DNA from: a bacterium
GTDB lineage: Bacteria; RBG-13-66-14
Length of the DNA stretch: 64,000 nt
Direction: 5' to 3'
Assembly: GCA_035528375.1 (NCBI GenBank)
Contig: DATKYS010000051.1
Location: forward strand, 4,503 to 68,502
Shown: piece by piece, positions 1-64,000 of the stretch
How positions within the stretch are numbered: position 1 is the first letter of the stretch
Layout of the letters: every line of letters starts with the position of its first letter
The notes under the pieces: generated by a model
What the model was told of the DNA's origin: nothing
Database searches by the model: none
The model's input: the letters and a program-made list of their open reading frames with translations, nothing else
Program-made: the position numbers and the translations under genes

Positions 1-397
1 CCTCCCGGTCGGTCCGCTCGACCATCGCCCCCTTGTCGCACTTCCAGCGGTCGGGCTCGCGGAAGTAGCCGCAGCAGCAGTCGCAGCAGAAGCAGATGCC
101 GTCGGCGCGCTCCGGTGTCACCTCGCGCCAGGGCCGTGCGACCAGGCGCTTCTGCCCGGCCTCGCGCAGGATGGCCAGGGCCTCCTCGCGGCTGATGGCC
201 CACGGGGCGCCGTCATCGCTGACCTCCTTCGCCCCGGGGAACATGAGGCACACGTCGGTGCGCGACCGTTCGCAGCCGCCCACCTCCTCGCGGCAGCCGC
301 AGTTGGTGAGCCGAAAGCCGCTCTGAGCCTCGATGAGCCGACGGGCCTCCTCGTGGGAGCATACACAGTGGATGTTGAAACCGCGCTCGTCCGTCAC
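1..397 (-). CDS. Cysteine-rich protein (CxxC..CFCCDCCCGY motifs), C-terminus truncated by window edge; possible Fe-S/metal-binding protein
   Basis: Manual translation of the minus strand from GTG at 397: VTDERGFNIHCVCSHEEARRLIEAQSGFRLTNCGCREEVGGCER...ICFCCDCCCGYFREPDRWKCDKG. The frame has no stop before the window edge. The GTG start overlaps the stop of the upstream VOC gene (GTGA). Confidence 0.4.
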   Translation of the reverse strand, partial: MTDERGFNIHCVCSHEEARRLIEAQSGFRLTNCGCREEVGGCERSRTDVCLMFPGAKEVSDDGAPWAISREEALAILREAGQKRLVARPWREVTPERADGICFCCDCCCGYFREPDRWKCDKGAMVERTDRE

Positions 398-756
398 TTG
401 CCCCCCTCGAGCGGCTTGAACACGCCGAACAGGGAGCCGTCGGGGTCGGAGAGGATGGAGAAGTTTCCGAGCTCGGGCGCCTCCTGGATGTCGGAGACCA
501 CGTCGCCGCCGAGCTTTTTGACCTTTTTCATATAGGGCTCCAGCTCGTCCACCTGGAAGTAGAGCAGCGGCCGGACGCTCGGCTCCAGATCGTCCACCTG
601 GGCCAGGGCGCCGGAGAGGCCCGAGGGCGTGTGGAACAGGATGTAGTTGTCGGCCCAGGGGATGAACTCCCAGCCGAAGAGGCCCTCGAAGAATTTCCGG
701 GTCGCCTCGATGTCGGTGCAGCCCCACTCGAAGTGGTACAGGTCGTGCTCGGCCAT
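394..756 (-). CDS. VOC-family (glyoxalase/bleomycin-resistance/dioxygenase fold) protein
   Basis: 120-aa ORF (MAEHDLYHFEWGCTDIEATRKFFEGLFGWEF...) with the typical small VOC-domain layout. It is a paralog of the ORF at 1662..2024. Confidence 0.75.
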   Translation of the reverse strand: MAEHDLYHFEWGCTDIEATRKFFEGLFGWEFIPWADNYILFHTPSGLSGALAQVDDLEPSVRPLLYFQVDELEPYMKKVKKLGGDVVSDIQEAPELGNFSILSDPDGSLFGVFKPLEGGK

Positions 757-815
757 GCCCCTCCCTTTCTGCAGTTATTCCAAGCGTCTCATAAACAAAA
801 TTACTGAATCAGATT

Positions 816-1589
816 TCACGCTTTTGCTTCTTTTTTAGTCTTGGATTTCGCGACAGATTTAGCGGCCTGCTTCAAAAAGTCCGCCGCTTGTTTCGCCTCT
901 TCGCCGTCCACAGTTTCTCTTTTAAGCACCTCATTTTGTAACTGTGCTTTAAGTTGATCCACTTGAATCTTGATGTTACCGCCAATATGCCTGAGTTCCC
1001 GCTTTAGCGCTTGAAGCATTGGCGGGCTGGTAAGGACTGCGGCAATTGAGAATTTGCTTGTTACTTGTTGCCGCTGGTAAAAAGCTGTCATGGATGATTG
1101 TGTAAAGCCTTCCCGGCTGAGGTTGCCGAAACACTCTATTAACTGCTGGTTACGTACGTTTTTTTGCAGGAGGTTAGTTTGAAAAATCAACGATTTGTCT
1201 ATGGGCTTGTGGAAGTGGATTTTATAAATCTGCCAAATTGCACCATTTGTGAGCACTACCCACTCTACACCGTGGTTTGCCCCATAGTCTAAAGCCTGCT
1301 TGATATGGCTGTCTTTAAGGGCGACGCCGATTGCTTTAACTTCAATTAAAAAACGCACATCGGCACCGACTTTAACGGCTAGGTCCACATATGTACCCCG
1401 AATGGCAAATTCTGTCGTAATTTCGGTGTACTTGTTATAACCGAGTATATCGGCAAGCATGTCAGCGATGATGACTACTGTGTCCGATTCGCTGATATCA
1501 CGGTCTTGTGCATCCGAAAGAATTGGTTGATACTTCTTGAGTTGTTGCACTATTCTATCGGAAACCTTTTTAGAAACAGCCATTTCCAA
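816..1589 (-). CDS. PD-(D/E)xK restriction-endonuclease-like protein (HsdR-N-like nuclease core) with Lys-rich coiled-coil tail, in an AT-rich island
   Basis: 257-aa ORF. Motif ...GTYVDLAV...(19 aa)...FLIEVKAIG matches the D...(D/E)xK nuclease core. The C-terminus is KQAAKSVAKSKTKKEAKA. The local sequence is clearly AT-richer than its flanks. Confidence 0.55.
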   Translation of the reverse strand: MEMAVSKKVSDRIVQQLKKYQPILSDAQDRDISESDTVVIIADMLADILGYNKYTEITTEFAIRGTYVDLAVKVGADVRFLIEVKAIGVALKDSHIKQALDYGANHGVEWVVLTNGAIWQIYKIHFHKPIDKSLIFQTNLLQKNVRNQQLIECFGNLSREGFTQSSMTAFYQRQQVTSKFSIAAVLTSPPMLQALKRELRHIGGNIKIQVDQLKAQLQNEVLKRETVDGEEAKQAADFLKQAAKSVAKSKTKKEAKA

Positions 1590-1661
1590 ACCACCCCTTT
1601 ACTAAAAATTGACTAACGTGGATGGGAACCGGACGCCGCGGCCCGATCCCCCGTCAACACT

Positions 1662-2024
1662 CTAGCCCTTCGGCTTGTCCTGGTAGAGGCCGAGGAGGTT
1701 CCCGTCGGGGTCCTTGACGATGGCGAACCAGCCGACCTCGGGAATCTCGGTCTTCGGCGTGTGGATGCGCCCGCCCAGGCCCTCCACCCGCGCCAGGTAG
1801 GGCTCTATCTCGTCCACCTCGACGTGGACCAGGGTGCCGGAGCCGCCCCGCATCTTGTCCACCCGGTTGAGGCCGCCGCCGGGACCGCCGGGGGTCGAGA
1901 ACAACAGGTAGTCGTCGCCCCACCCATCGAACTTCCAGTCCACAAAGAGGCCGACGAGGAAACGCCGCGTCCGCTCGAGGTCGGTGGAATCGAACTCGAC
2001 GTGGCAGATGTCGTGCTTACCCAA
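1662..2024 (-). CDS. VOC-family (glyoxalase-like) protein, paralog of 394..756
   Basis: 120-aa ORF (MGKHDICHVEFDSTDLERTRRFLVGLFVDWKF...) of the same length and with the same motif positions as 394..756. Confidence 0.75.
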   Translation of the reverse strand: MGKHDICHVEFDSTDLERTRRFLVGLFVDWKFDGWGDDYLLFSTPGGPGGGLNRVDKMRGGSGTLVHVEVDEIEPYLARVEGLGGRIHTPKTEIPEVGWFAIVKDPDGNLLGLYQDKPKG

Positions 2025-2397
2025 GATTGACTCCTTTCGCTGAATTACCGCACCGGGATTGCTGTGGATTCTCCGCGGGACACCGAACCCGATACGCTTC
2101 CCCCCCGTCGGCGCTCCCTCCGGTCCGGGTAACGCCGGTTTTACGCAGGGAAAGGATACAAAACCGCCCCGTCTGTGGCAAGGGTTTTAGTGCTTCGCCG
2201 GACGGCGGCCCGTCGAATGCAGACTCGATTGGTCGGAACGGCCGCGCCCCCCGGTCACGACCGTGTTTTTTTCTTCCGGGTCTTGACGGCGGGGAAGTTT
2301 CGGCTATTTTACCCGGTGGCGGAGGGTGGGCGGCCCGACCCGCGTAAAAAAGCGGGGGGTTAGGAAAACCAGGGGTTCACGGGCCGCCCTCCCCTAA

Positions 2398-2426
2398 ACC
2401 GCCGGCCGAAAGGTCGGCTTTTTTTA
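2398..2426 (+). terminator. Rho-independent terminator-like hairpin (GCCGA-AAGG-TCGGC) followed by T7
   Basis: gccggccgaaaggtcggcttttttt. There is no plus-strand CDS upstream of it, so it may end a small untranslated transcript. Confidence 0.4.
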
Positions 2427-2439
2427 TCCCCCACCCAGA

Positions 2440-2484
2440 CGTGCTATACTGATAAATGATGATGGAAAGGAAAAGGAGGAAAAA
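2440..2484 (+). promoter_or_regulatory. Putative promoter (-10 TATACT) and strong RBS (AAGGAGG) for the DNRLRE-like gene cluster
   Basis: gtgctatactgataaatgatgatggaaaggaaaaggaggaaaaaATG. This AT-rich stretch sits immediately after the terminator hairpin. Confidence 0.4.
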
Positions 2485-3132
2485 ATGAGGGGAATCGTCA
2501 TCCTCGTCCTGGCAGCCGCGGTCGGAGTCTGGGCCGCGGAGTGGATCACCGTGGAAGCCGACGCCGACAGCTACGTCTACTACTACAAAGATGACACCGA
2601 AGAAGAACCGCAGTACGTGGACGATAACTTCGGTGGAGAAGTAGAACTTTCCGCCTGGTACATCAATTTCTATCGGCGATACCCCTCGCTGATTCAACGA
2701 CGCTCCTTCATCTATTTCGATTTCGAGGGGATGGATCCCCAAAGTAGCGTTCTCGAAGCGATTCTGTCCCTTTACATCACCTACCTGGATTGGGGCGGTA
2801 GGTTCTGGGTGTATCGCTGCCGTGAAGCGTGGGATGAATACGAGGTCACCTGGAACGACCAACCGTGGTTTTCCGAAATTCTCGGTTCATGGGACGATAC
2901 CTTCCCCCTTTACCAGTACAGCGACGTCGCGGAGCTCAATGCCGAAGAGATAGAACTGATAGTGGATAATCCGGACGACAATAACGGTATTATCATTTTG
3001 ACCTCTGAGGACTGGAATTGTGTTGATTTCTCCTCGCGCGAAGGGGGCTTCCCGCCTCGGCTGAAACTCCTGGTCAGCGGGGCCGACGTCGTGGAGGCGA
3101 GCTGGGGGGAGATAAAGGCGGCGTTCGAGTAG
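2485..3132 (+). CDS. Secreted DNRLRE-like domain protein (paralog 1 of 3), C-terminal SWGEIKAAFE tail
   Basis: Signal peptide MRGIVILVLAAAVGVWA. Contains YVDDNFGGE and EVTWNDQPW motifs of the DNRLRE-type domain. Ends ...EASWGEIKAAFE. Confidence 0.6.
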   Translation: MRGIVILVLAAAVGVWAAEWITVEADADSYVYYYKDDTEEEPQYVDDNFGGEVELSAWYINFYRRYPSLIQRRSFIYFDFEGMDPQSSVLEAILSLYITYLDWGGRFWVYRCREAWDEYEVTWNDQPWFSEILGSWDDTFPLYQYSDVAELNAEEIELIVDNPDDNNGIIILTSEDWNCVDFSSREGGFPPRLKLLVSGADVVEASWGEIKAAFE

Positions 3133-3140
3133 GAGGAGAC

Positions 3141-3806
3141 ATGAACAGGATTTGGCTCGTTTGCGCGGTCTTCCTGGCCGCCGCGTCCGTCGCTCCGGCC
3201 ACCGAGCAGGTCGTCAAACTGGAAACAGATGGCGACAGCTATGTTTGTAGGTTTTACGAGCCGTCAGTACCCCTTGAGTTTTACGTCGACGACAACTTCG
3301 GCGATGCATGGGAGTTACATGTATCGAACACGTACACGTACATTTCGGATCCGTGGTGGATGGAAGTGCTCGAAATGGCATACATGCACTTTGATTTCTC
3401 CGGGCTCGGCGAATACGACGGCGCGGATTTGGTCGAGGCTCAACTGGTATTCAATGCCACTGATGCTGTCGAGGGAGCGGTACTCGCCGCCAAGGTGGCC
3501 GGCCCCTGGGAGGAGATGAGCATCACCTACAGAAACCGACCGCCGCGGGGCGACAGTGTGGCCTCGTTCGACATGGTCGAGGGGTACAACTACGTGGACC
3601 TCAATGTCGGCAAAATCGCGCCCTGGGTTGACGCGCCGGATTTGGCCTACGGCATCCAGCTTGACCATGGGGGGAATGGTAGTTGGGATAACTACGGGGT
3701 ATTCTGCAGCCGGGAAACCGATTCACCACCGGAGCTCTGGCTGACCTTCTCGGAGCCCGCGGTCCAGGAATCGAGCTGGGGGGAGATTAAGGCGTCATTC
3801 GAATAG
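3141..3806 (+). CDS. Secreted DNRLRE-like domain protein (paralog 2), C-terminal SWGEIKASFE tail
   Basis: Signal peptide MNRIWLVCAVFLAAASVAPA. Contains YVDDNFGDAWE. Ends ...ESSWGEIKASFE. It starts 8 nt after paralog 1 and has its own GGAGG RBS. Confidence 0.6.
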   Translation: MNRIWLVCAVFLAAASVAPATEQVVKLETDGDSYVCRFYEPSVPLEFYVDDNFGDAWELHVSNTYTYISDPWWMEVLEMAYMHFDFSGLGEYDGADLVEAQLVFNATDAVEGAVLAAKVAGPWEEMSITYRNRPPRGDSVASFDMVEGYNYVDLNVGKIAPWVDAPDLAYGIQLDHGGNGSWDNYGVFCSRETDSPPELWLTFSEPAVQESSWGEIKASFE

Positions 3807-3814
3807 GAGGCGAA

Positions 3815-4462
3815 ATGAACAACAGAGGTCGGCTCGTTTGCGCGGTCTTCCTGGCCGTCGCGACCACCGTCACGGCTACGGTCCAGGTCGTCCTGGAGGC
3901 CGACGGGGACAGCTACGTCAAATACTACGAAGAGTGGGAGAGCGACCCGGAGTACGCCGACGACAACTTCGGCGGCGAGCCTCTGATGTATGTGCTGGAT
4001 AACTATTACCAGTGGGGCGAGGAATTCGAGATACCCTTCATGCACTTCGATTTCTCGGGGCTCGGCGACTACGATGGCACGTATCTGGTCGGGGCGCAGC
4101 TCGTACTCCACGCCGCGTCTTACGCTAATGGTTTGCAGCAAGCCCACGCGGTGGGGGGCGCCTGGGAGGAGATGACCATCACATTCAACAACTGTCCGGG
4201 GGCGGGTGCCCTGTTGGCCTCCTTCTACATGGACGGTGGAGACAACTACGTGGACCTCGACATCGGCCCCATCGCGCCCTGGGTGGACGCGCCGGAAACG
4301 GCCTACGGAATCCTTATCTTTGACACCGAGCAGGTGTGGGAGGACGATCCTCCGGGGACAATCTACACCCGGGAGACCGAAAACGCGCCGGAGCTTTGGT
4401 TGACCTTCTCGGGGCCCGCGGTCGAGGGGGCGAGCTGGGGGGAGATCAAGGCGGCGTTCTAG
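3815..4462 (+). CDS. Secreted DNRLRE-like domain protein (paralog 3), C-terminal SWGEIKAAF tail
   Basis: Signal peptide MNNRGRLVCAVFLAVATTVTA. Contains YADDNFGGE. Ends ...GASWGEIKAAF. Confidence 0.6.
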   Translation: MNNRGRLVCAVFLAVATTVTATVQVVLEADGDSYVKYYEEWESDPEYADDNFGGEPLMYVLDNYYQWGEEFEIPFMHFDFSGLGDYDGTYLVGAQLVLHAASYANGLQQAHAVGGAWEEMTITFNNCPGAGALLASFYMDGGDNYVDLDIGPIAPWVDAPETAYGILIFDTEQVWEDDPPGTIYTRETENAPELWLTFSGPAVEGASWGEIKAAF

Positions 4463-4469
4463 CGGTTTT

Positions 4470-4742
4470 TTCACCCGCGGGCGACCGTGGACGGTCGCCC
4501 CTACGGGGGGCGCTGGATATTGACGTAGGGGCGGGTGTCCACACCCGCCCGTTTTTATCGACAAACCGCGATGATGTAGGGGCCGACCGACGGCGCGCCG
4601 TTCAGGTCGGCCCGCGGGCGACCGTGGACGGTCGCCCCTACGGTGAACTGCACGGTTCTAAATGTAGGGCGGGGACTTCAGTCCCCGCCGCTTTACCCCC
4701 CACCCTGACCCCCCCCAGAGGGGGGAGGGGATAGGGGAAACC
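4470..4742. repeat. REP-like palindromic element cluster (GTAGGGGCGACCGTCCACGGTCGCCCCTAC, GTAGGGGCGGGTGTCCACACCCGCCC, GTAGGGGCCGACC..GGTCGGCCC, GTAGGGCGGGGA..TCCCCGCC, CCCC..GGGGAGGGG units)
   Basis: Several distinct imperfect palindromes bounded by GTAG...CTAC are packed between the paralog-3 stop and the hutH stop. Confidence 0.8.
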
Positions 4743-4743
4743 G

Positions 4744-6264
4744 TCAGTCCAGCGGGCCGATGACCCCCTCGGCGGCCGCCAGTATCGCCCCCGAGCGCAC
4801 CAACTCGGCCATCTCGTTATTGTCGGCGTAGAGCGGCCGGTCCTCGTCCAGGTGCGCCACGTGCTCCCGGACCAGCCCGTAAACGGCTTTAGTGGCCGGG
4901 GCGAACTCGGTGTCGCGGAAATCGCGCGCCTGGCAGGCGGCCATGATTTCGATTCCCAGCACGCCGGGCACGAGGTCCATTATCTGGCGCGTCTTCAGGG
5001 CGGTGGTCCAGCCCATCGAGACGAAGTCCTCCTGGTCCGCCGCGGCGGGGATGCTGCCCACGGCCGCCGGCGTCGAGAGCACCCGACACTCGCAGATCAT
5101 GGCCCCGGCGGTGTACTGGGCCAGCATCAACCCGGAGAACATCCCGCCGCCGTGGGTCAGGAACCCGGGCAGCCCCGCCGACAGCGCGGGGTTCATCAGG
5201 CGGTTGATGCGCCGCTCGGCGAGGACCGCCGCCGTCACCACGCCCATCGAGGCGTACTCCAGGGCCAGGGCCATGGGCGTGCCCTGGAAGTTGGCCCCGG
5301 CGACGACCTCGTCGTCCTCGGGGAAGAAGACCGGGTTGTCGCCGACGCCGTTGAGCTCGGTGAGGAATACCTCGCGGGCGTGGGCCAGGGCGGTGCGGGC
5401 CGGACCGGCGGACTGGGGCGTCGAACGCAGGGAGTACGCGTCCTGGACCTTTTTGCCCGGACGCATCAAAAGCGGCGACCCTTCGGTCAGCCGCCGGACG
5501 TTTTTCGCCACCGTGATCGAGCCCCCGTGCCCCCGGACGCGGTGCAGCCTTTCGTCGTAGCCCGACATGTTGACGTTGAGGACCTCGAGGGTCATGGCGG
5601 CGGCCACGTCCTGGGTCTTGAGCCAGGTCTCCATCTCCAACAACAGAAGCGAACCCAGGCCGTTGATGAAGTTGGAGCCGTTGATGGAGGCCAGGCCGTC
5701 GCGGGCCTCGTAGGCGATGACCGGCACACCGGCCCGGCGCATCGCCTCGGCCCCGGGCAGCCGCTCGCCCCCGTAGAACGCCTCCCCCTCGCCCATCGCC
5801 ACCAGCGCCATCTGACCCATGGGCGACAGGTCACCCGAGGCCCCCACGGACCCCCGGGTGCAGACCACCGGGGTCACCCCGGCGTTGAGCATGGCAGCCA
5901 TGGTCTCCGGCACCTCGCGCCGGCAGCCGGAATTGCCGTGGACCAGCACGTTTATCCGGCCGGTCATCGCCGCCCGCACCCACGGCTCGGGCATGGGCTC
6001 CCCGATTCCCGCCGCGTGCGAGTAGATCAGATACCGCTGGAAATCACGGGTCTGCTCCGGCGTGAGCACCGTCTCGGAGAACTCGCCGATGCCCGTGGTC
6101 ACCCCGTACATGACCTCGCGGTTTTTTATCTTGACCTCGCACATGGCCCGGCAGCGGTCCACGCGCTCCAGGGCCTCGGGGGGAATCTCCACCCGCTCGC
6201 GGCCCACCGCGACGGCCTTCAGCCGCTCGAGGGTGAGGTTCTCGCCGCTGAGGATGACGGGCAT
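4744..6264 (-). CDS. hutH: Histidine ammonia-lyase (MIO-dependent aromatic amino-acid lyase family)
   Basis: MPVILSGENLTLERL... with the MIO-forming motif GSVGASGDLSPMG. GGAGAG RBS is 4 nt upstream of the ATG at 6264. The 800-aa ORF in the track is an upstream in-frame read-through of this gene. Confidence 0.9.
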   Translation of the reverse strand: MPVILSGENLTLERLKAVAVGRERVEIPPEALERVDRCRAMCEVKIKNREVMYGVTTGIGEFSETVLTPEQTRDFQRYLIYSHAAGIGEPMPEPWVRAAMTGRINVLVHGNSGCRREVPETMAAMLNAGVTPVVCTRGSVGASGDLSPMGQMALVAMGEGEAFYGGERLPGAEAMRRAGVPVIAYEARDGLASINGSNFINGLGSLLLLEMETWLKTQDVAAAMTLEVLNVNMSGYDERLHRVRGHGGSITVAKNVRRLTEGSPLLMRPGKKVQDAYSLRSTPQSAGPARTALAHAREVFLTELNGVGDNPVFFPEDDEVVAGANFQGTPMALALEYASMGVVTAAVLAERRINRLMNPALSAGLPGFLTHGGGMFSGLMLAQYTAGAMICECRVLSTPAAVGSIPAAADQEDFVSMGWTTALKTRQIMDLVPGVLGIEIMAACQARDFRDTEFAPATKAVYGLVREHVAHLDEDRPLYADNNEMAELVRSGAILAAAEGVIGPLD

Positions 6265-6343
6265 CGGCTCTCCTTGTGCGTCGGTTACCGGGGGATGATA
6301 CACCGAACCGGGCGTCCGCTCAAGCCCGAACGACCGCCCGCGA

Positions 6344-6374
6344 TGTGAAAAACGGGGCGGCCTGCACCGCCCCG
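6344..6374 (-). terminator. Rho-independent terminator downstream of the flavodiiron gene
   Basis: Plus-strand gaaaaaCGGGGCGGcctgcaCCGCCCCG. On the minus strand this is a GC stem followed by TTTTTC. Confidence 0.55.
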
Positions 6375-6389
6375 TGACGCGGATTTTTC

Positions 6390-7568
6390 CTATTTCAACC
6401 CGGCTTCCCCGTGCTTTTCCGCCACGGTATCGGCCAGGCGGTCCAGGGCCTCGAAATCGGCCTTCCCGGCCAGCCCCTTGGCCAGCACCGGTTCGAGCAC
6501 CTCGACCTTCAGGTTGGGGATGAGGGAAGCCAGGGTCTCCACCGTCTTGCCGCCCCAGCCGTAGGAGCCGACTATGGAGAGGAACCGCGCCTTCGGCCGC
6601 AGCGCGTTGGCCAGAAGAGTCGCGTAGGCCGCCAGCGGGTGGGGACCGGCGAGGACCGTCGGCGTGCCGACGATTATCGTCGCGGCGTCCACCAGGGACA
6701 TCGCCAGCGCCCCGATGTCCACCGAGGCCAGATCGAAGCGCTCCACCCGCACCCCGCGCTCCGCCAGGCCCGCCGTGAGGTGATTGACCATCTCCAGGGT
6801 GCTCCCGTGCATCGAGACGAAGGGCAGCACCGCGATGTTCTTCGGCTCGCCGTTCACCCACCCGTCGTAGGCCTTGACGATGACCTCCGGCCGGGAGTGA
6901 ATCGGGCCGTGGCTCGGCGCGATGAGCTTGAATTCGTAGGGCTCCAGCTTCTTCAGATTCTTCGCGATGATACCGGCGAAGGGCATCATAATCTCGGCGT
7001 AGTACCGCTTGGCCGGACCGGCCACCACCCGCTCCCCGTCGGCGTAGAGCTCGCTCGTCGCCAGGTGCGAGCCGAAGAAATCGCAACTGAAGAGGATTTT
7101 GTCCTCCTCGAGGTAGGTCACGAAGGTCTCCGGCCAGTGGACCCACGGCGTGTAGATGAACTTGAGCGTCTTGCCGCCCAGGTCCAGCGTCTCCCCGTCG
7201 GCCACCACCTTGAACCGCTCCTCCGGGACCCGCAGGAGGTCCATGAGCATCCCCTTGGCCCTCTCGGAGGTGACGAGCTTCGCGTCGGGGAACATCGCCA
7301 AAACGTCGGGGATGGAGCCGGAGTGGTCCTGCTCGGCGTGGTGGGCGACGAGGTAGTCCAGGCGCTTTACGCCCTCGAGCTGTTCGAGAAGGATGCCCCT
7401 CATCGGCGGGTCAACCGTGTCCAGGAGGACGGTCTTGTCGCGCCCGCGGACGAGGTAGGCGTTGTAACTTGTGCCGTCGGGCAGGGGGATGAGCTGGTCG
7501 AAGAGCCGGCGGTCCCAGTCCACGGCGCCGAGCCAGTGCACGTTTTCGGTAATCTTGCGCGGTTTCAT
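6390..7568 (-). CDS. Flavodiiron protein (metallo-beta-lactamase-like diiron domain + flavodoxin domain; O2/NO reductase)
   Basis: MKPRKITENVHWLGAVDWDRRLFDQ..., H-x-H-x-D-H motif YLVAHHAEQDHSGS, and a C-terminal flavodoxin-like domain. AAGGGAGG RBS before the ATG at 7568. Confidence 0.85.
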   Translation of the reverse strand: MKPRKITENVHWLGAVDWDRRLFDQLIPLPDGTSYNAYLVRGRDKTVLLDTVDPPMRGILLEQLEGVKRLDYLVAHHAEQDHSGSIPDVLAMFPDAKLVTSERAKGMLMDLLRVPEERFKVVADGETLDLGGKTLKFIYTPWVHWPETFVTYLEEDKILFSCDFFGSHLATSELYADGERVVAGPAKRYYAEIMMPFAGIIAKNLKKLEPYEFKLIAPSHGPIHSRPEVIVKAYDGWVNGEPKNIAVLPFVSMHGSTLEMVNHLTAGLAERGVRVERFDLASVDIGALAMSLVDAATIIVGTPTVLAGPHPLAAYATLLANALRPKARFLSIVGSYGWGGKTVETLASLIPNLKVEVLEPVLAKGLAGKADFEALDRLADTVAEKHGEAGLK

Positions 7569-7619
7569 GGGCCTCCCTTGATTGAATATTTCGCTTTCGA
7601 CACACCGATATTCTAGCAC

Positions 7620-8110
7620 AGATATTCCGACTGCTCAAGTCGGCTATTTGCCGACCGAATCCCCCGACGGTTTTTATACGCGGTAAGGTTGAACAGCCGT
7701 AGGGCGGGGACTCCTTTCCCCGCCGTTTTTTTTAAGGAAGCCCTCACCCCCATCCCCTCTCCCGGAGGGAGAGGGGGGCCGCTTCGACCCTCACCCCAAG
7801 CTGCGATGATGTAGGGGCGGGTCTTTAGACCCGCCCGCGGGCCGACATGAACGGCGCGCCGTCGGTCGGCCCCTACGAGGTTGACGCGCGATTCACACCT
7901 TAGCCGTAGGGGCGGGTGTCCACACCCGCCCGTTCGTTGCATCGGAGTGACTCAAAAGTAGGGCGGGGATTCCCATCCCCGCCGCGTTTTTTATAAGGTG
8001 GCCCTCACCCCCATCCCCTCTCCCGGAGGGAGAGGGGGACCGCTACACCCCCCTCCCCGGCCCGTAGGCAAGCCACTCCCCAAAGGGGAGAGGGGGAATA
8101 AGGCAGACCT
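7620..8110. repeat. Large REP-like palindromic element cluster (at least 8 units of 4 families, including two CCCTCACCCCCATCCCCTCTCCCGGAGGGAGAGGGG units)
   Basis: Contains gtagggcggggactcctttccccgcc, gtaggggcgggtctttagacccgccc, gtaggggcgggtgtccacacccgccc, gtagggcggggattcccatccccgcc and cccctctcccggagggagaggggg twice. Confidence 0.8.
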
Positions 8111-8171
8111 CCCACGGGGGGAGGGAAGCTTGGTATAATCACCCGGCAATCGAGCACCTGCGGAAACCCCC

Positions 8172-9395
8172 ATGACCGGACTCGCCGACCTCTTGAAAAA
8201 CGTCGTCTCCGACTGGCGGCGCAACCTCATGCGCAGCATCCTCACCGCGCTGGGCATCGTCATCGCCGTGATGACGGTGGTGACGATTCTGGCGCTGGTC
8301 GGCGGCCTGGACAGCTTCGTGCGCGAGGAGATAGGCGCTCTGGGGGCCAACAGCTTCATCATCAGCCGCACGGGCGTCATCCAGAGCGAGGAGGACTGGC
8401 TCGAGGCCGCCAAGCGTCCGCGAATCACCGACGCCGAGTACTCCTCCCTCGTCCGCAGGCTCAAGGGACGGTATCTCTACGCCTCGCCGCAGGTGCGGAG
8501 CTGGCTCAACATCGAGGCCGGGGGGAAGGAGCTGCGCTACATCCGGACCTTTGGGGTGGGCGCCGACATGTACAACATCAACGAGCGTCCGCTCGAGGAG
8601 GGGAGGTACTTCACCGAGGCCGAGGTCGCCCGGCGGAGGCCGGTGACGGTCCTGGGCTACGAGGTGGCCGGTGAGCTCTTCAGCGGCCTCGACCCCCTGG
8701 GCCGCGAGGTGCGCATCGGCGGGAGGCCCTTCACCGTGGTGGGCGTGTACGCGGAGCAGGGCCGGCTCATGGGCCAGTCCACCGACGACTTCGCCGACAT
8801 CCCCTACTCCACCTTCCGCAAGTACTACGGCTTCCGCAGCCCGGTGAGCATCTACCTCCGCGCGCGCTCCCAGGAGGAGGTCTCCGAGCTATCGTACGAG
8901 GCCCAGCAGGCGTTCCGCACCGTCCGCCACCTGGCGCCCGGGGAGCCGGACAACTTCGGCGTCGTCTCCGAGAAGCTCCTGGTGTCCGTCTTCGAGCAGA
9001 TGACCGGCGTCATCTTCGGCGTGATGATTGTAGTGGGCGGCATCAGCCTCCTGGTGGGCGGCATCGGCATCATGAACGTGATGCTGGTGGCCGTGAGCGA
9101 AAGGACGCGGGAGATAGGCATCCGCAAGGCGGTGGGGGCGCGGCGCTCGGACATCCTGCGCCAGTTCCTCACCGAGGCGCTCCTGGTGACGGTGGTGGGC
9201 GGGGTCATCGGGGTGGGGCTGGGGGCGCTGGTGGCCAACCTCATCGGGGGCGCGGTGGAGCTGCCCGTCGAGGTTTCCGCCGGCTCCGTGGCGCTGGCCA
9301 TGATCTTCTGCGGGGTGGTGGGGGTGAGCTTCGGCATATTCCCGGCGCTCAAGGCCGCCCGCCTGGACCCCATCGTCGCGCTGCAGAAGACGTAG
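8172..9395 (+). CDS. ABC transporter permease, MacB/FtsX family (periplasmic MacB-PCD + 4 TM FtsX domain)
   Basis: N-terminal TM helix, a roughly 200-aa periplasmic domain, then an FtsX-like 3-TM bundle with ...SERTREIGIRKAVGARRSDILRQFLTEA.... No ATPase or MFP gene is adjacent. Confidence 0.8.
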   Translation: MTGLADLLKNVVSDWRRNLMRSILTALGIVIAVMTVVTILALVGGLDSFVREEIGALGANSFIISRTGVIQSEEDWLEAAKRPRITDAEYSSLVRRLKGRYLYASPQVRSWLNIEAGGKELRYIRTFGVGADMYNINERPLEEGRYFTEAEVARRRPVTVLGYEVAGELFSGLDPLGREVRIGGRPFTVVGVYAEQGRLMGQSTDDFADIPYSTFRKYYGFRSPVSIYLRARSQEEVSELSYEAQQAFRTVRHLAPGEPDNFGVVSEKLLVSVFEQMTGVIFGVMIVVGGISLLVGGIGIMNVMLVAVSERTREIGIRKAVGARRSDILRQFLTEALLVTVVGGVIGVGLGALVANLIGGAVELPVEVSAGSVALAMIFCGVVGVSFGIFPALKAARLDPIVALQKT

Positions 9396-9399
9396 GGAC

Positions 9400-9700
9400 G
9401 GTTTTTCCCGAATGTAGGGCGGGGGGTTTTTTCCCCGCCTTTTTATAAGGTAGCCCTCACCCTATCCCTCTCCCACAGGGAGAGGGGACCGCGCCGACCC
9501 TCACCCGCGGATTGCGACGACGTAGGGGCGGGTATCCACACCCGCCCGTTTTTGCCCCTCACCCTAGCCCTCTCCCCAGAGGGGAGAGGGGACACGCGGC
9601 AACCCTAATCCCGACCCTCTCCTAAATGTAGGCGGGGATTTTAACCGAGCGAAGCGAGCTATGCCCCCGGCAAATCCCCGCCGTTTTTTAACGACCATCC
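9400..9700. repeat. REP-like palindromic element cluster
   Basis: Contains gtagggcggggggttttttccccgcc, ccctctcccacagggagagggg, gtaggggcgggtatccacacccgccc, ccctctccccagaggggagagggg and gtaggcggggattttaacc. Confidence 0.75.
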
Positions 9701-9710
9701 CCTCCGTTTT

Positions 9711-10212
9711 TTACCGGCCCACGGTCACCAGCCCCCGCATCGCCGCCAGCTTCCCCTCCCCGATCCCCTCCACCCGCAGCAAGTCGTCAACGGAGGAATA
9801 GGGCCTCCCCGCGATGATTCTGCGCGACAGCACCTCGCCGATGCCCGGCAGCCTTTCGAGCTCCCAGGCCGGGGCGCGGTTCAAATCGAACGGCCCCGTC
9901 GGTTCCGCCCGGGACCCGAGCCAGCGGCGGTCGAACCAGACCAGCGCCGGCAGGCCCGGCGTCACCCGGGGCAGCGAGGCGGCGAGAGCGGGTTCGCCCC
10001 CGGCCCGGCGGTAGATGTAGGCCAGATCGGGTGTGGTCCCCCGGAGGAAGGGGTAGGCGCCGGGACGGGCCACGGCGTCACCGAAGACGAAGGCGTAGTC
10101 CACCGCGGGTTTTTCACCCGGGGGCGGGGGATGGGGCTGGTCGAGGAGGATGAAGAGGGCCGCCGCGAGGGCGAGCGCGACCACGGCGGCGGTTTCGGCG
10201 CGGCCGATCAAC
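9711..10212 (-). CDS. ComEA-like helix-hairpin-helix DNA-binding protein (N-terminal TM anchor); start codon uncertain (possible TTG overlapping the TPR stop)
   Basis: C-terminal ...FDLNRAPAWELERLPGIGEVLSRRIIAGRPYSSVDDLLRVEGIGEGKLAAMRGLV is a tandem HhH (ComEA) motif. TM helix AAVVALALAAALFILL. The ATG-initiated 251-aa ORF in the track has an implausible N-terminal extension that overlaps the TPR gene. Confidence 0.55.
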
Positions 10213-11131
10213 GCTCCAGCTCGGCGACGGCGGCGACGTTGTGGGGGTCCAGGACGAGCACCCGTTCCCAGAGCTCGCGGGCCTCCGCGTCCCGGTCCGT
10301 GGCCCTGAGCCACTTGGTGACAATCTGGACCAAATTGTTGTCCAGGCGGCCGCGCTCGAGCATGGCCCGGGTCGCCTCCAGGGCGGCGGGGAAATCGCCC
10401 TGCCGGACCGAGACTATGCCCACGGCCCGCCAGGCGGAACCGCTCCCCGTCTGGTCGGCGCACCACCGCCCGGCCAGTTCCTGGGCCGGGATCAGCTCAT
10501 CCTTCTCGTAGTAAATCTCGAACAGCGGCTCGAAGGCGTAAGCGAAGGAGGGGTTGAGCTCCAGCGTACGCTCGAAGGCGCTCTGGGCCTCGTCCTTGAT
10601 GTCATTGAACAGGGCGGCCATGCCGTGGAGGTAGTGGTAGTCGGGTCGGGCGGGGTCGAGGTCCACCAGGCGCCGGGTGAGCGGCAACGCCTCGAGCGTG
10701 TCGCCCTGCTGGAGGAGGCTCTCGGCCAGACCGGCCAGGACCGGCGGGTTGTCCGGCAACAGCTTGTCGGACATGCGGAACATCTCCACCGCGTTGCCGT
10801 AATCCCTCACGTACTTGAAGATTATCCCGAGGTTCTGGAGGAAGATGGGGTCGCCCTGGTATTCGCCGATGAGCGGCTGGAGGAGGCGGAGCGCTTCCTC
10901 GTACCGGCCCCGGGCCAGCGCCACCTGCCCCAGACCGTTAATCGCCGCCGGGTAGCCCGGCTCGAGCTCCAGGGCCCGGTTGAAAGAGACCACCGCGTCC
11001 TCGTAGTTCCCCTCGCGCAGCGCCACGTTCCCGTCGCCCACCAGCTCCAGGGCCGAGTCGCCGACCGCCGGGGCAACGAGAACCAGGAGCGTGAAAAGAA
11101 CTTTTATCGCGGGGTCGCCCATACCCTTCAC
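10208..11131 (-). CDS. Secreted TPR-repeat protein
   Basis: Signal peptide MKGMGDPAIKVLFTLLVLVAPAVG followed by multiple 34-aa TPR-like repeats (...YEDAVVSFNRALELEPGY..., ...YEEALRLLQPLI...). Confidence 0.7.
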   Translation of the reverse strand: MKGMGDPAIKVLFTLLVLVAPAVGDSALELVGDGNVALREGNYEDAVVSFNRALELEPGYPAAINGLGQVALARGRYEEALRLLQPLIGEYQGDPIFLQNLGIIFKYVRDYGNAVEMFRMSDKLLPDNPPVLAGLAESLLQQGDTLEALPLTRRLVDLDPARPDYHYLHGMAALFNDIKDEAQSAFERTLELNPSFAYAFEPLFEIYYEKDELIPAQELAGRWCADQTGSGSAWRAVGIVSVRQGDFPAALEATRAMLERGRLDNNLVQIVTKWLRATDRDAEARELWERVLVLDPHNVAAVAELER

Positions 11132-11433
11132 TCTTCCAGTTGCGCGGCCAGGAGCCTTTCGACCTCCTCCGCCGTCAGGCCGGTGACGGCGGCGAGCTTG
11201 TCCCGGCTCCCGAACCCCCGTACCAACTCGACCCGGTTCCGGGGGATTCCCAACAGTTCGGCCAGGAGCCCCACCGCCTCGGCGTTGGCCCGACCGTCGA
11301 GAGGCGGGCTTTTCAGGCGGAGCTTCAGCGCCCCGCCGTGGAGGCCGGCCGGCCCGGCGCGTCGCGACCGCGGCTGGACGTGGAGCGGGACCAGCGCGCG
11401 TCCGGACGCGTCCTCGCCGACCTTAAGGGGCAC
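11128..11433 (-). CDS. DUF167/YggU-family protein
   Basis: 101 aa with ...LKLRLKSPPLDGRANAEAVGLLAELLGIPRNRVELVRGFGSRDK..., the YggU signature. It overlaps its neighbours by 4-11 nt. Confidence 0.65.
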   Translation of the reverse strand: MPLKVGEDASGRALVPLHVQPRSRRAGPAGLHGGALKLRLKSPPLDGRANAEAVGLLAELLGIPRNRVELVRGFGSRDKLAAVTGLTAEEVERLLAAQLEE

Positions 11434-11965
11434 GGCCCGCGTCTTCGGGATTATCCAGGTCCAGCTCCACGGGCACCTCCGGCGCGGGTCGCACCGGCCG
11501 CGGGGAATTCTTGTAGCCGCGGAGCTCCAGCTCGTCGAGGAGGTTCATCTGGGCCTGCAGGAAGGCCCGCATCTCGGTGATGTACACCAGACGCTGCTGG
11601 CTCAGCTGGGCCAGCTCGGCCTTGATCTCGTCGCGGCGGCGCTGGGCTTCCATGATCAGCTCCTCCGCCCGGAGCTCGGCCTCCCGGATGATCAGGTCGC
11701 GCTTACTCTCGGCGTTCTTGGTCATGTCCTCGGAGGCCTGGGTGGCCGCCATCAGCGTCTTCTCGATGCTCTTCTCCAGGCGGCGGTACTCGCCCAGGGA
11801 AGCCTCCAGCCCCTTGAGCTGGTCCCGGAGCTTGGTGTTGTCCTGGTGCACGTGCTCCAGCTCGTCGGCCACCCGCTCGAGGAAGGCGTCCACCTCCTCG
11901 ACGGTGTAGCCCCGCACCGAGCGGTTGAATTCCTGGCGGTGGATGTCCTGCGGCGTAATCCTCAC
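11423..11965 (-). CDS. divIVA: DivIVA-domain cell-division protein
   Basis: N-terminus MRITPQDIHRQEFNRSVRGYTVEEVDAFLERVADELE is the canonical DivIVA N-domain, followed by a coiled coil. Confidence 0.8.
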   Translation of the reverse strand: MRITPQDIHRQEFNRSVRGYTVEEVDAFLERVADELEHVHQDNTKLRDQLKGLEASLGEYRRLEKSIEKTLMAATQASEDMTKNAESKRDLIIREAELRAEELIMEAQRRRDEIKAELAQLSQQRLVYITEMRAFLQAQMNLLDELELRGYKNSPRPVRPAPEVPVELDLDNPEDAGRAP

Positions 11966-12157
11966 CGGCGGCTCCTGGTCTGTGGTGGAAAGAGAGGTTT
12001 AAGTTTCCATAATTATAGGCCCATCCGGGTCGCATGACAAGCCGCGGGCGTCAAAAAGGGTCCCCGCGCCGGCTTCCCCCTCTCCCCGTGGGTGGCCTGC
12101 AGTGTCTCCCCTCTCCCTGTGGGAGCGGCGCGCCGACGGGACGGGGTGAGGGCTTCC

Positions 12158-12526
12158 TTATTCCAAATATTTCGCTATCTCCGCCAACACAGCATCAATA
12201 TTCGCCAAGACATCATTACACCAGAACCGCAAAACAGTAATTCCCTGCCCCCTCAAAAACTCATCCCTCCGCCGATCATACTCCGCCTGTTCCGGTTGCG
12301 CATGTTGCCCGCCATCCACTTCCACCGCCAGGTCAGCCTCCGAGCAGAAGAAATCCAAGATGTAATTGCCGGTTACGTGCTGACGGCGGAACTTGGCCTT
12401 TATCAGTCGGCGGTCCCGCAAGAGACGCCAGAGCTTTCTCTCGGCTAGGGTCAGGTTCCGCCGCAGGGAGCGGGAGTGCTCGACCAGCTTGGGGGGCAGT
12501 TCGCCCTGTGGATGATGCAGAGACAT
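12158..12526 (-). CDS. DUF559 (Vsr-like very-short-patch endonuclease fold) protein
   Basis: ...LTLAERKLWRLLRDRRLIKAKFRRQHVTGNYILDFFCSEADLAVEVDGGQHAQ...DRRRDEFLRGQGITVLRFWCNDV. The distal part is AT-richer than its surroundings. The N-terminal extension in the track overlaps a REP element, so the start is set at MSLHHPQ. Confidence 0.65.
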   Translation of the reverse strand: MSLHHPQGELPPKLVEHSRSLRRNLTLAERKLWRLLRDRRLIKAKFRRQHVTGNYILDFFCSEADLAVEVDGGQHAQPEQAEYDRRRDEFLRGQGITVLRFWCNDVLANIDAVLAEIAKYLE

Positions 12527-12529
12527 TTT

Positions 12530-12680
12530 TATAAGGAAGCCCTCACCCCGGCCCTCTCCCACAGGGAGAGGGAGACGTAGGGCGGCCCCGTAGGACGAGT
12601 CCTCTGCGGGCCGCTTCGTTCACCCCCCTCCCTGGCCCGTAGGCACGCCTCCCCCCAGTGGGGGGAGGGGATTGCGGCGG
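12530..12680. repeat. REP-like palindromic elements
   Basis: ccctctcccacagggagaggg and ccccccagtggggggagggg units flank gtagggcggcccc. Confidence 0.7.
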
Positions 12681-12683
12681 CCC

Positions 12684-13382
12684 TCACCACCCGCCGCCCC
12701 GGGCCAGGTCGTGCCACTCGCCCAGAAAGCCCATGAAGGTCCGGCAGAAGCGGAACATCTCCACCGCCTCCTCCAGCCAGCCCCGCCGGTCGAGCCAGTC
12801 GCCGGGCTCCCGGGGCGCGTAGGTCACCAGCCCCTTGTAGAGGAAGAGGTCGGGGTGGGGCAGATCGAGCCCCCGGGCCTCGGGGGGCGCGCGCTTGAGC
12901 TGGGGCGCCGAGAGGGGATACTTTTCCGAAACGCGGGACACCTCGTCGCCGAACCGCCGGTTGATCCCCGGGTCGGCCACCCAGCTCCGGTAGGCGCGGA
13001 CGGCGGCCGGGGACGGCGCGTACCACCCGTTGGTCCAGAAAACCTCGTCCGTGGCAAAGTGGAGGTAGAGGCAGGGACTGTCCGAGCGGTCGCCCCGGTA
13101 GATCAGGAGGCCCAGGTGGGTCTTGTACGGCGACTTGTCCTTGGAGAAGCGCACGTCGCGGTTGACCCGGTAGAGGCTTTTATTGACCCGCGGGTCGGCG
13201 ACGTAGCCCGGGTAAAGCGACCCGATCCGCCCCCAGACCCAGCCCAGAATCTCCCGCAGGGCCGGGACCAGGACGTAGTCGTAGTAGTGCCGGTTCTCCT
13301 CGAACCAGCTCCGGGCGTTGTTGCGGGCGAGGTCCCGGAGGAACTCTATCCCCGCGGAGGGGAAAACGGGGTGCCCGGCCAT
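12684..13382 (-). CDS. DUF2461-family protein (TIGR02453-like)
   Basis: ...YVADPRVNKSLYRVNRDVRFSKDKSPYKTHLGLLI... is the signature of this conserved hypothetical family. Confidence 0.65.
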   Translation of the reverse strand: MAGHPVFPSAGIEFLRDLARNNARSWFEENRHYYDYVLVPALREILGWVWGRIGSLYPGYVADPRVNKSLYRVNRDVRFSKDKSPYKTHLGLLIYRGDRSDSPCLYLHFATDEVFWTNGWYAPSPAAVRAYRSWVADPGINRRFGDEVSRVSEKYPLSAPQLKRAPPEARGLDLPHPDLFLYKGLVTYAPREPGDWLDRRGWLEEAVEMFRFCRTFMGFLGEWHDLARGGGW

Positions 13383-13543
13383 GTGTGCTCCCGTCGTCGG
13401 CTACCGTATCATTTTAACCCGGCTGCGCCGCCCTGTCAGCCCGGTCTACCGTATCGGCCGTCCTTGGTTTATAATGACCGAAAAGCTCACCCACCACTTT
13501 CCCGGTGCAGACGAGCTGCGCCACCGACCGGAGGCCGGAGAAG

Positions 13544-14773
13544 ATGGCCGTCGAGATTCGACCCGTGGAGACCAAGAAAGAGCTGAAGGAGTTCATCTAC
13601 CTGCCCCGGAAGATATACGCCGGGGTTCCCCAGTGGGTGCCGCCCTTCTACGACGAGGAGCGGAAGTACTACGACCCGAGGAAGAACCCGGCCTTCGCCT
13701 CCGCCGAGGCCAAGTGCTTCCTGGCGTACTCCGACGGCGTGTTGGTGGGGCGGATCATGGGCATCGTCTCCCATAAAATGAACGATCGGTGGGCCACCAA
13801 GAACGCCCACTTCTGCCTCCTGGAATCCCCCGACGACCTCGAGGTGGCTCGGGGGCTCCTGGGCGCCGTGGAGGACTGGGCCAAGGCCGCGGGCATGGAA
13901 ACCATCACCGGCCCCCACGGCTTCTCCGACCAGGACCCCGAGGGGATGCTGGTCGCGGGCTTCGAGCACCGCGCCACCATCGCCACCTACTACAACTTCC
14001 CCTACCTCCCCGGGCTGGTCGAGCGGTGCGGCTTCGCCAAGGACTACGACTACCGCGTCTTCTGGATAAAAATCCCCGACGAGGCGCCGGCGGTGTACCT
14101 GAAAATAATGGAGCGCCTCGAGCGTCAGGGCTTCGTCCTGGTGGAGTTCGAGACGAAGAAGGAGCTGAAGGCCCACCTGGACAACTTCGTGGTCATCATC
14201 AACGACACCTTCGAACAGATCTACGGCTACGCCCACATGACCCCCGAGGAGGGTCGGGCCCTCATAGACTCCTACCTGCCCATCATAGACCCCCACTTCA
14301 TGAAGTACATCTACCGGGTCCCCAGGGAAGAAATCGGGCGGCCGGTGGATCCCAAGACGGACGAGGTGGTGGGCTTCATCGTGGGCATGCCCGACATCAC
14401 CGAGGGCATCCAGAAGGCGAAGGGGAACGTGCTCCCCTTCGGCATCTTCAAGATTCTCAAGGCGCGTAACACCACCAGGCAGCTCGACCTCTTCTACGCC
14501 GGGGTGAGGGAGAAGTACCGCAACCTGGGGCTGACCACCATGTTCGCCGTGGGGCTCATCCGGGACGCCAAGGCGCGGGGGCTGGAGTACATAGACGCCC
14601 ACCAGGAGCTGGAGTTCAACTCGAAGGTCCACGAGGAGTGGGGCCGCTTCGAGCACCGGGAGTGGAAGCGCCTGCGCATCTTCGTGAAGGAGCTGGTGCC
14701 GGGCGGCCTGAAGCGTGACCAGGCCAACACCGAGGAGGCCGTCCCGCGGCACATGATGCCGGGCGGGGAGTAA
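13544..14773 (+). CDS. Uncharacterised approx. 400-aa protein with acyl-CoA N-acyltransferase (GNAT/FemAB-like) fold features; paralog 1 of 2
   Basis: MAVEIRPVETKKELKEFIYLPRKIYAGVPQWVPPF... GGAGG RBS before the ATG at 13544. The 5' extension in the track is rejected. The function call is weak. Confidence 0.5.
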   Translation: MAVEIRPVETKKELKEFIYLPRKIYAGVPQWVPPFYDEERKYYDPRKNPAFASAEAKCFLAYSDGVLVGRIMGIVSHKMNDRWATKNAHFCLLESPDDLEVARGLLGAVEDWAKAAGMETITGPHGFSDQDPEGMLVAGFEHRATIATYYNFPYLPGLVERCGFAKDYDYRVFWIKIPDEAPAVYLKIMERLERQGFVLVEFETKKELKAHLDNFVVIINDTFEQIYGYAHMTPEEGRALIDSYLPIIDPHFMKYIYRVPREEIGRPVDPKTDEVVGFIVGMPDITEGIQKAKGNVLPFGIFKILKARNTTRQLDLFYAGVREKYRNLGLTTMFAVGLIRDAKARGLEYIDAHQELEFNSKVHEEWGRFEHREWKRLRIFVKELVPGGLKRDQANTEEAVPRHMMPGGE

Positions 14774-14779
14774 ATGCTC

Positions 14780-14868
14780 CCTCCCCCCCTGGGGGGAGGC
14801 GCGCCTTGGGCTTGGGTGTGGGGCGGGCGGGTGTGGACACCCGCCCCTACAAATTACTCCAAGGGGCG
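14780..14868. repeat. REP-like elements (GTAGGGGCGGGTGTCCACACCCGCCC family)
   Basis: gggcgggcgggtgtggacacccgcccctac lies between the two paralogs. Confidence 0.7.
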
Positions 14869-14870
14869 CC

Positions 14871-16097
14871 ATGCCGTTGGAAATCCGCGAAGTCGTAGGT
14901 AAAAAAGAACTGAAGGCGTTCATCCGCCTGCCGGTAGGCATCTACCGCGGCGTGCCCCAGTGGGTGCCCCCCATCTGGTCCGACGAGCGCACCTTCCACG
15001 ACCCGGCGAAGTACCCGGCCTACCGGACCGCCGACGCGGTCCGCTACCTGGCCTGGCGCTCCGGCGCTCCGGTGGGGCGCGTCATGGGCATCGTCCAGAG
15101 GAGGATGAACGAGCGCTGGCGCATCAAAAACGCGCGGTTCACCTTTCTGGAATGCCCCGACGAGCGGGAAATCTGCGCGGCCCTCCTGGGGGCGGTCGAG
15201 GGCTGGGCCCGCGAACGCGGAATGGAGACCGTCACCGGGCCCCACGGCTTCTCCGATCAGGACTGCCAGGGGATGCTCATCCACGGCTTCGAGCACCGCG
15301 CGACCATAGAGACCTTCTACAACCTCCCCTACCTGCCGAAACTCGTGGAGGCGTGCGGCTACTCCAAGGATTTCGATTACCGGGTGTTCCGGGTCCCCAT
15401 CCCCGCCGCGCCGCCGCCGGTGTACGTGAAGGTCAAGGAGCGCCTGGAGCGCCGGGGCTTCGTCCTGGTCGAGTTCACCAAGAGGAAGGCCCTCCTCCCC
15501 CACATCCCCGACTTCGTCCGCATCTACAACGACACCTTCGACGAGATTTACGGTTTCGTGTCCCTGACCGCCGAGGAGGGGAAGAAGCTCATCAGCGACT
15601 ACCTGCCCGTCCTCGACCCCCGGTTCGTGAAGTTCATCTACAAGCTGCCGCCCGGGGAGCGCGGTCGGCCCGTCGTGCCCGGCTCCGACGAGGTCGTCGC
15701 CTTCTTCATCGGCATCCCCGACATGACCGAGGGCATCCAGGCGGCCGGTGGGAGGCTCTTCCCCTTCGGTTTTTTGAAAATCATGGCCGCCCAGAAGAGG
15801 ACGGAGCAGCTCGACCTGATGATCGCCGGGGTGACGAAGGCGTACCGGAACCGTGGTCTGGCCGCCATGTTCGGCGTGGGGCTCATCCGCGACGCCAACG
15901 CCGCCGGCTTCACCTACGCCGACGCGCACCAGGAGTTGGAGTTCAACACCAAGGTCCAGGCGGAGATGCTGCGCTTCGGGGCGCGGGAGTACAAGAGGAT
16001 GCGTGTGTACAAGAAGGAGGTCGCGCCGGGGGGGCTGGAGCGCTACGACAACGCCTTCGAGCACCACCACGGCTTCGGCGTGGATGACCCGCTGTGA
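14871..16097 (+). CDS. Paralog 2 of the GNAT/FemAB-like approx. 400-aa family
   Basis: MPLEIREVVGKKELKAFIRLPVGIYRGVPQWVPPIW... It is colinear with 13544..14773 throughout. Confidence 0.5.
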   Translation: MPLEIREVVGKKELKAFIRLPVGIYRGVPQWVPPIWSDERTFHDPAKYPAYRTADAVRYLAWRSGAPVGRVMGIVQRRMNERWRIKNARFTFLECPDEREICAALLGAVEGWARERGMETVTGPHGFSDQDCQGMLIHGFEHRATIETFYNLPYLPKLVEACGYSKDFDYRVFRVPIPAAPPPVYVKVKERLERRGFVLVEFTKRKALLPHIPDFVRIYNDTFDEIYGFVSLTAEEGKKLISDYLPVLDPRFVKFIYKLPPGERGRPVVPGSDEVVAFFIGIPDMTEGIQAAGGRLFPFGFLKIMAAQKRTEQLDLMIAGVTKAYRNRGLAAMFGVGLIRDANAAGFTYADAHQELEFNTKVQAEMLRFGAREYKRMRVYKKEVAPGGLERYDNAFEHHHGFGVDDPL

Positions 16098-16099
16098 AT

Positions 16100-16300
16100 T
16101 GCACGTCACCCTCGTAGGGGCCGACCTTCAGGTCGGCCCGTGTTTTCCCTCTCCCTTTTAGGGAGAGGGTTGGGGTGAGGGGCGGGCGGGTGTGGACACC
16201 CGCCCCTACGTCATCGCAATCCGCGCGGCGCGGGCCGGGGTGAGGGGCGAGGTAAAAAAGCAGCGGGGATTAAAGTCCCCGCCATGCATTTTAATTGACG
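16100..16300. repeat. REP-like palindromic element cluster
   Basis: gtaggggccgaccttcaggtcggcccg, ctctcccttttagggagagg, gggcgggcgggtgtggacacccgcccctac and gcggggattaaagtccccgcc. Confidence 0.75.
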
Positions 16301-16359
16301 TCGGCCAACCACCGAACCGGCGCGCATGAACGCACGGCCCCGGACGACCGACCGCCGAC

Positions 16360-16947
16360 CTAGTGGACCAGGAACTCGAAGGAGCCCACCGCGACGGGTA
16401 TCTCCTTGACCCAGGCGTACCCGCCGCTGTCGAACTCGAAGGGACCGGCCAGCTCGACGTAGTAGGTGTACACGACGCGGTACGACCCGGTGACCACGAC
16501 GGGCGGATCGCCCCACTCCCGGCCGCAGTTCTCGATGGTCCGCACCCGGTTCTCGGCGTCCAGGCCGAACTCGCTGGGCAGGATACCCAGCATCGTGGCC
16601 TGGTCCTTGCTTCCCTTGAAGGGGCTTCCAATCTTCGTCCAGGTGTAGAGCGGCACCTCGCTCCCCGGCGCGTAAACCTCCAGGCGGTGGCCCGACGAAA
16701 GCACCTTCTCCGCCCCGGTCTCCACCTTGATCAGGCCGATGTGCATGGAGTAGTTGTAGGGCAGGTAGGCGCGGGCGTAGATGGTGATGTCGGCGCCGAA
16801 AACGAAGGAGTCCCGCGTGTAGTACTCCGTCGCCGGCTTTTCCACGGTCATCGGCTGGTCGGAGAAGTAGATGACCCCGACCTTGGCGGCGAGGGCCGCG
16901 GAGCAGAGAACGAGCAGCAGGGCCGCGGCGAACTTGAGTCGGCGCAT
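16360..16947 (-). CDS. Secreted hypothetical protein
   Basis: Only this frame carries a Sec signal peptide (MRRLKFAAALLLVLCSAALAAKVG). Three overlapping ORFs in other frames are rejected. Confidence 0.5.
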   Translation of the reverse strand: MRRLKFAAALLLVLCSAALAAKVGVIYFSDQPMTVEKPATEYYTRDSFVFGADITIYARAYLPYNYSMHIGLIKVETGAEKVLSSGHRLEVYAPGSEVPLYTWTKIGSPFKGSKDQATMLGILPSEFGLDAENRVRTIENCGREWGDPPVVVTGSYRVVYTYYVELAGPFEFDSGGYAWVKEIPVAVGSFEFLVH

Positions 16948-17039
16948 GGCGCACCTCCCGGTGCGGTATTTACTTACGTTTAATACTTATACACCCGAAA
17001 ACACACGCCGTCAAGACGTTCCGTGAATTCCCCTGTGGA

Positions 17040-17440
17040 TGGGCCCGTGGGGTGACGGAAAAAAAGCGGATGTGGACACCCGCCCCTACGGGTGAGGCGT
17101 AATTTATTCGTCACCCTCGTAGGGGCCGACCGACGGCGCGCCGTTTAGGTCGGCCCGCGGGTGACCGTGGACGGTCGCCCCTACGTCACTCAATCCACGA
17201 GTCACGGGTCGCTGCATATCCCTTCTCCCTTTCAGGGAGAGGCTCGCCTACGGGTTAGGGTGAGGGTCAAGGTTGGGAACGTATAAAACGCGGCGGCCCG
17301 CAGGGGATGTATCCCACGGGGCCGCCCTACATGTATGCAGAAAGCGGCGAATAAACGGGTGGGGTACGGAGCCCCCGCCATACGTTAAAACGCACAGAGG
17401 TGTATAACCGAACGGCCTAGCGCGAACTTCCACCCCCCTA
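17040..17440. repeat. REP-like palindromic element cluster
   Basis: gtggacacccgcccctac, gtaggggccgaccgacggcgcgccgtttaggtcggcccgcggg, gaccgtggacggtcgcccctac, ctctccctttcagggagagg and cggcccgcaggggatgtatcccacggggccgccctac. Confidence 0.75.
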
Positions 17441-17450
17441 CCAGCCCAAC

Positions 17451-17963
17451 CTACTTCGGCAGGTTGGCCTCGATCTTGGCCCGGAAAGTCTCTTCCATCT
17501 GGGACCCGACGAGCACCTCCACCAGGTCCCCCCGGGCGATGATGAAGGTGACCGGGATGGCCTGGTGGGCGTAGAACCTGTTGGCCTCCTCGTTAGAGGC
17601 GAATGGCTCCTCGGCGGCCAGGAGCACCGGCACGGAGATGCCCAGGTCGTCCACCATGCCCTGGGCCAGGGCGGGCGCGGTGTCCTCGGTGACATAAATG
17701 AGCTGGAAGGGCTTGCCCTCGTACTCCTTGGCCAGCCGTAGCATGCCGGGCACCTCTACGCGGCACGGCTCGCACCAGCTGGCGAAGAAGTTGAGGAAGA
17801 CCAGATCGTCAAAATAGTCGGAAAGTTTGTACATCTTGCCGTCGAGCCCCGAGGCCTCGAAGTCCACGGCGGGATTGCCCAGGGTGCCGCCGCCCCCGCC
17901 GCAGCCCGCGGCCAGGATGAGCGCGACCGCCGCCGCAGCGACGGAAAGGGTCAACTTACGCAT
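17451..17963 (-). CDS. Thioredoxin-fold thiol:disulfide oxidoreductase lipoprotein (TlpA/ResA family)
   Basis: Lipoprotein signal [21 protein letters not shown]. Thioredoxin active site [12 protein letters not shown]. Its start overlaps the rpmE stop by 8 nt. Confidence 0.8.
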
Positions 17964-18231
17964 CGGCCTCTCCTTCTCCCTCGGTCCCGGTTTCCTCGTC
18001 CTTCTCCTCATCCTTCTTCGCCTCGGCGCCCCTCTCCAGGCCGTACTTGCGCATGTAGCGCTCGACGCGGCCCGCCGAGTCCACCAGCTTCTGCTTGCCG
18101 GTGTAGAAGGGGTGACAGGCGCTGCACACGTCCACCTTGATCTCCTTCTTGGTGGAGCGCGTTTTGACCTGATTGCCGCAGGCGCAGGTGATGGTCGCGT
18201 CCACGTACTCGGGGTGTATCTTGGGCTTCAT
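17956..18231 (-). CDS. rpmE: 50S ribosomal protein L31 with acidic C-terminal extension
   Basis: [48 protein letters not shown]... carries the zinc-ribbon CxxC...CxxC. The tail is ...[20 protein letters not shown]. Confidence 0.85.
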
Positions 18232-18379
18232 GGCTACTCCCGTAAAATGGCCCGGTGGTGCCCCTCCGACCGGTGAACGGTGGCGAACTCCATCGCCGTC
18301 AGTTGGGCTTTCATCGCAACACTCCCCCGGCCGGGGAGCGGTATGTTAATTCAATTCAGGGCCGCCGTCAACGGACCGC

Positions 18380-18910
18380 CTAGGCGCCCGGCGTCGGGCG
18401 GGGCTCCCTGGGGTTGCCCTGGCGGGTGAAGCGGTGGTAGTCCATGTAGGAGGCCGGGTCGGCTTCGTAGTCGTCGCGGCTCTCGTAGAGAAAGGCCACG
18501 TCCTCCTCCACGCTCCAGATGTACTCCTTGCGCTGGAGAAACACACGGGTGGCCTCCTCGGCGATGTAGCAGCGGGCCGGGTCCCGGGGGTTGTCCGGCA
18601 TCCCGGTGAAGACGAGCATGGACTGCCCGCGCCGCAGAATCAATGATTCGCGCCCGACGAGGTTGATGGTGAACTCGTACCCGCCCCCGTTGATGATGAA
18701 GAAACCGGAGACATCCACCGGGAGTTCGGACACGTTCTGCAGCTCGATCCACTCCGAGTTGAACCGGGGCAGCCCCTGGGTGAGGCGGTACTCGCGGTGG
18801 GAGTCGGGGTGGATGGCGGCGATTCTGATACTGGGGCGACGCAAGCTCCGACCTCCGCCTGGTTTCGCGGAGAGGAGAGTGTAGCAGGGCCCGGCGGGTC
18901 TAGTCAACAT
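18380..18910 (-). CDS. Lamin-tail-domain (LTD)-like protein
   Basis: ...IRIAAIHPDSHREYRLTQGLPRFNSEWIELQNVSELPVDVSGFFIINGGGYEFTI... matches the LTD pattern (I.EI..NP......EWIEL.N.S...VDLSGW.L...). Confidence 0.45.
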   Translation of the reverse strand: MLTRPAGPCYTLLSAKPGGGRSLRRPSIRIAAIHPDSHREYRLTQGLPRFNSEWIELQNVSELPVDVSGFFIINGGGYEFTINLVGRESLILRRGQSMLVFTGMPDNPRDPARCYIAEEATRVFLQRKEYIWSVEEDVAFLYESRDDYEADPASYMDYHRFTRQGNPREPRPTPGA

Positions 18911-18973
18911 TCAATCGGGTTGAAAGCGGCCGGGTGCTGTGCTACCATGCCGCAATAATCCAACGAGTGCGCT

Positions 18974-19996
18974 ATGTTCAACCCACCCGCCGCGGCAGCC
19001 TCTTTCGTATACGCCGTGGGCGTCCAGGCGGACCGCCTGCTGGACGGCCTGCGCGGAGGCGTCCGGACCCGGACCCCCGTGGTGAGCGTGGGGAACCTCG
19101 CGGCGGGCGGTTCGGGGAAGACTCCGCTCGTCCACTGGCTCACCCGGCGGCTGGAGGAGCGGGGGCTCGCCGCGGGCGTCGTCGCCCGGGGCTACCGGGG
19201 AAGCTGGGCGCACAGAACGGCCCGACCGGCGCTGGTCCGCGACCTCTCGGTCCAGGAGGCGGGGGACGAGGCGGCGCTCCTGGCGAAAAGGCTCCCGCGC
19301 GCCGAGGTCGCCGTCTGCCGGGTGAAGGCCCGGGCGGCGGAGCTCCTCGACCCGCTGAACCTGGACCTGATTCTGGTGGACGACGGCCTGCAGCACCGGC
19401 GGTTGGCGCGGGACTACGACATCGCGGTGTTGGAGCGCGGCGACTGGCTCGGTTACGTCGAGCGCGGCACGCGTCTGGTCCCCTGGGGAAGGATGCGGGA
19501 ACCCTTCGTGCGCCTGGAGCGCGTGGACGCCGTGGTCTTCTGGGACGCGTCGGAGGAGGAGGCCCGGCGGTTGAGCCTTCGTTTCCCCGCCCCGTTGATG
19601 CTGCGCGCCCGGCGGGAGCCCGTGGAGCTCGCCCCGGACGGCGGAGAACTTCCACCGGGCGGGTTGAGTGGGAGAAGGGTGATCGCCTTCTGCGGCGTCG
19701 CCCGGCCGACGGTCTTCTTCGACGACTTGAGGGCGTTGGGGGTGGAGCTGGTGGAGACGCGGGCCTTTCCCGACCACGCCCGCTACGACGCCCGGCGTTT
19801 CGGCGAGCTGCGCCGCCTGATGGATGCCCACCCCGGCGACCTTCCCGTCACCACCGCCAAGGACGCGGTGAAAATACCCTCCGGGGCGCTCGACGGCCTG
19901 CGGGTCCTGGACCGGCGCGTGGTCTTCGCCGGGGAGGACGGCGCGAGGCTTTTGGGGGAAGTCGGCGCGGTCGCGCGGAGGTGCGGACGTGGCTGA
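18974..19996 (+). CDS. lpxK: Tetraacyldisaccharide 4'-kinase
   Basis: P-loop VVSVGNLAAGGSGKTPLVHWL and the LILVDDGLQH motif. Confidence 0.85.
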   Translation: MFNPPAAAASFVYAVGVQADRLLDGLRGGVRTRTPVVSVGNLAAGGSGKTPLVHWLTRRLEERGLAAGVVARGYRGSWAHRTARPALVRDLSVQEAGDEAALLAKRLPRAEVAVCRVKARAAELLDPLNLDLILVDDGLQHRRLARDYDIAVLERGDWLGYVERGTRLVPWGRMREPFVRLERVDAVVFWDASEEEARRLSLRFPAPLMLRARREPVELAPDGGELPPGGLSGRRVIAFCGVARPTVFFDDLRALGVELVETRAFPDHARYDARRFGELRRLMDAHPGDLPVTTAKDAVKIPSGALDGLRVLDRRVVFAGEDGARLLGEVGAVARRCGRG

Positions 19997-20915
19997 GGAA
20001 GACTACAGGCCCACCCTGGGGCACCGGCTCCAGTACGCCCTGGTCTGGCTGATTTTTCTTCTGGCCAACCTGAGCCCGCGCGCCCTGGCCCGGTTCAACG
20101 CCTGGCTTTTGGGCAATTTTTTATTCCTGGTCCTCGGTCGGCGCCGGCGGATCGCCAAGGGAAACCTCCGCGATCGGCTGGGGCTGGACCGGCGCGCGGC
20201 GGCCCAAACCGCCCGCCGGAATTTCTGCCGCACCGCCCAGAATTTCGTGGACTTCATGCGCCTGCCCTACTTCACCAAAAAACGGCGGCACAGGTGGATG
20301 ACCGTGGAGGGGATGGAGCACCTGCACGGGGCGCTGAAGGCGAAGGGGGGAGTCATCCTGGCGTCGGCCCACACCGGGCCCTGGGAGCTGACCTCGGCCT
20401 ACCTCTCGGCGGAGGCGGCCCCCGGCGCGGCCCTGGCCACCCGCCAGCACAACCGGCTCGTGGACGTTTTCTTGAACAAGCTGCGCGCCAAGGCCGGCCT
20501 CGACGTCATCTTCGTGGACGAGGAGCTCCGGCCGGTGGTCCGCGCCCTCAAAAAAAACCGCATCCTCTACATCCTGGCGGACCAGGACGCCGGTCCCGCG
20601 GGCGAGTTCGTGGAGTTCCTCGGCGCCCCGGCCAGCTTCCACCGCGGGCCGGCCTTCTTCGCCTACAAGCTGGGCGCCCCGGTCTGTTTCGGCTTCGCCC
20701 GCCGGGGCAAAAACGGCCACCTCCACGCGGAGATTTTCCCCGCCCTCCGCGCCGACCGCTCCGCCGACGAGGCGGCCGAGGTCCGCCGGCTCACGGTCGG
20801 GTACGCCCGCGCCCTGGAGGACTGGGTCCGGCGCTATCCCGCCGATTGGTACTGGCTGCACCGGCGATGGAAAACTAAGTCCCTTGTAAAAGACGGTCGA
20901 ACGGCGTTAGAATAG
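19989..20915 (+). CDS. Lipid A biosynthesis (Kdo2-lipid IVA) acyltransferase, LpxL/HtrB family
   Basis: N-terminal TM region, HX4D-type acyltransferase region (ASAHTGPWEL), and LpxL-family colinearity. It overlaps lpxK by 8 nt. Confidence 0.7.
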   Translation: MAEEDYRPTLGHRLQYALVWLIFLLANLSPRALARFNAWLLGNFLFLVLGRRRRIAKGNLRDRLGLDRRAAAQTARRNFCRTAQNFVDFMRLPYFTKKRRHRWMTVEGMEHLHGALKAKGGVILASAHTGPWELTSAYLSAEAAPGAALATRQHNRLVDVFLNKLRAKAGLDVIFVDEELRPVVRALKKNRILYILADQDAGPAGEFVEFLGAPASFHRGPAFFAYKLGAPVCFGFARRGKNGHLHAEIFPALRADRSADEAAEVRRLTVGYARALEDWVRRYPADWYWLHRRWKTKSLVKDGRTALE

Positions 20916-20971
20916 CCCCCAACATTTCAAGCGGGAAAACCTAAACAAACACGGGAACCGGGATCGGCGTC

Positions 20972-21445
20972 ATGAACCTCTCCGATGCGATTGAAAAGAA
21001 GGCCGTCCTCCTCGAGCTCAAGGCCGAGACCAAGGACGAGCTCCTCAAGACCCTGACCCATGCGGTCGGCCGCTCCGGCCGCGTGAAGGATTCCGCCGCC
21101 GCCCGCGAGGCCATCCTCGAGCGCGAGGAGCTTTCCTCCACCGGGATGGGCTACGGCGTGGCCATGCCCCACGCCCGGGTCAAATCGGTCACCTTCCCCG
21201 TCCTGGGCTTCGCCCGCCTCGTCAAGGGCGTGGACTACGGCTCGGTGGACGGAGAGCCGGTCCGGCTCGTCTTCCTCCTCCTCACACCCTCCACCAACCC
21301 CGAGCTCAACGTCCAGCTCCTGGGCAAGCTCTCCCGCATCTGTCAGCAGGAGGACAACCGCCGCCGGCTCCTGGACCTCGAGAAGATTGGCGATTTCCTC
21401 ACCTTCATCCGGGAGATGGACGCGATGAACGGCATACCCGGTTAA
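20972..21445 (+). CDS. ptsN: PTS EIIA(Ntr)-type regulatory protein (PtsN family)
   Basis: 157 aa with the EIIA type-2 active-site region GMGYGVAMPHARV. Confidence 0.75.
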   Translation: MNLSDAIEKKAVLLELKAETKDELLKTLTHAVGRSGRVKDSAAAREAILEREELSSTGMGYGVAMPHARVKSVTFPVLGFARLVKGVDYGSVDGEPVRLVFLLLTPSTNPELNVQLLGKLSRICQQEDNRRRLLDLEKIGDFLTFIREMDAMNGIPG

Positions 21446-21624
21446 CATGCCCCGCCCTCGTCAATCGCAGCCGTCCCCCGGCGCCGGGACGCCCGATGGT
21501 CGCGGCGTCATGAGCCGTAATTGCGCCCGAAGGGATAACTGCGACCGAAGGTAATCCCGCCGGTCCGGGGCTTGAGGAGCCTACAGACCCTTTCGAATAA
21601 ACGTCGTCAGTTCAAGGAGTTGCG

Positions 21625-22092
21625 ATGCCCTCCCGACAAGTGCGCGACTTCATGGTCACCGACGTCATCACCTGCCGCCGCGGTGACAAGCTGCGCGAGG
21701 TCGCCGCCCTCTTCGCCGCCAGCACCATCTCCGGCGTGCCGGTGGTGAACCGCGAGGGGAAGCTCTGCGGCGTCATCACCAAGCTCAACCTCCTGGGCTA
21801 TTTCCTCCCCGAGTACCTGGAGCTCTTCGCCGACATAGACTTCATCCAGGATTTCTCCACCCTCCAGTCGTGCAACCTGGACGTCCTCGACGCGGACCTC
21901 CTGCTGGCCGAGGACGTGATGAACTACGAGCCGCTGAAGGTGGGCCCGGAGACGACGCTCCTGAAGTGCGCGGCGCTCCTGCACAAGCACCGGGCCGACA
22001 TCCTCTGCGTGGTGGACGACGGGGGGAAGCTCCTGGGGGTCATCACCGCCACGGACATCGCCCGGGCCTTCTTCGGGAAGTACACCGGGTAG
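21625..22092 (+). CDS. CBS-domain pair protein
   Basis: Two CBS motifs (DFMVTDVITC...GVPVVNREGKLCGVIT and EDVMNYEPLKV...CVVDDGGKLLGVITATD). Confidence 0.8.
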   Translation: MPSRQVRDFMVTDVITCRRGDKLREVAALFAASTISGVPVVNREGKLCGVITKLNLLGYFLPEYLELFADIDFIQDFSTLQSCNLDVLDADLLLAEDVMNYEPLKVGPETTLLKCAALLHKHRADILCVVDDGGKLLGVITATDIARAFFGKYTG

Positions 22093-22148
22093 CGGGTCGG
22101 GACGACCGGGAACGGCCGACGGACGACCCACGCCCTACTCTTTTCATT

Positions 22149-23432
22149 ATGGAATCTTACGAGCCCATCTTCGCCATCGCACTCTTCGTGGCGGCCTTCG
22201 CCCTGATCATCTCGGAGAAGGTCCACCGGACGAAGGTCGTCGCCCTGGGCGCAGCCCTGCTCCTGGTGACCGGGATCGTCCCCCTGGGGGACGCCTGGCG
22301 GGAGTACATAGACTTCAACACCCTGGGCCTGCTGTTCGGGATGATGCTCATCGTGAACATCACGAAGCGCACCGGGGTGTTCGAGTTCGTCGCCCTGAGG
22401 ATAGCCCGTTGGAGCGGCGGCAACTACCTGAAGGTCATGGTCGGGTTCTCCATCATCACCGCCGTCTTCTCCGCATTCCTGGACAACGTGACGACGGTCC
22501 TGTTGATCGCCCCGATCACCCTCTACATCGCGGACCTGTTGGGCAAGAGCCCGCGGCCGCTTTTAATCGCCGAGATACTGGCCTCCAACATCGGCGGCAC
22601 GGCCACCCTCATCGGCGACCCGCCCAACATCCTCATCGGCTCGGCCGCGGGGAAGGGCTTCGCGGAATTCGTGACCAACCTGGGCCCCGTTATAGTCGTA
22701 GTACTCGCGGTCATCATCCTCTACAACCGTTTCGCCTTCCGCCGGCAATTCGCCGGGGTGAGCGACGGGCACCGGATCTCCAGCTACGACGAGAAGAAGG
22801 CCATCCACGACAAGCCGCTCTTGATCAAGTGCCTGGTGGTCCTGGGGCTGACCATCGTGGCCTTCATGGTCCACGACCTCTTCGGGCTCCCCCCGGCGGT
22901 GGTGGCGCTTGTCTCGGCGGCCGTGCTCGCCTTCATCACGAAGCCGCCGGTCGAGGAGCTGCTGCGCGAGATAGAGTGGCCCACCCTCGTCTTCTTCGCC
23001 GGTCTTTTTGTCCTGGTGGGGGGACTGAAGGCCACCGGCGTCACCACCGCGCTCGCCGGCCTCATCGCCGGTTCAACCTCGAGCGTCCTGGTCCTCAGCC
23101 TCATCATCCTCTGGGGCAGCGCGTTTCTTTCGGCCTTCCTGGACAACATCCCCTTCGTGGCCGCGATGATTCCGCTCCTGCAGGGCACCATCGCCCAACT
23201 GGGGCTGACCCAGGTCCAGGCCGACCCGCTCTGGTGGGCGCTGGCGTTGGGGGCCTGTCTGGGCGGCAACGGCACTCTGGTCGGCGCCAGCGCCAACGTC
23301 ATCGTCGGCGGCATCAGCGAGAGGACCAAGGACCCCATCACCTTCCGCAGCTACCTGAAGGTCGGCCTGCCGGCCATGCTCATATCCATGGTCATCTGCT
23401 CGTTCTACATCTACCTGAGGTACTTCTCCTAG
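22149..23432 (+). CDS. ArsB/NhaD-superfamily (CitMHS-like) anion/ion transporter, paralog 1
   Basis: Polytopic membrane protein with the repeated signature GGTATLIGDPPNILIG and a second half ...LGGNGTLVGASANV.... The true start is ATG at 22149, in frame with the longer track ORF. Confidence 0.8.
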   Translation: MESYEPIFAIALFVAAFALIISEKVHRTKVVALGAALLLVTGIVPLGDAWREYIDFNTLGLLFGMMLIVNITKRTGVFEFVALRIARWSGGNYLKVMVGFSIITAVFSAFLDNVTTVLLIAPITLYIADLLGKSPRPLLIAEILASNIGGTATLIGDPPNILIGSAAGKGFAEFVTNLGPVIVVVLAVIILYNRFAFRRQFAGVSDGHRISSYDEKKAIHDKPLLIKCLVVLGLTIVAFMVHDLFGLPPAVVALVSAAVLAFITKPPVEELLREIEWPTLVFFAGLFVLVGGLKATGVTTALAGLIAGSTSSVLVLSLIILWGSAFLSAFLDNIPFVAAMIPLLQGTIAQLGLTQVQADPLWWALALGACLGGNGTLVGASANVIVGGISERTKDPITFRSYLKVGLPAMLISMVICSFYIYLRYFS

Positions 23433-24722
23433 ATGTGGGGTTTCCCGACCATTGCGACCCTGGCCGTCCTGGCCTTCGTCTACTTCTGCGTCGTCACGGA
23501 GAAGCTCGACAAGGCGAAGGCGGCCTTTTTCGGCGGCGTGCTTTTAATCGCCGCCGGGGTGACGTCTCTCGAGGAGGCCTGGCGGTACTTCATAGACTTC
23601 GAGACCATCGGCCTGTTGGTCGGGATGATGCTCATCGCCGGGGTCATCGGTCAGACCGGGGTCTTCCAGTTCGTCGCTCTGCGGGCGGTGCGTCTGACCC
23701 GGGGGCGCTACGGCCTCCTGCTGGTGGCGCTGTCGGTCATCACCGCCGTCGCCAGCGCCTTTCTGGACAACGTCACCACCATCCTGTTGCTCGGCCCCGT
23801 GGCCGTATTCGCCGCCGACGCCCTGCACCACAAGCCCTACCTGTTGTTGATCGCGCTGACGCTGGCGGCCAACATCGGCGGCACCGCCACCCTCATCGGC
23901 GACCCGCCCAACATGCTCATCGGCTCGGCCGCCGGGTTGGGCTTCCACAACTTCGTCGTAAACACCGGCCCGCCCTCCGTCCTGGCGCTGGCCGTAAGCC
24001 TCGGCTACCTCTTCGTCGCCCGGCGCGAGGAATTGAGGCCCACGGGCCGAACCATCAGCGCCGATTCCTTCGACGAAACCAAGTACATCCAGGACCGACC
24101 GACCCTCGCGGTGAGCCTGATCGTCCTGGGCCTGGTGCTGACGGGGTTCGTGGTGCTGCCCTCCTTCGGCGCCACTCCGGCCGCGGTGGCCCTGGTCGGC
24201 GCCGGGGTGCTGATGCTGGTCAACCGATCGAAGCCCAAGGAGCTGTTGGGCCACATCGAGTGGCCGTTGATATTTTTCTTCCTGGGGCTCTTCGTCATCA
24301 CCGGCGCCCTGGAAAAAGTGGGGCTCATCGTCGTGGTGGGGCGCTTCTTCGCCTCGCTGACCCCGAACCCATTCTGGTTCTGCATCGCGATTCTCTGGGT
24401 CTCCTCCTTCGGCGCGGCCTTCCTCTCCGCGGTGCCCTTCATCACGGTCATGATTCCCATCACGGCCGCGGCCATCGCGCATCTGGGCCTGGGGCCCGCG
24501 GCGGCGGAGCCCGTCTGGTGGGCCCTCTCCCTGGGCGCCTGCATCGGCGGCAACGGCACGCTCATCGGCTCCGCCTGCAACATGGCCATGAGCGCCATCT
24601 CCGAGCGGACGCCGGAGCCCATAAACTTCAGGAGCTACTTCCGTCTGGGCTTCCCGGCGATGGTCCTGGCCCAGGTCGTCTCCAGCCTCTACATCTACCT
24701 GCGCTACTTCGCGTTCAATTAA
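23433..24722 (+). CDS. ArsB/NhaD-superfamily transporter, paralog 2 (tandem)
   Basis: It starts at the nucleotide after the paralog-1 stop (TAGATG) and repeats the same GGTATLIGDPPNMLIG and LGGNGTLIGSACNM motifs. Confidence 0.8.
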   Translation: MWGFPTIATLAVLAFVYFCVVTEKLDKAKAAFFGGVLLIAAGVTSLEEAWRYFIDFETIGLLVGMMLIAGVIGQTGVFQFVALRAVRLTRGRYGLLLVALSVITAVASAFLDNVTTILLLGPVAVFAADALHHKPYLLLIALTLAANIGGTATLIGDPPNMLIGSAAGLGFHNFVVNTGPPSVLALAVSLGYLFVARREELRPTGRTISADSFDETKYIQDRPTLAVSLIVLGLVLTGFVVLPSFGATPAAVALVGAGVLMLVNRSKPKELLGHIEWPLIFFFLGLFVITGALEKVGLIVVVGRFFASLTPNPFWFCIAILWVSSFGAAFLSAVPFITVMIPITAAAIAHLGLGPAAAEPVWWALSLGACIGGNGTLIGSACNMAMSAISERTPEPINFRSYFRLGFPAMVLAQVVSSLYIYLRYFAFN

Positions 24723-24752
24723 AAAAACGGGGGCCGCGGCCCCCGTCTTTAC
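24721..24752. terminator. Bidirectional rho-independent terminator between convergent genes
   Basis: aaaaaaaCGGGGGCCGCGGCCCCCGtcttta. The stem is perfect. A T-run follows it on the minus strand and an A-rich or weak T-run on the plus strand. Confidence 0.6.
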
Positions 24753-24764
24753 GTCCGTATCGAG

Positions 24765-25424
24765 CTACCGGCCCGCCGTCCACGCGGCTCCGTTGCCGTA
24801 GTAGACGACGTACCACCAGTCGTAATCATCGCCATCGCCGTCGGCATCAATGGCTATGGCGCCCCAGGCGTAATCATCGCCACGGTCCTCGTAGAAGTAG
24901 ACTAAGAACATGTTGTCCGCGTCATCAAAGTCGTCGTACCAGTCGGTGCGCACCTCGGCCGCCCAGTTGAAGTCCTCAGGGTCTACTCCGCAGTCGTCCC
25001 AGAACGAGTCCGTCTCGTACAGGGCGAACTGCATCATCTCTTCGAGCTTGTCGTTGGAGTACGATGCAATCTCGTCAATTTCGCCCCCCTGATCGCCGTA
25101 GTCGTCTCCGTTGCAGTCGCCGTCAGAATCAACTAAGACGCTGTAGGCCGCGTCGTCGGCGTTCTGGAAGAATACAACCCAGTAAGAATCAGCCTGGGGC
25201 CGGCCCAGCATGCACTTGTCGTCGGCCCAGACGCACTGGTACAGGAAAACATGGGCGGCCGATTCCCAACTTCCCCAATGGTCCTCAGCCCAGGATTTCG
25301 CCTTGTCCAGCGCCCAGTCGAAGGCGTACTGCGTCAATCCATCACCATCTCCATCGGTAGTCGTGGTGCAGGAGAAGAGTAGCGCCGAGGCCAGGACCAG
25401 CGTCAGAATCACTATCTTCCTCAT
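24765..25424 (-). CDS. Acidic Asp/Trp/Tyr-rich putative lipoprotein
   Basis: Lipobox MRKIVILTLVLASALLFSC. Extremely D/W/Y-rich (DGDGDG, DADGDGDDYDWWYVVYYGNG). Confidence 0.55.
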   Translation of the reverse strand: MRKIVILTLVLASALLFSCTTTTDGDGDGLTQYAFDWALDKAKSWAEDHWGSWESAAHVFLYQCVWADDKCMLGRPQADSYWVVFFQNADDAAYSVLVDSDGDCNGDDYGDQGGEIDEIASYSNDKLEEMMQFALYETDSFWDDCGVDPEDFNWAAEVRTDWYDDFDDADNMFLVYFYEDRGDDYAWGAIAIDADGDGDDYDWWYVVYYGNGAAWTAGR

Positions 25425-25499
25425 GTTTCGGCTCCTTTCAGGTGACGAGTATCAGGTTACCTCGACCAATTGAATCATGCTACCAAATTTGCGGTCGCC

Positions 25500-25860
25500 G
25501 GGCAACAAAAAAGGTGTCGCGCAGACGCCGCCCGGTTCCCGGTCCGGGTTGCGCTGACGTAGGGCAGGGATTTTAATCCCCACCGCGGTTTCTACGTTCC
25601 CAAACTTCACCCTCACCCTAACCCGTGCCTCGTATTCGCGATGATGTAGGGGCGGGTCTTTAGACCAGCCCGCGGGCCGACCTGAACGGCGCGCCGTCGG
25701 TCGGCCCCTACGTTTGGTAAATGAGGAAACGGGCGACCGTGGACGGTCGCCCCTACGGGACGGATTCGCGGTTGGACGTAGGGGCGGGTGTCCACACCCG
25801 CCCGCTCCCCCCTCCCCGGTCCGTAAGCGCGCTTCCCCCAGAGGGGGGAGGGAGTGGACA
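25500..25860. repeat. REP-like palindromic element cluster
   Basis: gtagggcagggattttaatccccacc, gtaggggcgggtctttagaccagcccgcgggccgacctgaacggcgcgccgtcggtcggcccctac, ggcgaccgtggacggtcgcccctac, gtaggggcgggtgtccacacccgccc and cccccagaggggggaggg. Confidence 0.8.
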
Positions 25861-25863
25861 CAT

Positions 25864-28254
25864 TCACAGCCAGAGAGAACCGACGAGCCGGGTGAGCCCC
25901 GCCGCGAGCCAGGCCAGTACGGTGAGGTACGCCGCGGTGAAGGCCACCCAGCGCCACTTCCCGGTCTCCCGTCTTATCACCGCCAACACCGCCACGCAGG
26001 GTACATAAACCAGGACGAAGACCATGAGTGAAAGGGCGACCAGCCAGCCTCCGCCGCCGGTGCGGGCGTCCCATTCCTCCTTCAGGCGTCCCTGCAGCGG
26101 GGCGGTTCCCGCATCGCCCCCGCTCTCGGAGTAGAGCACGCCGAAGGTCCCCACGACGACCTCCTTGGCGGCGAAACCGGCGACGAGTGCTGACGATACC
26201 TTCCAGTCGAAACCCAGCGGTTCCATCACCACCGAAACGCCGCGGCCGATGACGCCCAGCGGGGTGTGGTAGAGCCTTTCGGCCTCACGGTCGGCCTCGA
26301 TTCCGGCCAGCCGCGAGCGGTGGGCATCCCGTGCGGCGAGAAGTTTTCCCGCGGCGTCGAGGAGGGAGTCCGCCCCCGTGGCGGTCGGCATGACCGCAGT
26401 TCCCAGGCCGGGCAGGCGCGGCGCCGATTCCAGCGCCTCCAGACGGTGTACCGCCGCCATCAGCGGCGCATCGTTCTCCAACTCCGGCAGGAAGCCGTCG
26501 CCGGTCGCGGCGGAGCCCTCCGCCGGTCCGAGACCGAGCGACGCGGCCACCGCGGTCTGCTCCTCGACGTACTCCGCGTCCGCCCCCGCGATCGAGCCAT
26601 CGAACTTTCCGCCGTCCTCCGGCTCCAAGGGGAAGGCGGTGAGCGCCCAGATGACGATCATGGCCAAAAGAATCACCGTCCCCGCCTTGCGGATGTACAT
26701 CCAGGCCCGGTTCCAGGCGTGCAGGAGCACCGCCTTCACCGTGGGCGCGTGGTACGGCGGGAGCTCCATGACGAAGGGGACCTGCTCCCCCTTGAGGACG
26801 GTGGAGCGCAGAACCTTGGCGGCGACGACCGCCAGGACGATGCCCAGGGCGTAAACGGCGAATATTACGGTCCCCGCGTAGCGCGCCGGGAAGAAGGCCC
26901 CGGCCAAAAGGATGTACACCGGTAGCCGCGCGCCGCAACTCATCAGAGGCACCGTCAGAATCGTCACCAGCCGGTCCCGGGGGTTCTCCAGCGTCCGGGC
27001 CGCCATCACCGCCGGCACCGTGCAGCCGAAACCGATGACCATGGGGATGAAGCTCTTGCCGTGCAGCCCCAGCCGGTGCATGAGCCGGTCCATGACGAAG
27101 GCGCCCCGGGCCATGTACCCCGAATCCTCCAACAGCGAAATCATCACGAACAGCAGGAGGATGTTGGGCACGAAGACCAGCACCCCGCCCACGCCGCCGA
27201 TGATCCCGTCCGCCACCAGGGACCGGACGAGCCCCGCCGGGATGAGCGTGTTCGCCAGGCCTCCCAGCCAGCCGAACAGCCCGCCGATGACGCCCATCAG
27301 CGGCTCGCCCAGCCGGAATGTGACCTCGAAGGTGAGCCAGAGGACGACGGCGAAGATGGGCAGGCCCCAGATGCGGTGGGTGAGGACGTGGTCTATCTTC
27401 TCCGCCGTTTTGACGCGCCCCTCGACGTTGCGGGTCAAGGTCTCGCGGATGGCCCCGGCGGCGAATCCGTAGGCCGCCTCGACGAAGTGGTCCTCGGGAT
27501 CGTGGCCCAGGAGGCTCCGCAGGCGCTCCCGGGATTCCTCCACCAGCTTCGCCAGCGGTTTGCCCGCTTCACCGAGACGAGCCAGTCGGCTTTGGTACTC
27601 GGCGTCGGACTCCAGGAGCTTGACCGCCTGCCAGCGCGGCGGCCCGCCCAGGAAGGCCTCGGGGTGCTCCTGGAGAAATCCCTCGACCCGGGCGATCTCC
27701 CGTTCCAGGTCCCGCCCGTAGTGGACGTGGACCTCCTTGCGCGGCTCGTCGGAGGTGAACACCCGGACCACCGCCGCGAGGAGCTCGTCCAGGCCGCGCC
27801 TCTTCACGGCGACGACACCGACTACCGGGCAGCCCAGAAGCTCCGCCAGCGCCGCCGTGTCCAGCGTGTCCCCCCGCGACTCCACCACGTCCATCATGTT
27901 CACCGCCACCACCAGCGGCAGGCCGAGCTCCAGGAGCTGTGTGGTGAGGTAGAGGTTGCGCTCGAGGTTGGAGCCGTCGAGGATGTTAACGATGACGTCG
28001 GGCTCGCCCGAGGTGATGAAATCCCGGGCCACGAGCTGGTCCGGGGTGAGGGGGGAGAGGGAGTAGGTGCCCGGGAGGTCGGTTATTTCGAGGTCGAAGC
28101 CATCGAAGACGCGCCGGCCCATGCGCCGCTCGACGGTCACGCCGGGCCAGTTGCCCACCTGCTGGTGGCCGCCGGTCAGCGAGTTGAAGAGCGCCGTCTT
28201 GCCGCAGTTGGGGTTGCCGGCGATGGCGACCCGGATGGTTCTGCCGTCGGCCAT
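25864..28254 (-). CDS. feoB: Ferrous iron transport protein B
   Basis: N-terminal G-domain (IAGNPNCGKTALFNSLTG, DLPGTYSL) followed by a polytopic membrane domain with tandem gate motifs. Confidence 0.9.
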   Translation of the reverse strand: MADGRTIRVAIAGNPNCGKTALFNSLTGGHQQVGNWPGVTVERRMGRRVFDGFDLEITDLPGTYSLSPLTPDQLVARDFITSGEPDVIVNILDGSNLERNLYLTTQLLELGLPLVVAVNMMDVVESRGDTLDTAALAELLGCPVVGVVAVKRRGLDELLAAVVRVFTSDEPRKEVHVHYGRDLEREIARVEGFLQEHPEAFLGGPPRWQAVKLLESDAEYQSRLARLGEAGKPLAKLVEESRERLRSLLGHDPEDHFVEAAYGFAAGAIRETLTRNVEGRVKTAEKIDHVLTHRIWGLPIFAVVLWLTFEVTFRLGEPLMGVIGGLFGWLGGLANTLIPAGLVRSLVADGIIGGVGGVLVFVPNILLLFVMISLLEDSGYMARGAFVMDRLMHRLGLHGKSFIPMVIGFGCTVPAVMAARTLENPRDRLVTILTVPLMSCGARLPVYILLAGAFFPARYAGTVIFAVYALGIVLAVVAAKVLRSTVLKGEQVPFVMELPPYHAPTVKAVLLHAWNRAWMYIRKAGTVILLAMIVIWALTAFPLEPEDGGKFDGSIAGADAEYVEEQTAVAASLGLGPAEGSAATGDGFLPELENDAPLMAAVHRLEALESAPRLPGLGTAVMPTATGADSLLDAAGKLLAARDAHRSRLAGIEADREAERLYHTPLGVIGRGVSVVMEPLGFDWKVSSALVAGFAAKEVVVGTFGVLYSESGGDAGTAPLQGRLKEEWDARTGGGGWLVALSLMVFVLVYVPCVAVLAVIRRETGKWRWVAFTAAYLTVLAWLAAGLTRLVGSLWL

Positions 28255-28317
28255 GAGTCCCGCGGGAGGAAAAAGGAGAGGCCGATCCCTCCCCCTATCA
28301 GAAAAACGAACGGGCCG

Positions 28318-28617
28318 CTAATCCACCCGGCGCACGTCCACCTTGCGGGCCAGGCCCCGGCCCAGGGCCAGGCGGGTGTCGCCGATGGAGATGATGAGGG
28401 GGTAGATTTCCTCCACGACGGCCCGGACGCCCGGCGCCAGTCCCAGCTCGCAGAGCCGTTGCCGCGCCATGCGCCCTCCGTAAACGGCGACCACCTCGAA
28501 GGCGTCGCCGGGGGCCAGGTCCTCGATGAAGAGGGCCTCGCCGGGTCGCCTCTCGACCACGCGACCGAACCCATGATGCCTGCCGAAGTGTTGCGGGGCG
28601 CCGTGGTCGTGTCTCAT
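28318..28617 (-). CDS. feoA: FeoA-domain protein with His-rich N-terminal extension
   Basis: The SH3-like FeoA core is LFIEDLAPGDAFEVVAV...RLCELGLAPGVRAVVEEIYPLIISIGDTRLALGRGLARKVDV. The N-terminus is MRHDHGAPQHFGRHHGFG. Confidence 0.65.
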   Translation of the reverse strand: MRHDHGAPQHFGRHHGFGRVVERRPGEALFIEDLAPGDAFEVVAVYGGRMARQRLCELGLAPGVRAVVEEIYPLIISIGDTRLALGRGLARKVDVRRVD

Positions 28618-28689
28618 TTAATCCGCCCTATTGAGAGCCAGTCTCATTCATAGTCTAGCCTAAATTAGATTAAATGTCAATAGGAGGGC

Positions 28690-28960
28690 GGAATGGCCCC
28701 CCGCCTTAACGGGTGAGGCGCGATTCCGCTACATACTCGTAGGGGCCGACCGACCGGCCGGTCCTTTTTTCAAAGGTAGCCCTCACCCTGACCCTCTCCC
28801 ACAGGGAGAGGGAAAACTTTCCCACGCTCTCCCCGTTATCTTTCGCGGATGCGCCTCCCCCAAATGTAGGGCGGCCCCGTGGGATGCATCCCCTGCGGGC
28901 CGCCCTACATCATCGCAGCTTTGGGGTGAGGGCTGCCTTTATAAAAAACGGGCGCCCCAA
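28690..28960. repeat. REP-like palindromic element cluster
   Basis: gtaggggccgaccgaccggccggtcc, ccctctcccacagggagaggg, gtagggcggccccgtgggatgcatcccctgcgggccgccctac and ttggggtgagggctg. Confidence 0.75.
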
Positions 28961-28990
28961 CGGACTCCCGCGCCAATCCTCCGCCCCGGC

Positions 28991-29563
28991 TCAAATCAGC
29001 CCGGTGAGCCCGATGAAGGCCATCGCCATGATGCCGGCGGAAATCATCGTTATCCCCGGCCCCTTCAGCCCCGCCGGGATGTCCGACTTCTCTATCTTCT
29101 CCCGGATGCCCGCCAGCGCGACGATCGCCAGCATCCACCCCAACCCCGACCCGATCCCGTACCCCACCGTCTCCAGGAATCCGTACCCCCGCAGGACCAT
29201 GAACAGGCTCACCCCGAGGATGGCGCAGTTCACCGTGATCAGCGCCAGGAACACACCGAAGGAGGCGTAGAGGTCGGGGGAGAACCGCTCGATGGCCAGC
29301 TCGAGCACCTGGGTGATGGCCGCGATGACCACGATGAAGATGATGAACTGGAGGTGCTCCACGCCGAAGGGCACCAGCAGGTAATGCTGGATGGCCCAGT
29401 TGGCCGCCGAGGTCAGCGTCATCACCAGCGTCACCGCCATCCCCATGCCGAAGGCGGTTTTCACGTCCCGGCTGACGGCGATGAAGGGGCACATGCCCAG
29501 GAAGTTGGTGAGGGCGATGTTGTTGGTGAAGGTGGCGGCGAAGAGGACGACCAGCGCTTGCAT
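28991..29563 (-). CDS. nqrE: Nqr/Rnf-type membrane subunit NqrE (RnfA homolog)
   Basis: MQALVVLFAATFTNNIALTNFLGMCPFIAVSRDVKTAFGMGMAVTLVMT... is colinear with NqrE/RnfA (LGxCPF motif). Confidence 0.75.
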   Translation of the reverse strand: MQALVVLFAATFTNNIALTNFLGMCPFIAVSRDVKTAFGMGMAVTLVMTLTSAANWAIQHYLLVPFGVEHLQFIIFIVVIAAITQVLELAIERFSPDLYASFGVFLALITVNCAILGVSLFMVLRGYGFLETVGYGIGSGLGWMLAIVALAGIREKIEKSDIPAGLKGPGITMISAGIMAMAFIGLTGLI

Positions 29564-29565
29564 GG

Positions 29566-30621
29566 CTATTCCCCCTTGACGGCGGCCCAGGCTGGCTCGC
29601 CGTCGTAGCTCTCGTTTTCCGTAAGCCGGATTTCCACCGGAAGCTCGGATTCGGCCCCGCTCCCGAACAGGATTATCTCAGAGGAAGGGTCGCCCACGTC
29701 GGCCGTCTGGCCGATGAACCAGTCCCCCCCGGCGGGATCGGGCGCGAGGTTGAATCGGTCCGGCTCCAGGGGCCGGGAGGAAAGAACCGTCTCCGTGGGG
29801 GCGTCCATCCGGGCGCCGTACATCAATTCCCCCTCCCGGTACGGGACGAGGAGAGTGCCGTCGGGGAAGCGGCGGAGCGGGCCGAAAACCTCGTCCCCCG
29901 GGGTGGCGAGATCCGAGTTCGCCAGGGCGTCATGAACGAAAACCAACCCGGCGGTGAAGGGCGACACCAACTCGGACCAGGGTTCGTAGACGCAGACCAC
30001 ACCGAAGCCCGCCACGTGGACCGGCCAGCGGTAGTCTCCCGGCTCCAGGCTCTGCGGCTCCAAGACCCCGCGCTCCAGATCGTAGTAGTAAACTGCGAAA
30101 CAGTTCCGCCGCCCGGACAGGTGCTCCAGCTCCTCGGTGCTCCCCGCGAAGAGCCCCACCGCGCCGTAGTCAATGGCCTCGTAAGAGGAGAAATAAATCC
30201 GCTCGCCGTCGGCGGACCACGAGAGGTCGTTCTCGACGCCGGGGGTGTCGGTCAGCTTGTCCCAGACGCGGTCCCGCCCGGTATTGTTCAGGTCCATCAG
30301 GTAGAGGTCGGGCTGTCCGTACATCTCGCTCACCCAGGCCAGGTAGCGCCCGTCCGGTGAGAGGGCGGGGGACCGGTCCGCGCACGTGTTGTAAGTAATC
30401 CGGTCCGGGAGACCCGTGTCCAGGTCCATCACGTAGATTTCGAGGTCGCCTTCGCAATCGGAGACCCAGGCCACGCGGCCGGCCAGTCCGTTCTCGGCGC
30501 AGAGGGCGGCTATCCCCTCGCCGTTGGAGGCCAGGGCCGGTTCGATTTTATCCTGCACCGCCGACGCGGCGGTCAACATCGCCAAAAGGCAGAGAAACAC
30601 CGGTTTCATCGCACCGTCCAA
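29566..30621 (-). CDS. Secreted TolB-like WD40/PD40 beta-propeller protein
   Basis: Signal peptide, then repeated PD40 motifs (SPALSPDGRYLAWVS, DLSWSADGERIYFSS). Confidence 0.65.
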   Translation of the reverse strand: MDGAMKPVFLCLLAMLTAASAVQDKIEPALASNGEGIAALCAENGLAGRVAWVSDCEGDLEIYVMDLDTGLPDRITYNTCADRSPALSPDGRYLAWVSEMYGQPDLYLMDLNNTGRDRVWDKLTDTPGVENDLSWSADGERIYFSSYEAIDYGAVGLFAGSTEELEHLSGRRNCFAVYYYDLERGVLEPQSLEPGDYRWPVHVAGFGVVCVYEPWSELVSPFTAGLVFVHDALANSDLATPGDEVFGPLRRFPDGTLLVPYREGELMYGARMDAPTETVLSSRPLEPDRFNLAPDPAGGDWFIGQTADVGDPSSEIILFGSGAESELPVEIRLTENESYDGEPAWAAVKGE

Positions 30622-30699
30622 AAGGTATCGCTCGCGGCGAAGGTCATTGAATCAACGAAGCTCGACCTCGCGGAACCGGGGTGCAGCGCCCCGCGCTGC

Positions 30700-31794
30700 C
30701 TAGCCGAATTTGTCGAAGTGTATCCGGCCTTCCGGGACGCCCTTCTCGATGAGCTCGGCGGTGAGGGAGTTGACCACCACCGGCGCCCCGCACAGGTAGT
30801 ACTCGTCGTCCGCGTGGCCCTCGAAAAATTTGCCGAAGAACACGAGGTCCATGCGCCCCCACTCGCCGCCCCAGTCCTTCTCCTCATCGGCCGACAGCAC
30901 CGGGATGTAGTGGAACTTGGGGTTCTTCTCCCACTCTCCGATGTCCGTCTCGCCGTAGAGGTCCCCCTTCACGCGGGCGCCGAAAAAGAGAAAAACCTCC
31001 ACCTCCGGGTCGCTCGCCAAAATGTCCGGGATCAGGCTGCGGAAGGGGGCCAGGCCGACGCCGGTGGCCAGGCAGACGGCGTTGCGCCCCGAATGGGCGT
31101 AGAGGAATTCGCCGTAGGGCCCGGAGAATTTCACCGGGTCGCCCTCCTTCATGTTGTGCAGGTAGTTGCTGGCGACGCCGAGTGCTTCGAGGCGCACGTT
31201 GAAGGAGACGGTCTCCCGCAGGCTGGGCAGGCTGGACATGGAGTAGGCGCGGTAGACCGCCTCACCGGTCTCGGGGTCCGGGGCCTGTATCTGGACGTAC
31301 TGCCCGGCCTTGAACTTTATCTGCGGCGGGTCGCTGAGCCGGAAGGTCAGCTCCTTGATGGCCGGCGTCACCAGCTCGGCCCGCTCCAGCACCGCCTCGT
31401 ACTCGCTTATTTCAAAATACTGCGACGGAATTTCGACCCGCATGTCGTTGCGGACCTTGACCTGGCAACTCAAGCGCACGTTCCTGGCCATCTCCTCGTC
31501 GGTGAGTACGATTTTTTCCGTGGGCAGGTACGGCCCGGCGCCCTCGGTGACCACCAGCTTGCAGTAGGCGCAGGTCCCCTTCCCGCCGCAGGCCGAGGGG
31601 ATGAAGTACTTCTGCTGGAAGAGGGTGTAGAGGAGCGAGTTGCCGCCCCTGACCGAGAGCTCCTTGTCCCCGTTGAGGGTGAGGGTGACCTGGCCGTAGT
31701 CGGCCAAAAATTTGTCGGCCAGGGCGAGGATGAGCCCCAGGGCGAGGGCTATCCCGCCGATGACCGCCGCCGAGGTGAGGATGATGGGGAGCAT
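30700..31794 (-). CDS. nqrF: Na+-translocating NADH:quinone oxidoreductase subunit F-like protein (TM anchor + 2Fe-2S ferredoxin + FAD/NADH-binding FNR domain)
   Basis: N-terminal TM helix, ferredoxin cysteines (SACGGKGTCAYCK...C), and FNR-like RAYSMSS...GVGLAPFRS. Confidence 0.8.
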   Translation of the reverse strand: MLPIILTSAAVIGGIALALGLILALADKFLADYGQVTLTLNGDKELSVRGGNSLLYTLFQQKYFIPSACGGKGTCAYCKLVVTEGAGPYLPTEKIVLTDEEMARNVRLSCQVKVRNDMRVEIPSQYFEISEYEAVLERAELVTPAIKELTFRLSDPPQIKFKAGQYVQIQAPDPETGEAVYRAYSMSSLPSLRETVSFNVRLEALGVASNYLHNMKEGDPVKFSGPYGEFLYAHSGRNAVCLATGVGLAPFRSLIPDILASDPEVEVFLFFGARVKGDLYGETDIGEWEKNPKFHYIPVLSADEEKDWGGEWGRMDLVFFGKFFEGHADDEYYLCGAPVVVNSLTAELIEKGVPEGRIHFDKFG

Positions 31795-31823
31795 ATACCT
31801 CTAATACCGGCTGACGTGAGTTC

Positions 31824-32465
31824 TCAAGGCTCGGAGAAGACGACCGTCGTTCCCTCTGGTGGCTCCTCGCGGAGGGATTCGGCGATTTTTTCGAAGTCCG
31901 GCGCGTCGGCCGCCAGGACGCCCACCACCAGGAAAAGCCTACTCACCCCCGTGGTCTCCACGCCCTCGGTTTCGGCGAAGAACCCGCCGGTCTGAACCAC
32001 CACCGAGTGGAGGGAGCCCGACATCCGCCCGGAAGTCACCGGCGCGCTCCAGCAGTGCCCCTCCACCGCGGCCGTGTCGTACTCGCCGCCGGTGAAGCGG
32101 TGCGTCACCGTGTACGCCACGTCACGGTCCACCCACTCGTCGCCGGAGACGCCGAAATAGACGTGAACCGAGTAGGGCTCCCGCGCCGGATCGTACTCGG
32201 GAACGGGCGGCAACTCGATCTCTATCTCGCTCCCGGCCTCCACCGGCCCCAGGGCGAGGGGGAAGACGTATCCCGCGGCGGGATCGCCGTCCAGGAGGGC
32301 CGCCTCTTCCCACACCACCCCGTCGAGGATGATGAAATCGTCGTAGCGTTCCAGGTACGCCGAGTAGTATTCATTCTCCAGGGAGGTCCAGAAGTCGGGG
32401 CCGCGCACGTCGGCCGCCGAGCCGAGAACCAGAAGCGTCACGAGAATGAGGCCGATTCCCCGCAT
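31824..32465 (-). CDS. Secreted hypothetical protein
   Basis: Signal peptide MRGIGLILVTLLVLGSAADVRG. The start is set at this internal Met. Confidence 0.45.
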   Translation of the reverse strand: MRGIGLILVTLLVLGSAADVRGPDFWTSLENEYYSAYLERYDDFIILDGVVWEEAALLDGDPAAGYVFPLALGPVEAGSEIEIELPPVPEYDPAREPYSVHVYFGVSGDEWVDRDVAYTVTHRFTGGEYDTAAVEGHCWSAPVTSGRMSGSLHSVVVQTGGFFAETEGVETTGVSRLFLVVGVLAADAPDFEKIAESLREEPPEGTTVVFSEP

Positions 32466-32505
32466 GTTCCCTCCTAAGCCGCCCGGGCGCGCAGCCCACT
32501 CCCCC

Positions 32506-33873
32506 TCAACGCCCCGTCCCGGACGGTGCGGATGACGCCGTTTCCGCGGCGCCGCGCGCATCCGTAAACCGCCGCCTGAGAAAGTAAACGCTCATGCCGA
32601 TCAGGTACACAGTGATGGAGGACACCACGAACAGCAAATAAGCCGGCTTGTAAACCCCCAGGCGGTTGGCGAAAAAGGCCGCCGCCTCGACCAGGGGCCA
32701 GGCGAGCAGGACGATGCCGGCGAAGGACCACCTTTCGCGCCGCACGTTATCGGCCGTAACCAGGGCCAGGGGCAAAATCAAGAAAATCAGGTAGGTAGGC
32801 CATGTCACCGCGTTGAGCAGAAATACGGCCAACAGAATCACGATGTACTCGTTGAGCCGCCGGCGCGGTTCGCGCGGTTCGCGCCGGAACGCGACCATCA
32901 GCGGGACCAGCAGAGCCAGGCGCAGCGCCTTATCTATCCAGGAGAAGACCGCCGGCGGGACGTTCAACAGGTTGACGCCGGGTGCCCCGGCCCCCTCCGG
33001 GGCGACCAGGTAGCGCGCCAGCGCGCCTGAGAGCGAGACGTTCTTGTCGTGATAGACCAGGTAGTGAACCCCTTGGCTGCCGAACATCGTCGGTTGGAGA
33101 AAGTTGACGTAATACTCGTTGTATAAGGCCAGCGTTCCATCCCATCCGCGGATCAACACCGGCAGCAAGCCGTTGAACACCAAGAAAACGATCACCGCGC
33201 CCACCGCGATCCTTGCGCGTTTGTGGAGCAGAAAGTACAGGACGAAGAGCGCCGGGGCGAGCTTCACCGCCACCGCCATTCCCAGGAGGATACCGGCGCT
33301 CCAATCCCGCTGTTTCTCCGCCATGACCAAGCCGCCCAGGACGAGGGCCATCAACAGGATGTTCGCCTGCCCGTAGATGAAGAGGTTGCAGAACCAGTAA
33401 TGCGCCGTACACAGAAGCGGCAGGCCGATGACGACGAACAGGCGGCTCCCGACGAGCGCCGGATCGGCGTTGCGGAGCAGGCGGTAAACGAGGGACAGGC
33501 AGAGCAGCGTGAGACCGAGGTTGACGAGCCCAAAGGCGACGTAGAAGGCCGACGGGGGCAGCCATGCGATCAGACCGAGCAGGACGACGAACGCGGGGGG
33601 ATATAAGTATCCCCACTGCCCGGGCTCGTAGACCCGCCGGCCGGCGTAGAAGTCGTTGGCGGCCCTGTAGAAGATGGACAGGTCGTTGTCGCTTCCCAGG
33701 TTCACGCGCACCAGGGAGGCCAGGCTCAGGTAACAGAAGGCGGCGACGGCTACGGCGCCGAGGATTATCCAGAGCCGGTAAATCGGTCTGACGCTCCAGG
33801 ATTCCTTCACCCACGCCCAAATGTGGGCGAAGAGACCCGTCGCAGCCGAATCACCCAGTCGTCGTTCGACCAT
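32506..33873 (-). CDS. Polytopic GT-C-type glycosyltransferase-like membrane protein (DUF2029/GT87-like)
   Basis: About 12 predicted TM helices with a DUF2029-like arrangement (..YPPAF.., LLCTAHYWFCNLF, KLAPALFVLYFLLHKR). Confidence 0.5.
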   Translation of the reverse strand: MVERRLGDSAATGLFAHIWAWVKESWSVRPIYRLWIILGAVAVAAFCYLSLASLVRVNLGSDNDLSIFYRAANDFYAGRRVYEPGQWGYLYPPAFVVLLGLIAWLPPSAFYVAFGLVNLGLTLLCLSLVYRLLRNADPALVGSRLFVVIGLPLLCTAHYWFCNLFIYGQANILLMALVLGGLVMAEKQRDWSAGILLGMAVAVKLAPALFVLYFLLHKRARIAVGAVIVFLVFNGLLPVLIRGWDGTLALYNEYYVNFLQPTMFGSQGVHYLVYHDKNVSLSGALARYLVAPEGAGAPGVNLLNVPPAVFSWIDKALRLALLVPLMVAFRREPREPRRRLNEYIVILLAVFLLNAVTWPTYLIFLILPLALVTADNVRRERWSFAGIVLLAWPLVEAAAFFANRLGVYKPAYLLFVVSSITVYLIGMSVYFLRRRFTDARGAAETASSAPSGTGR

Positions 33874-33880
33874 GCGTCAC

Positions 33881-34516
33881 CTACGCCGTTGATTTGCCGA
33901 GGTCCCTTTTCCTCGCGGCTCCATCCTGGACCGTGCGGATGACCCAGATGTATGTCCCGAGCATGAAGAAGGCGCCGGGGGCCATGACCATTATCACCCA
34001 CGGCTCGAATCCCGGCCCGAGGACCGGAATCCCCGCCAGCGTCCCGAAGCCCAGCAGCTCCCGGAAAATTGAAATTATCAACAGGCTCATGGCGTAGCCC
34101 AGGCTCACCCCGGCGGCGTCCAGAATGCTGGGCAGGGGCTTGTTGTTCGAGGCGAAGGCCTCGGCCCGGCCCATGATGATGCAGTTGGTTATTATCAGCC
34201 CCACGTACGGCCCGATGGCCTTGGAAACCGTTGGTACGAAGGACTTTAACGCGATGTCCACCATGATGACGAAGGCGGCGATGATGAGCGTGTAAACCGC
34301 CATGCGGATGCGCTTGCCGGTGACGTTGCGCACCAGGCTCACCAGAAACGAGCTGCACACGGTGACGAAGACCACGGCTGCGCCCATCGCCACGGTGTTT
34401 ATCACCTGGTTGGTCACGGCCAGGGTGGAGCAGATGCCCAGGATCATGCGGAAGATGGGGTTGTCCTCCCACAGCCCCTTGACGAATATCTTCCAGTTTT
34501 CACCCTTCTTGGCCAC
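33881..34516 (-). CDS. nqrD: Nqr/Rnf-type membrane subunit NqrD (RnfE homolog)
   Basis: ...NPIFRMILGICSTLAVT...GLIITNCIIMGRAEAFA... is colinear with NqrD. Confidence 0.85.
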   Translation of the reverse strand: MAKKGENWKIFVKGLWEDNPIFRMILGICSTLAVTNQVINTVAMGAAVVFVTVCSSFLVSLVRNVTGKRIRMAVYTLIIAAFVIMVDIALKSFVPTVSKAIGPYVGLIITNCIIMGRAEAFASNNKPLPSILDAAGVSLGYAMSLLIISIFRELLGFGTLAGIPVLGPGFEPWVIMVMAPGAFFMLGTYIWVIRTVQDGAARKRDLGKSTA

Positions 34517-34519
34517 GGG

Positions 34520-35923
34520 TCACTCCTCCATCTTCGGCGGGGTGCGGCTCCAGCCCATCAACGGCGCAGCTTCTTCGTAGAACACGTCCCACTGCCCGGT
34601 GTAAACCAGGTACCAGTCTCCTTTACCGGTGGAGAAGCTCAGCACCCGGACGGACGTCCCCGCCTCCAACACCCCCGCCTCGGCGGAACCCGCCTCCGGC
34701 AGACAGAGGAGGGTCAGCGGTTCGAGCAGCTCGCCATACGAGCCGTCCTCACACCGAACTTCGTAGAGAAGTCGGGTCAGGTTTACCGGGCTCCAGAAGT
34801 AACCCAGGGGCCGGGCGTAGTCGTTGCCCGGCGGGCAGTAGAGGGCGTAGAAGCCGGCCTCGGGAATCCAGCGGGCCTCCAGGTCCGTCGAGAACCACGT
34901 GCCGCCGGCGAGATAATCGGGCGGCGGCAGCGGGTGCCGCACCCAGTCCAGGGGACTGAGCCACTCGCGGGCCATCAGGATGTGGTCCGGCTCATCGAGG
35001 TAACTCATCACGGAGTGGTAGCGCATCACCTCCGGGGTCAGCTCCGCCCCGCCGCTGATGTAGAACCAGCGCCCGGTAGGTTCTTCCTCCCATTCGGGGA
35101 TGAACGCCCATTCGGTGTAATCGTAGATGCAACGCAGACCGTCGCCGTCCCGGATAAAGCCCAACACACGCTGTTGGGTTGAGGGAGGCCCTCCGACCGG
35201 CCTGGGGGATGAAGAGCGCGCGTCCAGGGTCAGTTGCAGCTCGGCCGCCCCGTCGCCGTTGAAGTCGCCCGCCTCCAGGCCGTAGAGGCTCCAGTTGTAG
35301 TCCCAACCGAGATATCCGGACTCCTTCTCCCGGGCGATGAACTCCTCCGCGGGCACCTCCTCGACGCTCGTCCCCAGGAAGAAATCGGCCAGGCGCACCT
35401 CGGCGCTGAACGAGCCCTCGACCCGGAGCACCAGTGGCAGGTAATAGACGTAATCCGTATCGTAGTAGAACTGCTCGTACTCCGCGTGGATTTCCCCCGG
35501 CCCGACCCGGACCTGCTCCGGGGCGCCGTCGGAGTCCAGGTCCGCGGCGAGCGTGAGCTCCGGCTCGCCGAAGGCGTGCTCGACGACCAGGTGGCGTACG
35601 CCATCCTCCTCCCAGTAGTAGTTATCCTCCTCGGCGGCGACGTAGCCGCGGAGGTCGCCCGAGCGCACCTCGGCCCAGACGTAATCATCCGATGAGTCGT
35701 AATCCACCGCCCAGGCCAGAATCTCGACCCGGTCGCCCCGGTGGAGCAGGCCGATTTTGTTCCCGTCCACCGACGGTGCGTCGCGGACGTTGAGTGCGTC
35801 CACGTCCACCAGGGCGTACATCGGCTCCGGTTCCGGCGTTGAAATCGAATCGGCCCACCCCGGCGCGTCCAGGGCCCCGGCGGCCGCCGTCAGGCCGAGA
35901 ACGATGACGGTCATCAATTTCAC
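34520..35923 (-). CDS. Secreted SH3b-domain protein of unknown function
   Basis: Signal peptide MKLMTVIVLGLTAAAGALDA. SH3b-like segment ALVDVDALNVRDAPSVDGNKIGLLHRGDRVEIL. Confidence 0.55.
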   Translation of the reverse strand: MKLMTVIVLGLTAAAGALDAPGWADSISTPEPEPMYALVDVDALNVRDAPSVDGNKIGLLHRGDRVEILAWAVDYDSSDDYVWAEVRSGDLRGYVAAEEDNYYWEEDGVRHLVVEHAFGEPELTLAADLDSDGAPEQVRVGPGEIHAEYEQFYYDTDYVYYLPLVLRVEGSFSAEVRLADFFLGTSVEEVPAEEFIAREKESGYLGWDYNWSLYGLEAGDFNGDGAAELQLTLDARSSSPRPVGGPPSTQQRVLGFIRDGDGLRCIYDYTEWAFIPEWEEEPTGRWFYISGGAELTPEVMRYHSVMSYLDEPDHILMAREWLSPLDWVRHPLPPPDYLAGGTWFSTDLEARWIPEAGFYALYCPPGNDYARPLGYFWSPVNLTRLLYEVRCEDGSYGELLEPLTLLCLPEAGSAEAGVLEAGTSVRVLSFSTGKGDWYLVYTGQWDVFYEEAAPLMGWSRTPPKMEE

Positions 35924-36552
35924 GGCGTCCCCCCCTTCGCCGCGGCGAGAAAGGCCGCGATGCCCTCGTTCAGCAGCTTTTCGAGCGATTTCGAGGTCTG
36001 GGTGGCCCCGGTGATGGCCGCCACCTCGTAGGGCTTGTCGGGGGCCTGGTAGGCCACGAGGCCCACGTAGCCCGGCGCCGGGCCCAGCGGCAGGTCGTCG
36101 AACTTTTGCAGAAACTCCGGCTCGGCGATCCGCCCCCCCAGCCCCGGCGTTTCCCCCTGCTCCAGGACCCGCAGGCGGTAAATATTTTTGTAATCGGGCG
36201 TCAGGGCCACCAGGACTTTAATCACGCTCCACAGGCCGCTCCCCGAGGCCTCGAACGCCACGCCCAGCTCCTTCCCCGCGTCGTCGTAGCCCCGGTAGAG
36301 CGTCATCCCGCCGGTCTGGTCCTTCTTGACGTGCTTGGAGTAAATTTCGTCCACCCGGGCGGGCGGGAGCTCCACCCCGGGGTCGGCCAGGCCGAAAACC
36401 TCGATGACGCGGCGGTTGAACAGGCGCGCCTTCTGCTCGTCTATCACCGGCTTGGTGTAGGCGTAGAGGGCGGTCAGGGCCGAGGCCACCAGCACCGAGG
36501 CGGCGACGAGGAAGAGGACCATGAAGGGCCGCGAGTCTTTATTGAAGGGCAT
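35920..36552 (-). CDS. nqrC: Nqr/Rnf FMN-binding subunit NqrC (RnfG homolog)
   Basis: N-terminal TM helix and the FMN-attachment motif AAITGATQTSKSL. Confidence 0.8.
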   Translation of the reverse strand: MPFNKDSRPFMVLFLVAASVLVASALTALYAYTKPVIDEQKARLFNRRVIEVFGLADPGVELPPARVDEIYSKHVKKDQTGGMTLYRGYDDAGKELGVAFEASGSGLWSVIKVLVALTPDYKNIYRLRVLEQGETPGLGGRIAEPEFLQKFDDLPLGPAPGYVGLVAYQAPDKPYEVAAITGATQTSKSLEKLLNEGIAAFLAAAKGGTP

Positions 36553-36955
36553 GTTGTTTTATCACTACGATGTTGTACGAGTAGAACTGATAGTCAGGAC
36601 CAGAATACAGATTCCCGGATGATGTCCGCCTCTGTTTTCTACCTTTCTCTTGATGCTGCTTAAGCACATCCTTGTATTGCTTATAGAGGCTATCCGAAAG
36701 ACCAATCAACTTTATGTCTGTAAATGACAGCAGTTCAAGCGTATCTAACTCCTCTCTGACATCGTATATCTCCCCGTAGGTTTTATTTATCCCTTTTTTG
36801 TCCGCCCAACTGGAGACGATATAGAACTCCCAACGCTCGTACAGACCGTAATAGGACCAGAAGGCGGCCTCGACGGGAATGCTGTGCTTGAGTAATGCCT
36901 TGACAATTATCGAGCCTTCCTCCCGATACTCCTTTACCAGAATGTTCTCAACCAT
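36539..36955 (-). CDS. Hypothetical protein, AT-rich island gene (putative partner of the HEPN protein)
   Basis: 138-aa ORF in a low-GC stretch with no recognisable motifs. It overlaps the HEPN gene by 22 nt and the nqrC start by 14 nt. Confidence 0.45.
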   Translation of the reverse strand: MVENILVKEYREEGSIIVKALLKHSIPVEAAFWSYYGLYERWEFYIVSSWADKKGINKTYGEIYDVREELDTLELLSFTDIKLIGLSDSLYKQYKDVLKQHQEKGRKQRRTSSGNLYSGPDYQFYSYNIVVIKQHALQ

Positions 36956-37347
36956 GATAGAACTCCATCGTGAGGATGTGTCACTGCCTCGAAAAGGTCT
37001 TCAGCTTCGTTTTTACTTTTCGTTGGCTCATACCTCGAATCAGGTTTCCATTTTTTTACTGTAGCCAAATATATCGCTGTCTGGTTATTCGCTGGTCCCT
37101 CTCCCAAAGCTGCTTTATCGAATAATTTATCGAAATTATGGGTCCAACTTGCATCCACACGTTCTTTCTCTGGGAATTCGTGTCGCCGGGTTCGTTTAGC
37201 AATTACAGCCTTCAGGGCACATTCAACGGCATACCCTATCAAGTAATAGGCACCGACGTATCTTCTAGCTTCTAACAAAATCTGAGCATCTCTTACGCGA
37301 TCAAGTGCCATTTGTTTTAAATCACTACTCATTAGTAGTGTACCCAT
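36934..37347 (-). CDS. HEPN-domain protein (putative RNase toxin/abortive-infection component)
   Basis: ...ARRYVGAYYLIGYAVECALKAVIAKR... is the HEPN helix. The Rx4-6H motif is present as R-VDASWT-H-NF. It is AT-rich and overlaps the nqrB stop. Confidence 0.6.
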   Translation of the reverse strand: MGTLLMSSDLKQMALDRVRDAQILLEARRYVGAYYLIGYAVECALKAVIAKRTRRHEFPEKERVDASWTHNFDKLFDKAALGEGPANNQTAIYLATVKKWKPDSRYEPTKSKNEAEDLFEAVTHPHDGVLSWLRTFW

Positions 37348-37348
37348 A

Positions 37349-38362
37349 TCAAACTCCCCTCTTTCTCTTTTGTCGTTCCTTAATAAGCGAGTCCACCAGC
37401 GGGGTGAAGGTGTTGGCGAAGAGGATGGCGAAGAAGACGCCCCCGGAGAAGCTCGACGCCGCTCGGATGATTACGACCAGAACGCCGATGAGCGCGCCCA
37501 TGAGCCAGCGGCCGCCGTTCGTGGCCGGGGCGCTCACCGGGTCGGTGGCGAAGAAGAGCGCCCCGAAGAGGAGCCCCCCGCCGGCCAGGGTGAACGGAAC
37601 GTCCGGGACGAAACCGGGCCAGAGGAAATGAAGCACGAGGGCGGCCAGCGACGCGGCGCCCAGGACCGCCAGCGGCGTGCGCCAGTTGACGATTTTCCGC
37701 GCGAGGAGGTAAATCCCCAAGAGGACGAGGAGAACCGCCGCCGTCTCACCCATCGCCCCGCCGGTGTCCCCCCAGAGCATCGGCCCCAGCGGCCCCTGGA
37801 CGCCGGAGCCCTTGAAGGCCGCCAGGGGGGTGGCGGTGGTCACCGCGTCGGCCGCGGTCAGGTCGGGGGCCCAGCGGGCGAACCCCCCGATCCCGCCCCA
37901 GAACGGCTTCCACCAGTAGCCGGCGAAGTACGTCGGGAAGCTGATGGTCACGAAGGCCCGCCCGACCAGCGCCGGGTTGAAAACATTGCGCCCGAAGCCC
38001 CCGAAGACCTCCTTCCCGAAGAGCTGCCCCACGGCCACCCCGATGACCACCAGCCACCAGGGGACGTGCGCCGGGAGGGTCAGGCCGAAAAGAAGCGCCG
38101 TAATCCAGAAGCTGGGGTCCATGGGCCGACGGCGGACGATGGAGAACGCCGCGGCGGTGACCCAGCCCACGGCGTAGGCCAGGGCCAAAAGGAAGGCGCA
38201 GCGCCAGCCGAAGAGATAAACCGAGGTGAGCGCGAGGGGGAGGAAGGCCCAGGAGAACTTGGCGTGGAGCGGCAGGGGCTTGGTCCGGCCCCGGAAGAAG
38301 GGCAGGGCGTGGAGGCTTCCGCGCGCATGGTCCGCGAGAGAGGGCTTCGTAGCGTCCGCCAT
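37349..38362 (-). CDS. nqrB: Nqr/Rnf subunit NqrB (RnfD homolog)
   Basis: FGGFGRNVFNPALVGRAFV motif, a polytopic layout, and a TxAT FMN-site-like segment (DAVTTATPL). Confidence 0.85.
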   Translation of the reverse strand: MADATKPSLADHARGSLHALPFFRGRTKPLPLHAKFSWAFLPLALTSVYLFGWRCAFLLALAYAVGWVTAAAFSIVRRRPMDPSFWITALLFGLTLPAHVPWWLVVIGVAVGQLFGKEVFGGFGRNVFNPALVGRAFVTISFPTYFAGYWWKPFWGGIGGFARWAPDLTAADAVTTATPLAAFKGSGVQGPLGPMLWGDTGGAMGETAAVLLVLLGIYLLARKIVNWRTPLAVLGAASLAALVLHFLWPGFVPDVPFTLAGGGLLFGALFFATDPVSAPATNGGRWLMGALIGVLVVIIRAASSFSGGVFFAILFANTFTPLVDSLIKERQKRKRGV

Positions 38363-38515
38363 GCCTCCGCCCGGGGAAGGGTTGGAATCAGTTTAAGCTA
38401 GGAAAAAAACGGCCCCTTTGTCAAGCTCGCAAACCCGAACCACCGGGGGACGGGACCCGCGGACCCTCGACATAAACCGACCCCCGCAGGCCCGAACCAC
38501 CGGGGGGCGGGCGCG

Positions 38516-41155
38516 TCACGCCTCGGTTTCCCCGACACCCTCCGGCTCTTCCCCCTCCAGATCCGGCTTGTTGAAGCGGAGGGTGAAGGTGGCGCCCTTT
38601 CCGGGAGTGGAGGCCACCAGGACCTCGGCGCGGTGCAGCCGGGCCACCTGGGCCACGAAGGAGAGACCGAGGCCGGTGCCGCCCACGTCCCGCGCCGCCT
38701 TCGCCCGGTAGAACTTCTCGAAGATGTGCTCCCGCTCCTCGGGCTCGATCCCCGGCCCCTCGTCGGTCACCGACACCTCCACCGCCCGCTCGAGCTCCCG
38801 GACGGCCACGGTCACGTCGGTCCCGGCGGGGGCGTACTTGACGGCGTTGTCCAGCAGGTTCGCCAGCGCCCGGCTGACCAGGTTCACGTCGGCCAGGACG
38901 GCGCTCACGGCGGGGGGACGGTCGAGGAGGAGGGTCTTGCCGGCCTGGTTGGCGGTTATCCGCCCCAGCTCGATGACCTCCTCGGCCACCGCGCAGAGGT
39001 CCACGGGGAGGAACTGGCCCCGCCGCCGGCCACTCTCCAGGCGGCTCACGTCGAGGAACGTCTCGATGAGCTTCAACAGCTTGTCCGTTTCGGCGGCCAG
39101 GTGCCCCACGTACTCCAGGCGCTCGTCCCGGGAGACCTCCCGGTCCGCGAGGAGCTCGGCGAAGCCGCGGATGGTCCCCAGCGGGCTCTTCAGGTCGTGG
39201 GACAGGATGTGCATCACGTCGCTCTTCATCCGGTCTATGCGGGCCAGCTCGGTGATGTCGGTGAGGGTGACGACGAAGCCGCGCAGGCCGCGCTCGTCGG
39301 CCAGGGGGGCCACCGCAAGAAGGAAGGTCATCCCCTGGATTTTCACCGTGTCGCTGATGGCCCCGTCCACGGCATCCACCAGGAACTGGCGCAGGTTCTG
39401 CCCCGGCATGAGGGAGTATATGCTCTGACCCACCGTCTCCTTGGGTCCACGGGTCCCGTCGCCGTCGGCGAAGAGCTCCCGGGCCGCGGTGTTGGCCAGG
39501 CGGACCACCCCGTACACGCTGGTGAGCAGGATGACCTCGGCGGCGGCGTCCAGGACGTGCTGGAGCGTGAGCCGGCTGGCGGCCAGGTTCTCCTCCAGGT
39601 GGGACAGGATGTCCAGCTTGGCCTGGGTGTGCTCCCGGGTGAGGGTGGCCAGGGGCCAGGCGATCTCCCCGCCGGCGGGGCGGAAGATGCGCTTGAACTG
39701 CTGCGCGCCCGCGGTCAACAGCGCCACCTCGTTCACCGATGGGGTCCCCGAGTAGAAGAGGCAGAGCTCGGTCCCGGCGGAGTTGTCCCGGTACGTGCGC
39801 AGCGGCGGCTCCGGCTCATCCTCGGGGTTGCCGACCTCGCCCTGCCGGAAGAGCACCTTGCCCGTTCCGTCGCGCAGCAACAGGCCGTGGAGCCCCAGGG
39901 TGTAGGTGAGGCTCGTGGCCGCCTCCGCGGCGCCGGTCACCGGCTCCTCCCGGGAGAGCTGGTCGGAGAGGAGCAGCTCCAGGTCCATGAGACGCTTGTC
40001 CAGGGCCCGGTTGACCGATACGAGCCGGCCCAGGCTGGTGAACAAAAACGCCAGGGAGCCCGCCAGAAGGCCCGACACGACGGGGAGTAAATGGTTCGCC
40101 AGGGCGAAAACGGCCCCGGCCGCGAGGGGGTAGCCGACGACGAAACCGATGAAAACGACGATGGAGATTTTCGGGCGGAAGCGGGCGAAGAGGTCGCCTG
40201 TCACCGCCGCCAGGACCAGGGACAGGACGATGAGGGCCCAGCGCGGCCAGACGGTGGGCTCGTCGCCCTCCAGAATCGTAGCCGCCGCGTTGGCGTGCAC
40301 CTCCACCGCCGGCATGGGCGCCCGCATGGAGAAGGGGGTGATGACGGCGTCGTGCAGCCCCTCCGCCGAGGCGCCGAAGAAGACCAGCTTACCCTGGAAC
40401 CACTCCGCGAGCTGGGCTTCGTCGGAGCGCAGGACGGCCACGGCGCTGTACGTCGGGAAGGTGCCCGTGGGGCCCCGGTACGTGATGTCCAACCGGTCGC
40501 TCTGGCTCACCCCGGATTCGAGGGACGCGGACAGCGGTTCGAGCCTCCCCCCGCCGAAAGCGGTGGCGGCGGCGGCGGAGAAGGCGGGGTATGAAAGGCC
40601 GCCGTAGCTCTGGTAGGCGTACAGTGTGCGGTAAACGCCGTCCAGGTCGGGAACCAGCGCCACGTGACCCAGCGAGTGGGCCTTGGCGGAAAAGGGCGCC
40701 GCCGGCGTCAGCCATCTGAGCGGCTGGCCGGGAATCGGGGAGAGGTACACCGGTAGAACGGTGACGCCCATGCCGATGGCGTCGGCCAGACGCTCGTCGG
40801 AGGCCGGGTTGTCCGGCTCCAGGAGGGCCAGGTCCAGCGCCAGGCAGGCCGGATCCGCGGAGTGAATCCGCTCGACGAGCTGCGCCAACAGACCCCGGGG
40901 CCACGGGTAGCGCCCCAGCTCCGTCAGCGAACGCTGGTCAATGGTCACCAGGGCGATTTCGGGATCGGGTTCGACCGGTCCCCGCAAGCGGAACCGCAGG
41001 TCCCGGGTGCCCACCTCGAGCCGGTCCAGGAGGCCGGCGGCGCTCAACGCCGCGGCCACGACGCCGGCCAGGAGGCCCACCGTGAACCCCCAGGAGAGGA
41101 ACCGCTTTTTCTTCCCCCGATCCGCGCCGTTCATCGCTTTCTCGTCGTTTTCCAT
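38516..41155 (-). CDS. Sensor histidine kinase with periplasmic CHASE2 domain, PAS, HisKA and HATPase_c
   Basis: CHASE2 signature (...GRYPWPRGLLAQLV...), multiple TM helices, H-box MHILSHDLKSPLGTIRGFAELL, and C-terminal G1/G2 boxes. Confidence 0.85.
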   Translation of the reverse strand: MENDEKAMNGADRGKKKRFLSWGFTVGLLAGVVAAALSAAGLLDRLEVGTRDLRFRLRGPVEPDPEIALVTIDQRSLTELGRYPWPRGLLAQLVERIHSADPACLALDLALLEPDNPASDERLADAIGMGVTVLPVYLSPIPGQPLRWLTPAAPFSAKAHSLGHVALVPDLDGVYRTLYAYQSYGGLSYPAFSAAAATAFGGGRLEPLSASLESGVSQSDRLDITYRGPTGTFPTYSAVAVLRSDEAQLAEWFQGKLVFFGASAEGLHDAVITPFSMRAPMPAVEVHANAAATILEGDEPTVWPRWALIVLSLVLAAVTGDLFARFRPKISIVVFIGFVVGYPLAAGAVFALANHLLPVVSGLLAGSLAFLFTSLGRLVSVNRALDKRLMDLELLLSDQLSREEPVTGAAEAATSLTYTLGLHGLLLRDGTGKVLFRQGEVGNPEDEPEPPLRTYRDNSAGTELCLFYSGTPSVNEVALLTAGAQQFKRIFRPAGGEIAWPLATLTREHTQAKLDILSHLEENLAASRLTLQHVLDAAAEVILLTSVYGVVRLANTAARELFADGDGTRGPKETVGQSIYSLMPGQNLRQFLVDAVDGAISDTVKIQGMTFLLAVAPLADERGLRGFVVTLTDITELARIDRMKSDVMHILSHDLKSPLGTIRGFAELLADREVSRDERLEYVGHLAAETDKLLKLIETFLDVSRLESGRRRGQFLPVDLCAVAEEVIELGRITANQAGKTLLLDRPPAVSAVLADVNLVSRALANLLDNAVKYAPAGTDVTVAVRELERAVEVSVTDEGPGIEPEEREHIFEKFYRAKAARDVGGTGLGLSFVAQVARLHRAEVLVASTPGKGATFTLRFNKPDLEGEEPEGVGETEA

Positions 41156-41369
41156 CCCGACCCGCCGTCGAGGCGCAGGGGGTAACCACCCGATTCCATT
41201 TTAGCACAGCGCGCCGGCGACGTATTTCCTTGACAACGACCACTTTTTTTCCTAGCTTAGTGCATGGAGAAGTCCAGCGCTGAAATCCTTCCCGGAAGGT
41301 CGTACGGTGTTGACGTATACCCTGTGGGTGCGCCCCCACCGGTCAATGACACATTCCCTTGGGAGTAAC

Positions 41370-44009
41370 ATGAAAAAGATAGCCCTTATTTCGATCCTTC
41401 TCGTCTGCGCCGGGGCGGCCATGACACCGCAGGAGGCCGGTGGGCTCGTCATCGAGCGCGATCTCGGCGGCGTCACCGAGGCCAAGAGGGTCTACGTGTA
41501 CCCCGAGAACCTCTCCGGCGGCGAGATCGAGTTCTGGCACCACTCGATCACACTTCCCGACGAGTCGGGGTACTTCGTCTTCGTGGACGATTACCCCGCG
41601 GCCAACTGGGAACACCCCGCCCGCGCCTTCTTCGTCACCGAGGACGGACGGATCACCATCTGGGACGTTTCCACGCCCCCCAAGTACCTCCAGGACGACC
41701 TGGTCGAGCTCACCGACGGCAGCATCTACGACGGGCTCATTCACACCGAGTACCACATCCCCACCTTGGAGGAGGTCCAGCCCACCCGCGAGTACCTGGA
41801 CAAGATAATCCCCCAGCCGGATGAGCGGGCCGGCGTGCGCTACGCGTTCCTCATGAGCGGCGGCGCCAACCAGGGCAACAACCACATCCGCTACTGGAAC
41901 GACATGGCCTCCATGTACTGGACGCTCATCAACATCTATGGCTACGACGAGAACGACATCTTCGTCCTGATGTCCGACGGTGACAACCCGGGCGTTGATC
42001 GCTCCGACGGCACGAACTCGCCCCTGGACCTCGACGGCGACTCGGACGACGACTACCACGACCCCTGCACCCGGACCTACGTCTTCCAGTACTTCAACGA
42101 CCTCGAGGCCCTGTTGACGTCCGAGGACAGCCTCTTCATCTTCACCACCGACCACGGCGGGAGCGGTTCCTACCTCAACCTGTGGAACTTTGAGTCGCTC
42201 TGGGACTACGAGTTCGCCGACGAGCTGGACGACATCGCCTTCTCCCAGTGCATCATCACCATGGAGCAGTGCTACTCCGGCGGCTTCGTAGACGACGTGG
42301 ACGATATACCCAACGTGGTCATCTCCACGGCCTGCTCGGCCAGTGAGTCCTCCTGGGCCATGCCTCCCAACTACTACTACGACACCTACGTGTACTTCTG
42401 GACGGCGGGCGTAAACGGTGAGTTCCCCGGCTGGCCCGTGGACATGGGCGGCGGGACGGCCGACGCCGACTCCGACGACGACGGCACCGTGACCGCGCAC
42501 GAGGCCTTCATCTACGCCGAGGCGGAGGACTTCTCATCCGAAACGCCGCAGTACTGCGACGTCTCCGGCATCGGCGAGGAAATCAGCCTCTGGGGCGGCG
42601 GGCTCGGGCCCCGCATCCGCATGACATCCTACGAGGTGCTGGGCGACGAGGGCGACGCGCTCCTGGTTCCCGGCGAGGATGCCGACATATCCCTCACCCT
42701 GAAGAACACGGGCGGCGAGACAGCCACCAATGTGGTCGCCGTCCTCTCCTCCGATGACACCGACATCGAGGTCACCGTGGACGAGATTGACTTCGGCGAC
42801 CTCGATCCCGACGAGGAGACGGAGGGGCCCAACCCCTTCGAAATTACAGTTTCCAGCTTCGCCGACGATCCCGGCGTCTACTACCTCGGCTGCGATGTCA
42901 CCGCGGACGGCGGAATCCAAGAAACCTTCACCATCATGGTCACCGTGGGTTCCGAGTTCGGCTTCTTCGACGACATCGAGGACGGCGAGGGCGACTGGGC
43001 CCACTCGGGTGACGTGGACCTGTGGCACATCGAGGACTACCGCGCCCGCTCACCGGAATATTCATGGAAGTGCGGCGGCGAGGATGACGGGAACTACGAG
43101 CCCAACATGGACTGCTACCTCTACTCCCCGATGATTCTCGTCGGTCTGGAAAACCCGCAGCTCGACTTCTGGACCTTCTACAAAATCGCTCCCGGAGGCG
43201 ACGGCTGCAGGCTCGAATTCGGCGACGACGCCCGTACCTGGGAGGAGCTGGAGGTGTACTACGGCACCCAGCAGGATTGGCTGCAGGAGACCTTCGACCT
43301 CACCGACTACGCCGGCGTCATCGGCCAGTTCCGCTTCAACTTCTTCTCCAACGGTTCGACCGAGCGCGAGGGCTTCTACTTCGACGACTTCGAGGTCTCG
43401 CCGCCCGACGTGGGCATCGCGCTGGTTGATTTCACCGTCGGGTCCACCGACGCGGGAGCCCTGGTGTCCTGGACCCCGGGCGACGGCGACACCACCGTCG
43501 GATTCAGCATTTACCGCCAGGACGGCGTTCTCGTTGACTCCATGGTCCTGGCGACCGGAGACCGCAACCCGCTGGTTCCGCTGAACTCCACGCCGATTCC
43601 CGGCGGCAGCTCCAGCTACCGCTACCTGGACTCAGACGTGACCTCCGGCGGCGACTACCTCTACTACCTCAAGGCCACCGACTCCGACGGGACCCTGTCC
43701 CTCTTCGGACCGGTCGAGTTCCACTACGACGCCGAGGCCGGCTCGCGGACGACCAAGTTCGACGCGCCATTCCCGAATCCCGCCTCGGGCGAGGTGACCT
43801 TCGCCTTCAGCCTCGCCGTTGACGGCCGGGCCTCCCTGGCGGTGTACGACCTCGCCGGGCGCCGGGTGGCCACGCTGGTGGACACCGACCTCGTCGCCGG
43901 GCGGCACGAGATAGGCTGGGACGCCTCGGGTATCGCCTCGGGCGCTTACATCATCCGCCTGGTAACCGAAGGGCGCACCCTGAACCAGCGCCTGGTCATC
44001 AGCCGGTAG
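41370..44009 (+). CDS. Secreted clan-CD (legumain/gingipain-like) cysteine peptidase with Ig-like domains and a T9SS C-terminal sorting domain
   Basis: Signal peptide MKKIALISILLVCAGAAM. His-Gly / Gln-Cys dyad context (FIFTTDHGGSGS ... FSQCIITMEQCYSGGF). C-terminal ...TFAFSLAVDGRASLAVYDLAGRRVATLVDTDLVAGRHEIGWDASGIASGAYIIRL is a por_Secre_tail-type domain. Confidence 0.7.
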   Translation: MKKIALISILLVCAGAAMTPQEAGGLVIERDLGGVTEAKRVYVYPENLSGGEIEFWHHSITLPDESGYFVFVDDYPAANWEHPARAFFVTEDGRITIWDVSTPPKYLQDDLVELTDGSIYDGLIHTEYHIPTLEEVQPTREYLDKIIPQPDERAGVRYAFLMSGGANQGNNHIRYWNDMASMYWTLINIYGYDENDIFVLMSDGDNPGVDRSDGTNSPLDLDGDSDDDYHDPCTRTYVFQYFNDLEALLTSEDSLFIFTTDHGGSGSYLNLWNFESLWDYEFADELDDIAFSQCIITMEQCYSGGFVDDVDDIPNVVISTACSASESSWAMPPNYYYDTYVYFWTAGVNGEFPGWPVDMGGGTADADSDDDGTVTAHEAFIYAEAEDFSSETPQYCDVSGIGEEISLWGGGLGPRIRMTSYEVLGDEGDALLVPGEDADISLTLKNTGGETATNVVAVLSSDDTDIEVTVDEIDFGDLDPDEETEGPNPFEITVSSFADDPGVYYLGCDVTADGGIQETFTIMVTVGSEFGFFDDIEDGEGDWAHSGDVDLWHIEDYRARSPEYSWKCGGEDDGNYEPNMDCYLYSPMILVGLENPQLDFWTFYKIAPGGDGCRLEFGDDARTWEELEVYYGTQQDWLQETFDLTDYAGVIGQFRFNFFSNGSTEREGFYFDDFEVSPPDVGIALVDFTVGSTDAGALVSWTPGDGDTTVGFSIYRQDGVLVDSMVLATGDRNPLVPLNSTPIPGGSSSYRYLDSDVTSGGDYLYYLKATDSDGTLSLFGPVEFHYDAEAGSRTTKFDAPFPNPASGEVTFAFSLAVDGRASLAVYDLAGRRVATLVDTDLVAGRHEIGWDASGIASGAYIIRLVTEGRTLNQRLVISR

Positions 44010-44021
44010 CGGCGCGGCAAT

Positions 44022-44052
44022 TGCAGATAAAACGGAACCCAGTACGGGTTCC
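44022..44052 (+). terminator. Rho-independent terminator after the peptidase gene
   Basis: aaacGGAACCCagtaCGGGTTCCgttttttt. Confidence 0.7.
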
Positions 44053-44133
44053 GTTTTTTTCTTGAAATTCTTGTGAATGTGGTATAATATTTACCACAGA
44101 CACTTGAACAGACAACATAGTAATGGAGGAGCT

Positions 44134-44499
44134 ATGTTCGGTGACTTCGTAAAGGCGCAAAGATTGGCGTTGGATTTGAGCCTACGCCAATTTTGCCAGA
44201 AGCTGGAACTGGATCCCAGCAACTGGAGCAAGGTCGAGCGCGGGATTCTTCCGCCGCCCAAGGATGAGGTATTTCTGGAGCGGTTGGCAAATTTACTGCA
44301 AATCGAAATTGGCTCACCGAAGTGGCAAGAGCTCTCCGACCTGGCGCATGTTGACCGGGGAGAGATCCCAGGGTATGTGATGCAGGATGAGGAGCTAGTT
44401 AAATTGCTGCCCGTCTTTTTCAGGACCATTGACAGCATCAAACCCACTAGACAAGAGATAATCCAACTGCTGGAGAGCATTAAGGAGGCGCATAAATGA
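44134..44499 (+). CDS. XRE-family helix-turn-helix transcriptional regulator (AT-rich island)
   Basis: MFGDFVKAQRLALDLSLRQFCQKLELDPSNWSKVERG is a Cro/C1-type HTH. Perfect RBS taatGGAGGAgctATG. Confidence 0.7.
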   Translation: MFGDFVKAQRLALDLSLRQFCQKLELDPSNWSKVERGILPPPKDEVFLERLANLLQIEIGSPKWQELSDLAHVDRGEIPGYVMQDEELVKLLPVFFRTIDSIKPTRQEIIQLLESIKEAHK

Positions 44500-45110
44500 G
44501 CTTTCAATTCATGTGTCCCTTCATCAGAAAGGAAGAGCTTTGGGGGAGGGCGGAAGATATTCGGACCACTTACCTAGTGGACTATAAATTACCTATTGAT
44601 AGCGAGCTGATATGCGAAAAGGCAGGCTTGGATGTAGTACCAACAGCTATGCCGAATGTATTCGATTGTTGCATCATTGTAAGTAGAAATGAGTTATGTG
44701 TTAGTCTGAATAGATATTTAGATGACCGTAACGAAAATCGTCTTCGTTTCACTTTTGCGCACGAATTGGGGCACTTCATCTTACACCGGAGCATTCTTGA
44801 AGAGTTAAGTCTGCAAACGATAGATGATTATCTGGAATTCTTGGATGCAGAGCAAGATGAAGCGTATTTACGTTTTGAGTTTCAAGCCAATGAATTTGCA
44901 GGGCGTCTGTTAGTGCCTAGAGACCTGCTTCAAGAGAGATTCGAAAAGCTAATAAGCTCGATTCCGTCTGACCAACGGGCATTTGTTGCAGATAATCTTG
45001 ACTACCTAAAAACCGTGGCGAGCGAAAAGATTTGTGTCGAGTTTGGTGTTTCCCCAAGAGTCATAGCAATAAGGCTCGAACGCGAAGGGTTGTGGCCTCC
45101 CAGGTTGTAG
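44496..45110 (+). CDS. ImmA/IrrE-family zinc metallopeptidase (DUF955, HEXXH)
   Basis: FAHELGHFILH motif. It overlaps the XRE gene by ATGA. Confidence 0.8.
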   Translation: MSFQFMCPFIRKEELWGRAEDIRTTYLVDYKLPIDSELICEKAGLDVVPTAMPNVFDCCIIVSRNELCVSLNRYLDDRNENRLRFTFAHELGHFILHRSILEELSLQTIDDYLEFLDAEQDEAYLRFEFQANEFAGRLLVPRDLLQERFEKLISSIPSDQRAFVADNLDYLKTVASEKICVEFGVSPRVIAIRLEREGLWPPRL

Positions 45111-45164
45111 AGGGAAATGCTTCACTTCCAAACCGGCTCGATAAGTAAGCTCTTTGTTAATAAA

Positions 45165-45300
45165 CGGGCGGACCTAAAGGTCCGCCCCTACGTCATCGCA
45201 ATTCATACGGCGCGGGCCGGGGTGAGGGTCGGGGTCTTGAACGTGATATGGGCGGGGTACTCAAGCCCCCGCCCTACGCGCTTCATCTACCCCCACCGGG
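45165..45300. repeat. REP-like palindromic elements
   Basis: gcggacctaaaggtccgcccctac and cgggccggggtgagggtcggggtc. Confidence 0.65.
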
Positions 45301-45316
45301 GTTGGACACCGACCGC

Positions 45317-46903
45317 CTACTCGGCAGGCCCCTCCGCCCGCGGTTCCAGAATCAGCCGCTCCCGGGGGTAATCGAAGATCACGGCGGCGAAGCGAACGAG
45401 AAAGGGCAGCCCCAGCAGCGCGTCGGCGTCCATGACGGACAGCGGCCCCCCGGCCTCGCCCAGGGTGTAGGTCACCCGGGGGTCGTCCACCCGCCAGAAC
45501 GAAGGATGTACGCCCGTCGCCGGTTGAGCGCCGACGAGGTAGTAATCCGCCTGCCGTAAGAGCGCCCCCATGATCCCGCCGAGCCCCGTCAGGCTCATGA
45601 AGGTGTAATCCCCGGGCTGCGCCCCCGAGAGGTCCATCAGCCGGCCCGCGCTGCGCGGCAGGACCAGGAGCTCCAGCGGCGACCCCGAATCCAGTATGAA
45701 GGAAAGGCCGCCCACCCCCTCCAATTCGCCCGGGACCTGCGGCAGCCGCCCCGGCAGGTGTATCGGGACCACCACCGCCCCCGGGGGGACCACGGGCTCC
45801 GCACCGGGCGGCAGGAGCTCCAGGGTGCCGGCCTCCACGTCCAGCCGCGCCGGGACCTGACCCAGCAGATCGTAACCGATCAGCCCGTCGAAGGGGGCGA
45901 CGAGGCTCAACAGGAACGACGGCTCCCCGATGACCACCGTCTGCCCCTCGAGTGTCACCGGCCCGATTACGAGCCCGTCCACCACGGCCACGCCGTGCCC
46001 CGTGGCGTCGTTGCCCAGGGAGACGACCAGGCTCTCGCCGACGGGGACGAGCCCGAGTTTTTCAGCGACATCGGGCCGAAGGTAGCTTATCGCCGCGCCG
46101 GAATCCACCGCGAGCTCCAGCTCGAGGCCGCCCACGGTCGCCGACGCCAGGAGCATACCACCCGCCAGGCGCAACGGGATGGTGCGCTCCGCGCTCTCGT
46201 CGTAGACCAGGCCCGAGGGCTCGGGCGGGGTCAGGTCCACCTCCCCGGGGTCCAGCTCCCGGAACTCCGCCCGCTCGAGCTCGTAGGCGGGGGAATCGCC
46301 GGGGTTCACGGAGACGGTGCGGGAGAGGTGCGGCGCCCCGTCGCCCGGCTCGCCGAAGCCCGCGTACCAGATACGTTCGTCGAAGAACACCTCGGCCCCG
46401 GACAGGCGCCCGTCGGGCTCCAGGGTGAGCCTGAGCAGCGCCCCGTCCCAGTTTAAAATCACCTCGCCCTCCGGCCCGAAGGAGGGTTCGAGCTCCAGGT
46501 AGGCCCCGCTCAGGAACAGGGCGTTGATCGCCGCCTCCTCGTTCTCGCGGGGGGAGAGGCGGCGGACGGCGCCCCCCGTGGTCTTTTCCAATCCCCCGTC
46601 CGGCGACCAGACGACGAGCCCCTGGTCGGGACCGCTGAGCGGGATGATCCGGAAACCCTCCAGCGAGCCGTCCTCCCCGAGGCGGTACTCCAGCTCCGAC
46701 TCGGTGAGGTACCCCAGGACGTCCGTGGTGAAGATGAGGCTCCCCGCGCGGGGGAGCTCCCCCCGTCCCAGGACGAGCCGTTGGTGAACCTCCCAGAGGG
46801 CCCCGGCGTCGCCGGCCCCTTCGCACCCGGGAAGCCACGCCGCCGCCAGCGCCAGGGCGAGGGGGAGGGACAGGGCGTTCCGCTGGAGAGTCTTTCCCGT
46901 CAT
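45317..46903 (-). CDS. Lipoprotein with two retropepsin-like (clan AA) aspartic-protease domains
   Basis: Lipobox ...LALALAAAWLPGC. Two D-S-G-A/S motifs (LELAVDSGAAIS and SFILDSGSPLEL) form a pepsin-like pseudo-dimer on one chain. Confidence 0.6.
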   Translation of the reverse strand: MTGKTLQRNALSLPLALALAAAWLPGCEGAGDAGALWEVHQRLVLGRGELPRAGSLIFTTDVLGYLTESELEYRLGEDGSLEGFRIIPLSGPDQGLVVWSPDGGLEKTTGGAVRRLSPRENEEAAINALFLSGAYLELEPSFGPEGEVILNWDGALLRLTLEPDGRLSGAEVFFDERIWYAGFGEPGDGAPHLSRTVSVNPGDSPAYELERAEFRELDPGEVDLTPPEPSGLVYDESAERTIPLRLAGGMLLASATVGGLELELAVDSGAAISYLRPDVAEKLGLVPVGESLVVSLGNDATGHGVAVVDGLVIGPVTLEGQTVVIGEPSFLLSLVAPFDGLIGYDLLGQVPARLDVEAGTLELLPPGAEPVVPPGAVVVPIHLPGRLPQVPGELEGVGGLSFILDSGSPLELLVLPRSAGRLMDLSGAQPGDYTFMSLTGLGGIMGALLRQADYYLVGAQPATGVHPSFWRVDDPRVTYTLGEAGGPLSVMDADALLGLPFLVRFAAVIFDYPRERLILEPRAEGPAE

Positions 46904-46910
46904 CGGTTTT

Positions 46911-48806
46911 TTACCAAATCTCCTCGGTCGTCATGCGTAATTCCAGCTCCTCCCCGCCGCGCAGGACGGTGAGGGTTCGCTCGGTGCCCGGCTCGGCCGC
47001 CGACCACTCGACGAGATCCAGAGCGGTGAGGATCTCGAGAGGCACGCCGTCAAGGGCCAGGACGACGTCGCCCTCGAGGAGCCCCGCCCGCTCCGCCGGG
47101 GAATTTTCCCAGACGACGACCACCGTGCCGCCCGCCGTGGTGAATCCGAGGCGGTTGGGGGGAACGCCTTCCCCGAGACCGTCGGAGCCCACCTCGAGAA
47201 TCAGCCGCCAGTCGGGGTAGTCCAGCGTCACCCGCCGGAAGCGCCGAAGAACGTCCTGCCCGATGTTCCCCAACTCCCGGCTGCGGGCCAGCGCCCCTTC
47301 CGTCTCGCCGGTCAGCACCGCCAGGGGCTCGGGGATGCTCACCGACCCCAGACGCAACTCGCCCGACTTCACCAGCCGGTGGAAGTTCGCCCCGCCGAAG
47401 CCGCTCACCAGCTGCGGCCGCCAGTCCGGATAACGCTCCTCGAGGCCGTACTCCTCCACCGTCGGGCGGTAAACGGTGGTGTAGTTCAGGTTCCCCAGGT
47501 CGAGGGCGAAGTAGCCCCGGACGCCGTCGAGCTCCGCCTCCACCGCGGGGATGCCCTCGTCCAGCCGGAGCGGCAGAATCTCGATGACGCCGGGCTCGGG
47601 CTCCGGCGGCACGTAGGTCTCCGGGTCGTAAATCGTGAGCGCGGACTCCGCGTAATCTATCTCGACCACGGTCCGGGCGAAGAGCTCGTAGCCCAGGATT
47701 CCGCCCCATTCCCGGCCGAAGTGCCAACCGAATACGGAGAGGTCCGCCGTCGCCAGGGTCGGCTCCTCGAAGGTCAGGCCGCCGATGGTCAGGCTGTCGG
47801 CCTGCAGGATGCCGACCTCCCCCAGGCCGCCGGTCCCGACCCCCGCCCCGGTGCCGACAGTGGTGATGCCCAGTTCCTCGGCCACCGGCGTGGACAGGAC
47901 GCTCATCGTGGCCCCGCTGTCCAGAATCATCCACACCGGCTCCCCGTTCACCAGGGTCGGGACGAAGATGGCGTCGCCGGTGAACTCAACGGGCACCCGA
48001 ACCCGGTCCTCACCCTCCGGGAACACCAGGCGCGCCCCGACCGGCGGGAGGAAGAGGGCCGGGTCCACCGGCTCGTCGAGGGCTACGTCTTCCATCGTCT
48101 GGTCAATCGTGAGGGGCAGCCCCGTGAGGGTGGTGTGGAAGCGGGAGGGAAGACGGAGGCCGGAGAAATCTCTGACATCCGAGCACGTCGTGACGTGGAC
48201 GATCCCGTCCAGCTCGGAGGTGATGCGGCGCAGGGAACCGTCGCCGGAGTCCAGGTGGTAGCGCCGGGGGTGGAAGGGGAGGCCGCCGGACACGGGACCG
48301 AAGTCCAGCACGTCGCAGGGGGCGCCGTCCACATCCTCGACACCGGCCCAGGCCACGGAAAAGAGGGCCGGGTCGGGGTGACAGTAGAGGAGGGCGTCCA
48401 TGACCAGAGAGGTGGTGTAATCCGCGAGCTCGACACCGGCCAGCTCCCGGACCTCGCCGTTGGAAGCGGCGATCCAGCCCCCCTCGGGCGTGATGAGCAC
48501 CAGCTCGTGCAGGGGACCGAGGGTGACCTCGCTTCTGTAGTAAATCCCCCGGATGAAGTCCCCGGCGTCGCAGGTCCCGTCGGCGTTCACCGCGGGCTTC
48601 TCCGCCGGCAGGACCACCAGGATTTCGGAAAAACCCTCCATCCCGCCCGAGGCGATGGTCCCCGAGTAGCGGATGGACTCCAGCGATTCCCAGATGGCGT
48701 CCACGCCGAGGGATTCCCGGTGCAGGGCGAGGGCGTCCTGCGCCTCCCCGGCGCCGGCGGCCATGACGAGGGACAGAACAAAGACCAGCGTGGCGATCCG
48801 GCGCAT
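46911..48806 (-). CDS. Secreted paralog with two retropepsin-like domains plus C-terminal PDZ domain
   Basis: Signal peptide. VWMILDSGATMSVL and YFALDLGNLN. The PDZ-like tail is GFTTAGGTVVVVWENSPAERAGLLEGDVVLALDGVPL. Confidence 0.6.
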   Translation of the reverse strand: MRRIATLVFVLSLVMAAGAGEAQDALALHRESLGVDAIWESLESIRYSGTIASGGMEGFSEILVVLPAEKPAVNADGTCDAGDFIRGIYYRSEVTLGPLHELVLITPEGGWIAASNGEVRELAGVELADYTTSLVMDALLYCHPDPALFSVAWAGVEDVDGAPCDVLDFGPVSGGLPFHPRRYHLDSGDGSLRRITSELDGIVHVTTCSDVRDFSGLRLPSRFHTTLTGLPLTIDQTMEDVALDEPVDPALFLPPVGARLVFPEGEDRVRVPVEFTGDAIFVPTLVNGEPVWMILDSGATMSVLSTPVAEELGITTVGTGAGVGTGGLGEVGILQADSLTIGGLTFEEPTLATADLSVFGWHFGREWGGILGYELFARTVVEIDYAESALTIYDPETYVPPEPEPGVIEILPLRLDEGIPAVEAELDGVRGYFALDLGNLNYTTVYRPTVEEYGLEERYPDWRPQLVSGFGGANFHRLVKSGELRLGSVSIPEPLAVLTGETEGALARSRELGNIGQDVLRRFRRVTLDYPDWRLILEVGSDGLGEGVPPNRLGFTTAGGTVVVVWENSPAERAGLLEGDVVLALDGVPLEILTALDLVEWSAAEPGTERTLTVLRGGEELELRMTTEEIW

Positions 48807-48895
48807 CGGTCCGACTCCCGCGTTGACGTTTCGGTTAGATTAAAGGCGCCCCGGGGCCTTGTCAAGCTGCGCCCCGCGGCGGTAAACTCGCCTCG

Positions 48896-49411
48896 ATGGA
48901 CGTCCTCATCCACATCTGCTGCGGCATCTGCATCCTCGAGCCGCTCCGGGACCTGCGCGGCGAGGGGCACGACGTGCTCGGGGTGTGGGTCAACCCGAAC
49001 ATCGAGCCGGCCGCCGAGCACGACCGCCGCCTGGACGCCCTGGGGACCGTCGTCCGGGTCGAGGGGCTGCCGTTGGTGCGCCTGGACGCGCCGGAGTTTT
49101 CGCCTCCCGCGGCGGAGCCCTCCGACGAGCGCTGCGGCTATTGCTACCGCCTGCGCCTCCTCCCCACGGCCCGCCTCGCCGCCGAGTCCGGCGCCGCCTT
49201 CACCACCACACTTTTATTCTCCCGCCATCAGCGCCACGAATTGATAAAAAGCGTCGCGGAACAGGTGGCCGCCGAGACCGGGGCGGAGTTCCTCTACCGT
49301 GACTGGCGGCCGCTCTTCGCCCGGGGCCAGAGCCGGGCCCGGCGGCTCGGCATCTACCGCCAGCGCTACTGCGGCTGCCTGCCCAGCCTCGACGCCCGGC
49401 TGAAGGAGTAG
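48896..49411 (+). CDS. queH: Epoxyqueuosine reductase QueH (DUF208)
   Basis: LIHICCGICIL...VWVNPNIEP...ERCGYCYRLRL...YRQRYCGCL is the QueH cysteine pattern. Confidence 0.8.
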   Translation: MDVLIHICCGICILEPLRDLRGEGHDVLGVWVNPNIEPAAEHDRRLDALGTVVRVEGLPLVRLDAPEFSPPAAEPSDERCGYCYRLRLLPTARLAAESGAAFTTTLLFSRHQRHELIKSVAEQVAAETGAEFLYRDWRPLFARGQSRARRLGIYRQRYCGCLPSLDARLKE

Positions 49412-49414
49412 GGC

Positions 49415-49700
49415 GGGATTTTACCCCCACCGCTACCTCTACGAAATCCCCCGTATGCGCGTTGCGATGACGTAGGGGCCGACCTTTAGGTCGGCCCGTT
49501 CTTCAAAGGCAACCCTCACCCTTTATCCCGCTCCCACGGGGAGAGGGGGGCCGCTTCACCCCTCACCCCGGCTATATCCCAAACGTAGGGCGGGGATTTT
49601 AATCCCCGCCGCTTTACCCCCCACCCCAACCCGTAAGCGCGCTTCCCCCCAGAGGGGGGAGGGGACCGCGGGACGACTTCACTTCTTCGTCCAACCGTCA
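49415..49700. repeat. REP-like palindromic element cluster
   Basis: gtaggggccgacctttaggtcggcccg, ctcccacggggagagggggg, gtagggcggggattttaatccccgcc and ccccccagaggggggagggg. Confidence 0.75.
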
Positions 49701-49750
49701 ACTCTTAAAAAAAACCGGCCGCAGGGCCGTTCTCTTTTACAGGCTCTCGT

Positions 49751-49936
49751 TCAAGGTTGTGGAATCCCCAGGTCGGCGCATATCTTCTTCGCCAATGTAT
49801 CGCTGATCCCGGTGTGCCTGGGGACCGTGGACATCTTTCCCGTCGTCGCATTCACGAATACGCTGTGCTTACCACCCTCGCGTTTCAGAAGGCACCCGGA
49901 CCCGATCAAATGCTGGATCAGATCCCGGCGTTTCAT
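49751..49936 (-). CDS. hicA: HicA-family mRNA interferase toxin
   Basis: MKRRDLIQHLIGSGCLLKREGGKHSVFVNATTGKMSTVPRH... is the HicA/YcfA fold signature. Confidence 0.8.
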   Translation of the reverse strand: MKRRDLIQHLIGSGCLLKREGGKHSVFVNATTGKMSTVPRHTGISDTLAKKICADLGIPQP

Positions 49937-50202
49937 GCCGTCAGCTGCAAGGGTTCCCGGATAACCTCAGTATTCTCCAATCGTTTTTCCGCTTCCTCCC
50001 GGTAGCACTCCAGCAACAGCCGGACCGCGTCGAGAAGATTCTCCCGGGCCTCTTCGAGGGTCGCGCCCTGGGTGTTCGCGCCGGGAAGCTCTTCCACGAA
50101 GGCGATATAGCCTTCCGGCACTTTCTGAAAAACAGCGGTCAGCTGCACTTTCATCTCCGCTCCTCCATCCGCCGGACGAAACCTGGGTACAGTATAGCTC
50201 AT
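49933..50202 (-). CDS. hicB: HicB-family antitoxin (UPF0150)
   Basis: ...KVPEGYIAFVEELPGANTQGATLEEARENLLDAVRLLLE... It overlaps hicA by 4 nt and lies upstream of it. Confidence 0.7.
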   Translation of the reverse strand: MSYTVPRFRPADGGAEMKVQLTAVFQKVPEGYIAFVEELPGANTQGATLEEARENLLDAVRLLLECYREEAEKRLENTEVIREPLQLTA

Positions 50203-50214
50203 TTTTCAACCAAG

Positions 50215-50320
50215 CGGCTGGTTTTACCCCTCACCCTAGCCCGTAGGCGAGCCTCCCCCCAAAGGGGGGAGGGGACAAGCGACCCTCACCCCAGCCCGTT
50301 CCGACAAACGGCCCCGGTTT
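50215..50320. repeat. REP-like palindromic elements
   Basis: ccctcaccctagcccgtaggcgagcctccccccaaaggggggagggga. Confidence 0.65.
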
Positions 50321-50377
50321 GACTCACCGCGGGGCGGGGGCTATAATGCCCCGGCGGTCAGCCTTCGCGGGGGATTT

Positions 50378-51385
50378 GTGAAACTGCCCGATAAAATCGC
50401 CGTCATGGGGGCCGGGAGCTGGGGCACCGCCCTGGCCATCGCCTTCGACTACGCGGGCGTCCCGGTCACCCTCTGGGCCCACACACCCGCCCTGGCCGCC
50501 AAACTCTCCCTGCACCGGGAGAACGTGGACTACCTCCCCGGCGCTCGGCTGCCCGATTCGATAAAAATCACCGATGACATCGCCGAGGCGGCCCGCGGCG
50601 CGGGGACGGTCTTCTCCATGGGGCCGACCCAGTTCGCCCGCGACGTCATCACCCGCTTCAAACCGTACCTCACCAAGGGCGCCATCGTCGTCAACGCCGC
50701 CAAGGGCATCGAGCGCACCAGCCACCAGACGATGACCGAGCTGGCCGAGGAGGTGCTCCCCGACCGGTTCCACAAGCGGCTGAGCGTGCTCTCGGGGCCG
50801 AACTTCGCCGAGGAGGTGGCCCAGGGGCTCCCCGCCGCCGCCGTCATCGCCAGCCGCTCCAAGGCCGCCGCCCGTTGGATCCAGCAGAAGCTATCCTCCG
50901 ACCGCCTCCGCCTCTACACCTCCAACGACCCCATCGGCGCCGACATCGGCGGCTCGATGAAGAACATCTTCGCCATCGCCGCCGGGGCCATAGACGCCCT
51001 GGGGCTGGGGGACAACGCCCGCGCCGCGCTCATCACCCGCGCCCTCGTCGAGATAGCCCGCCTGGGCAAGGCCGTCAGCGCCAAGGGAAAAACCTTCAAG
51101 GGGCTCTCCGGCCTGGGCGACCTCCTCCTCTCCTGCTCCAGCCCCAAGAGCCGCAACTACAACGTGGGCTACCGCCTGGGGCGGGGGGAGAGCCTGCGGG
51201 ACATCCTGGCCGACATGGTCCACGTCGCCGAGGGTGTGCCCACCACCGTTGCCGCCACGGCCCTCGCCGAGCGCCACAAAATCGAGCTCCCCATCACCGC
51301 CGAGGTCTTCCGGATGCTATACGGGGAGAAGAGCCCCGCCGACTGCGTCCGCGACCTGATGACCCGGGAGCTCAAGCCCGAGTAG
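50378..51385 (+). CDS. gpsA: NAD(P)H-dependent glycerol-3-phosphate dehydrogenase
   Basis: MKLPDKIAVMGAGSWGTALA Rossmann motif, with GpsA colinearity throughout. Confidence 0.9.
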   Translation: MKLPDKIAVMGAGSWGTALAIAFDYAGVPVTLWAHTPALAAKLSLHRENVDYLPGARLPDSIKITDDIAEAARGAGTVFSMGPTQFARDVITRFKPYLTKGAIVVNAAKGIERTSHQTMTELAEEVLPDRFHKRLSVLSGPNFAEEVAQGLPAAAVIASRSKAAARWIQQKLSSDRLRLYTSNDPIGADIGGSMKNIFAIAAGAIDALGLGDNARAALITRALVEIARLGKAVSAKGKTFKGLSGLGDLLLSCSSPKSRNYNVGYRLGRGESLRDILADMVHVAEGVPTTVAATALAERHKIELPITAEVFRMLYGEKSPADCVRDLMTRELKPE

Positions 51386-51394
51386 TCGCGACCT

Positions 51395-51760
51395 TTCCCT
51401 AAATGTAGGGCGGGGACTTCTGTCCCCGCCGCCGGCCCCGACCCTCACCCCGGCCCGTCGGCGAGCCGCTCCCTAGAAGGGAGAGGGGGCCGTCGCACCC
51501 TTTATCCGCGCCTGCGATAACGTAGGGCGGCCCCTCTGCGGGCCGCCGCGAATTGCAATGACGTAGGGGCCGACCGACGGCGCGCCGTTCAGGTCGGCCC
51601 GTCTCGACATGGTGCCCGTAGGGCGGGGAACCGAGAGAAGCGAGCTATGCGAAGCAAATCCTTTCCCCGCCGTTTTCACGTTCCCGGCCCCGACCCTCAC
51701 CCTATCCCTCTCCCTAAAAGGGAGAGGGGGTCGTCCGCGGGCGTCTTTTTGTTCCCCCCG
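51395..51760. repeat. REP-like palindromic element cluster
   Basis: gtagggcggggacttctgtccccgcc, ccctagaagggagaggggg, gtagggcggcccctctgcgggccgcc, gtaggggccgaccgacggcgcgccgttcaggtcggcccg and ccctctccctaaaagggagaggggg. Confidence 0.8.
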
Positions 51761-51769
51761 AGTATCGGA

Positions 51770-52873
51770 TTAAAACTCCGCCTTGACGGCGCCCCAACTC
51801 GTCTGCACCACGTTGAGCTCCTCGGTGGTAAAGCTCCAGACGAAGTCGTATCTCATCTCACGACCGGTACGATCCGCCAGGCAACCGTCCACGGTGCAGG
51901 TGATGAGGTCCACCGGCAGGTCCTCGTCGGGGGTGAATGTGCAGACGACATCGGTCCAGTCGCTGTCATCAATCACGAGCGTTCCCGGAATCTCGCCCGC
52001 GGGCCGGGGATTACAGCTCGTCGAGAGGGAAGACGAACCGGCGCGCAGGGCTCTGTCTCCCGATCGCCGCGACTGGTCCTCCGCCGTGAAGACTATCGTG
52101 GAAACTTCAATTCCAAACATCCCGCTGCAACAGTGGAACACGATGTCCCTGCCCACCGGCACGTCGGATTCCCCGTCATCGGGGTCCATGCCCTCCACCC
52201 AAGGTCGGGGGGAGGTATCGTACCCTATCGCGAATTTGATGGCGTTGTTGTAGAGCACCCAGCCGTCGCCGTCCCAAAAGTGGTAGTCACCGGGGCACAG
52301 GTTGACGGCGGCAGCGAAGCACCATTCACTGACCGCCACCATGTCGGTGCCGTTTTCCAGGTCGGCGATCCAGATAGCGCCGCTCTCCGTCGAGATGTAC
52401 TGCCAGTAGTTGATGTGGGAAATGCTCGAAACGCCGTCCATGATGCCCCAGTAATCTTCGTAATCGCCCAGGCGGGTGCTGGAGTGATAGGTGTAGCCGC
52501 GGGTCAGGGGGCAGTAGTCAGGGTCGCTGGCGTAACGGCCGGCGATGCCCCAGCTGCCCGAGTCGTGAGCGAAGCAGCAGGATACGACGCCGCCGTAGTA
52601 GTCTAAGTAGTCGGCCAGGTTATTCCCGAAGGCCGTGGGGTCGTCGTAGGCGTAGTTGCTCCACGTGAAGACGACGCCGTAATCGTTCAGGGTGTCCATG
52701 CTGGGGGTGGTCGTGGTGCAGTCCAGGAATGTAACGCTGTCGTAGTAGGGGTCGCCGCCGATGTAGGTTTGGGCGTCCGAGGTTGCGCCGGGGTCGGTGT
52801 GGCAGATCAAGATGTCGTACCGCCCCGCGATAGCCGCGGTAACGACCACCAAGACTAACAACGCTCTTCGCAT
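51770..52873 (-). CDS. Secreted protein of unknown function with Ig-like C-region and C-terminal ...QTSWGAVKAEF tail (paralog A)
   Basis: Signal peptide MRRALLVLVVVTAAIAG. Ends ...FVWSFTTEELNVVQTSWGAVKAEF. Confidence 0.6.
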   Translation of the reverse strand: MRRALLVLVVVTAAIAGRYDILICHTDPGATSDAQTYIGGDPYYDSVTFLDCTTTTPSMDTLNDYGVVFTWSNYAYDDPTAFGNNLADYLDYYGGVVSCCFAHDSGSWGIAGRYASDPDYCPLTRGYTYHSSTRLGDYEDYWGIMDGVSSISHINYWQYISTESGAIWIADLENGTDMVAVSEWCFAAAVNLCPGDYHFWDGDGWVLYNNAIKFAIGYDTSPRPWVEGMDPDDGESDVPVGRDIVFHCCSGMFGIEVSTIVFTAEDQSRRSGDRALRAGSSSLSTSCNPRPAGEIPGTLVIDDSDWTDVVCTFTPDEDLPVDLITCTVDGCLADRTGREMRYDFVWSFTTEELNVVQTSWGAVKAEF

Positions 52874-52907
52874 TTTCTCCTCCTTTGGTTGAACGTTCCC
52901 GGATTAT

Positions 52908-54017
52908 TTAAAACTCCGCCTTGATGGCCCCCCAACTCGTCTGCACCACGTTGAGCTCCTCGGTGGTAAAGCTCCAGACGAAGTCCTCCTCCATCTCGAT
53001 ATCGTAGCGGTTGGCCAGGCCGGCGGCGACGGTGCAGGTGATGGCGTCGTCGCCGTTCAGCGGATCGGCGGGGGTGAAGGTGCAGACGACATCCCTGGGG
53101 TCGGTGTCGTCCAGGTCCAGGTCGCCGGCGATCGAGCGGGCGGACTCGAAGTTGGCGCTGATGGCGGCGCTGGCGCTCACCGCACGGCCACCGGAGAGGG
53201 TGGTGTCGCGGGCGGTGAAGTCAATCGTATCCAGGTCAATGGCGAAGAAGTCATCCACGCAGTGAAAGACGATGTTGGTGTCCACCGGCACGCCGGTGTC
53301 CCCGTCGTCGGGGTCCATGCCGGTCACGTAAGGCGGATCATTCGGTATCCAGTAGTTCGTGAGCACGTTCTCCCACAGTTGCTGCTCCTGGCCGCCGCCG
53401 ATGAAGCTCTCATACAGGCCGGTGACGACACCCATGCCGTTCTCCGCCTCCAGAATACCAGCCTGGCCGGCGGTCTCGGTCGCGGTCCAACCGGTCACCG
53501 GGTGAGCGGTGGTCCACGGGTAGCGGTGGTGATAGACGCTTAAGCCCCAGCCGTGGTCGTCCAGTGTCCACGAGGTGATGCCATAGGTGAAGGCGTGGCC
53601 CAGATCCCAGCAGTAGTGGGACGCGGTGAAGACCATCGAGGTCGGGTTGCCGACCCCCATGGCCGTCTCGAGGGCGTCGTTGTAGCTGCCGTGCGCGTAC
53701 CAGTCGAAGTAGTGCAGCTTTGCGAAGTCGTTGTACCAGTTCGTCAGGGCGGTGTAGTCGCTGGTGGTGTAGCTGGTGTAGTTAATTGCGGCGACGATGC
53801 ACATATCCCAGTCGCCGCCTGTCAGGCTGGATATGAAGGTGGACCAGGTGCTGCCATCGTAGTACGTGGCGGAGCAACTCGGCCACAGGTCGCTTATCGC
53901 GCTGGAGAGGTAGCTGCCGCCGTACGCAGTGTCGTACTTGACGATTATGTTGTCGGGGTCCTGCCCCATCGAAGCCAGTACCAACAGAGACCACAGTATT
54001 ATCAACGCCTTGCGCAT
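52908..54017 (-). CDS. Secreted paralog B with the same C-terminal ...QTSWGAIKAEF tail
   Basis: Signal peptide MRKALIILWSLLVLASMG. The last 25 aa are almost identical to paralog A. Confidence 0.6.
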   Translation of the reverse strand: MRKALIILWSLLVLASMGQDPDNIIVKYDTAYGGSYLSSAISDLWPSCSATYYDGSTWSTFISSLTGGDWDMCIVAAINYTSYTTSDYTALTNWYNDFAKLHYFDWYAHGSYNDALETAMGVGNPTSMVFTASHYCWDLGHAFTYGITSWTLDDHGWGLSVYHHRYPWTTAHPVTGWTATETAGQAGILEAENGMGVVTGLYESFIGGGQEQQLWENVLTNYWIPNDPPYVTGMDPDDGDTGVPVDTNIVFHCVDDFFAIDLDTIDFTARDTTLSGGRAVSASAAISANFESARSIAGDLDLDDTDPRDVVCTFTPADPLNGDDAITCTVAAGLANRYDIEMEEDFVWSFTTEELNVVQTSWGAIKAEF

Positions 54018-54230
54018 TTCAACCTCCTTGGGTCGAACGCCTGCGAAGTATTCAAAACACAGCTATAACGGCACTTCTTGAGAAAGTCCACTCCTCCACG
54101 TAAGTAATATACCACCGTCTGCGCGGTGTGGCAAGGGGCCGGTAAAAAAAACGCCCGGCGTAATGCCAGGCATTTTCCATCAAATTTACGTAACGGTTCT
54201 CCGCAAGCCTACCCAAACCTACACCACCCT

Positions 54231-54412
54231 CTTCCGGCTTGAAGCCGGCCACGGCCCCGCGAGGAGTGTTCCGGTCGTTCTCAATCCCTCCCCGCGAGCG
54301 AACGCGAACCTACATCCCATACTTCCGGCTTGAAGCCGGCCACGGCCCCGCGGGGAACGGTTCAGGTTTCTCACAATTCCGCCCCGCGAGCGAACGCGAA
54401 CCTACATGCCGT
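54231..54412. repeat. Imperfect tandem duplication (approx. 92-bp unit x2) each carrying the hairpin CCGGCTTGAAGCCGG
   Basis: cttccggcttgaagccggccacggccccgcg....cccgcgagcgaacgcgaacctacat occurs at 54231 and again at 54323. The second copy abuts the kbl stop. Confidence 0.7.
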
Positions 54413-55649
54413 ACTTGGCGATTATCCCGTCCTTGTCCAGGCCGAGGATGCCGTACTTATCGCCCACCTTGCGGAAGGCCTCCACGCACTTGTCAATGTG
54501 CGCCTTCTCGTGGGCGGCGGAGAGCTGGACGCGGATGCGCGCCTGGCCGTTGGGCACCACGGGGAAAAAGAAGCCGATGACGTAGATGCCCTCGGCGTAC
54601 ATGTCGCGGGCCATGTCGTTGGCCAGCTTTGCGTTGTAGAGCATGACCGGGACGATGGGGGTCTCGCCGGGGCGGACGCTGAGCCCGGCGGCGGTTATCC
54701 CCTCCCGGAAGTACTTTGTATTGGCCTCCAGCTTGTCCCGGCGCTCCGTGCTCTTCATGATTATCTCCAGGACCTTGAGCGAGGCGGCGGTGATGACCGG
54801 CGAGAGCGAGTTCGAGAAGAGGTAGGGCCGGGCCTTCTGGCGGCAGAGCTCCACCAGCTCCCTGCGGCCCGACACGCACCCGCCCGACGCACCGCCCAGC
54901 GCCTTGCCCAGCGTCGTCGTGATGATGTCAATCTTGCCCATCACGCCGAAGTGCTCGTGGACCCCGCGGCCGGTCTTGCCGATGAACCCCGAGGCGTGGG
55001 AGTCGTCCACCAGAATCATGGCGTCGTACTCCTCGGCCAGGGCCACCATCTCGCCCAGGGGGCACATATCGCCGTCCATGGAAAAAACGCCGTCGGTGAC
55101 GATGAGCCGGTTGCGCTTGCCCTGGTGCTGCTCCAGCTTCTGCGCCAGGTGCTTGGTGTTCATGTGCTTGAAGGTGTCGTACTCGGCGGAGCAGAGCCGG
55201 ATGCCGTCCACCAGGCTGGCGTGGATGAGCCGGTCGGCGATGATGACGTCCTCGGGGCCCAGGACGGCCTCGAAGACCCCGGCGTTGGCGTCCATGCACG
55301 ACGGGAACAGAAGCGTGTCCTCGGTGCCCAGGAACTCGGTCAGTTTATCCTGCAGCTCGCGGTGGATGTCCTGGGTGCCGCAGATGAAGCGGACCGAGCT
55401 CATGCCGTAGCCGCGGGTGTCCAGGCCTTTGTGGGCGGCGGCGATGACCTCGGGGTGGCTCGAGAGGCCGAGGTAGTTGTTGGCGCAGAAATTTAAAACC
55501 TTCTCCTGAGCCGCGCCCTCGGGGTACTCCACGGTGATTTCCGCGTCCTGGGGCGAGCAGATGAACCGTTTTTCCTTGTAGAGGCCCTTGCTCTTGATCG
55601 CTTCTATTTCCTCGGCGAATCCGGCGCGGGACACCTTCGAGTAGGCCAT
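54402..55649 (-). CDS. kbl: 2-amino-3-ketobutyrate CoA ligase (glycine C-acetyltransferase), PLP-dependent alpha-oxoamine synthase family
   Basis: NFCANNYLGL, SVRFICGTQD, PLP-lysine region TLGKALGGASGG, RPYLFSNSL and GIYVIGFFFPVVPNGQARIRVQLSAAH match Kbl residue for residue. Confidence 0.8.
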   Translation of the reverse strand: MAYSKVSRAGFAEEIEAIKSKGLYKEKRFICSPQDAEITVEYPEGAAQEKVLNFCANNYLGLSSHPEVIAAAHKGLDTRGYGMSSVRFICGTQDIHRELQDKLTEFLGTEDTLLFPSCMDANAGVFEAVLGPEDVIIADRLIHASLVDGIRLCSAEYDTFKHMNTKHLAQKLEQHQGKRNRLIVTDGVFSMDGDMCPLGEMVALAEEYDAMILVDDSHASGFIGKTGRGVHEHFGVMGKIDIITTTLGKALGGASGGCVSGRRELVELCRQKARPYLFSNSLSPVITAASLKVLEIIMKSTERRDKLEANTKYFREGITAAGLSVRPGETPIVPVMLYNAKLANDMARDMYAEGIYVIGFFFPVVPNGQARIRVQLSAAHEKAHIDKCVEAFRKVGDKYGILGLDKDGIIAKYGM

Positions 55650-55745
55650 GACTCCTCCTGACGAAAAGAGGTGGCGTTTTTTTTATAGATGAGTGCGTAG
55701 GCCGTCCCCTCCCCCCTTGGGGGGAGGGTTAGGGAGGGGGGTCCC

Positions 55746-56000
55746 CTACTTGGCCTGGAACTTCTTCACCAGCGCCACGATGGAGTTCACCGTGTCGAAG
55801 GCCTCGGGGGTGGCCTCCTCGTCGGGGAGCTTGATGTCGTACTTCTTCTCCAGGAAGACCTTGAGGGAGACCATGGAGAAGCTGTCCACGATTCCGCTGG
55901 AGATGAGCGGCGTATCGTCATCTATTTTGATGTCGTCGTCCTCGTCAACGTATTCGCCGATGACGTACTCGCGGACGGTATCGTGCATCTCGCGGGACAT
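55746..56000 (-). CDS. Acyl-carrier-protein-like protein (phosphopantetheine-attachment Ser in ...SSGIVDSFSMV...)
   Basis: 84 aa, acidic, with a DSx-type attachment motif and ACP length. Confidence 0.6.
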   Translation of the reverse strand: MSREMHDTVREYVIGEYVDEDDDIKIDDDTPLISSGIVDSFSMVSLKVFLEKKYDIKLPDEEATPEAFDTVNSIVALVKKFQAK

Positions 56001-56036
56001 GGGCGTTCCTTTCAGATTTAATATCTATGTTAGAAG

Positions 56037-56387
56037 TTAACTTTCATCTATCTCAATCAAGTTAACTGCTTCCTGTTTTAGTCTGGAGCTTATTATTTGA
56101 TTCATTAAATTGTAATCGTTTTTATCCATTTTTTTAACTTTAAGTCTATTTTTTACCTCACATAAAGGTAACGACATCACCAATAAGCCAAATGCTTCAT
56201 CAAGAAAAGAAACTGAAGCGATAATTAACCCTTCAAAGTCCAAAATAATAACTTCACCCTTAGGCCATCGGCCTATAATAGCTTCTCTAACTGCTTTCCC
56301 TGCATCACGCGTCGCAACCCACTGACCAGCAGTTATTTTCTTAATTGAAAAGATCATCCGAAATCTCCTCGAAAAGTGTTTGTTCAT
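56037..56387 (-). CDS. STAS-like (DUF4325-type) small protein, AT-rich island
   Basis: ...GEVIILDFEGLIIASVSFLDEAFGLL... is a STAS/anti-sigma-antagonist-like core. Low GC. Confidence 0.45.
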   Translation of the reverse strand: MNKHFSRRFRMIFSIKKITAGQWVATRDAGKAVREAIIGRWPKGEVIILDFEGLIIASVSFLDEAFGLLVMSLPLCEVKNRLKVKKMDKNDYNLMNQIISSRLKQEAVNLIEIDES

Positions 56388-57210
56388 CTGTATAGACTAG
56401 AGGGATAATTATATAAATAGTAACGCCTTTTACATAAGCAGTTAATTTTTTCACGATTCTACGTGTTTTCTTTTTTTGTTTTTCATATGTAACCATACCC
56501 AAACCAGACAAATAACTTACATTTCCATTAACGTTTAATATACCTACCTTAATATGTTGCAGTCCCATTCCCCCAACAGCCTGTTTTCTCGTTGTAACTT
56601 GTGTTTCTACTGCTGTTTTTATTGCTTCAATATCATTAGATAAATCTTTTTTTACTGTTAACAATGAATTTAAAAACCCTATACCATAGTCTGAAATTGA
56701 AATATGAATTTGTTTTTTCTTAGAGTAAATTTGACCACATACAACACACCCAAACGGTGATTCACTATGGTCTTTTACATTCGTTGTTAATTCATTCATA
56801 CATAATTGAGTTATAAATAATATATTATCATGCAAATAAGGAACTTGGTCCTTAATTATCTCTAAATATTCTAACACTTTCTGCTCATAGTGTTTACTAA
56901 TAGGAGTAAGTTCGAATGTAGTTCTATTCAACTTCCTTGTTGTAGCTTGACCATAAAATCCACTTGATTTTAAATATTCTCTAGTTCCTTGTGACCTTGG
57001 TTCAATTATATACAATCTTTTAAAATTCCTGAAATATTGTTTTATTGAATGATATAATAGAGATATTGCAAATGGTTTAATACTTAGTACATTACTAAAA
57101 TCCAGAGTTACTTCATCTTTGGTTTCTGATAATTCATTACATCTTTTTATCATTGCATCCACAAAATGAATACTTAAATGTGAATGAAACTTTATTGTTT
57201 TCATAATCAA
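56341..57210 (-). CDS. GHKL-superfamily ATPase (RsbW/SpoIIAB-like histidine-kinase-like ATPase), AT-rich island
   Basis: N-box LCMNELTTNVKDHS, G1 box ISDYGIGF and G2 GGMGL. Low GC. It overlaps the downstream STAS-like gene. Confidence 0.55.
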   Translation of the reverse strand: MIMKTIKFHSHLSIHFVDAMIKRCNELSETKDEVTLDFSNVLSIKPFAISLLYHSIKQYFRNFKRLYIIEPRSQGTREYLKSSGFYGQATTRKLNRTTFELTPISKHYEQKVLEYLEIIKDQVPYLHDNILFITQLCMNELTTNVKDHSESPFGCVVCGQIYSKKKQIHISISDYGIGFLNSLLTVKKDLSNDIEAIKTAVETQVTTRKQAVGGMGLQHIKVGILNVNGNVSYLSGLGMVTYEKQKKKTRRIVKKLTAYVKGVTIYIIIPLVYTDEQTLFEEISDDLFN

Positions 57211-57332
57211 ATTCCTTTTAAAAAGTGCTTTTTAGTAAAGTGTATACAAAACCCCACTGAAGACTTTCAGGCGAACCTGGAAGTTGGTCCAGTGGGGAGG
57301 AAGTACGGACGTAGTATAGACCGATTCATCGG

Positions 57333-57368
57333 GTTTGTCAAGTTTGTCGGGTTTGTCAGGTTTGTCAA
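57333..57368. repeat. Four tandem copies of a 9-bp unit GTTTGTC(A/G)(A/G)
   Basis: gtttgtcaa gtttgtcgg gtttgtcag gtttgtcaa lies at the right edge of the AT-rich island. Confidence 0.8.
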
Positions 57369-57406
57369 GGGAGGCAGGCAGTGGCCTCTTGTTGCCGCCT
57401 TCGGGG

Positions 57407-57426
57407 CAAGGGGCTTAAGCCCCTTG
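57407..57426. promoter_or_regulatory. Perfect 20-bp palindrome CAAGGGGCTTAAGCCCCTTG
   Basis: It is self-complementary. A near-identical palindrome is CAAGGGGTTTAAACCCCTTG at 63353..63372. Confidence 0.5.
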
Positions 57427-57445
57427 TATTACCGTCCGCAGGGTG

Positions 57446-59191
57446 TCAATCGTCTTCCAGAGTGGATAAATCCCCGACTTCCTCGCCCCACTCGAGGGCG
57501 CGGAGGTAGCGCCGCAGAATCTTCCCCGACCGCGTCTTCGGCAGCTTGTCCGTGAACTCGATTTCCTGGGGCATGGCCAGGGGCGAGAGCTTCTTGCGGA
57601 TGAAGTTCATTATCGAGAGCTCGAGGTCGCCCGTGGGCTCGTAACCCGGATTGAGGGTGACGAAGGCCTTGACGACCTCCATGTTGACCTCGTCGGGCTT
57701 GCCGACTGCGGCGGCCTCGGCCACGGCTTCGTGCTCGATGAGGGCGGATTCTATCTCGAAGGGCCCGACCAGGTGACCGCCGGTGTTTATCACGTCGTCG
57801 TCGCGGCCCACGAACCAGTAGTACCCCTCGGGGTCTATGGAGGCCCGGTCGCCGGAGACGTACCACAAACTTTTATCCTGCCGCAGGTCGTCGGGGTCGC
57901 GGTCGTCCACGTCGCCGACGAACTTCGAGCGGTACACGTCGGGCTTCGCGTGGTAGGCGCGGAACATGGCGGGCCAGCCGGGGCGGAAGGCGATGAGCCC
58001 CACCCGGCCCGGCTCGGTCACCGGCTCGTGGGTCTTCAAATCCAGCACGGTGGCCTCGATGCCGGGGAAGGGCTTGCCCATGGATCCCGGCTTGATGGGC
58101 ATTCCGGGGTAGTTGGAGATCATTATGGAGCCGGTCTCGGTCTGCCAGAAGGAGTCGTGGAAGGGCAGCCCGAAAGCCTCCTGGCTCCAGATGACGGCCT
58201 CGGCGTTCAGCGGCTCGCCCACGCTGACCAGGTGCCGCAGGCAGGAGAGGTCGTACTTTTTCACCGTTTCCGTGCCCTGGCGCATGAGGGAGCGGATGGC
58301 GGTGGGGGCGGAGTACCACACGGTGATCCGGTTGTCCTGGATGAACTTGTACCAGCGGTCGGCGCTGAAGCCCTCGTCGAGGACGCACTGGGTTATCCCC
58401 ATGCTCCAGGGGCCGATGATGCCGTAGCTGGTGCCGGTGACCCAGCCGGGATCGGCGGTGCACCAGTAGACGTCGTCGTCGGTCAGGTCCAGAACCCACT
58501 TGGTGGTGATGTACTGGGCCCAGATGGAGGCGTGGACGTGCTGGGCGCCCTTGGGCTGCCCCGTGGTGCCCGAGGTGTAGTGGAGGACCGAGGGGGTCTC
58601 GGGGCCGGAGGGGAATACGTCGAAGCGTTCGAGGCGCGGGGCGGCCTCCACGTCGAAGAAAATCTCGCCGGGCTTGAGCTTGGCCTCCTCGCCGTCCACG
58701 ACGATGACCTTCTCCAGGGCCGGGAGGGAATCCCGGATTTTGCGGACCTTGCGCACGTGCTTTTGGGTGGTGAGGATGGCGCGGGTTCCGGCACTTTCCA
58801 GGCGGACATGGAGGGAGTCGTCGCCGAAGGCGGAGAAGAGCGGCTGCGCGATGCCGCCCATTTTCAAGACGCCCAGGAAGGAGAAGTAGAGGCTCGGAAT
58901 CTTGTCCATGAAGATGCAGATGCGGTCGCCGGGCGCCAGGCCCTGGCCGGCGAGGAATTTGGCGAAGGCGTTGGAGTGGGCCCGCAGGTCCGCGAAGGTG
59001 TAGGCGGCCCGCCTGCCGCCGAAGCCCTCCCACACCAGGGCGGTATTAGCGCCAAGGCCGCGGTCGCAGACCCGGTCGGAGCAGACGGCGCCGATGTTCA
59101 GGGGCTCGCCCTCGGTCCAGCCCAGCTCCCGCCGGGCGATGTCCCAGGAAAAACCTTTCAGCCTCTCGTCGTAGGAGCCGATGTTACTCAT
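57446..59191 (-). CDS. AMP-forming acyl-CoA synthetase of the acetyl/propionyl-CoA synthetase family
   Basis: AMP-binding motifs YTSGTTGQPKG and FWQTETG, hinge ...GDRASIDPEGYYWFVGRDDDVIN, and the C-terminal KTRSGKILRR. Confidence 0.85.
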   Translation of the reverse strand: MSNIGSYDERLKGFSWDIARRELGWTEGEPLNIGAVCSDRVCDRGLGANTALVWEGFGGRRAAYTFADLRAHSNAFAKFLAGQGLAPGDRICIFMDKIPSLYFSFLGVLKMGGIAQPLFSAFGDDSLHVRLESAGTRAILTTQKHVRKVRKIRDSLPALEKVIVVDGEEAKLKPGEIFFDVEAAPRLERFDVFPSGPETPSVLHYTSGTTGQPKGAQHVHASIWAQYITTKWVLDLTDDDVYWCTADPGWVTGTSYGIIGPWSMGITQCVLDEGFSADRWYKFIQDNRITVWYSAPTAIRSLMRQGTETVKKYDLSCLRHLVSVGEPLNAEAVIWSQEAFGLPFHDSFWQTETGSIMISNYPGMPIKPGSMGKPFPGIEATVLDLKTHEPVTEPGRVGLIAFRPGWPAMFRAYHAKPDVYRSKFVGDVDDRDPDDLRQDKSLWYVSGDRASIDPEGYYWFVGRDDDVINTGGHLVGPFEIESALIEHEAVAEAAAVGKPDEVNMEVVKAFVTLNPGYEPTGDLELSIMNFIRKKLSPLAMPQEIEFTDKLPKTRSGKILRRYLRALEWGEEVGDLSTLEDD

Positions 59192-59222
59192 CGAGGTGTC
59201 CCTCCTTGGGGCGGCTCGAGTA

Positions 59223-59606
59223 TCAATCCCTGCTCTCCAGCACGACCACGGCGGCGGCGGAATGGCGGTTGTGGGTCAGGGTGAGATGAATTTTCGTAAT
59301 CCGCAGAGACCGGACCATCTCGGTGGCCCGACCGCTGAAGAGGAGGGAGACCGCGCCCGACGGCTCCCGCACCACCTCGACCATCTTCCAGCGCATGCCC
59401 TGGGCCAGCCCGGCGCCGAGGGCCTTGAAGGCCGCCTCCTTGGCGGCGAAACGCGCGGCGAAGTGCTCCCAGTACCGCGCTTGGGAGCGGCAGTACTTCA
59501 CCTCGGCCGGGGTGAAGACCTCCTCGGTGAATTCGAGGCCCCCCTCGTGGTGACCGCGCCGGAAGCGCTCCACCTCGACCAGGTCTACGCCTATGCCCTT
59601 GATCAT
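59223..59606 (-). CDS. acpS: Holo-[acyl-carrier-protein] synthase (4'-phosphopantetheinyl transferase)
   Basis: MIKGIGVDLVEVERFRR... with ...AAKEAAFKALG.... Confidence 0.8.
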   Translation of the reverse strand: MIKGIGVDLVEVERFRRGHHEGGLEFTEEVFTPAEVKYCRSQARYWEHFAARFAAKEAAFKALGAGLAQGMRWKMVEVVREPSGAVSLLFSGRATEMVRSLRITKIHLTLTHNRHSAAAVVVLESRD

Positions 59607-59699
59607 TATTATCCGGGATTGGAATGTTGCCGGGGAACTATCTTACCGACTGCGCCGCCCCTTGTCCAGTTCCTTCCGCGAGGGGAAGTTGCGTATATG

Positions 59700-59930
59700 G
59701 CAACGTAGGGCGGGGAATCCGTTCCCCGCCGCTTTTATTCCTCACCCGACTTGCGATGGTGTAGGGGCCGACCATTATGTCGGCCCGCCCCACACCCTAG
59801 CCCGTAAGCGCGCTTCCCCCAAGAGGGGGGAGGGGACACACGGGCCGACCTAAACGGCGCGCCGTCTGTCGGCCCCTACGTTTGGCAATCGTGGAAACGG
59901 GCGGCCGCGGCCGTCCCCCCCGAGGCGCCG
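59700..59930. repeat. REP-like palindromic element cluster
   Basis: gtagggcggggaatccgttccccgcc, gtaggggccgaccattatgtcggcccg, cccccaagaggggggagggga and gccgacctaaacggcgcgccgtctgtcggcccctac. Confidence 0.8.
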
Positions 59931-59934
59931 CCGA

Positions 59935-60765
59935 TCAGTCCTCCCGGAGCTCCGGCGGGACCGGCAGCCCCTCGCGGATGTAGTCCTTGGCCTCGGGCTC
60001 GTAGTCCAGCATGTAGGAGTAGTCCTTGCCGCTGAAGTCGCTGATGACGAGGATGGCCACGCGGCGGACCTCGATATCGGGGCTCTGGAGGTAATCATCC
60101 AGGAAGTTGACGCCGAACTGGCCGCCGGCTGAGAAGATGACCGGGGCGTAGGACATGGCGCCGGGCCGGCGCTCGCGGATGGCGGAGACGAGCGCGGCGT
60201 ACGCCTCCTCCCCGGCGCCCTGGAGACCGAGCACGGACAGCATGGCGGGCTGACCCTTGAGGGACAACGCCCGCACCAGGCCATCCACGTGGACCTCGCC
60301 CTCCAGGTCGAAGAGGACGCAGGCCGCCGACGCGGACTCGCCGTCACCGCTCCGGGCGCAATCCCGCAACTCTTCGCGTATAACGTCCAGACCCAGGTAC
60401 ATGGCGACCAGCAGACGCTCCCGGGCCTCGTCGTCCACCACCCAGCGGTAGAAAGCCAGGAGCAGGTCGAGGTTCCCCGGCAGCCCCTCGGCGAGCGCCA
60501 GGATGGGAAGCCCGTCGGCGGAAACCCGCAGCAGGGCTTCCACCCCGATTTCCTGGTCGGCGAAGCGGCTGAGGCGGTCGAGCCTCGCGCCGGCGGAGAG
60601 GGTGATGTCATCGGCGATGCGCTCCAGACCGGCGACCAGCTCGATCAGACCGACCTCCTCGACCCGCCCCGCCCAGTCGGGACTGTCGGGCTCGACGGCC
60701 AGCTCTTCAACCGTCACCGCCGCCGCCGCCAGGGGGAGCAGGAGTATTACGAGCGGGTACTTCAT
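59935..60765 (-). CDS. Secreted hypothetical protein
   Basis: Signal peptide MKYPLVILLLPLAAAAVTV. The start is set at this Met and the upstream extension is rejected. Confidence 0.5.
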   Translation of the reverse strand: MKYPLVILLLPLAAAAVTVEELAVEPDSPDWAGRVEEVGLIELVAGLERIADDITLSAGARLDRLSRFADQEIGVEALLRVSADGLPILALAEGLPGNLDLLLAFYRWVVDDEARERLLVAMYLGLDVIREELRDCARSGDGESASAACVLFDLEGEVHVDGLVRALSLKGQPAMLSVLGLQGAGEEAYAALVSAIRERRPGAMSYAPVIFSAGGQFGVNFLDDYLQSPDIEVRRVAILVISDFSGKDYSYMLDYEPEAKDYIREGLPVPPELRED

Positions 60766-61023
60766 CAATCCCTCTCCTTCCAGAGTGTGACCTTCCAGAC
60801 GCCGTCGAAGCGCATCATGCAGAAAAAGCACAGGGTCGGTTCCCCCCAGTCGCCCGCGTCGTCGGTGTATAAAAGTTCGGCCTCGCAGATGACGACTCCG
60901 CCGCCGCGGAGGTCGCCAGCAGGGCGCCGCAGAGGGCCACCTTCAATAAAACCGAATCCCGCATACACTTTTCCGCCGCATTCCGGGGGGATTCAACCGA
61001 CAGACCCCCTCCGGTCGCCCCCG

Positions 61024-63033
61024 TTAAAGCTCGAAAAGCACGACGGCCAGCCCGGTTTCCAGGACCTCATCGGCGGCGAAGGGCACGTCCACGTAGAGCG
61101 AGACGTCCAGGTCGGCGACGCGGAAGTGGAAACCGGGGACCAGGGAGAAGGCGTTGTAGGGCGACACGCCGTACTGGCCCTCCACGGAGAGGGAGAGCCA
61201 GTCGGTGGCGGCCCAGACGAGTCCGATGCCGCCTTCGAAGCCGCCCCCCGCCGCGAAGTCGTAGCCCAGATTACCCAGAACCCCGCCCTTGAGGAAATCG
61301 TACTGGAGGGCCAGACCGGCGGTCAGGGCCGCGCGGCCGTCGGGGGTCCCGGGGCCCAGGTCCACCGGCGGGCGGTAGTTCGCGACCTCGTCCCGCTCGG
61401 GATAGGTCGGTCCGGTGGGCAGGGCGGCGCGGGCGTAGAGGGCGTAGGCGAAATCGCCGGGCGCGGGGGGCGAGAGCTTCCCCTCCAGCGCCAGGTCGCC
61501 CATCCCGCCAAAAGTCTCGCCGCCGGAGAAAATCTGGTTCACGTAGGGCGCCTTGAGGGAGAGCTCCCCCCAGCCGCCGAGGCCGAGGGAGACGGCCAGC
61601 CAGGGCTGCACCGCCCGCTCCAGGGGTGTGTACTCCGGAACGGTGGAGCCGACCAGCCAGTCGTAGTAGTCCGCGCCGAGGGCGACGCGCATGGACCAGG
61701 GCTCCAGGCCGCGCGGCGAGACGAGGGCGTTCAGGCCGGTGCCCCCCGTGGGCCCCACCAGGCCCACCGGCAGGTCGGGGATGTGGAACACGAGGCGGTA
61801 CTCCCGGGAGTTGCCCGCCGCGTCGCGGACGATCAGGGGCACCGAGCCGTCGTAGGCGCCCGTGGGCACGGTGGCCTCGAAGCCGCCGTCGCCGGAGAGG
61901 GGGACCGGCCCGGCGCCGACGACGAGGTTGGCCGCGTCCGTGGTCCGGCCCCACAGGGTGAGGGTGCGTCCGCCGCCGCCCAGCCGCCAGCCCTGAATCT
62001 CCAGGTCCGGCGGAGTGTCGTCAACGACCACCTCGAAGGAGCGCGCCGGGGAGAACTCGCCCGCCAGGCCGTTGTCGTCCAGGGCGGCCGCGCGCCAGTA
62101 GTACGTGCCGGGGACCAGCTCCAGGCGGAGGGCCTCGCCGGCGGCCGACTCGCGCTCCTCGTAGAGTCGCGTGCAGGCCGGATCGGCGGCGAGCTGGAAG
62201 TAAACGCGGATCGCCCCCGCGGGGGCCTCCCACTCGAACACCACGCCCCGCCGGGCGTCGGCGGCGAAGACCAGGGACGCGCCGTCCCCGGGCCGAAGCA
62301 GGGATGGTTCGGCGGGGAGGGCCACCCGGGTGACGCCGTGCTCGCGGACGACCGCGCCCTCGCCGGGGCCCAGCTCGAAAGGCTCCCCGGCGGGCTCGCC
62401 CGCGAGCCGCGGCTCTACCAGCACCCGCCCGCGGAAAACGGCTATCTGGGTCACGCCCGGGTCGGGCGACGCGACCTCGAAATCCGTCCCGCGGACGATG
62501 GCCACCGCCGTGGGTCCGCCGATGCGGAACTCCTCGCCGTCGCCCAGGATCGCGTCCAGCACCGCCCGGACCCGCCCGTAGAGGAGCTCCAACAGGGTCG
62601 AGCTCGCGTCCGCGCTCCGGACGGACCCCTCGAGGCGCAGGCCCGTCGAGGGGGCCAGGATGACCCGGGCGCCGCCCACCGATAGCTCCGCGGTGGAGAG
62701 CTCCCCCGTGCGCGCAGTGTCGCCGGGGGCCACGGCTGTGTCGGGGTGGAGCGGCTCGAAACCGCCGTGCTCACGGCCGACTACGACGTGACCGTCGCCC
62801 GCCACCAGCTCCGCCCACCCCACCTCGGGACCGGGGAGCGTCAGCCGCTCGCCGGCCTGGGGGTCGCGACCGGCCAGGTCCTCGTTCACCGTCAACAAGA
62901 GGCGCCAGAGACCGGCCTGCCCCATGGCGCGCTCCGCCAGCGCCTCCAGGGTCTCCCCGGGGCGCAGGACCGCTTCCTCGGCGAAGGCCGCGGTCAACAG
63001 GCAGAGCGCCAGCGCTGGTATGAGAAAACGCAT
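61024..63033 (-). CDS. Secreted protein with FecR-like domain and Ig-like repeats, possible outer-membrane-associated C-region
   Basis: Signal peptide MRFLIPALALCLLTAAFAEE. FecR-like segment ...IAVFRGRVLVEP.... C-terminal alternating hydrophobic strands end ...GLAVVLFEL. Confidence 0.5.
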   Translation of the reverse strand: MRFLIPALALCLLTAAFAEEAVLRPGETLEALAERAMGQAGLWRLLLTVNEDLAGRDPQAGERLTLPGPEVGWAELVAGDGHVVVGREHGGFEPLHPDTAVAPGDTARTGELSTAELSVGGARVILAPSTGLRLEGSVRSADASSTLLELLYGRVRAVLDAILGDGEEFRIGGPTAVAIVRGTDFEVASPDPGVTQIAVFRGRVLVEPRLAGEPAGEPFELGPGEGAVVREHGVTRVALPAEPSLLRPGDGASLVFAADARRGVVFEWEAPAGAIRVYFQLAADPACTRLYEERESAAGEALRLELVPGTYYWRAAALDDNGLAGEFSPARSFEVVVDDTPPDLEIQGWRLGGGGRTLTLWGRTTDAANLVVGAGPVPLSGDGGFEATVPTGAYDGSVPLIVRDAAGNSREYRLVFHIPDLPVGLVGPTGGTGLNALVSPRGLEPWSMRVALGADYYDWLVGSTVPEYTPLERAVQPWLAVSLGLGGWGELSLKAPYVNQIFSGGETFGGMGDLALEGKLSPPAPGDFAYALYARAALPTGPTYPERDEVANYRPPVDLGPGTPDGRAALTAGLALQYDFLKGGVLGNLGYDFAAGGGFEGGIGLVWAATDWLSLSVEGQYGVSPYNAFSLVPGFHFRVADLDVSLYVDVPFAADEVLETGLAVVLFEL

Positions 63034-63352
63034 CGTGCAGAAATAAACCTCACACAGGATTATAGCAACATTCGTTCCACGGTCAAGGTCGGGTCGGAGA
63101 ACCCCCGTCCCCCCGGAGCGACGGACGGGTCCCGATCCGCGCCGAAGGCCCCTTTGGCCCCCAGCCACCAGAAGAACTCAGGAACCGGCCGAAAGTTTCC
63201 CGCGTAGGGGTAGGCAATCATCCGGCACATTTTTCGTGGGGGTTCGACCCCCCGGGGGGGATTTCCCCCCCCGCCTTGACTCCGACGAACTTTTCATCTA
63301 TTATTGGATGATTAAAACCGGCTCTCCACCGCTCCCAATAAAAAAAATGGAG

Positions 63353-63372
63353 ACAAGGGGTTTAAACCCCTT
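63353..63372. promoter_or_regulatory. Perfect 20-bp palindrome CAAGGGGTTTAAACCCCTTG 11 nt upstream of uvrA start; candidate operator
   Basis: It is self-complementary and sits immediately 5' of the ATG at 63384, after an A8 run. Confidence 0.45.
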
Positions 63373-63383
63373 GCCACTACCAC

Positions 63384-64000
63384 ATGGAAGACATCACCAT
63401 CCGCGGGGCCCGCGAGCACAACCTCAAGAACATAGACCTCGTCATCCCCCGGGGCCGCCTGGTGGTATTCACCGGCGTCTCCGGTTCCGGGAAGAGCTCC
63501 CTGGCCTTCGACACGCTCTACGCCGAGGGCCAGCGGCGATACGTCGAGAGCCTCTCCAGCTACGCCCGCCAGTTCCTGGGGCAGATGGAGAAGCCCAAGG
63601 TGGACCAGATAACCGGTCTCTCGCCGGCCATCAGCATCCAGCAGAAGGCCGCCAGCCGCAACCCCCGCTCCACCGTGGGCACCATCACCGAGATCTACGA
63701 CTACCTCCGCGTCCTCTACGCCCGGGTGGGCAAGCCCCACTGTCCCTCCTGCGGCCGGCCCATCGGCTCCCAGAGCGCCGAGCAGATCGTCGAGGAGGTG
63801 ATGAAGCTCCCCGCCGGGACCCGCTTCATGGTCAACGCCCCGGTGGTGAAGAACCGGAAGGGCGAGTTCAAGAACCTCCTGGAGAGCCTGCGCCAGCAGG
63901 GGTTCGTCCGGGCGGTCATAGACGGTCGGATGGAGGAGCTGACCGAGATTGCCGGTCTGGACCGCAAGCGGCCCCACGATGTGGAAGTCATCGTGGACCG
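63384..64000 (+). CDS. uvrA: Excinuclease ABC subunit A, N-terminal part (continues beyond window)
   Basis: [71 protein letters not shown]... with zinc finger CPSCGRPI. Confidence 0.9.

Follow-up and report, generated by a model that had tools for sequence, protein, structure and literature searches.

An NqrA-less Nqr-type gene cluster with a permuted, interrupted layout in Candidatus Coatesbacteria

Genes for five Nqr-type subunits lie on the minus strand of the 64,000-nucleotide stretch of DNA analyzed here (the window), with no nqrA and with other genes between them. This raises the question of whether the locus encodes a novel complex that includes accessory subunits associated with the envelope or an Nqr-type complex whose operon was heavily invaded by unrelated genes, the two possibilities offered by a first-pass annotation of the sequence. 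We favor the second, with a probability of about 0.72: an intact NqrA-less Nqr-type complex, encoded by an operon that was permuted and invaded in Coatesbacteria by genes that are not its subunits.

Layout of the locus

The cluster consists of 11 ORFs, all on the minus strand at 28991-38362 (9.37 kb), in which the subunit genes follow the order B-C-D-F-E. The cluster and its flanks are listed below in minus-strand order.

38516..41155, minus strand: CHASE2 histidine kinase, upstream flank (Pfam CHASE2, HisKA, HATPase_c)
37349..38362, minus strand: subunit B, RnfD/NqrB-like, 337 aa (Pfam PF03116 NQR2_RnfD_RnfE, E 7e-82)
36934..37347, minus strand: HEPN-domain protein between B and C, 137 aa (Pfam HEPN, E 5e-9)
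36539..36955, minus strand: HEPN partner adjoining the HEPN gene, 138 aa (GC 44%)
35920..36552, minus strand: subunit C, NqrC/RnfG-like, 210 aa (Pfam PF04205 FMN_bind)
34520..35923, minus strand: secreted SH3b protein between C and D, 467 aa (Pfam SH3_3)
33881..34516, minus strand: subunit D, NqrD/RnfE-like, 211 aa (Pfam PF02508 Rnf-Nqr)
32506..33873, minus strand: GT87 polytopic glycosyltransferase, 455 aa (Pfam GT87, E 4e-30)
31824..32465, minus strand: orphan secreted beta-sandwich protein, 213 aa (signal peptide)
30700..31794, minus strand: subunit F, NqrF-type, 364 aa (Pfam Fer2, FAD_binding_6, and NAD_binding_1)
29566..30621, minus strand: secreted PD40 (TolB/Tricorn-N-like) beta-propeller between F and E (Pfam PD40, E 4e-17)
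28991..29563, minus strand: subunit E, NqrE/RnfA-like, 190 aa (Pfam PF02508 Rnf-Nqr)
28318-28617, minus strand: feoA, downstream flank (Pfam FeoA)
25864-28254, minus strand: feoB, downstream flank (Pfam FeoB)

Pfam, NCBIfam, and PDB matches bore out the subunit assignments and coordinates of the first-pass annotation, the Pfam CHASE2 match its upstream histidine kinase, and the measured junctions its description of tight spacing. It had counted five interleaved genes; there are six, spread over four junctions. One member of its "HEPN pair" is indeed a HEPN protein, whereas the partner matches neither HEPN nor any Pfam, NCBIfam, or PADLOC family. The HEPN gene follows B after 1 nt and overlaps its partner by 22 nt, the partner overlaps C by 14 nt, and C overlaps the SH3b gene by 4 nt; gaps of 3, 7, and 2 nt separate the SH3b gene from D, D from the GT87 gene, and the PD40 gene from E, respectively. 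The widest gap inside the cluster lies between F and the PD40 gene (78-90 nt), and translation of the latter probably starts at 30609. The ORF as first drawn was 245 aa long and ran to 32561, but its real start is most likely Met33, giving the beta-sandwich gene at 31824-32465, which is therefore free of overlap with the GT87 gene. Judging by this spacing, the cluster may be co-transcribed and translationally coupled. Promoter and terminator scans performed at chance level and are uninformative for this phylum. The feo genes have a promoter-like site of their own at 28680-28652.

The histidine kinase lies outside the cluster and serves as a synteny anchor, holding an identical position in the related loci L002, L010, L172, and L173. 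The feoA/feoB block (25864..28617) begins 373 nt past E, and feoAB is found downstream in every Coatesbacteria locus.

Five conserved subunits and the missing modules

Subunit B carries the flavinylation motif D-A-V-T-T-A-T and a short, RnfD-type N terminus; it scores above the NCBIfam rnfD subfamily cut-off and below the nqrB equivalogs. Its matches to the PDB chains of Azotobacter vinelandii RnfD (125 bits) and Vibrio cholerae NqrB (124 bits) are nearly equal, but the alignment starts at residue 7 of RnfD and only at residue 132 of NqrB. The equivalents of NqrB D346 and D397 are conserved, whereas Ala replaces E144 and Trp replaces G141, two substitutions that we count against our explanation. 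Subunit C has a predicted N-terminal transmembrane (TM) helix (residues 11-29) and a T-G-A-T flavinylation motif that aligns with SGAT of NqrC, and it is nearer to NqrC (48, 42, and 38 bits in PDB) than to RnfG (33 and 23 bits). Subunits D and E likewise score higher against V. cholerae NqrD (168 bits versus 116-144 for RnfE) and NqrE (192 bits versus 164-185 for RnfA); the Cys29 and Cys112 ligands of D and Cys25 and Cys113 of E are aligned, and the equivalents of NqrD D133 and NqrE E95 are conserved. Subunit F, with V. cholerae NqrF as its top PDB match (166 bits), combines a TM anchor helix (residues 4-22), a 2Fe-2S ferredoxin domain whose ligands Cys69/75/78/110 align with those of NqrF, and an FAD/NADH module.

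All cofactor ligands of B to F are thus intact, and all five genes are under purifying selection: measured against two relatives, dN/dS was 0.11-0.26 (0.22-0.24 for B, 0.11-0.14 for D, 0.14-0.26 for F, and 0.12-0.14 for E), compared to 0.22-0.29 for the flanking histidine kinase and FeoB.

None of the sizeable ORFs in the window contains a domain of NqrA, RnfC, RnfB, or ApbE, the last of which is required for flavinylation; a tblastn search of the window with RnfC/NqrA-like proteins of related loci gave no match, and neither nqrM nor apbE lies near the cluster, in line with the earlier statement that nothing like NqrA or RnfC is present. The quinone site of NqrB is formed by two N-terminal helices that are not present in RnfD (PMC12174285), and subunit B, by its alignment, lacks these helices. 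With NqrA and RnfC also missing from the window, neither the Nqr-type nor the Rnf-type output route is present.

The first-pass annotation treated the lack of nqrA as a peculiarity of this cluster, but it is the rule among related loci: an RnfC/NqrA-like gene was present in only 12 of 173 fetched loci, and the other 161 have no adjacent A. Rather than a novel type of complex, the cluster is a member of an NqrA-less "NqrBCDEF" family with a very wide distribution. Earlier work had described this family in Thermotogae and in Clostridium ultunense (PMC4148951, PMC5924567), the C. ultunense locus is itself among the retrieved relatives (L032), and the A-less layout has been remarked on in genome papers (PMC4148951, PMC5924567, PMC6256511). 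Phylogenetic placement, as had been suggested, was carried out with D and E; in a neighbor-joining tree without bootstrap support and with one canonical Nqr reference, the window falls inside the A-less family, which lies on the Nqr side of Rnf and outside V. cholerae Nqr. All 164 outgroup loci, drawn from many phyla, show the collinear order B-C-D-E-F; in the 129 of them where the set of five genes is complete, the median span is 3.85 kb and no internal gap exceeds 975 bp. The contiguous operon envisaged for related genomes therefore exists as nqrBCDEF, though without A. A conserved gene of ∼150 aa follows F in 48 of 80 GTDB loci and is absent from the cluster in the window.

These data also bear on the possibility that the locus encodes most of a canonical six-subunit Na+-NQR, with nqrA (and apbE/nqrM) elsewhere in the genome. 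The analysis covered 64 kb of an 84-kb contig, and C, D, E, and F score nearer to Nqr than to Rnf, which speaks for this explanation. We nevertheless regard it as quite unlikely: none of the five proteins reached the NCBIfam nqr equivalog cut-offs, the N terminus of B is ∼75 residues shorter than that of NqrB and leaves out the quinone-pocket helices, D and E group with the A-less clade in the tree described above, and relatives with an adjacent A are few.

If the subunits work as their homologues in the solved Na+-NQR and Rnf structures do, NADH would reduce FAD on the membrane-anchored F, whose 2Fe-2S cluster would pass single electrons to a second 2Fe-2S cluster inside the membrane, to which D and E contribute two Cys each. 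From there, electrons would move to the covalent FMN that C carries on its periplasmic domain and on to covalent FMN and riboflavin in B, with transfer presumably coupled to export of Na+ or H+.

The interleaved genes across Coatesbacteria

A permuted and split cluster is confined to Candidatus Coatesbacteria, and none of the 164 outgroup loci contains inserts of the window type, so the suggested co-occurrence of SH3b, GT-C, and TolB-like genes with this cluster type was not observed outside that lineage. The inserts are accordingly not peculiar to one strain, as had been considered, but to this lineage. The same layout recurs in Logan SRR8554512, ENA ERZ27247683, GCA_001774505.1, and GCA_964436465.1, which come from separate samples and were built with different assemblers. 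The window itself was taken from a metagenome assembly, and a chimeric contig or a binning error could in principle mimic such an order; its independent recovery, together with a composition that is even across the cluster apart from the HEPN pair, makes the mis-assembly raised in the first-pass annotation scarcely credible.

Within Coatesbacteria, insert content varies. Locus L173 reads B-C-D, three beta-sandwich genes, F, PD40, and E, with B-C-D contiguous; in L010, the HEPN pair and GT87 are both missing and an AT-rich insert of another kind is present; and L002 lacks the beta-sandwich gene. The HEPN gene is absent from L010 and L173 and occurs together with its partner only in L002, GT87 is found in L002 and not in L010 or L173, and the PD40 gene is present in one to three copies. 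The HEPN protein matches the PADLOC candidate defense family PDC-M28A (E 2e-11), and the two-gene insert has a GC content of 42-44% versus 60-70% in its neighbors (for the HEPN gene, 42.5%, with a GC3 of 0.35 versus about 0.9). The GT87 protein has ∼12 hydrophobic segments, the body of the SH3b protein is beta-propeller/FG-GAP-like and this insert is restricted to the lineage, and the PD40 protein has a signal-like N terminus. The SH3b and beta-sandwich families have 17 and 8 members, respectively, among 5.8e9 proteins. The inserts evolve fast, with dN/dS values of 0.31-0.62 (0.31-0.45 for PD40).

Deletions have removed B, C, D, and E from two related loci, L172 and L008, which retain the SH3b, beta-sandwich, and PD40 genes. 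An F without its anchor also remains, and purifying selection continues to act on it (dN/dS 0.22). In L172, the last 30 codons of C persist ahead of the SH3b gene (E 7e-6) and stop codons interrupt the TM-anchor codons of F; in both loci, the PD40 gene is followed by 13 codons that weakly resemble the start of E (E 0.2-0.4). Such losses, and the heavy disruption of the operon by insertions, would fit a cluster in the window that is itself a decaying, nonfunctional remnant heading toward the same state. Five full-length ORFs that keep every cofactor ligand, with dN/dS values at or below those of the flanking housekeeping genes, make this very unlikely.

Because their content varies, they evolve fast, and they survive the loss of B, C, D, and E, we interpret the inserts as hitchhikers and not as subunits, which speaks against a novel complex with accessory subunits and, with the synteny across relatives, for an invaded operon. 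The alternative is that the pump works with the exported inserts (SH3b, beta-sandwich, PD40, and possibly GT87) as functional partners. These could serve in the periplasm as docking proteins or as acceptors of electrons from FMN on C, or they could form a module that ties the pump to the cell envelope or, through the adjacent FeoAB, to the uptake of Fe(II). The single strand, the tight spacing down to 4-nt overlaps and 2- to 3-nt gaps, the signal peptides or TM segments of all these proteins, the slots kept across Coatesbacteria loci with feoAB always downstream, and the absence of both known output modules are all consistent with a partnership, as are the periplasmic multihaem cytochromes that adjoin the cluster in the closest outgroup subclade. 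We consider it unlikely, however, given the outgroup loci free of inserts, the differences among close relatives, the high dN/dS, and the persistence of inserts beside an anchor-less F. Moreover, no haem, flavinylation, or Fe-S motifs were found in the inserts, their predicted folds are generic binding folds in which no redox cofactor site was seen, a homologue of the SH3b gene sits in an unrelated gene context in L171, and of 160 outgroup loci, a single one has FeoB next to the cluster.

Still, the compartment to which the SH3b, beta-sandwich, and PD40 proteins are all exported is the one that contains the FMN of NqrC, and their slots are kept among loci whose F proteins have diverged to as little as 58-71% identity, so these proteins could have some loose functional tie to the complex.

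The ancestral operon was a compact B-C-D-E-F; under the invaded-operon explanation, a permutation in Coatesbacteria would have put F ahead of E. Unrelated genes would also have colonized the intergenic spacers, always in the same orientation: the SH3b/propeller-like, orphan beta-sandwich, and PD40 genes as long-resident secreted proteins, the GT87 glycosyltransferase as another colonizer, and the low-GC HEPN-containing module as a recent acquisition. The inserts probably ride on the operon transcript.

Comparison with known systems

The closest counterparts are the NqrA-less clusters of anaerobes, of which we compared those of Pseudothermotoga thermarum and P. lettingae (Theth_1137-1141, Tlet_0865-0869), C. 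ultunense (CUESP_0375-0379), Alkaliphilus metalliredigens, and Candidatus Izimaplasma ZiA1. Like the window, these have five homologous subunits with no NqrA or RnfC (PMC4148951, PMC5924567, PMC6256511), a membrane-anchored NqrF of ∼360 aa, and a B of RnfD length; they are compact and ordered B-C-D-E-F, whereas the window has B-C-D-F-E and six extra genes.

With the Na+-NQR of V. cholerae, the cluster shares the NqrF-type NADH input, the four D/E cysteines for the intramembrane 2Fe-2S cluster, the flavinylation threonines in B and C, and the acidic equivalents of NqrB D346/D397, NqrD D133, and NqrE E95. It differs in having no NqrA and no apbE/nqrM nearby, in a B without the N-terminal ubiquinone/inhibitor pocket region, and in an F without an insertion of ∼28 residues. 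With Rnf (RnfCDGEAB of Acetobacterium woodii, Clostridium tetanomorphum, and A. vinelandii), it shares the D/G/E/A membrane core and the length and N terminus of RnfD; unlike Rnf, it has neither RnfC (NAD+ site, FMN, and two 4Fe-4S clusters) nor the polyferredoxin input RnfB, with an NqrF-type FNR module as its input instead.

Finally, the "NQR/RNF-like" flavinylation-associated systems of Meheust et al. (2021), proposed to pass NAD(P)H electrons to extracytosolic FMN, resemble the window in being partial Nqr/Rnf systems with an incomplete subunit set (PMC8238504). That class, found mainly in Actinobacteria and CPR, is a single fusion of an NqrB/RnfD membrane domain with an NqrF-type NAD-binding domain (PMC8238504), whereas the window encodes B and F as two proteins and has D, E, and C in addition.

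Gene content and redox core of the block

All 11 minus-strand ORFs that the first-pass annotation had placed between 28991 and 38362 were confirmed, together with the tight junctions between them, and Pfam searches assigned the genes of the block as follows (B to F denote the NqrB/RnfD-, NqrC-, NqrD-, NqrE-, and NqrF-like genes and their products).

37349-38362, minus strand: B, NQR2_RnfD_RnfE domain
35920-36552, minus strand: C, FMN_bind domain
33881-34516, minus strand: D, Rnf-Nqr domain
30700-31794, minus strand: F, Fer2, FAD_binding_6, and NAD_binding_1 domains
28991-29563, minus strand: E, Rnf-Nqr domain
Interleaved with these: a HEPN protein, a 138-aa protein without a family, an SH3_3 (SH3b) protein, a GT87 glycosyltransferase, one protein without a family (the beta-sandwich orphan), and a PD40 protein

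The interleaved genes number six, against the five originally counted, and only one member of the supposed HEPN pair is a HEPN protein, the 138-aa partner not being one. An ORF described as 245 aa long is present, with a probable start at Met33 that would make the product a 213-aa protein with a signal peptide. The gene upstream of B encodes, as proposed, a CHASE2 histidine kinase (HK), and genes for FeoA and FeoB (feoAB) were found downstream of the block, both by Pfam. The reported lack of NqrA and RnfC held up: the domains NQRA_N, NQRA_2nd, NQRA_SLBB, and RnfC_N are absent from the sizeable ORFs of the 64-kb window, as are RnfB and ApbE domains; Fer4 and Complex1_51K domains were found in none of its ORFs, and tblastn of the window with A-like proteins gave no match. 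Searches of the window for Rfam families and tRNAs returned nothing, and its counts of sigma-70 promoters and terminators were at chance level, except for a promoter-like site upstream of feoA.

None of the five proteins reached its NCBIfam equivalog cutoff for nqrB to nqrF (score/cutoff: B, 194/414; C, 73/255; D, 214/235; E, 226.5/247.6; F, 235.5/295, profile TIGR01941), and B passed only the rnfD subfamily cutoff. Compared with solved structures, D scored 168 bits with the Vibrio cholerae Nqr chain and 116 to 144 bits with Rnf chains, E scored 192 and 164 to 185 bits, and C scored 48 and 33 bits, respectively; the top match of F was V. cholerae NqrF (166 bits), and B was equidistant from RnfD and NqrB (125 versus 124 bits). 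F consists of a transmembrane (TM) helix at residues 4 to 22, a 2Fe-2S ferredoxin domain, and an FAD/NADH FNR module, and its Cys69/75/78/110 align with the V. cholerae NqrF ligands. Cys29/112 of D and Cys25/113 of E, for the intramembrane 2Fe-2S cluster, and the flavinylation motifs of C (TGAT in ITGATQTS) and B (TTAT in DAVTTATPL) likewise align with solved structures. In these alignments, every cofactor ligand of B to F is in place. Equivalents of NqrB D346/D397, NqrD D133, and NqrE E95, which from published mutagenesis we take to have a role in cation translocation, are also present in the aligned window proteins. Conservation of NqrB E144 was considered and rejected, as the alignment gives Ala at the equivalent position. 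The dN/dS ratios were 0.11 to 0.26 for B to F and 0.22 to 0.29 for the flanking HK and FeoB genes, and the pump genes, intact and under purifying selection, appear to have remained functional in the window's lineage.

By homology with solved structures, electrons would pass from NADH to the FAD of F, through its 2Fe-2S cluster to the intramembrane 2Fe-2S cluster of D/E, and on to the periplasmic FMN of C and the FMN and riboflavin of B, a flow that would be coupled to Na+ or H+ export. Alignment of B (337 aa) with NqrB (415 aa) begins only at residue 132, while that with RnfD begins at residue 7. The NqrB quinone pocket is built by N-terminal helices that RnfD lacks (PMC12174285), and in the structure alignment the NqrB N-terminal amphipathic helices of the quinone/inhibitor pocket are missing from B, which would thus be without the pocket. 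On the gene complement, both known output routes, RnfC and the combination of NqrA with the NqrB quinone pocket, appear to be missing. No acceptor is assignable because RnfC and NqrA are absent and B lacks the pocket region; this does not draw on the older argument that places the quinone site in NqrA (PMC4148951, PMC5924567), which is outdated.

The NqrA-less family across phyla

The closest named homologue of F is from "Candidatus Coatesbacteria" RBG_13_66_14 (88% identity), and many phyla, including Spirochaetota, Bacillota, Cloacimonadota, Planctomycetota, Lentisphaerota/Kiritimatiellia, Desulfobacterota, Krumholzibacteriota, and WOR-3, encode NqrF-like proteins of about 360 aa that are 44 to 48% identical to F and number in the thousands. 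Identity to members of this family, which has neither NqrA nor RnfC (the A-less family), is 50 to 63% for D and 50 to 73% for E. No Coatesbacteria were among the matches listed in the F and D searches (best listed D match, 63% identity), and close relatives were obtained by exact-protein look-ups. An outgroup of 164 loci was assembled from 80 GTDB loci (by F alignment), 80 metagenome loci (by D), and 4 loci from exact look-ups. Gene order was B-C-D-E-F and collinear in 164/164, and the 129 loci with all five genes spanned a median of 3.85 kb, with no internal gap above 975 bp. The family norm is a compact, collinear cluster of about 3.9 kb, whereas the window cluster extends over 9.37 kb in the order B-C-D-F-E and contains six inserted genes. 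In a neighbor-joining D+E tree, indicative only as it carries no bootstrap support, the A-less family lies on the Nqr side of Rnf and outside V. cholerae Nqr, with the window inside it, near a subclade with downstream multihaem cytochromes. The window cluster is a variant of this known NqrA-less family, distinguished by gene order and insertions. Assignment to the "NQR/RNF-like" systems of Meheust et al. was rejected, since these are fusions of B and F.

Earlier papers describe the A-less layout, terming its acceptor unknown, in Thermotoga thermarum and T. lettingae (PMC4148951), Clostridium ultunense and Alkaliphilus (PMC5924567), and Izimaplasma (PMC6256511), and literature searches turned up no functional study of an A-less complex. 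The window cluster is now placed in a very large and taxonomically broad family that has so far been remarked on only in passing, in genome papers. Because its members lack both known electron-output modules, what they reduce becomes a question for anaerobe bioenergetics, and the label "Na+-translocating NADH:ubiquinone oxidoreductase" that annotation pipelines now give to A-less clusters is probably wrong.

Several variants were seen among the loci of the family. The upstream neighbor of B is heterogeneous, and in 12/173 loci it is an RnfC/NqrA-like gene with two 4Fe-4S motifs (L043:5552-7051, L076:5577-6983, and L079:5084-6460; shorter forms, L006:523-1509 and L009:1754-2710). These genes match NQRA_N, NQRA_2nd, and NQRA_SLBB weakly and have no detectable NADH/FMN domain; in the same neighbor-joining D+E tree, without bootstrap support, their loci fall between V. 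cholerae Nqr and the bulk of the A-less family, and this minority may be intermediate between RnfC and NqrA. Directly 3' of F, L005 (11129-11602) and 48/80 GTDB loci (e.g., L011:11116-11604 and L014:11108-11569) carry a conserved gene for a cytoplasmic protein of about 150 aa with the motifs GFLG.D.R, VRG.LPCPF, and H.I..HGF(F/Y)EG.GS.FR; it has nothing credible in Pfam at E values up to 1, is absent from the window and every Coatesbacteria locus, and may serve the family as an assembly factor or as a sixth component. Elsewhere "F" is reduced to about 145 aa, comprising the TM anchor and 2Fe-2S ferredoxin domain but no FAD/NADH module (L111:2148-3128, L117, L119:1365-1931, L128, L133, L142:3403-3864, and L165:10809-11345), the L111 form being fused to a NuoE-like 2Fe-2S domain. 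Since some related clusters have such an F, the NADH-input module of the family seems to be interchangeable. Cytochromes lie near the cluster in 7/124 outgroup loci, and octahaem-type multihaem cytochromes lie directly 3' of F in one subclade (L006:5444-6784, L007:11129-15861, L009:6962-8290, and L166:12671-14020). The subclade with these downstream cytochromes, the nearest outgroup to Coatesbacteria, hints at periplasmic electron output there. For the window locus itself, a multihaem cytochrome acceptor was rejected, as no window ORF has at least two CXXCH motifs and so few outgroup loci have cytochromes close by.

Insertion and decay in Coatesbacteria

Exact-protein look-ups yielded seven related loci, and the Coatesbacteria clusters among them were ranked by degree of alteration.

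Coatesbacteria loci, from least to most altered, with identity of F to that of the window
L173 (GCA_964436465.1), 91%: HK-B-C-D-[three beta-sandwich paralogues]-F-[PD40]-E-feoAB; no SH3b, HEPN, or GT87 gene
L010 (RBG_13_66_14), 88%: B-C-[SH3b]-D-[beta-sandwich relic + AT-rich ORF]-F-[PD40]-E; no HEPN pair or GT87 gene
L002, 87%: as the window, except for two unrelated genes in place of the beta-sandwich gene
L003, 71%: D-[2 genes]-F-[PD40, 122 aa, PD40, PD40, 174 aa]-E
L172 and L008, 58 to 63%: HK-[SH3b, one or two]-[beta-sandwich ...]-F-[PD40]-feoAB; no B, C, D, or E

The most altered loci retain traces of the lost genes. In L172, the last 30 codons of C stand directly before SH3b (E = 7e-6), and the TM-anchor codons of F survive upstream, broken by stop codons, so that F starts at an internal Met; in both L172 and L008, 13 codons directly after PD40 weakly match the start of E (E = 0.2 to 0.4). 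The anchor-less F (334 to 335 aa; L172:13019-14173 and L008:5191-6195) has a dN/dS of 0.22 between the two loci, and this persistence of purifying selection after loss of the anchor suggests that F has acquired a soluble function beside feoAB.

Of the two readings first offered for the interleaving, an operon invaded by unrelated genes is supported, as insert content varies among the Coatesbacteria relatives, and a novel complex with envelope-associated accessory proteins is not, as the inserts outlive the loss of B, C, D, and E. The HEPN pair (42 to 44% GC; GC3, 0.35 to 0.56) differs in composition from all other block genes (60 to 70%; 0.83 to 0.95), and it occurs in the window and L002 and is missing from L010 and L173. 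The HEPN protein matches the HEPN Pfam family and the PADLOC candidate family PDC-M28A, as the sole insert matched by PADLOC; its 138-aa partner has no recognizable family in Pfam (E values up to 1) or PADLOC. The pair, which may be of the HEPN toxin-antitoxin/defense type, was recently inserted between B and C from a foreign source. A separate foreign insertion has entered the operon in L010, whose D-F slot contains the AT-rich ORF of about 0.9 kb (L010:9150-10000; starting MNYLLDTNIF...) beside the beta-sandwich relic.

Other parts of the window also depart in composition or content. A very low-GC island on the minus strand (56037-57210; GC, 0.42; GC3, 0.19 to 0.32) encodes a weakly HATPase_c-like protein of 289 aa and a DUF4325/STAS-like protein of 116 aa and is probably another horizontally acquired two-gene module. 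A lower-GC pair on the plus strand (44077-45110) encodes an HTH_31 regulator and a Peptidase_M78 (ImmA/IrrE-like) protein, a pairing typical of mobile-element or defense-associated modules. Three tandem plus-strand genes with CBM96 carbohydrate-binding modules (2485-4462) adjoin a minus-strand gene whose product carries the type I restriction domain HSDR_N_2 (816-1589) in a region of lower GC (0.57).

The SH3b protein, of host-like composition and with a signal peptide (dN/dS, 0.48), has 17 homologues among 5.8 billion proteins, one of them (46%) in an unrelated neighborhood in L171, and its AF2 model (pLDDT, 83.5) matched only SH3b cell-wall-binding domains and generic propellers. The beta-sandwich orphan, also host-like with a signal peptide (dN/dS, 0.62), has 8 homologues, nothing credible in Pfam at E values up to 1, and a model (pLDDT, 82) with a generic jelly-roll fold. 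The dN/dS ratios of PD40 and GT87 were 0.31 to 0.45 and 0.42. CXXCH, flavinylation, and Fe-S motifs were found in no insert, and the window contains no multihaem ORF.

The inserts and a soluble F survived in a branch that lost the pump genes, and the inserts are therefore not subunits of the complex. A looser functional tie to the pump, the main rival explanation, would fit the export of the SH3b, beta-sandwich, and PD40 proteins and the constant adjacency of feoAB to the Coatesbacteria clusters; we consider it unlikely. More specifically, NADH electrons could leave outward via the FMN of C, with the SH3b/propeller, beta-sandwich, and PD40 proteins as lineage-specific periplasmic partners and the interleaving reflecting co-function. 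We regard this as quite improbable; if true, the exported partners might, for example, attach the pump to the cell wall or link it with Fe(III) reduction that supplies the neighboring FeoAB. Instead, we infer that the tight spacing reflects hitchhiking on the transcript and not co-function. The simplest account of the Coatesbacteria loci is permutation, colonization, and loss in one branch: an ancestral compact B-C-D-E-F operon would have been permuted, and its spacers repeatedly colonized by co-oriented genes; the pump genes would have been kept functional in the window's lineage, while another branch would have lost them, leaving the inserts and a now-soluble F.

The series runs from compact clusters through permuted ones with inserts, and then more inserts, including the mobile HEPN module, to clusters that have lost the membrane subunits but keep relics of them and an anchor-less NqrF. 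It is an unusually clear case of a membrane-complex operon colonized by unrelated genes and later dismantled, and it cautions that close gene spacing is not evidence of a common complex. The cluster is of moderate interest, chiefly for the acceptor of its family and for this series of colonization and decay.

Comparison with Na+-NQR and Rnf

The window proteins match the core common to Rnf and Nqr, namely, two Cys residues each in D/RnfE and E/RnfA and the flavinylation Thr in B/RnfD and C/RnfG. With Na+-NQR (NqrABCDEF), the window shares the NqrF-type combination of TM anchor, 2Fe-2S domain, and FNR module in F, but Na+-NQR has NqrA and the 64-kb window encodes none. Rnf (RnfCDGEAB) has RnfC, with its FMN/NAD+ site and two 4Fe-4S clusters, and the RnfB polyferredoxin, both of which are missing from the window.

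What the first reader, a model, noticed from the sequence alone, without database searches (positions are those of the whole stretch)
36539..37347. AT-rich two-gene HEPN cassette inserted inside the nqr operon between nqrB and nqrC
The 36934-37347 ORF has the HEPN helix (ARRYVGAYYLIGYAVECALKAVIAK) and an Rx6H motif (RVDASWTHNF), as in HEPN RNase toxins and abortive-infection effectors. It overlaps by 22 nt a 138-aa ORF (36539-36955) with no recognisable motifs. That ORF is not a minimal nucleotidyltransferase, because no GSx9-13DxD motif is present. Both genes are conspicuously AT-rich in a genome that is otherwise over 65% GC. They are wedged between two respiratory-complex genes with overlapping stops and starts, so they would be co-transcribed with nqr. 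A HEPN protein with a non-MNT partner is a candidate for an uncharacterised toxin-antitoxin or defense pair.
Basis: partly seen in the sequence, partly recalled or inferred. Interest (0 to 1): 0.7.

Follow-up and report, generated by a model that had tools for sequence, protein, structure and literature searches.

The report
HEPN toxin-like pair inside nqr operon
Two small AT-rich genes wedged into a respiratory-enzyme operon of an uncultured Coatesbacteria bacterium are a copy of a widespread, unstudied two-gene module (a putative HEPN RNase plus a tightly coupled partner protein) that also sits in E. coli prophages, a Klebsiella phage and plasmids, so it is most likely a toxin-antitoxin or phage-defence pair.

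Summary
Two minus-strand ORFs (36934-37347 and 36539-36955) have 43-44% GC against 67-69% in the flanks. They fill the nqrB/rnfD-nqrC/rnfG junction exactly: a 1-nt gap, a 22-nt overlap and a 14-nt overlap.

ORF1 is a HEPN protein by Pfam and by predicted fold. The invariant residues are H70 and R105-Y106, the AF0298/AbiV-type "alternative histidine" arrangement.

ORF2 belongs to an uncharacterised family of about 130 aa (402 cluster representatives; phrog_5760; no Pfam or PADLOC model). It has no invariant polar residue. Its resemblance to the minimal nucleotidyltransferase fold is weak.

HEPN followed by this partner, with the same 22-nt overlap, recurs in 190 of 5,426 E. coli genomes (in lambdoid prophages in the two inspected), in a Klebsiella phage and on Acinetobacter and Deinococcus plasmids. 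I read it as a toxin-antitoxin or abortive-infection module. That function is inferred, not shown.

In Coatesbacteria the insert is old, not recent. It is present in two clades, the partner has diverged about as much as the host genes, and four close relatives have an empty site. The HEPN segment has been swapped between alleles, and the AT-richness shows no sign of drifting toward host composition.

Verdict: a new variant of a known kind, of moderate interest.

The parts
37349..38362 (-). nqrB/rnfD-type membrane subunit, the upstream host gene. Its last ~50 nt (about 37349-37400) already belong to the variable, AT-shifted block.
   Evidence: Pfam NQR2_RnfD_RnfE E 6.9e-82. NCBIfam rnfD 228.9 bits, above the cutoff of 207. 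In occupied genomes the tail reads ..DSLIKERQKRKRGV*; in empty-site relatives it reads ..DSLIRARRKKSKEAEGAAGEA*. Sliding identity to L001 drops from 49/50 to 32/50 at 37400-37351.
36934..37347 (-). HEPN-domain protein (137 aa), the putative RNase toxin or effector. It belongs to the HEPN-T/AF0298/AbiV-like 'alternative histidine' type. Invariant residues: E42, K46, H70, R105, Y106.
   Evidence: Pfam HEPN E 5.4e-9. PADLOC PDC-M28A E 1.8e-11. phrog_5737 E 3.5e-28. Alignment A5 gives the invariant residues. AF2 model plus Foldseek match HEPN structures. dN/dS is 0.11-0.14 where measurable.
37000..37400 (-). Hypervariable allelic block: the rnfD tail plus HEPN codons ~1-115. It has been exchanged between relatives by recombination.
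   Evidence: Nucleotide identity to L001 is 42-74% here against ~90% on both sides. At identical amino acids the same codon is used in 41% of HEPN sites, against 89% for the partner and 87% for rnfG. L066, whose host genes are nearest L001, carries the window-type HEPN.
36934..36955 (-). 22-nt out-of-frame overlap, ATGGTTGAGAACATTCTGGTAA. It encodes the HEPN C-terminus ..WLRTFW* and the partner N-terminus MVENILV, and implies translational coupling.
   Evidence: The same 22-nt overlap, with the pattern A-TGG-N12-nTG-GTA-A/G, occurs in 11 of 16 modules examined. These include an Acinetobacter plasmid, a Deinococcus plasmid and a Klebsiella phage, plus E. coli prophage L069.
36539..36955 (-). 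Partner protein (138 aa) of an uncharacterised alpha/beta family. It is the putative cognate antitoxin or regulator of the HEPN protein.
36539..36552 (-). 14-nt overlap of the partner's 3' end with the nqrC/rnfG start (ATGcccttcaaTAA). The nqrC ATG has no Shine-Dalgarno-like run upstream in occupied genomes.
   Evidence: Sequence. Junction comparison: empty sites have GGGGAGG 5-6 nt before the nqrC ATG, while occupied sites have ..gtgataaaacaac|ATG.
35920..36552 (-). nqrC/rnfG-type FMN-binding subunit, the downstream host gene.
   Evidence: Pfam FMN_bind E 4e-13. NCBIfam NqrC and RnfG models match, all below cutoff. Its N-terminus MPFNKDSRPFM is the same in empty-site relatives.

Best explanation
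The two ORFs are one self-contained, horizontally spread two-gene module.

**What the parts are**
- The first gene encodes a small HEPN protein of the AF0298/AbiV-like type. Its putative active site uses H70 together with R105-Y106 rather than a canonical Rx4-6H motif. By analogy with other HEPN proteins it is an RNase toxin or effector.
- The second gene is translationally coupled to the first through a conserved 22-nt out-of-frame overlap. It encodes a ~130-aa alpha/beta protein with no conserved polar (catalytic) residue. It most likely binds and restrains the HEPN protein stoichiometrically, as a protein antitoxin or regulator, and does not modify it enzymatically as MNT antitoxins do.
- Elsewhere the module rides on prophages and plasmids, where such pairs act in plasmid or prophage maintenance, abortive infection, or both.

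**What happened in Coatesbacteria**
- The module became embedded between nqrB and nqrC. It has no promoter-like or terminator-like site of its own, so it is probably read as part of the nqr transcript.
- It is chained into the operon's translation: rnfD stop, 1 nt, HEPN start; then the 22-nt overlap; then a 14-nt overlap with nqrC.
- It has stayed there since before two Coatesbacteria clades split. It survives as a presence/absence polymorphism, and its HEPN segment is repeatedly replaced by divergent alleles through recombination in the conserved flanks.

**Shown:** gene identities, conservation, purifying selection, distribution, synteny, allele replacement and the junction anatomy.
**Inferred:** RNase activity, toxicity, neutralisation by the partner, defence function, co-transcription and dependence of nqrC translation on the cassette.
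For: **HEPN identity**
- Pfam E 5.4e-9.
- Foldseek matches to TT1696, ST0689, AF0298 and TM0613, probability 0.99-1.0.
- Invariant E42, K46, H70, R105 and Y106 across 19 homologues from several phyla. This matches the 'alternative conserved H N-terminal to the motif' described for AF0298-like HEPN-T proteins and AbiV (PMC3710099). AbiV is an experimentally shown RNase (bioRxiv 10.1101/2024.05.05.592566).

**Both genes encode proteins under purifying selection**
- dN/dS is 0.11-0.14 for HEPN and 0.14-0.38 for the partner.

**Strict pairing**
- All 16 modules listed, plus E. coli prophage L069, have HEPN immediately upstream of a partner-family gene.
- They come from Coatesbacteria types A and B, a second uncultured lineage (upstream of gatB), A. 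johnsonii plasmid pAJ4131 (next to BrnTA), Deinococcus and Rhizobium plasmids and Klebsiella phage Kp4864-1.
- The module DNA matches 190 of 5,426 complete E. coli genomes. In the two genomes inspected it lies in the lambdoid prophage accessory slot between the replication genes (P, with ren in one of them) and ybcN-ninE-rusA.
- 11 of the 16 modules share the exact 22-nt overlap, as does L069.

**The partner is unlikely to be an enzyme**
- Across 56 diverse members only W33 and Y127 are invariant, and L6, G14, L21, A31 and W42 nearly so.

**Embedding in the operon**
- No sigma-70-like promoter and no terminator-like site falls within the cassette. No Rfam hit within the cassette and no flanking repeats. 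Junction anatomy.

**Age and dynamics**
- The partner is 55-56% identical between clades, against 56% for RnfG and 66% for RnfD.
- Window versus L001: partner dS 0.205, against 0.264 for RnfD and 0.209 for RnfG.
- Empty sites occur in L010, L011, L012 and L021, interleaved with occupied genomes in the host tree.
- HEPN allele replacement is shown.
Against: - No experiment exists for any member of either family. No paper cites the E. coli accessions. PHROGs lists both families as 'unknown function'.
- The canonical Rx4-6H motif is absent, so RNase activity rests on analogy with AbiV and AF0298-type proteins.
- NCBIfam AbiV scores only E 0.017, below its cutoff. No solved structure is related at sequence level.
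- The gene order (toxin first) and the absence of any DNA-binding domain in the partner are atypical for classical type II systems.
- The HEPN part varies much more than the partner. This is the reverse of the usual faster-evolving antitoxin, and is hard to reconcile with a highly specific binding interface.
- Long vertical residence inside a housekeeping operon could also mean domestication for a host function.
- PADLOC recognises only the HEPN half, as the candidate system component PDC-M28A.
Confidence: 0.62

Rival explanations
1. Degenerate type VII (HepT/MntA-like) system. The partner is a descendant of a minimal nucleotidyltransferase antitoxin that has lost catalysis (or kept a cryptic one), and it still docks on the HEPN dimer the way MntA does.
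For: - The non-significant Foldseek list includes chains from HEPN-MNT complex entries at ranks 2 and 11.
- HEPN-T proteins, the fold neighbours of this HEPN, classically pair with MNTs (PMC3710099).
Against: - Foldseek finds nothing with E below 0.19.
- No nucleotidyltransferase Pfam family appears even at E<=10 in 56 members.
- There is no GS...DxD motif and no invariant acidic residue.
- The model has a tight beta-hairpin (strands 30-36 and 41-47) where, from my own knowledge of the fold, nucleotidyltransferases carry the GS-helix.
Confidence: 0.2
2. Domesticated accessory of the nqr operon. The pair no longer acts as a selfish or defence module. Instead it serves the host, for example as an RNA-binding or processing factor that tunes the nqr polycistronic mRNA or the stoichiometry of NqrC.
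For: - The pair sits at the same junction in two Coatesbacteria clades, with partner divergence about equal to host-gene divergence.
- Both genes are under purifying selection.
- There is no promoter-like or terminator-like site of its own.
- The nqrC start lacks a Shine-Dalgarno-like run in occupied genomes, so NqrC synthesis may depend on the cassette.
- A second lineage keeps the module at a fixed position upstream of gatB.
Against: - Four close relatives function without it and have an intact rnfD-rnfG junction.
- Nqr/Rnf loci of other phyla (~40% RnfD identity) never carry it.
- The same pair occurs in prophages and on plasmids with no nqr genes nearby.
- HEPN alleles are swapped and as diverged as between clades, which looks like conflict-driven diversity rather than housekeeping.
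- The composition is unameliorated.
Confidence: 0.1
3. Recent horizontal insertion of a foreign cassette (implied by the first reader). The AT-richness reflects a very recent arrival from a low-GC donor.
For: - GC is 0.43-0.44 against 0.67-0.69 in the flanks, with GC3 of 0.35-0.56 against ~0.9.
- Close relatives have empty sites.
- The HEPN segment was indeed imported or exchanged.
Against: - The partner gene co-diverges with the host genes. Its dS is 0.205, against 0.21-0.26 for the flanks (window-L001), and the order of divergence follows the host tree.
- The cassette is present, at the same GC (0.42-0.47), in the deep clade L004, L013 and L014.
- Polarised substitutions show no drift toward GC: 20 W>S against 34 S>W.
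- No integrase and no flanking repeats were found.
Confidence: 0.08

Closest known systems
HepT/MntA (HEPN-MNT) type VII toxin-antitoxin systems
   Same: - Both are small HEPN proteins paired with one small adjacent co-directional gene.
- Both are widespread on mobile elements.
- The HEPN fold neighbours here (TT1696, ST0689, AF0298, TM0613) are MNT-associated HEPN-T proteins.
- The partner model has a weak resemblance to the MNT fold.
   Different: - The partner has no GS/DxD motif, no nucleotidyltransferase Pfam hit and no invariant polar residue, so AMPylation is implausible.
- The gene order is HEPN first; in MNT-HEPN dyads the MNT is almost always 5' (PMC3710099).
- The HEPN protein is not DUF86-type and lacks the canonical Rx4-6H motif.
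- The two genes share a conserved 22-nt overlap.
AbiV (Lactococcus abortive-infection HEPN RNase; type III toxin-antitoxin with RNA antitoxin abiV2)
   Same: - Both have the non-canonical HEPN arrangement: a conserved histidine N-terminal to the arginine of the degenerate motif (PMC3710099).
- There is a weak NCBIfam AbiV hit (E 0.017).
- AbiV structures appear among the low-ranked Foldseek hits.
   Different: - AbiV is ~200 aa.
- Its antitoxin is an upstream RNA (bioRxiv 10.1101/2024.05.05.592566). Here the second component is a downstream conserved protein under purifying selection.
- The NCBIfam score is below the family cutoff.
HepS (solo HEPN abortive-infection protein of Salmonella prophage Gifsy-1)
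   Same: It is a prophage-borne small HEPN protein in the accessory slot after the replication genes of a lambdoid prophage (PMC13043305). The E. coli copies of this module occupy the same kind of slot.
   Different: - HepS works alone and has a canonical R100-x4-H105 motif.
- It is activated by a phage tail-tip protein.
- The present HEPN always has a coupled partner and lacks the canonical motif.
PADLOC candidate system PDC-M28 (component A)
   Same: The HEPN protein matches the PDC-M28A model at E 1.8e-11. The plasmid and phage copies match at 4e-7 to 7e-9.
   Different: No partner-family member matches any PADLOC v2.0.0 model. PDC-M28 is only a candidate system, and no paper in the searched library mentions it.
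PHROG families phrog_5737 and phrog_5760
   Same: The HEPN protein matches phrog_5737 (E 3.5e-28). The partner matches phrog_5760 (E 0.0046 for the window copy; 1e-48 to 1e-53 for phage and plasmid copies).
   Different: Both PHROGs are annotated 'unknown function'. They are catalogue entries, not characterised systems.

Membership tests
HEPN superfamily (Pfam PF05168, HEPN-T group) | Significant match to the family profile | tested here: met
   PF05168 E 5.4e-9, 36.7 bits against a gathering score of 22, covering residues 8-122.
HEPN superfamily (Pfam PF05168, HEPN-T group) | All-alpha HEPN fold | tested here: met
   The AF2 model (pLDDT 87.5) is all-helical. Foldseek matches 1ufb at TM 0.68/0.73 (probability 1.0), and 1wol, 2hsb and 1o3u at probability 0.99-1.0. 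E-values are weak, 0.017-0.7.
Catalytic HEPN RNases | Canonical Rx4-6H motif conserved across homologues | tested here: not met
No conserved H or D lies 4-6 residues after the invariant R105.
Catalytic HEPN RNases | Alternative active site (conserved H N-terminal to the motif arginine, as in AF0298 and AbiV) | tested here: inconclusive
   H70, R105, Y106, E42 and K46 are invariant in 19 sequences. This fits the description in PMC3710099. Spatial proximity could not be measured and activity was not tested.
HepT/MntA type VII toxin-antitoxin | Partner is a minimal nucleotidyltransferase with a GSx(9-13)DxD catalytic motif | tested here: not met
   The motif is absent. No nucleotidyltransferase Pfam family appears at E<=10 in 56 members.
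HepT/MntA type VII toxin-antitoxin | Partner has the pol-beta nucleotidyltransferase fold | tested here: inconclusive
   [not shown]
HepT/MntA type VII toxin-antitoxin | Antitoxin gene upstream of the HEPN gene | tested here: not met
   HEPN is upstream in all 16 modules and in E. coli L069. The criterion is taken from PMC3710099.
Protein-protein (type II-like) toxin-antitoxin module | Two small, adjacent, co-directional, translationally linked genes that always occur together | tested here: met
   The pairing holds in 16 modules and in E. coli L069, and the module DNA matches 190 E. coli genomes. The 22-nt overlap is conserved in 11 of 16.
Protein-protein (type II-like) toxin-antitoxin module | Carried on mobile elements and patchily distributed | tested here: met
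   Found on plasmids, in a phage and in lambdoid prophages. Close Coatesbacteria relatives show presence/absence.
Protein-protein (type II-like) toxin-antitoxin module | Toxin inhibits growth and the partner neutralises it by binding | not testable with these tools
   This needs expression and binding experiments, or at least a multimer structure prediction.
Protein-protein (type II-like) toxin-antitoxin module | Antitoxin carries a DNA-binding domain for autoregulation | tested here: not met
   No HTH, RHH or AbrB domain was found by Pfam. In Coatesbacteria no promoter-like site precedes the cassette.
AbiV (NCBIfam TIGR04498) | Score above the family cutoff | tested here: not met
   15.5 bits against a cutoff of 27, E 0.017.
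PADLOC PDC-M28 candidate defence system | All components of the system present | tested here: inconclusive
   Component A matches at E 1.8e-11. No other PADLOC model matches the partner or its relatives. The composition of PDC-M28 could not be looked up.
Autonomous mobile element (insertion sequence, integron cassette, integrative element) | Recombinase gene, terminal repeats or an attachment site | tested here: not met
   The two ORFs fill the whole insert. No flanking direct or inverted repeats were found. The left boundary differs between alleles, as expected for homologous recombination.

The most novel reading that the evidence does not exclude
The HEPN-partner pair is a previously unrecognised, widespread class of toxin-antitoxin or abortive-infection system. 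A non-enzymatic, MNT-derived (or entirely new) alpha/beta protein restrains an AbiV-like 'alternative histidine' HEPN RNase by binding alone. In Coatesbacteria the module has made itself hard to lose by wiring into the translational chain of a respiratory operon: NqrC synthesis would depend on translation of the cassette. Its AT-rich codons and exchangeable HEPN alleles would be kept by selection, for example through phage pressure and throttled expression.
Probability: 0.15. Interest if true: 0.7.

Novelty: new variant of a known kind. Interest (0 to 1): 0.5.

Why it matters
- **An unstudied module.** The pair is conserved across phyla: 402 partner-family clusters at 50% identity, and 3.5% of complete E. 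coli genomes. No publication was found in the searched library, and there is no Pfam or PADLOC model for its second component.
- **A new way to control a HEPN RNase.** If it is a toxin-antitoxin or defence system, it adds a non-enzymatic protein partner and a toxin-first, dual-coded overlap to the known control modes: AMPylation by MNT, an RNA antitoxin in AbiV, and allosteric activation in HepS.
- **It is testable.** E. coli prophage copies exist, so it can be tested directly.
- **The Coatesbacteria copy is an evolutionary case study.** A selfish or defence cassette has been kept for a long time inside a respiratory operon. It has no signals of its own, stays compositionally foreign, exists as a presence/absence polymorphism, and has a toxin half that is swapped between alleles.

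Tried and rejected
- **Sequence annotation of the partner.** Pfam, NCBIfam and PADLOC gave nothing, even at E<=10. A PDB sequence search with the family profile returned only chance hits such as pyruvate oxidase at E 0.017.
- **Fold searches for the partner.** Foldseek against the PDB gave nothing significant. The afdb50 library was unavailable.
- **Solved relatives of the HEPN protein.** A profile search of PDB sequences gave no hit at E<=1.
- **Metagenome scan with RnfD.** It added only one informative close relative, L021, which has an empty site. The ~40%-identity RnfD loci of other phyla have no cassette.
- **Signs of an autonomous mobile element or RNA component.** There are no flanking repeats and no Rfam match within the cassette. 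The only hit was a sub-threshold L31-leader match outside it, on the opposite strand. No promoter-like site was found, and none of the four terminator-like sites lies inside the cassette on its coding strand.
- **Literature.** Nothing was found for PDC-M28 or for the E. coli accessions. NetFlax does not cover this pair.
R63 is not conserved.
- **Rejected: a recent insertion.** The partner co-diverges with the host genes and the deep clade is also occupied.
- **Rejected: an RNA-only second component, as in AbiV.** The partner is a conserved protein family with dN/dS of 0.14-0.38.
- **Organism of the second lineage.** A cluster look-up gave no names.
Full report
**1. The observation**

Their GC is 0.425 and 0.444 (GC3 0.35 and 0.56). 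The surrounding genes have GC 0.60-0.70 and GC3 0.83-0.92.

The junctions are as tight as described:
- The rnfD/nqrB stop codon is followed by a single base and then the first ATG.
- The two ORFs overlap by 22 nt.
- The second ORF ends at a TAA that lies inside codons 4-5 of nqrC/rnfG, a 14-nt overlap.

No sigma-70-like promoter was found, and none of the four terminator-like sites lies inside the cassette on its coding strand. No Rfam family matches within the cassette, and no flanking repeats were found.

The host cluster on the minus strand reads: nqrB/rnfD, [HEPN, partner], nqrC/rnfG, an SH3-domain gene, nqrD/rnfE, a GT87 glycosyltransferase, a 245-aa ORF, an nqrF-like gene, a PD40 gene and nqrE/rnfA. 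A CHASE2 histidine kinase lies upstream. Record titles of close relatives name the lineage as Candidatus Coatesbacteria.

**2. The first gene**

It is a HEPN protein:
- Pfam PF05168, E 5.4e-9, above the gathering score.
- PADLOC PDC-M28A, E 1.8e-11.
- phrog_5737, E 3.5e-28.
- The AF2 model (pLDDT 87.5) is all-helical. Its best structural neighbours are the HEPN proteins TT1696, ST0689, AF0298 and TM0613 (TM up to 0.68/0.73).

In an alignment of 19 homologues from several lineages, position 63 is K, E, L or another residue. H70, R105, Y106, E42 and K46 are invariant.

This is the arrangement that Anantharaman et al. describe for AF0298-like HEPN-T proteins and AbiV. In those proteins the histidine of Rx4-6H is missing and a second conserved histidine lies N-terminal to the motif arginine (PMC3710099). 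AbiV has since been shown to be an RNase (bioRxiv 10.1101/2024.05.05.592566).

Catalytic competence is therefore plausible but only inferred. No solved structure is related at sequence level, and the NCBIfam AbiV score is below its cutoff.

**3. The second gene**

Close homologues are very few: 7 in 5.8 billion clusters, all at the same nqrB|nqrC junction.

HEPN homologues at 43-47% identity in other contexts are each followed by a 126-163-aa ORF of unknown function. These align with the window protein. A profile built from both groups retrieved 26 proteins. In an exhaustive HMMER search the profile then retrieved 402 cluster representatives at E<=1e-3.

The family consensus is ..LV...I..G..L...L...G..V.AAFW.Y..E...W.L.IASP.VD..GP..Y.....DI.V..P......R....IEDAYIY. 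Only W33 and Y127 are invariant, and L6, G14, L21, A31 and W42 nearly so. No polar residue is conserved, which argues against an enzyme.

No Pfam, PADLOC or PDB-sequence relative exists. PHROGs holds the family as phrog_5760, 'unknown function'.

The AF2 model (pLDDT 80) is an alpha/beta sandwich:
- It also lists BolA, RimP and OsmC-like folds at similar Z.
- Foldseek finds nothing significant.

Descent from an MNT-like fold remains open.

**4. The pair is a module**

In all 16 modules compared, the HEPN gene is immediately upstream of a partner-family gene. E. coli prophages add further examples. The modules come from:
- Coatesbacteria type A (window, L066, L001, L005, L004, L014) and type B (L016).
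- A metagenome contig (L068).
- A second uncultured lineage, where the pair sits upstream of gatB (L007, L009, L015, L017).
- A. johnsonii plasmid pAJ4131, next to a BrnT/BrnA pair (L062).
- A Deinococcus plasmid, where the partner domain is fused to DUF3800 (L063).
- A Rhizobium plasmid (L064).
- Klebsiella phage Kp4864-1 (L065).

These are documented.

Eleven of the 16 share exactly the same 22-nt overlap. Its pattern is A-TGG-N12-nTG-GTA-A/G, so the HEPN C-terminus W-x4-W-stop and the partner N-terminus M-x4-L-V are dual-coded.

DNA of the Klebsiella phage module finds 190 of 5,426 complete E. coli genomes. In the two genomes inspected, the pair lies in a lambdoid prophage, between the replication genes (P, with ren in one of them) and ybcN-ninE-rusA-Q. 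In L069 it is annotated 'HEPN domain-containing protein' plus 'hypothetical protein', with the same 22-nt overlap. In an O157:H7 strain the HEPN gene is truncated and the partner is intact.

That prophage slot is where accessory and defence genes such as HepS sit (PMC13043305). No paper in the searched library mentions the E. coli accessions or PDC-M28.

**5. History in Coatesbacteria**

*States of the site*
- Occupied type A: window, L066, L001/L002/L003 and L005/L006.
- Occupied type B, with its own HEPN and a partner 38% identical to the window's: L016.
- Empty, with the rnfD stop abutting or overlapping the nqrC ATG: L010, L011, L012 and L021.
- A deeper clade with RnfD 66-68% identical (L004, L013, L014) carries HEPN, partner A and a second, type-B partner. 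The type-B copy is intact in L014 and truncated in L004 and L013.
- Nqr/Rnf loci of other phyla (~40% RnfD identity) lack the pair.

*The partner tracks the host*
- Window versus L001: partner dS 0.205, against 0.264 for rnfD and 0.209 for rnfG.
- Between clades the partner is 55-56% identical, against 56% for RnfG.
- In host-gene trees the empty genomes are interleaved with occupied ones.
- All empty sites share the same longer rnfD tail..KEA(A)EGA(A/V)GE(A/T)*. This suggests that an 'empty' haplotype and 'occupied' haplotypes are exchanged by homologous recombination.

*The HEPN segment is exchanged*
- The block from about 37400 to 37000 (rnfD tail plus HEPN codons 1-115) is only 42-74% identical to L001. 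Both sides are ~90% identical.
- At identical amino acids the same codon is used in 41% of HEPN sites. That is as low as between clades (42%), and compares with 89% for the partner and 87% for rnfG.
- L066, whose host genes are nearest L001, carries the window-type HEPN.
- The left edge of the AT-rich block differs between alleles.

*The AT-richness persists*
- GC is 0.40-0.48 in every Coatesbacteria copy, in both clades.
- Polarised changes in the conserved part of the cassette are 20 W>S against 34 S>W. In rnfG they are 11 against 25.
- The counts are small, but they give no sign of drift toward host composition.

**6. Mechanism**

*Shown*
- The gene pair is a conserved protein-coding module under purifying selection (dN/dS 0.11-0.38).
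- It is carried by prophages and plasmids.
- In this genome it is embedded without any detected promoter-like or terminator-like site of its own.

*Inferred*
- The HEPN protein is an RNase toxin or effector that uses H70 and R105.
- The partner, made in fixed proportion through translational coupling, binds and restrains it.
- Loss of the partner or a phage cue would release the RNase.
- In Coatesbacteria the pair is transcribed with nqr.
- Occupied genomes have a Shine-Dalgarno-like run before the HEPN ATG but none before the nqrC ATG. Empty genomes have GGGGAGG before nqrC. NqrC synthesis may therefore depend on ribosomes finishing the partner ORF. That would penalise imprecise loss of the cassette.

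*Why the HEPN half varies while the partner is conserved is unexplained.* Recombination at the nearly invariant dual-coded overlap, combined with conflict-driven diversity of the effector, is one reading.

**7. Comparison and verdict**

The module works like a HEPN toxin-antitoxin or abortive-infection pair, but it does not qualify as any named family:
- **Not HepT/MntA:** no nucleotidyltransferase motif, reversed gene order and not a DUF86-type HEPN.
- **Not AbiV:** below the family cutoff, and the second component is a protein rather than an RNA.
- **Not HepS:** HepS works alone and has the canonical motif.
- **Only half-covered by the PADLOC candidate PDC-M28.**

I class it as a new variant of a known kind. 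Interest is moderate. New small defence and toxin-antitoxin pairs are common. This one, however, is broadly distributed, unstudied and testable in E. coli. Its operon-embedded, long-resident, compositionally foreign and allele-swapping Coatesbacteria copy is an unusual evolutionary situation.

Noticed in passing
window 44077-45110 (+): A second low-GC islet (GC ~0.46) holds an overlapping pair. One ORF is a 140-aa HTH_31 (XRE-type) protein (E 1.9e-8). The other is a 204-aa Peptidase_M78/ImmA-IrrE protein with an HELGH motif (E 3.5e-12). This looks like a typical mobile regulator-protease or toxin-antitoxin-like pair.
   Followed up: partly
window 56037-57210 (-): This is the lowest-GC islet of the window (GC ~0.32). 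It holds a 289-aa protein with a weak HATPase_c match (E 0.0017). That ORF overlaps a 116-aa DUF4325 STAS-like protein (E 4e-10). It is another foreign two-gene cassette of unknown role.
   Followed up: partly
window 28991-38362 (-): The nqr-like cluster is interrupted at nearly every junction by non-nqr genes of native GC. These are an SH3-domain protein (34520-35923), a GT87 glycosyltransferase (32506-33873), a 245-aa ORF (31824-32561) and a PD40 beta-propeller protein (29566-30621). The gene order is B-C-D-F-E. No nqrA was seen, and a CHASE2 histidine kinase lies upstream.
   Followed up: partly
window 34520-35923 (-); L012, L013, L014: The SH3-domain gene between nqrC and nqrD is itself variably present. 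It is absent in L012, L013 and L014, where rnfG is followed within ~35 nt by rnfE. It also evolves fast, at 35-68% identity against 90-96% for its neighbours.
   Followed up: partly
L011 8801-9700: The empty-site relative RBG_13_66_14 has a different very low-GC stretch (0.30-0.33) just after nqrD. It contains a 275-aa ORF, at the position where the window has the GT87 gene.
   Followed up: no
L016 (whole contig, 1991 nt): The only type-B cassette with its own HEPN sits on a contig whose two ends repeat the histidine-kinase C-terminus. On it, rnfD is reduced to its last ~50 codons. This is probably an assembly chimera or a collapsed repeat, so the type-B evidence there should be treated with caution.
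   Followed up: no
[not shown]
   Followed up: no
L063 2501-3883 (Deinococcus plasmid); P0047, P0065, P0078: Some partner-family members carry C-terminal extensions. In the Deinococcus plasmid the partner domain is fused to a DUF3800 domain (460 aa in total). Other members are 200-240 aa with unannotated tails.
   Followed up: partly
L007, L009, L015, L017: In a second uncultured high-GC lineage the HEPN-partner pair occupies a fixed position immediately upstream of gatB-secG. The 22-nt overlap has been resolved there into a 1-7 nt gap. The partner carries a 13-residue insert between its first two strands.
   Followed up: partly
window 1001-3000: A broader stretch has reduced GC (0.53-0.56, against ~0.65 elsewhere). 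It was not examined.
   Followed up: no

Follow-up and report, generated by a model that had tools for sequence, protein, structure and literature searches.

The window, by which we mean the whole 64-kb stretch of DNA analyzed, carries about 1.23 kb of AT-rich DNA (27-36% GC) between an acyl-CoA ligase gene and an acyl carrier protein (ACP) gene, in a genome of about 65% GC. The GC content is 0.27-0.36 over 56000-57300 and about 0.60-0.70 in the flanks. The cargo-specific sequence runs from about 56016 to about 57243 and encodes a GHKL-type kinase (K) and a STAS partner (S), with third-position GC of 0.19 and 0.32, respectively, compared with 0.89-0.93 for the flanking genes; the AT-rich island with a GHKL ATPase and a STAS-like gene is thus present as the original prediction described it. 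The upstream flank is an AMP-forming acyl/acetyl-CoA ligase gene (57446..59191, minus strand; Pfam AMP-binding, 2.8e-73; NCBIfam PRK04319, 728.9 bits), and the downstream flank is the ACP gene (55746..56000, minus strand; Pfam PP-binding), after which comes kbl (54402-55649; NCBIfam glycine C-acetyltransferase equivalog, 582 bits). A 36-nt spacer without a hairpin (56001..56036, minus strand) leads from the cargo to ACP and ends in the ACP ribosome-binding site GAAAGGAAC (56013-56005), which is kept as GAAAGGAAC-N4-5-ATG in the related genomes L001, L002, and L087. A simple scan, whose rules do not cover the loops or tails of the leader and palindrome described below, found no terminator-like sites, and ACP is probably co-transcribed with the cargo, with predicted read-through into ACP-kbl. 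The gap between the ligase and ACP genes is merely 17-231 bp in about 60 outgroup loci, which indicates that the operon is truly split in the window, as had been proposed. An assembly chimera was rejected because the arrangement recurs in several independent assemblies. We also rejected a sphingolipid (Spt) cluster as the identity of the host operon: the serine palmitoyltransferase models score well under their cut-offs, and the aminotransferase is the glycine C-acetyltransferase equivalog (NCBIfam).

K (56341..57204, minus strand) is a VapK-like, predicted serine kinase of 287 aa. Its first 90 or so residues form a STAS domain, which a disordered linker joins to a GHKL kinase domain of the SpoIIAB type. 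The open reading frame (56341-57210, minus strand) gives 289 aa from a TTG, and the ATG at 57204, annotated by NCBI, is the more likely start. The kinase scores under the Pfam HATPase_c threshold (19.3 vs 26.4), and a single-sequence phmmer search against the PDB returned spurious zinc-finger matches alone. A profile search of the PDB links the C-terminal half to SpoIIAB and the catalytic domains of histidine kinases, and the N-terminal half to STAS proteins. This N-terminal half, described originally as a long extension, is a STAS domain; its beta-1 strand begins at residue 4 of the model of K, and a homologue from a Burkholderia phage passes the Pfam STAS cut-off. Pfam finds no HTH in K. An exhaustive profile search places about 2,100 representatives in the kinase family, whereas word-indexed searches gave just 3-9 proteins. 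VapK matches the profile built around K over its full length (E = 2.1e-48). In a 50-sequence family alignment, the GHKL columns E140, N144, D174, G176, G216, and L217 are invariant and G178 and G214 are nearly so, and the N box (ExxxN), G1 (DxGxG), and G2 (GxGL) motifs that had been pointed out in the protein map to these columns. The E/N/D/G catalytic columns are invariant in 51/51 sequences. An aromatic residue, VapK F54 or CapK W68, is needed for VapK- and CapK-mediated responses and belongs to a predicted ssDNA-binding site (PMC13373217). At the equivalent position, which is Ser43 in K, all four lineages have Ser, as seen in the window, L002, L081, and L087; the phage homologues and 38/51 members of the family have F, W, or Y.

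S is a VapS-like single-STAS protein of 106 aa (56037..56357, minus strand); its gene shares 17 nt with the 3' end of the kinase gene, stop codon included. The open reading frame (56037-56387, minus strand) would give 116 aa, and the ATG at 56357 is the more likely start. The match to Pfam DUF4325 (4e-10, 39.7 bits) exceeds the gathering score of 23, which bears out the view of S as a STAS-like protein of the DUF4325 type. DUF4325 is the sole Pfam domain in the 106 aa, with no winged-helix or other DNA-binding domain, and NCBIfam gave nothing meaningful for either cargo protein. The crystal structure of VapS (9z7o) is matched by the S profile over residues 13-94 (7.4e-9), and S, like VapS, has a short C-terminal helix after its single STAS domain. 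The invariant residues of S are G20, F41, G43, S50, F51, F56, L59, and K69, and Ser50 is invariant in 7 diverse partners. The phospho-acceptor of VapS is S48, at a position on STAS helix alpha-2 that is always Ser/Thr (PMC13373217); in the HMM alignment, Ser50 of S lies one residue after it and Ser48 one residue before it. The AF2 model of S, at a pLDDT of 46.5, is too poor to place the phospho-acceptor residue.

The best promoter site in the region is a predicted sigma-70-type promoter, TTGACA-N17-TATACT (57313..57341, minus strand), with 11/12 consensus matches and an inverted repeat, CCGAT-GA-ATCGG, in its spacer. The motif is invariant in five genomes (the window, L001, L002, L081, and L082) and was seen at the ligase-ACP junction only in genome and metagenome scans. 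Between the promoter and the cargo lies a structured 5' leader (57244..57306, minus strand) formed by a long tetraloop hairpin and then GGGG-UUUUGUAU, with an MFE of -27.8 kcal/mol (z=-5.3); the cargo-specific sequence starts directly after it. RNAalifold on 5 genomes gives 22 pairs in the leader, 6 of them with compensatory changes. A search of the whole region against Rfam at a permissive threshold returned two chance-level matches only and no known RNA family. The 4x 9-bp tandem repeat and the exact 20-bp palindrome of the original prediction both exist. The repeat consists of the 9-mer YYGACAAAC (57333..57369, minus strand; Tandem Repeats Finder, period 9, 4.1 copies), and its promoter-proximal copy supplies the -35 hexamer. 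The 9-mer is single-copy in L001, L002, L081, and L082, the fourfold array being a window-specific expansion of 27 bp, and no other copies were found within the 64-kb window. The palindrome (57407..57426, minus strand) lies 20 nt past the ligase stop codon (57446).

Four diverged lineages, all from one clade, have the kinase-STAS pair at this position, and a NYN nuclease fills the slot in two lineages, including L082. The cargo-bearing loci form one clade in which pair and NYN are interleaved, and outgroups are empty at the ligase-ACP junction or carry type II R-M or TIR-like genes. The NYN cargo matches the PADLOC candidate HEC-09. Between L081 and L002, the flanks share 94-95% protein identity and K just 50%; identity drops sharply at the ligase stop codon and returns at the ACP start. 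The cargo junctions fall on functionally constrained elements, namely the leader and the ACP ribosome-binding site, with no direct repeats flanking the cargo and no recombinase, integrase, or replication ORF near the island. The promoter and the covarying leader hairpin are part of a clade-specific slot with exchangeable cargo, and the cargo alleles are far older than the flanks, a pattern typical of defense loci that recombine in conserved flanks. The pair is under purifying selection: both reading frames are intact, and dN/dS is 0.08-0.22 (0.08-0.14 for S) in four lineages whose synonymous divergence is saturated. The GC3 of the pair is 0.19-0.45. The foreign origin first suggested for the island therefore stands in part, since its conservation at one position across the clade marks an old resident, whereas its codon usage is still non-native. 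Like defense hotspots or variable slots, the locus has conserved flanks, interchangeable defense-type cargo, sharp identity breakpoints, and alleles older than the flanks. Unlike them, it is tiny (1-2 genes), lies within an operon, has no integrase, and has its own conserved promoter and leader. It differs from an integron cassette or site-specific island in that no recombinase ORF lies nearby and no direct repeats mark the cargo junctions.

A search of the ORFs, with tblastn for NYN, turned up neither a PIN nor a NYN gene anywhere in the 64-kb window, the cassette included, and no effector gene follows the pair in L087, L088, or L092, where the next gene is ACP, as in the window. The ORFs of the 50-64 kb part of the window include neither a sigma factor nor a PP2C phosphatase. 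Prophages of Streptococcus (among them one of Streptococcus agalactiae) and Burkholderia have pairs of the same design, without a third gene, in their accessory regions, and toxin-less pairs also occur in phages that retain the ssDNA-sensing aromatic residue. A tblastn search with S against phages and plasmids gave no matches, S being too short and divergent. In the defense-catalogue check, PADLOC had no dedicated model for the kinase-STAS pair; the DrmA fusion model alone covers it. This model (PDLC02567) describes a variant of the DISARM protein DrmA in which HATPase and DUF4325 are fused to the N-terminus; K aligns to its positions 136-258 and S to the adjacent stretch 315-393, both in the N-terminal part, indicating that the same two domains form a module fused to a defense helicase there. 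In the window, by contrast, K and S are free-standing, without a helicase or other DISARM genes. The mentions of HATPase in two defense-discovery papers concern other systems.

The mechanism of the CapK/VapK-CapS/VapS family was reported by Chambers et al. (EMBO J 2026; PMC13373217), and the family has so far been described with an obvious output only, either a DNA-binding repressor or a PIN toxin (PMC13373217). VapKSC provides phage protection, and its kinase is activated by DNA damage (PMC13373217). The window pair resembles VapKSC in its STAS-GHKL kinase without HTH (E = 2e-48 to VapK via the family profile), in the order of kinase gene and then STAS gene, and possibly in a conserved Ser at the start of STAS helix alpha-2. 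It differs in having no VapC (PIN) toxin gene, in the Ser at the F54-equivalent position, and in lying inside a metabolic operon, whereas VapKSC is a free-standing three-gene operon. CapK-CapS pairs lie directly upstream of the immune operons under their control (PMC13373217). The window pair is likewise a GHKL kinase and a STAS protein, forming a predicted kinase-substrate pair directly 5' of another operon in the same orientation. Compared to CapK-CapS, however, the N-terminal HTH is missing from K and the winged-helix DNA-binding domain from S, which therefore cannot be a CapS-type repressor, and the downstream genes are ACP-kbl (ACP and glycine C-acetyltransferase), not an immune system. 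The differences from SpoIIAB-SpoIIAA and RsbW-RsbV are the STAS domain fused to the kinase itself, the lack of a sigma factor or PP2C gene at the window locus, and the mobility of the module, whose distribution takes in prophages. The pair differs from the known CapK/VapK systems in that it lacks both VapC and DNA-binding domains and has Ser where they carry the aromatic residue needed for ssDNA sensing.

We interpret the island as a switch of the CapK/VapK-CapS/VapS family, made up of a kinase gene and the gene for its substrate and placed in a cargo slot specific to the clade. We give this statement as a whole, mechanism included, a probability of roughly 0.6; family membership and slot structure alone are held with high confidence. 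The cassette would be transcribed from the near-consensus sigma-70 promoter (predicted start) through the hairpin leader. By homology to CapK-CapS, VapK-VapS, and SpoIIAB-SpoIIAA, a stress or infection cue would cause K, using ATP, to phosphorylate S at the serine at the start of helix alpha-2 (Ser50, or the neighboring Ser48). Phosphorylation would then alter the binding partners of S. Because the cassette holds neither a VapC toxin nor a DNA-binding domain, the target of S (or K) would have to be encoded elsewhere, and because the ssDNA-activation aromatic is replaced by Ser in the clade, the cue may also differ. A specific anti-phage role of the pair is a tentative proposal, for which we see slightly less than an even chance. 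The pair adjoins a metabolic operon, upstream of it, and not an immune one, which we count against the switch and defense reading. On the same side we place the missing effector gene, the Ser at the F54/W68-equivalent position, the one-residue offset of Ser50 from VapS S48, and the lack of a dedicated PADLOC model. The window locus and the prophage pairs represent a widespread form of CapK/VapK-CapS/VapS without a repressor or toxin, under purifying selection, and the residue thought to sense ssDNA is changed in the window clade. They raise the questions of how an effector-less kinase-STAS pair is activated and what it controls. The locus is also a clean natural case of a very small defense-type cargo slot within a housekeeping operon. 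Its sharp exchange boundaries, old alleles, and AT-richness kept over long divergence in a GC-rich genome are useful for studying immune-gene exchange and bear on why immune genes resist drift to host composition. A bolder version, which we consider quite unlikely, is that the promoter-leader and the ACP ribosome-binding site would form an integrase-less, single-slot, integron-like platform that swaps unrelated defense cassettes at identical nucleotide positions, the toxin-less pair being a new stand-alone class of sensor with a cue other than ssDNA and a target in trans.

The pair might instead be a complete two-gene toxin-antitoxin or abortive-infection system, in which K would itself be the effector and, like HipA-type kinases, phosphorylate an essential protein of the host or phage, with S as its pseudo-substrate inhibitor. 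The lack of a separate effector gene in the window, L087, L088, and L092 and the recurrence of pairs without a third gene in prophage accessory regions would fit such a system, as would the K/S gene overlap, which is seen in toxin-antitoxin pairs, and the very low GC3, which would hold translation down as expected of a toxic product. DUF4325 partners are also known as antitoxins for PIN toxins (PMC5499597; PMC13373217). However, the STAS protein is the kinase substrate and the output lies downstream in all characterized relatives (SpoIIAB, RsbW, CapK, and VapK), and the kinase gene comes first here, whereas most type II toxin-antitoxin pairs begin with the antitoxin gene; we consider this reading rather unlikely. 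It is improbable that the pair controls its own embedding pathway at the protein level, for example by S or the STAS domain of K binding ACP and thereby linking stress to ACP-Kbl activity. Such control would recall the CapK-CapS pairs directly 5' of the operons they control, and a solved STAS-ACP complex exists (YchM, 3ny7); the pair is also kept immediately 5' of ACP-kbl in four lineages with no terminator. Yet S (106 aa, DUF4325 only) has no DNA-binding domain, the NYN nuclease substitutes for the pair at the same position in sister genomes, about 60 outgroup genomes run the operon insert-free, and the homologous phage pairs have no ACP nearby. The absence of VapC and the loss of the ssDNA-sensing aromatic could also suggest a decaying, functionless remnant of a three-gene vapKSC-type system after toxin loss. 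This is very improbable in view of the intact frames and purifying selection in four lineages (dN/dS 0.08-0.22) despite saturated synonymous divergence, the invariant catalytic residues and Ser50, and the toxin-less pairs in phages that keep the aromatic residue.

The 9-mer array and the palindrome lie near the composition change, and the short inverted repeat in the promoter spacer could be an operator, but the original suggestion of an insertion scar, att site, iterons, or operator at the island edge is hardly credible, since the palindrome stem is kept with either cargo and recurs at uvrA, the array is single-copy in four other slot-bearing genomes and overlaps the -35 hexamer as an expanded -35 region, about 90 bp separate the repeat from the end of the cargo-specific sequence near 57243, and no integrase or replication gene lies nearby. 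The two elements thus do not bound the island as first described, and the palindrome is best read as a conserved stem-loop predicted at the 3' end of the ligase transcript. Its stem is kept in L081 (pair cargo) and L082 (NYN cargo), with about 20 nt inserted in the loop of L082, and its fold is modestly better than shuffles (z=-1.8). The copy check found a second palindrome with 2 mismatches at 63354-63373, in the uvrA leader.

The AT-rich island between the acyl-CoA ligase and ACP genes is a real, functional kinase-STAS cassette. GC content falls to 0.27-0.36 across 56000-57300, compared with about 0.60-0.70 outside, and the cargo consists of two overlapping minus-strand ORFs, bearing out the original prediction of a low-GC ATPase and STAS-like pair, whose view of the kind of module was also right. 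The large ORF (K) covers 289 aa from a TTG codon, and its start is more probably the ATG at 57204 (287 aa), which is preceded by an AAGGA ribosome-binding site and is also used in the NCBI record. The small ORF (S) covers 116 aa; its annotated and conserved form is 106 aa long and starts at the ATG at 56357, giving a 17-nt overlap with the stop codon of K. S matches Pfam DUF4325 ('STAS-like') above the gathering score, and K matches Pfam HATPase_c only below threshold. In all four lineages carrying the pair, third-position GC is 0.19-0.45 in the pair versus 0.68-0.94 in the flanking genes.

An exhaustive search with a K profile returned 2,124 cluster representatives (E<=1e-3), most of them 280-300 aa with full-length matches, indicating that the N-terminal region belongs to the family as a whole. 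In an alignment of 50 sequences, the N, G1, and G2 box columns are invariant or nearly so. Against the PDB, the C-terminal half of the K profile matches histidine-kinase catalytic domains and SpoIIAB, and its first 90 residues match STAS proteins. A profile built from seven DUF4325 partners matches the crystal structure 'Escherichia VapS' (9z7o; 7.4e-9). VapK, whose sequence was taken from the supplementary AlphaFold model of Chambers et al. (PMC13373217), matches the window-kinase profile over nearly its full length (E=2.1e-48) with all catalytic columns conserved, placing the window pair in this family with the VapK and VapS domain designs. Ser50 of S is invariant in the seven partners and aligns one residue off VapS S48, and the AF2 model of S is poor. 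The window kinase also matches phrog_3364 (function unknown; 8.7e-35), and Streptococcus prophages carry similarly designed pairs between their lysin and paratox genes. K and S both align to one PADLOC DrmA model, at adjacent N-terminal segments. On the Vibrio plasmid pCECT7223 (locus L084, 5638-7306), the gene for a 360-aa 'ATP-binding protein', a distant relative of K, precedes one for a 180-aa protein with an HTH domain, and recombinases and a type I R-M gene lie nearby; this gene pair possibly resembles the CapK-CapS layout.

Once activated by ssDNA, CapK (HTH-STAS-GHKL) phosphorylates CapS (STAS-wHTH), a repressor, and the adjacent immune operons are thereby de-repressed (Chambers et al., EMBO J 2026, PMC13373217). 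The VapKSC operon protects E. coli from phage Bas42; in the proposed mechanism, VapK (STAS-GHKL) phosphorylates the antitoxin VapS, which consists of a STAS domain and a C-terminal helix, and this would free the PIN toxin VapC (PMC13373217). The window cassette is a variant of the recently described CapK/VapK-CapS/VapS family that has not been described previously. Unlike VapKSC, neither the cassette nor the 64-kb window contains VapC or another effector gene; only loci with all three vap genes were retained by Chambers et al., and toxin-less pairs are therefore absent from that study (PMC13373217). Unlike CapK and CapS, K has no HTH and S has no wHTH, and the genes downstream of the pair form a metabolic operon (kbl is a glycine C-acetyltransferase equivalog in NCBIfam) rather than immune operons. 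An aromatic residue, CapK W68 or VapK F54, is required for ssDNA-dependent activity (PMC13373217). Phage homologues and 38 of 51 family members have F, W, or Y at the equivalent position, whereas all four lineages of this clade have Ser. The mechanism is most likely a cue-dependent phosphorylation of S that would switch its binding to a trans-encoded target, and homology together with the other occupants of the junction makes a defence or stress-response role plausible.

The cassette occupies a small cargo slot that undergoes recombination and is filled by defence-type genes in other genomes. Across 80 loci spanning many candidate phyla, the order acpS, ligase, ACP, kbl is maintained, mostly with a ligase-ACP gap of 17-150 bp. 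In a neighbour-joining ligase tree without bootstrap support, all cargo-bearing loci fall within one clade, the sister of the window is an NYN carrier, and about 60 outgroup loci have the junction without the pair or the NYN cargo. The pair is present in four lineages of the clade (the window; L002, L088, and L090; L081 and L092; and L087), and a single NYN-domain gene, which matches the PADLOC defence candidate HEC-09, replaces it in two lineages (L001 and L082). L087, the basal carrier, lacks a separate promoter or leader. Other insertions were seen at this junction in lineages further removed. In a low-GC outgroup genome it holds a complete type II R-M system, an N6_N4 methylase with a BglII-family endonuclease (L069, 7752-9311). 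Two WOR-3/Stahlbacteria loci carry 2.7-3.0 kb, encoding a 257-aa protein that matches a PADLOC TIR effector model (L062, 9415-10188) and a 390-aa protein that matches no family (L066, 9261-10433).

The 9-bp tandem array (57333-57369, 4.1 copies) and the perfect 20-bp palindrome (57407-57426) are both present, but they do not mark the island edges as the original prediction held. After the ligase stop codon, the minus strand reads palindrome, array, promoter, 63-nt hairpin leader, and cargo. The promoter, TTGACA-N17-TATACT, is near consensus (11/12 matches) and the best of the region, and the last 9-mer copy is its -35 hexamer. Motif scans matched at the ligase-ACP junction only, in the genome loci L001 and L002 and the metagenome contigs L081 and L082. 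Across these four and the window the promoter is invariant, and the -35 motif is multiplied in the window alone and single-copy in the others, indicating that the array represents a local expansion of 27 bp. L081 and L082 retain the palindrome stem, irrespective of cargo type, and the sequence shared by all five genomes runs on to stop directly after GGGGTYTTGTAT, at about window 57243/57244. The leader folds much better than shuffled controls (z=-5.3), with compensatory changes preserving 6 of 22 pairs in the five genomes, and has no match in Rfam. In L082 (about 4540-4600, minus strand), the stem after the ligase stop is intact and its loop has an insertion of ~20 nt relative to the window and L081. 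Within 63276-63373 (plus strand), the 5' leader region preceding a uvrA-like gene holds a two-mismatch copy of the palindrome, CAAGGGGTTTAAACCCCTTG, at 63354, downstream of a promoter-like TTGACT-N17-TATTAT, which suggests a recurring genomic hairpin motif.

On the downstream side, cargo-specific sequence ends just 5' of the conserved GAAAGGAAC-N4-5-ATG, the ACP ribosome-binding site and start codon. No terminator-like element was found between the small gene and ACP, and transcription is therefore predicted to be likely to read through from the cargo into ACP-kbl. The ACP-kbl spacer is a second spot that varies between genomes; hairpins rich in G/C, of the form GGGGGAGGG...CCCTCCCCC, are present there in the window (55700-55745) and also follow the ligase stop codon of L087 (2555-2585).

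Both K and S genes are under purifying selection (dN/dS 0.08-0.22), and the divergence of the pair far exceeds that of its flanks. Between L081 and L002, the ligase, ACP, and Kbl proteins are 94-95% identical (dS about 0.2-0.27), whereas the kinases are 50% identical with a dS of 2.6, synonymous sites being near saturation. At the ligase stop codon, nucleotide identity drops from ~95% to 22-80%, and it rises again at the ACP start. We read this as old diverged alleles swapped via recombination in the conserved flanks, as happens at other diversifying loci. The lasting AT-richness could possibly mean that low expression is selected for, or that the alleles have diverged too far for internal recombination and so escape GC-biased gene conversion.

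Another island of low GC (0.40-0.50 versus about 0.68) lies at 44077-45110 on the plus strand, where a 140-aa XRE-type HTH-like protein gene overlaps a gene for a 204-aa ImmA/IrrE peptidase-like protein with an HExxH motif (FAHELGHFILH) and a weak match to the NCBIfam spr1629 repressor/antitoxin model. A small minus-strand ORF at 49933-50202, where local GC is slightly lower (0.58-0.60), resembles a HicB-type antitoxin, judged from its translation alone. Adjacent paralogous minus-strand ORFs at 51770-52873 and 52908-54017 have hydrophobic, signal-peptide-like N-termini and a near-identical C-terminal motif, FTTEELNVVQTSWGA(I/V)KAEF, which is possibly a sorting signal.
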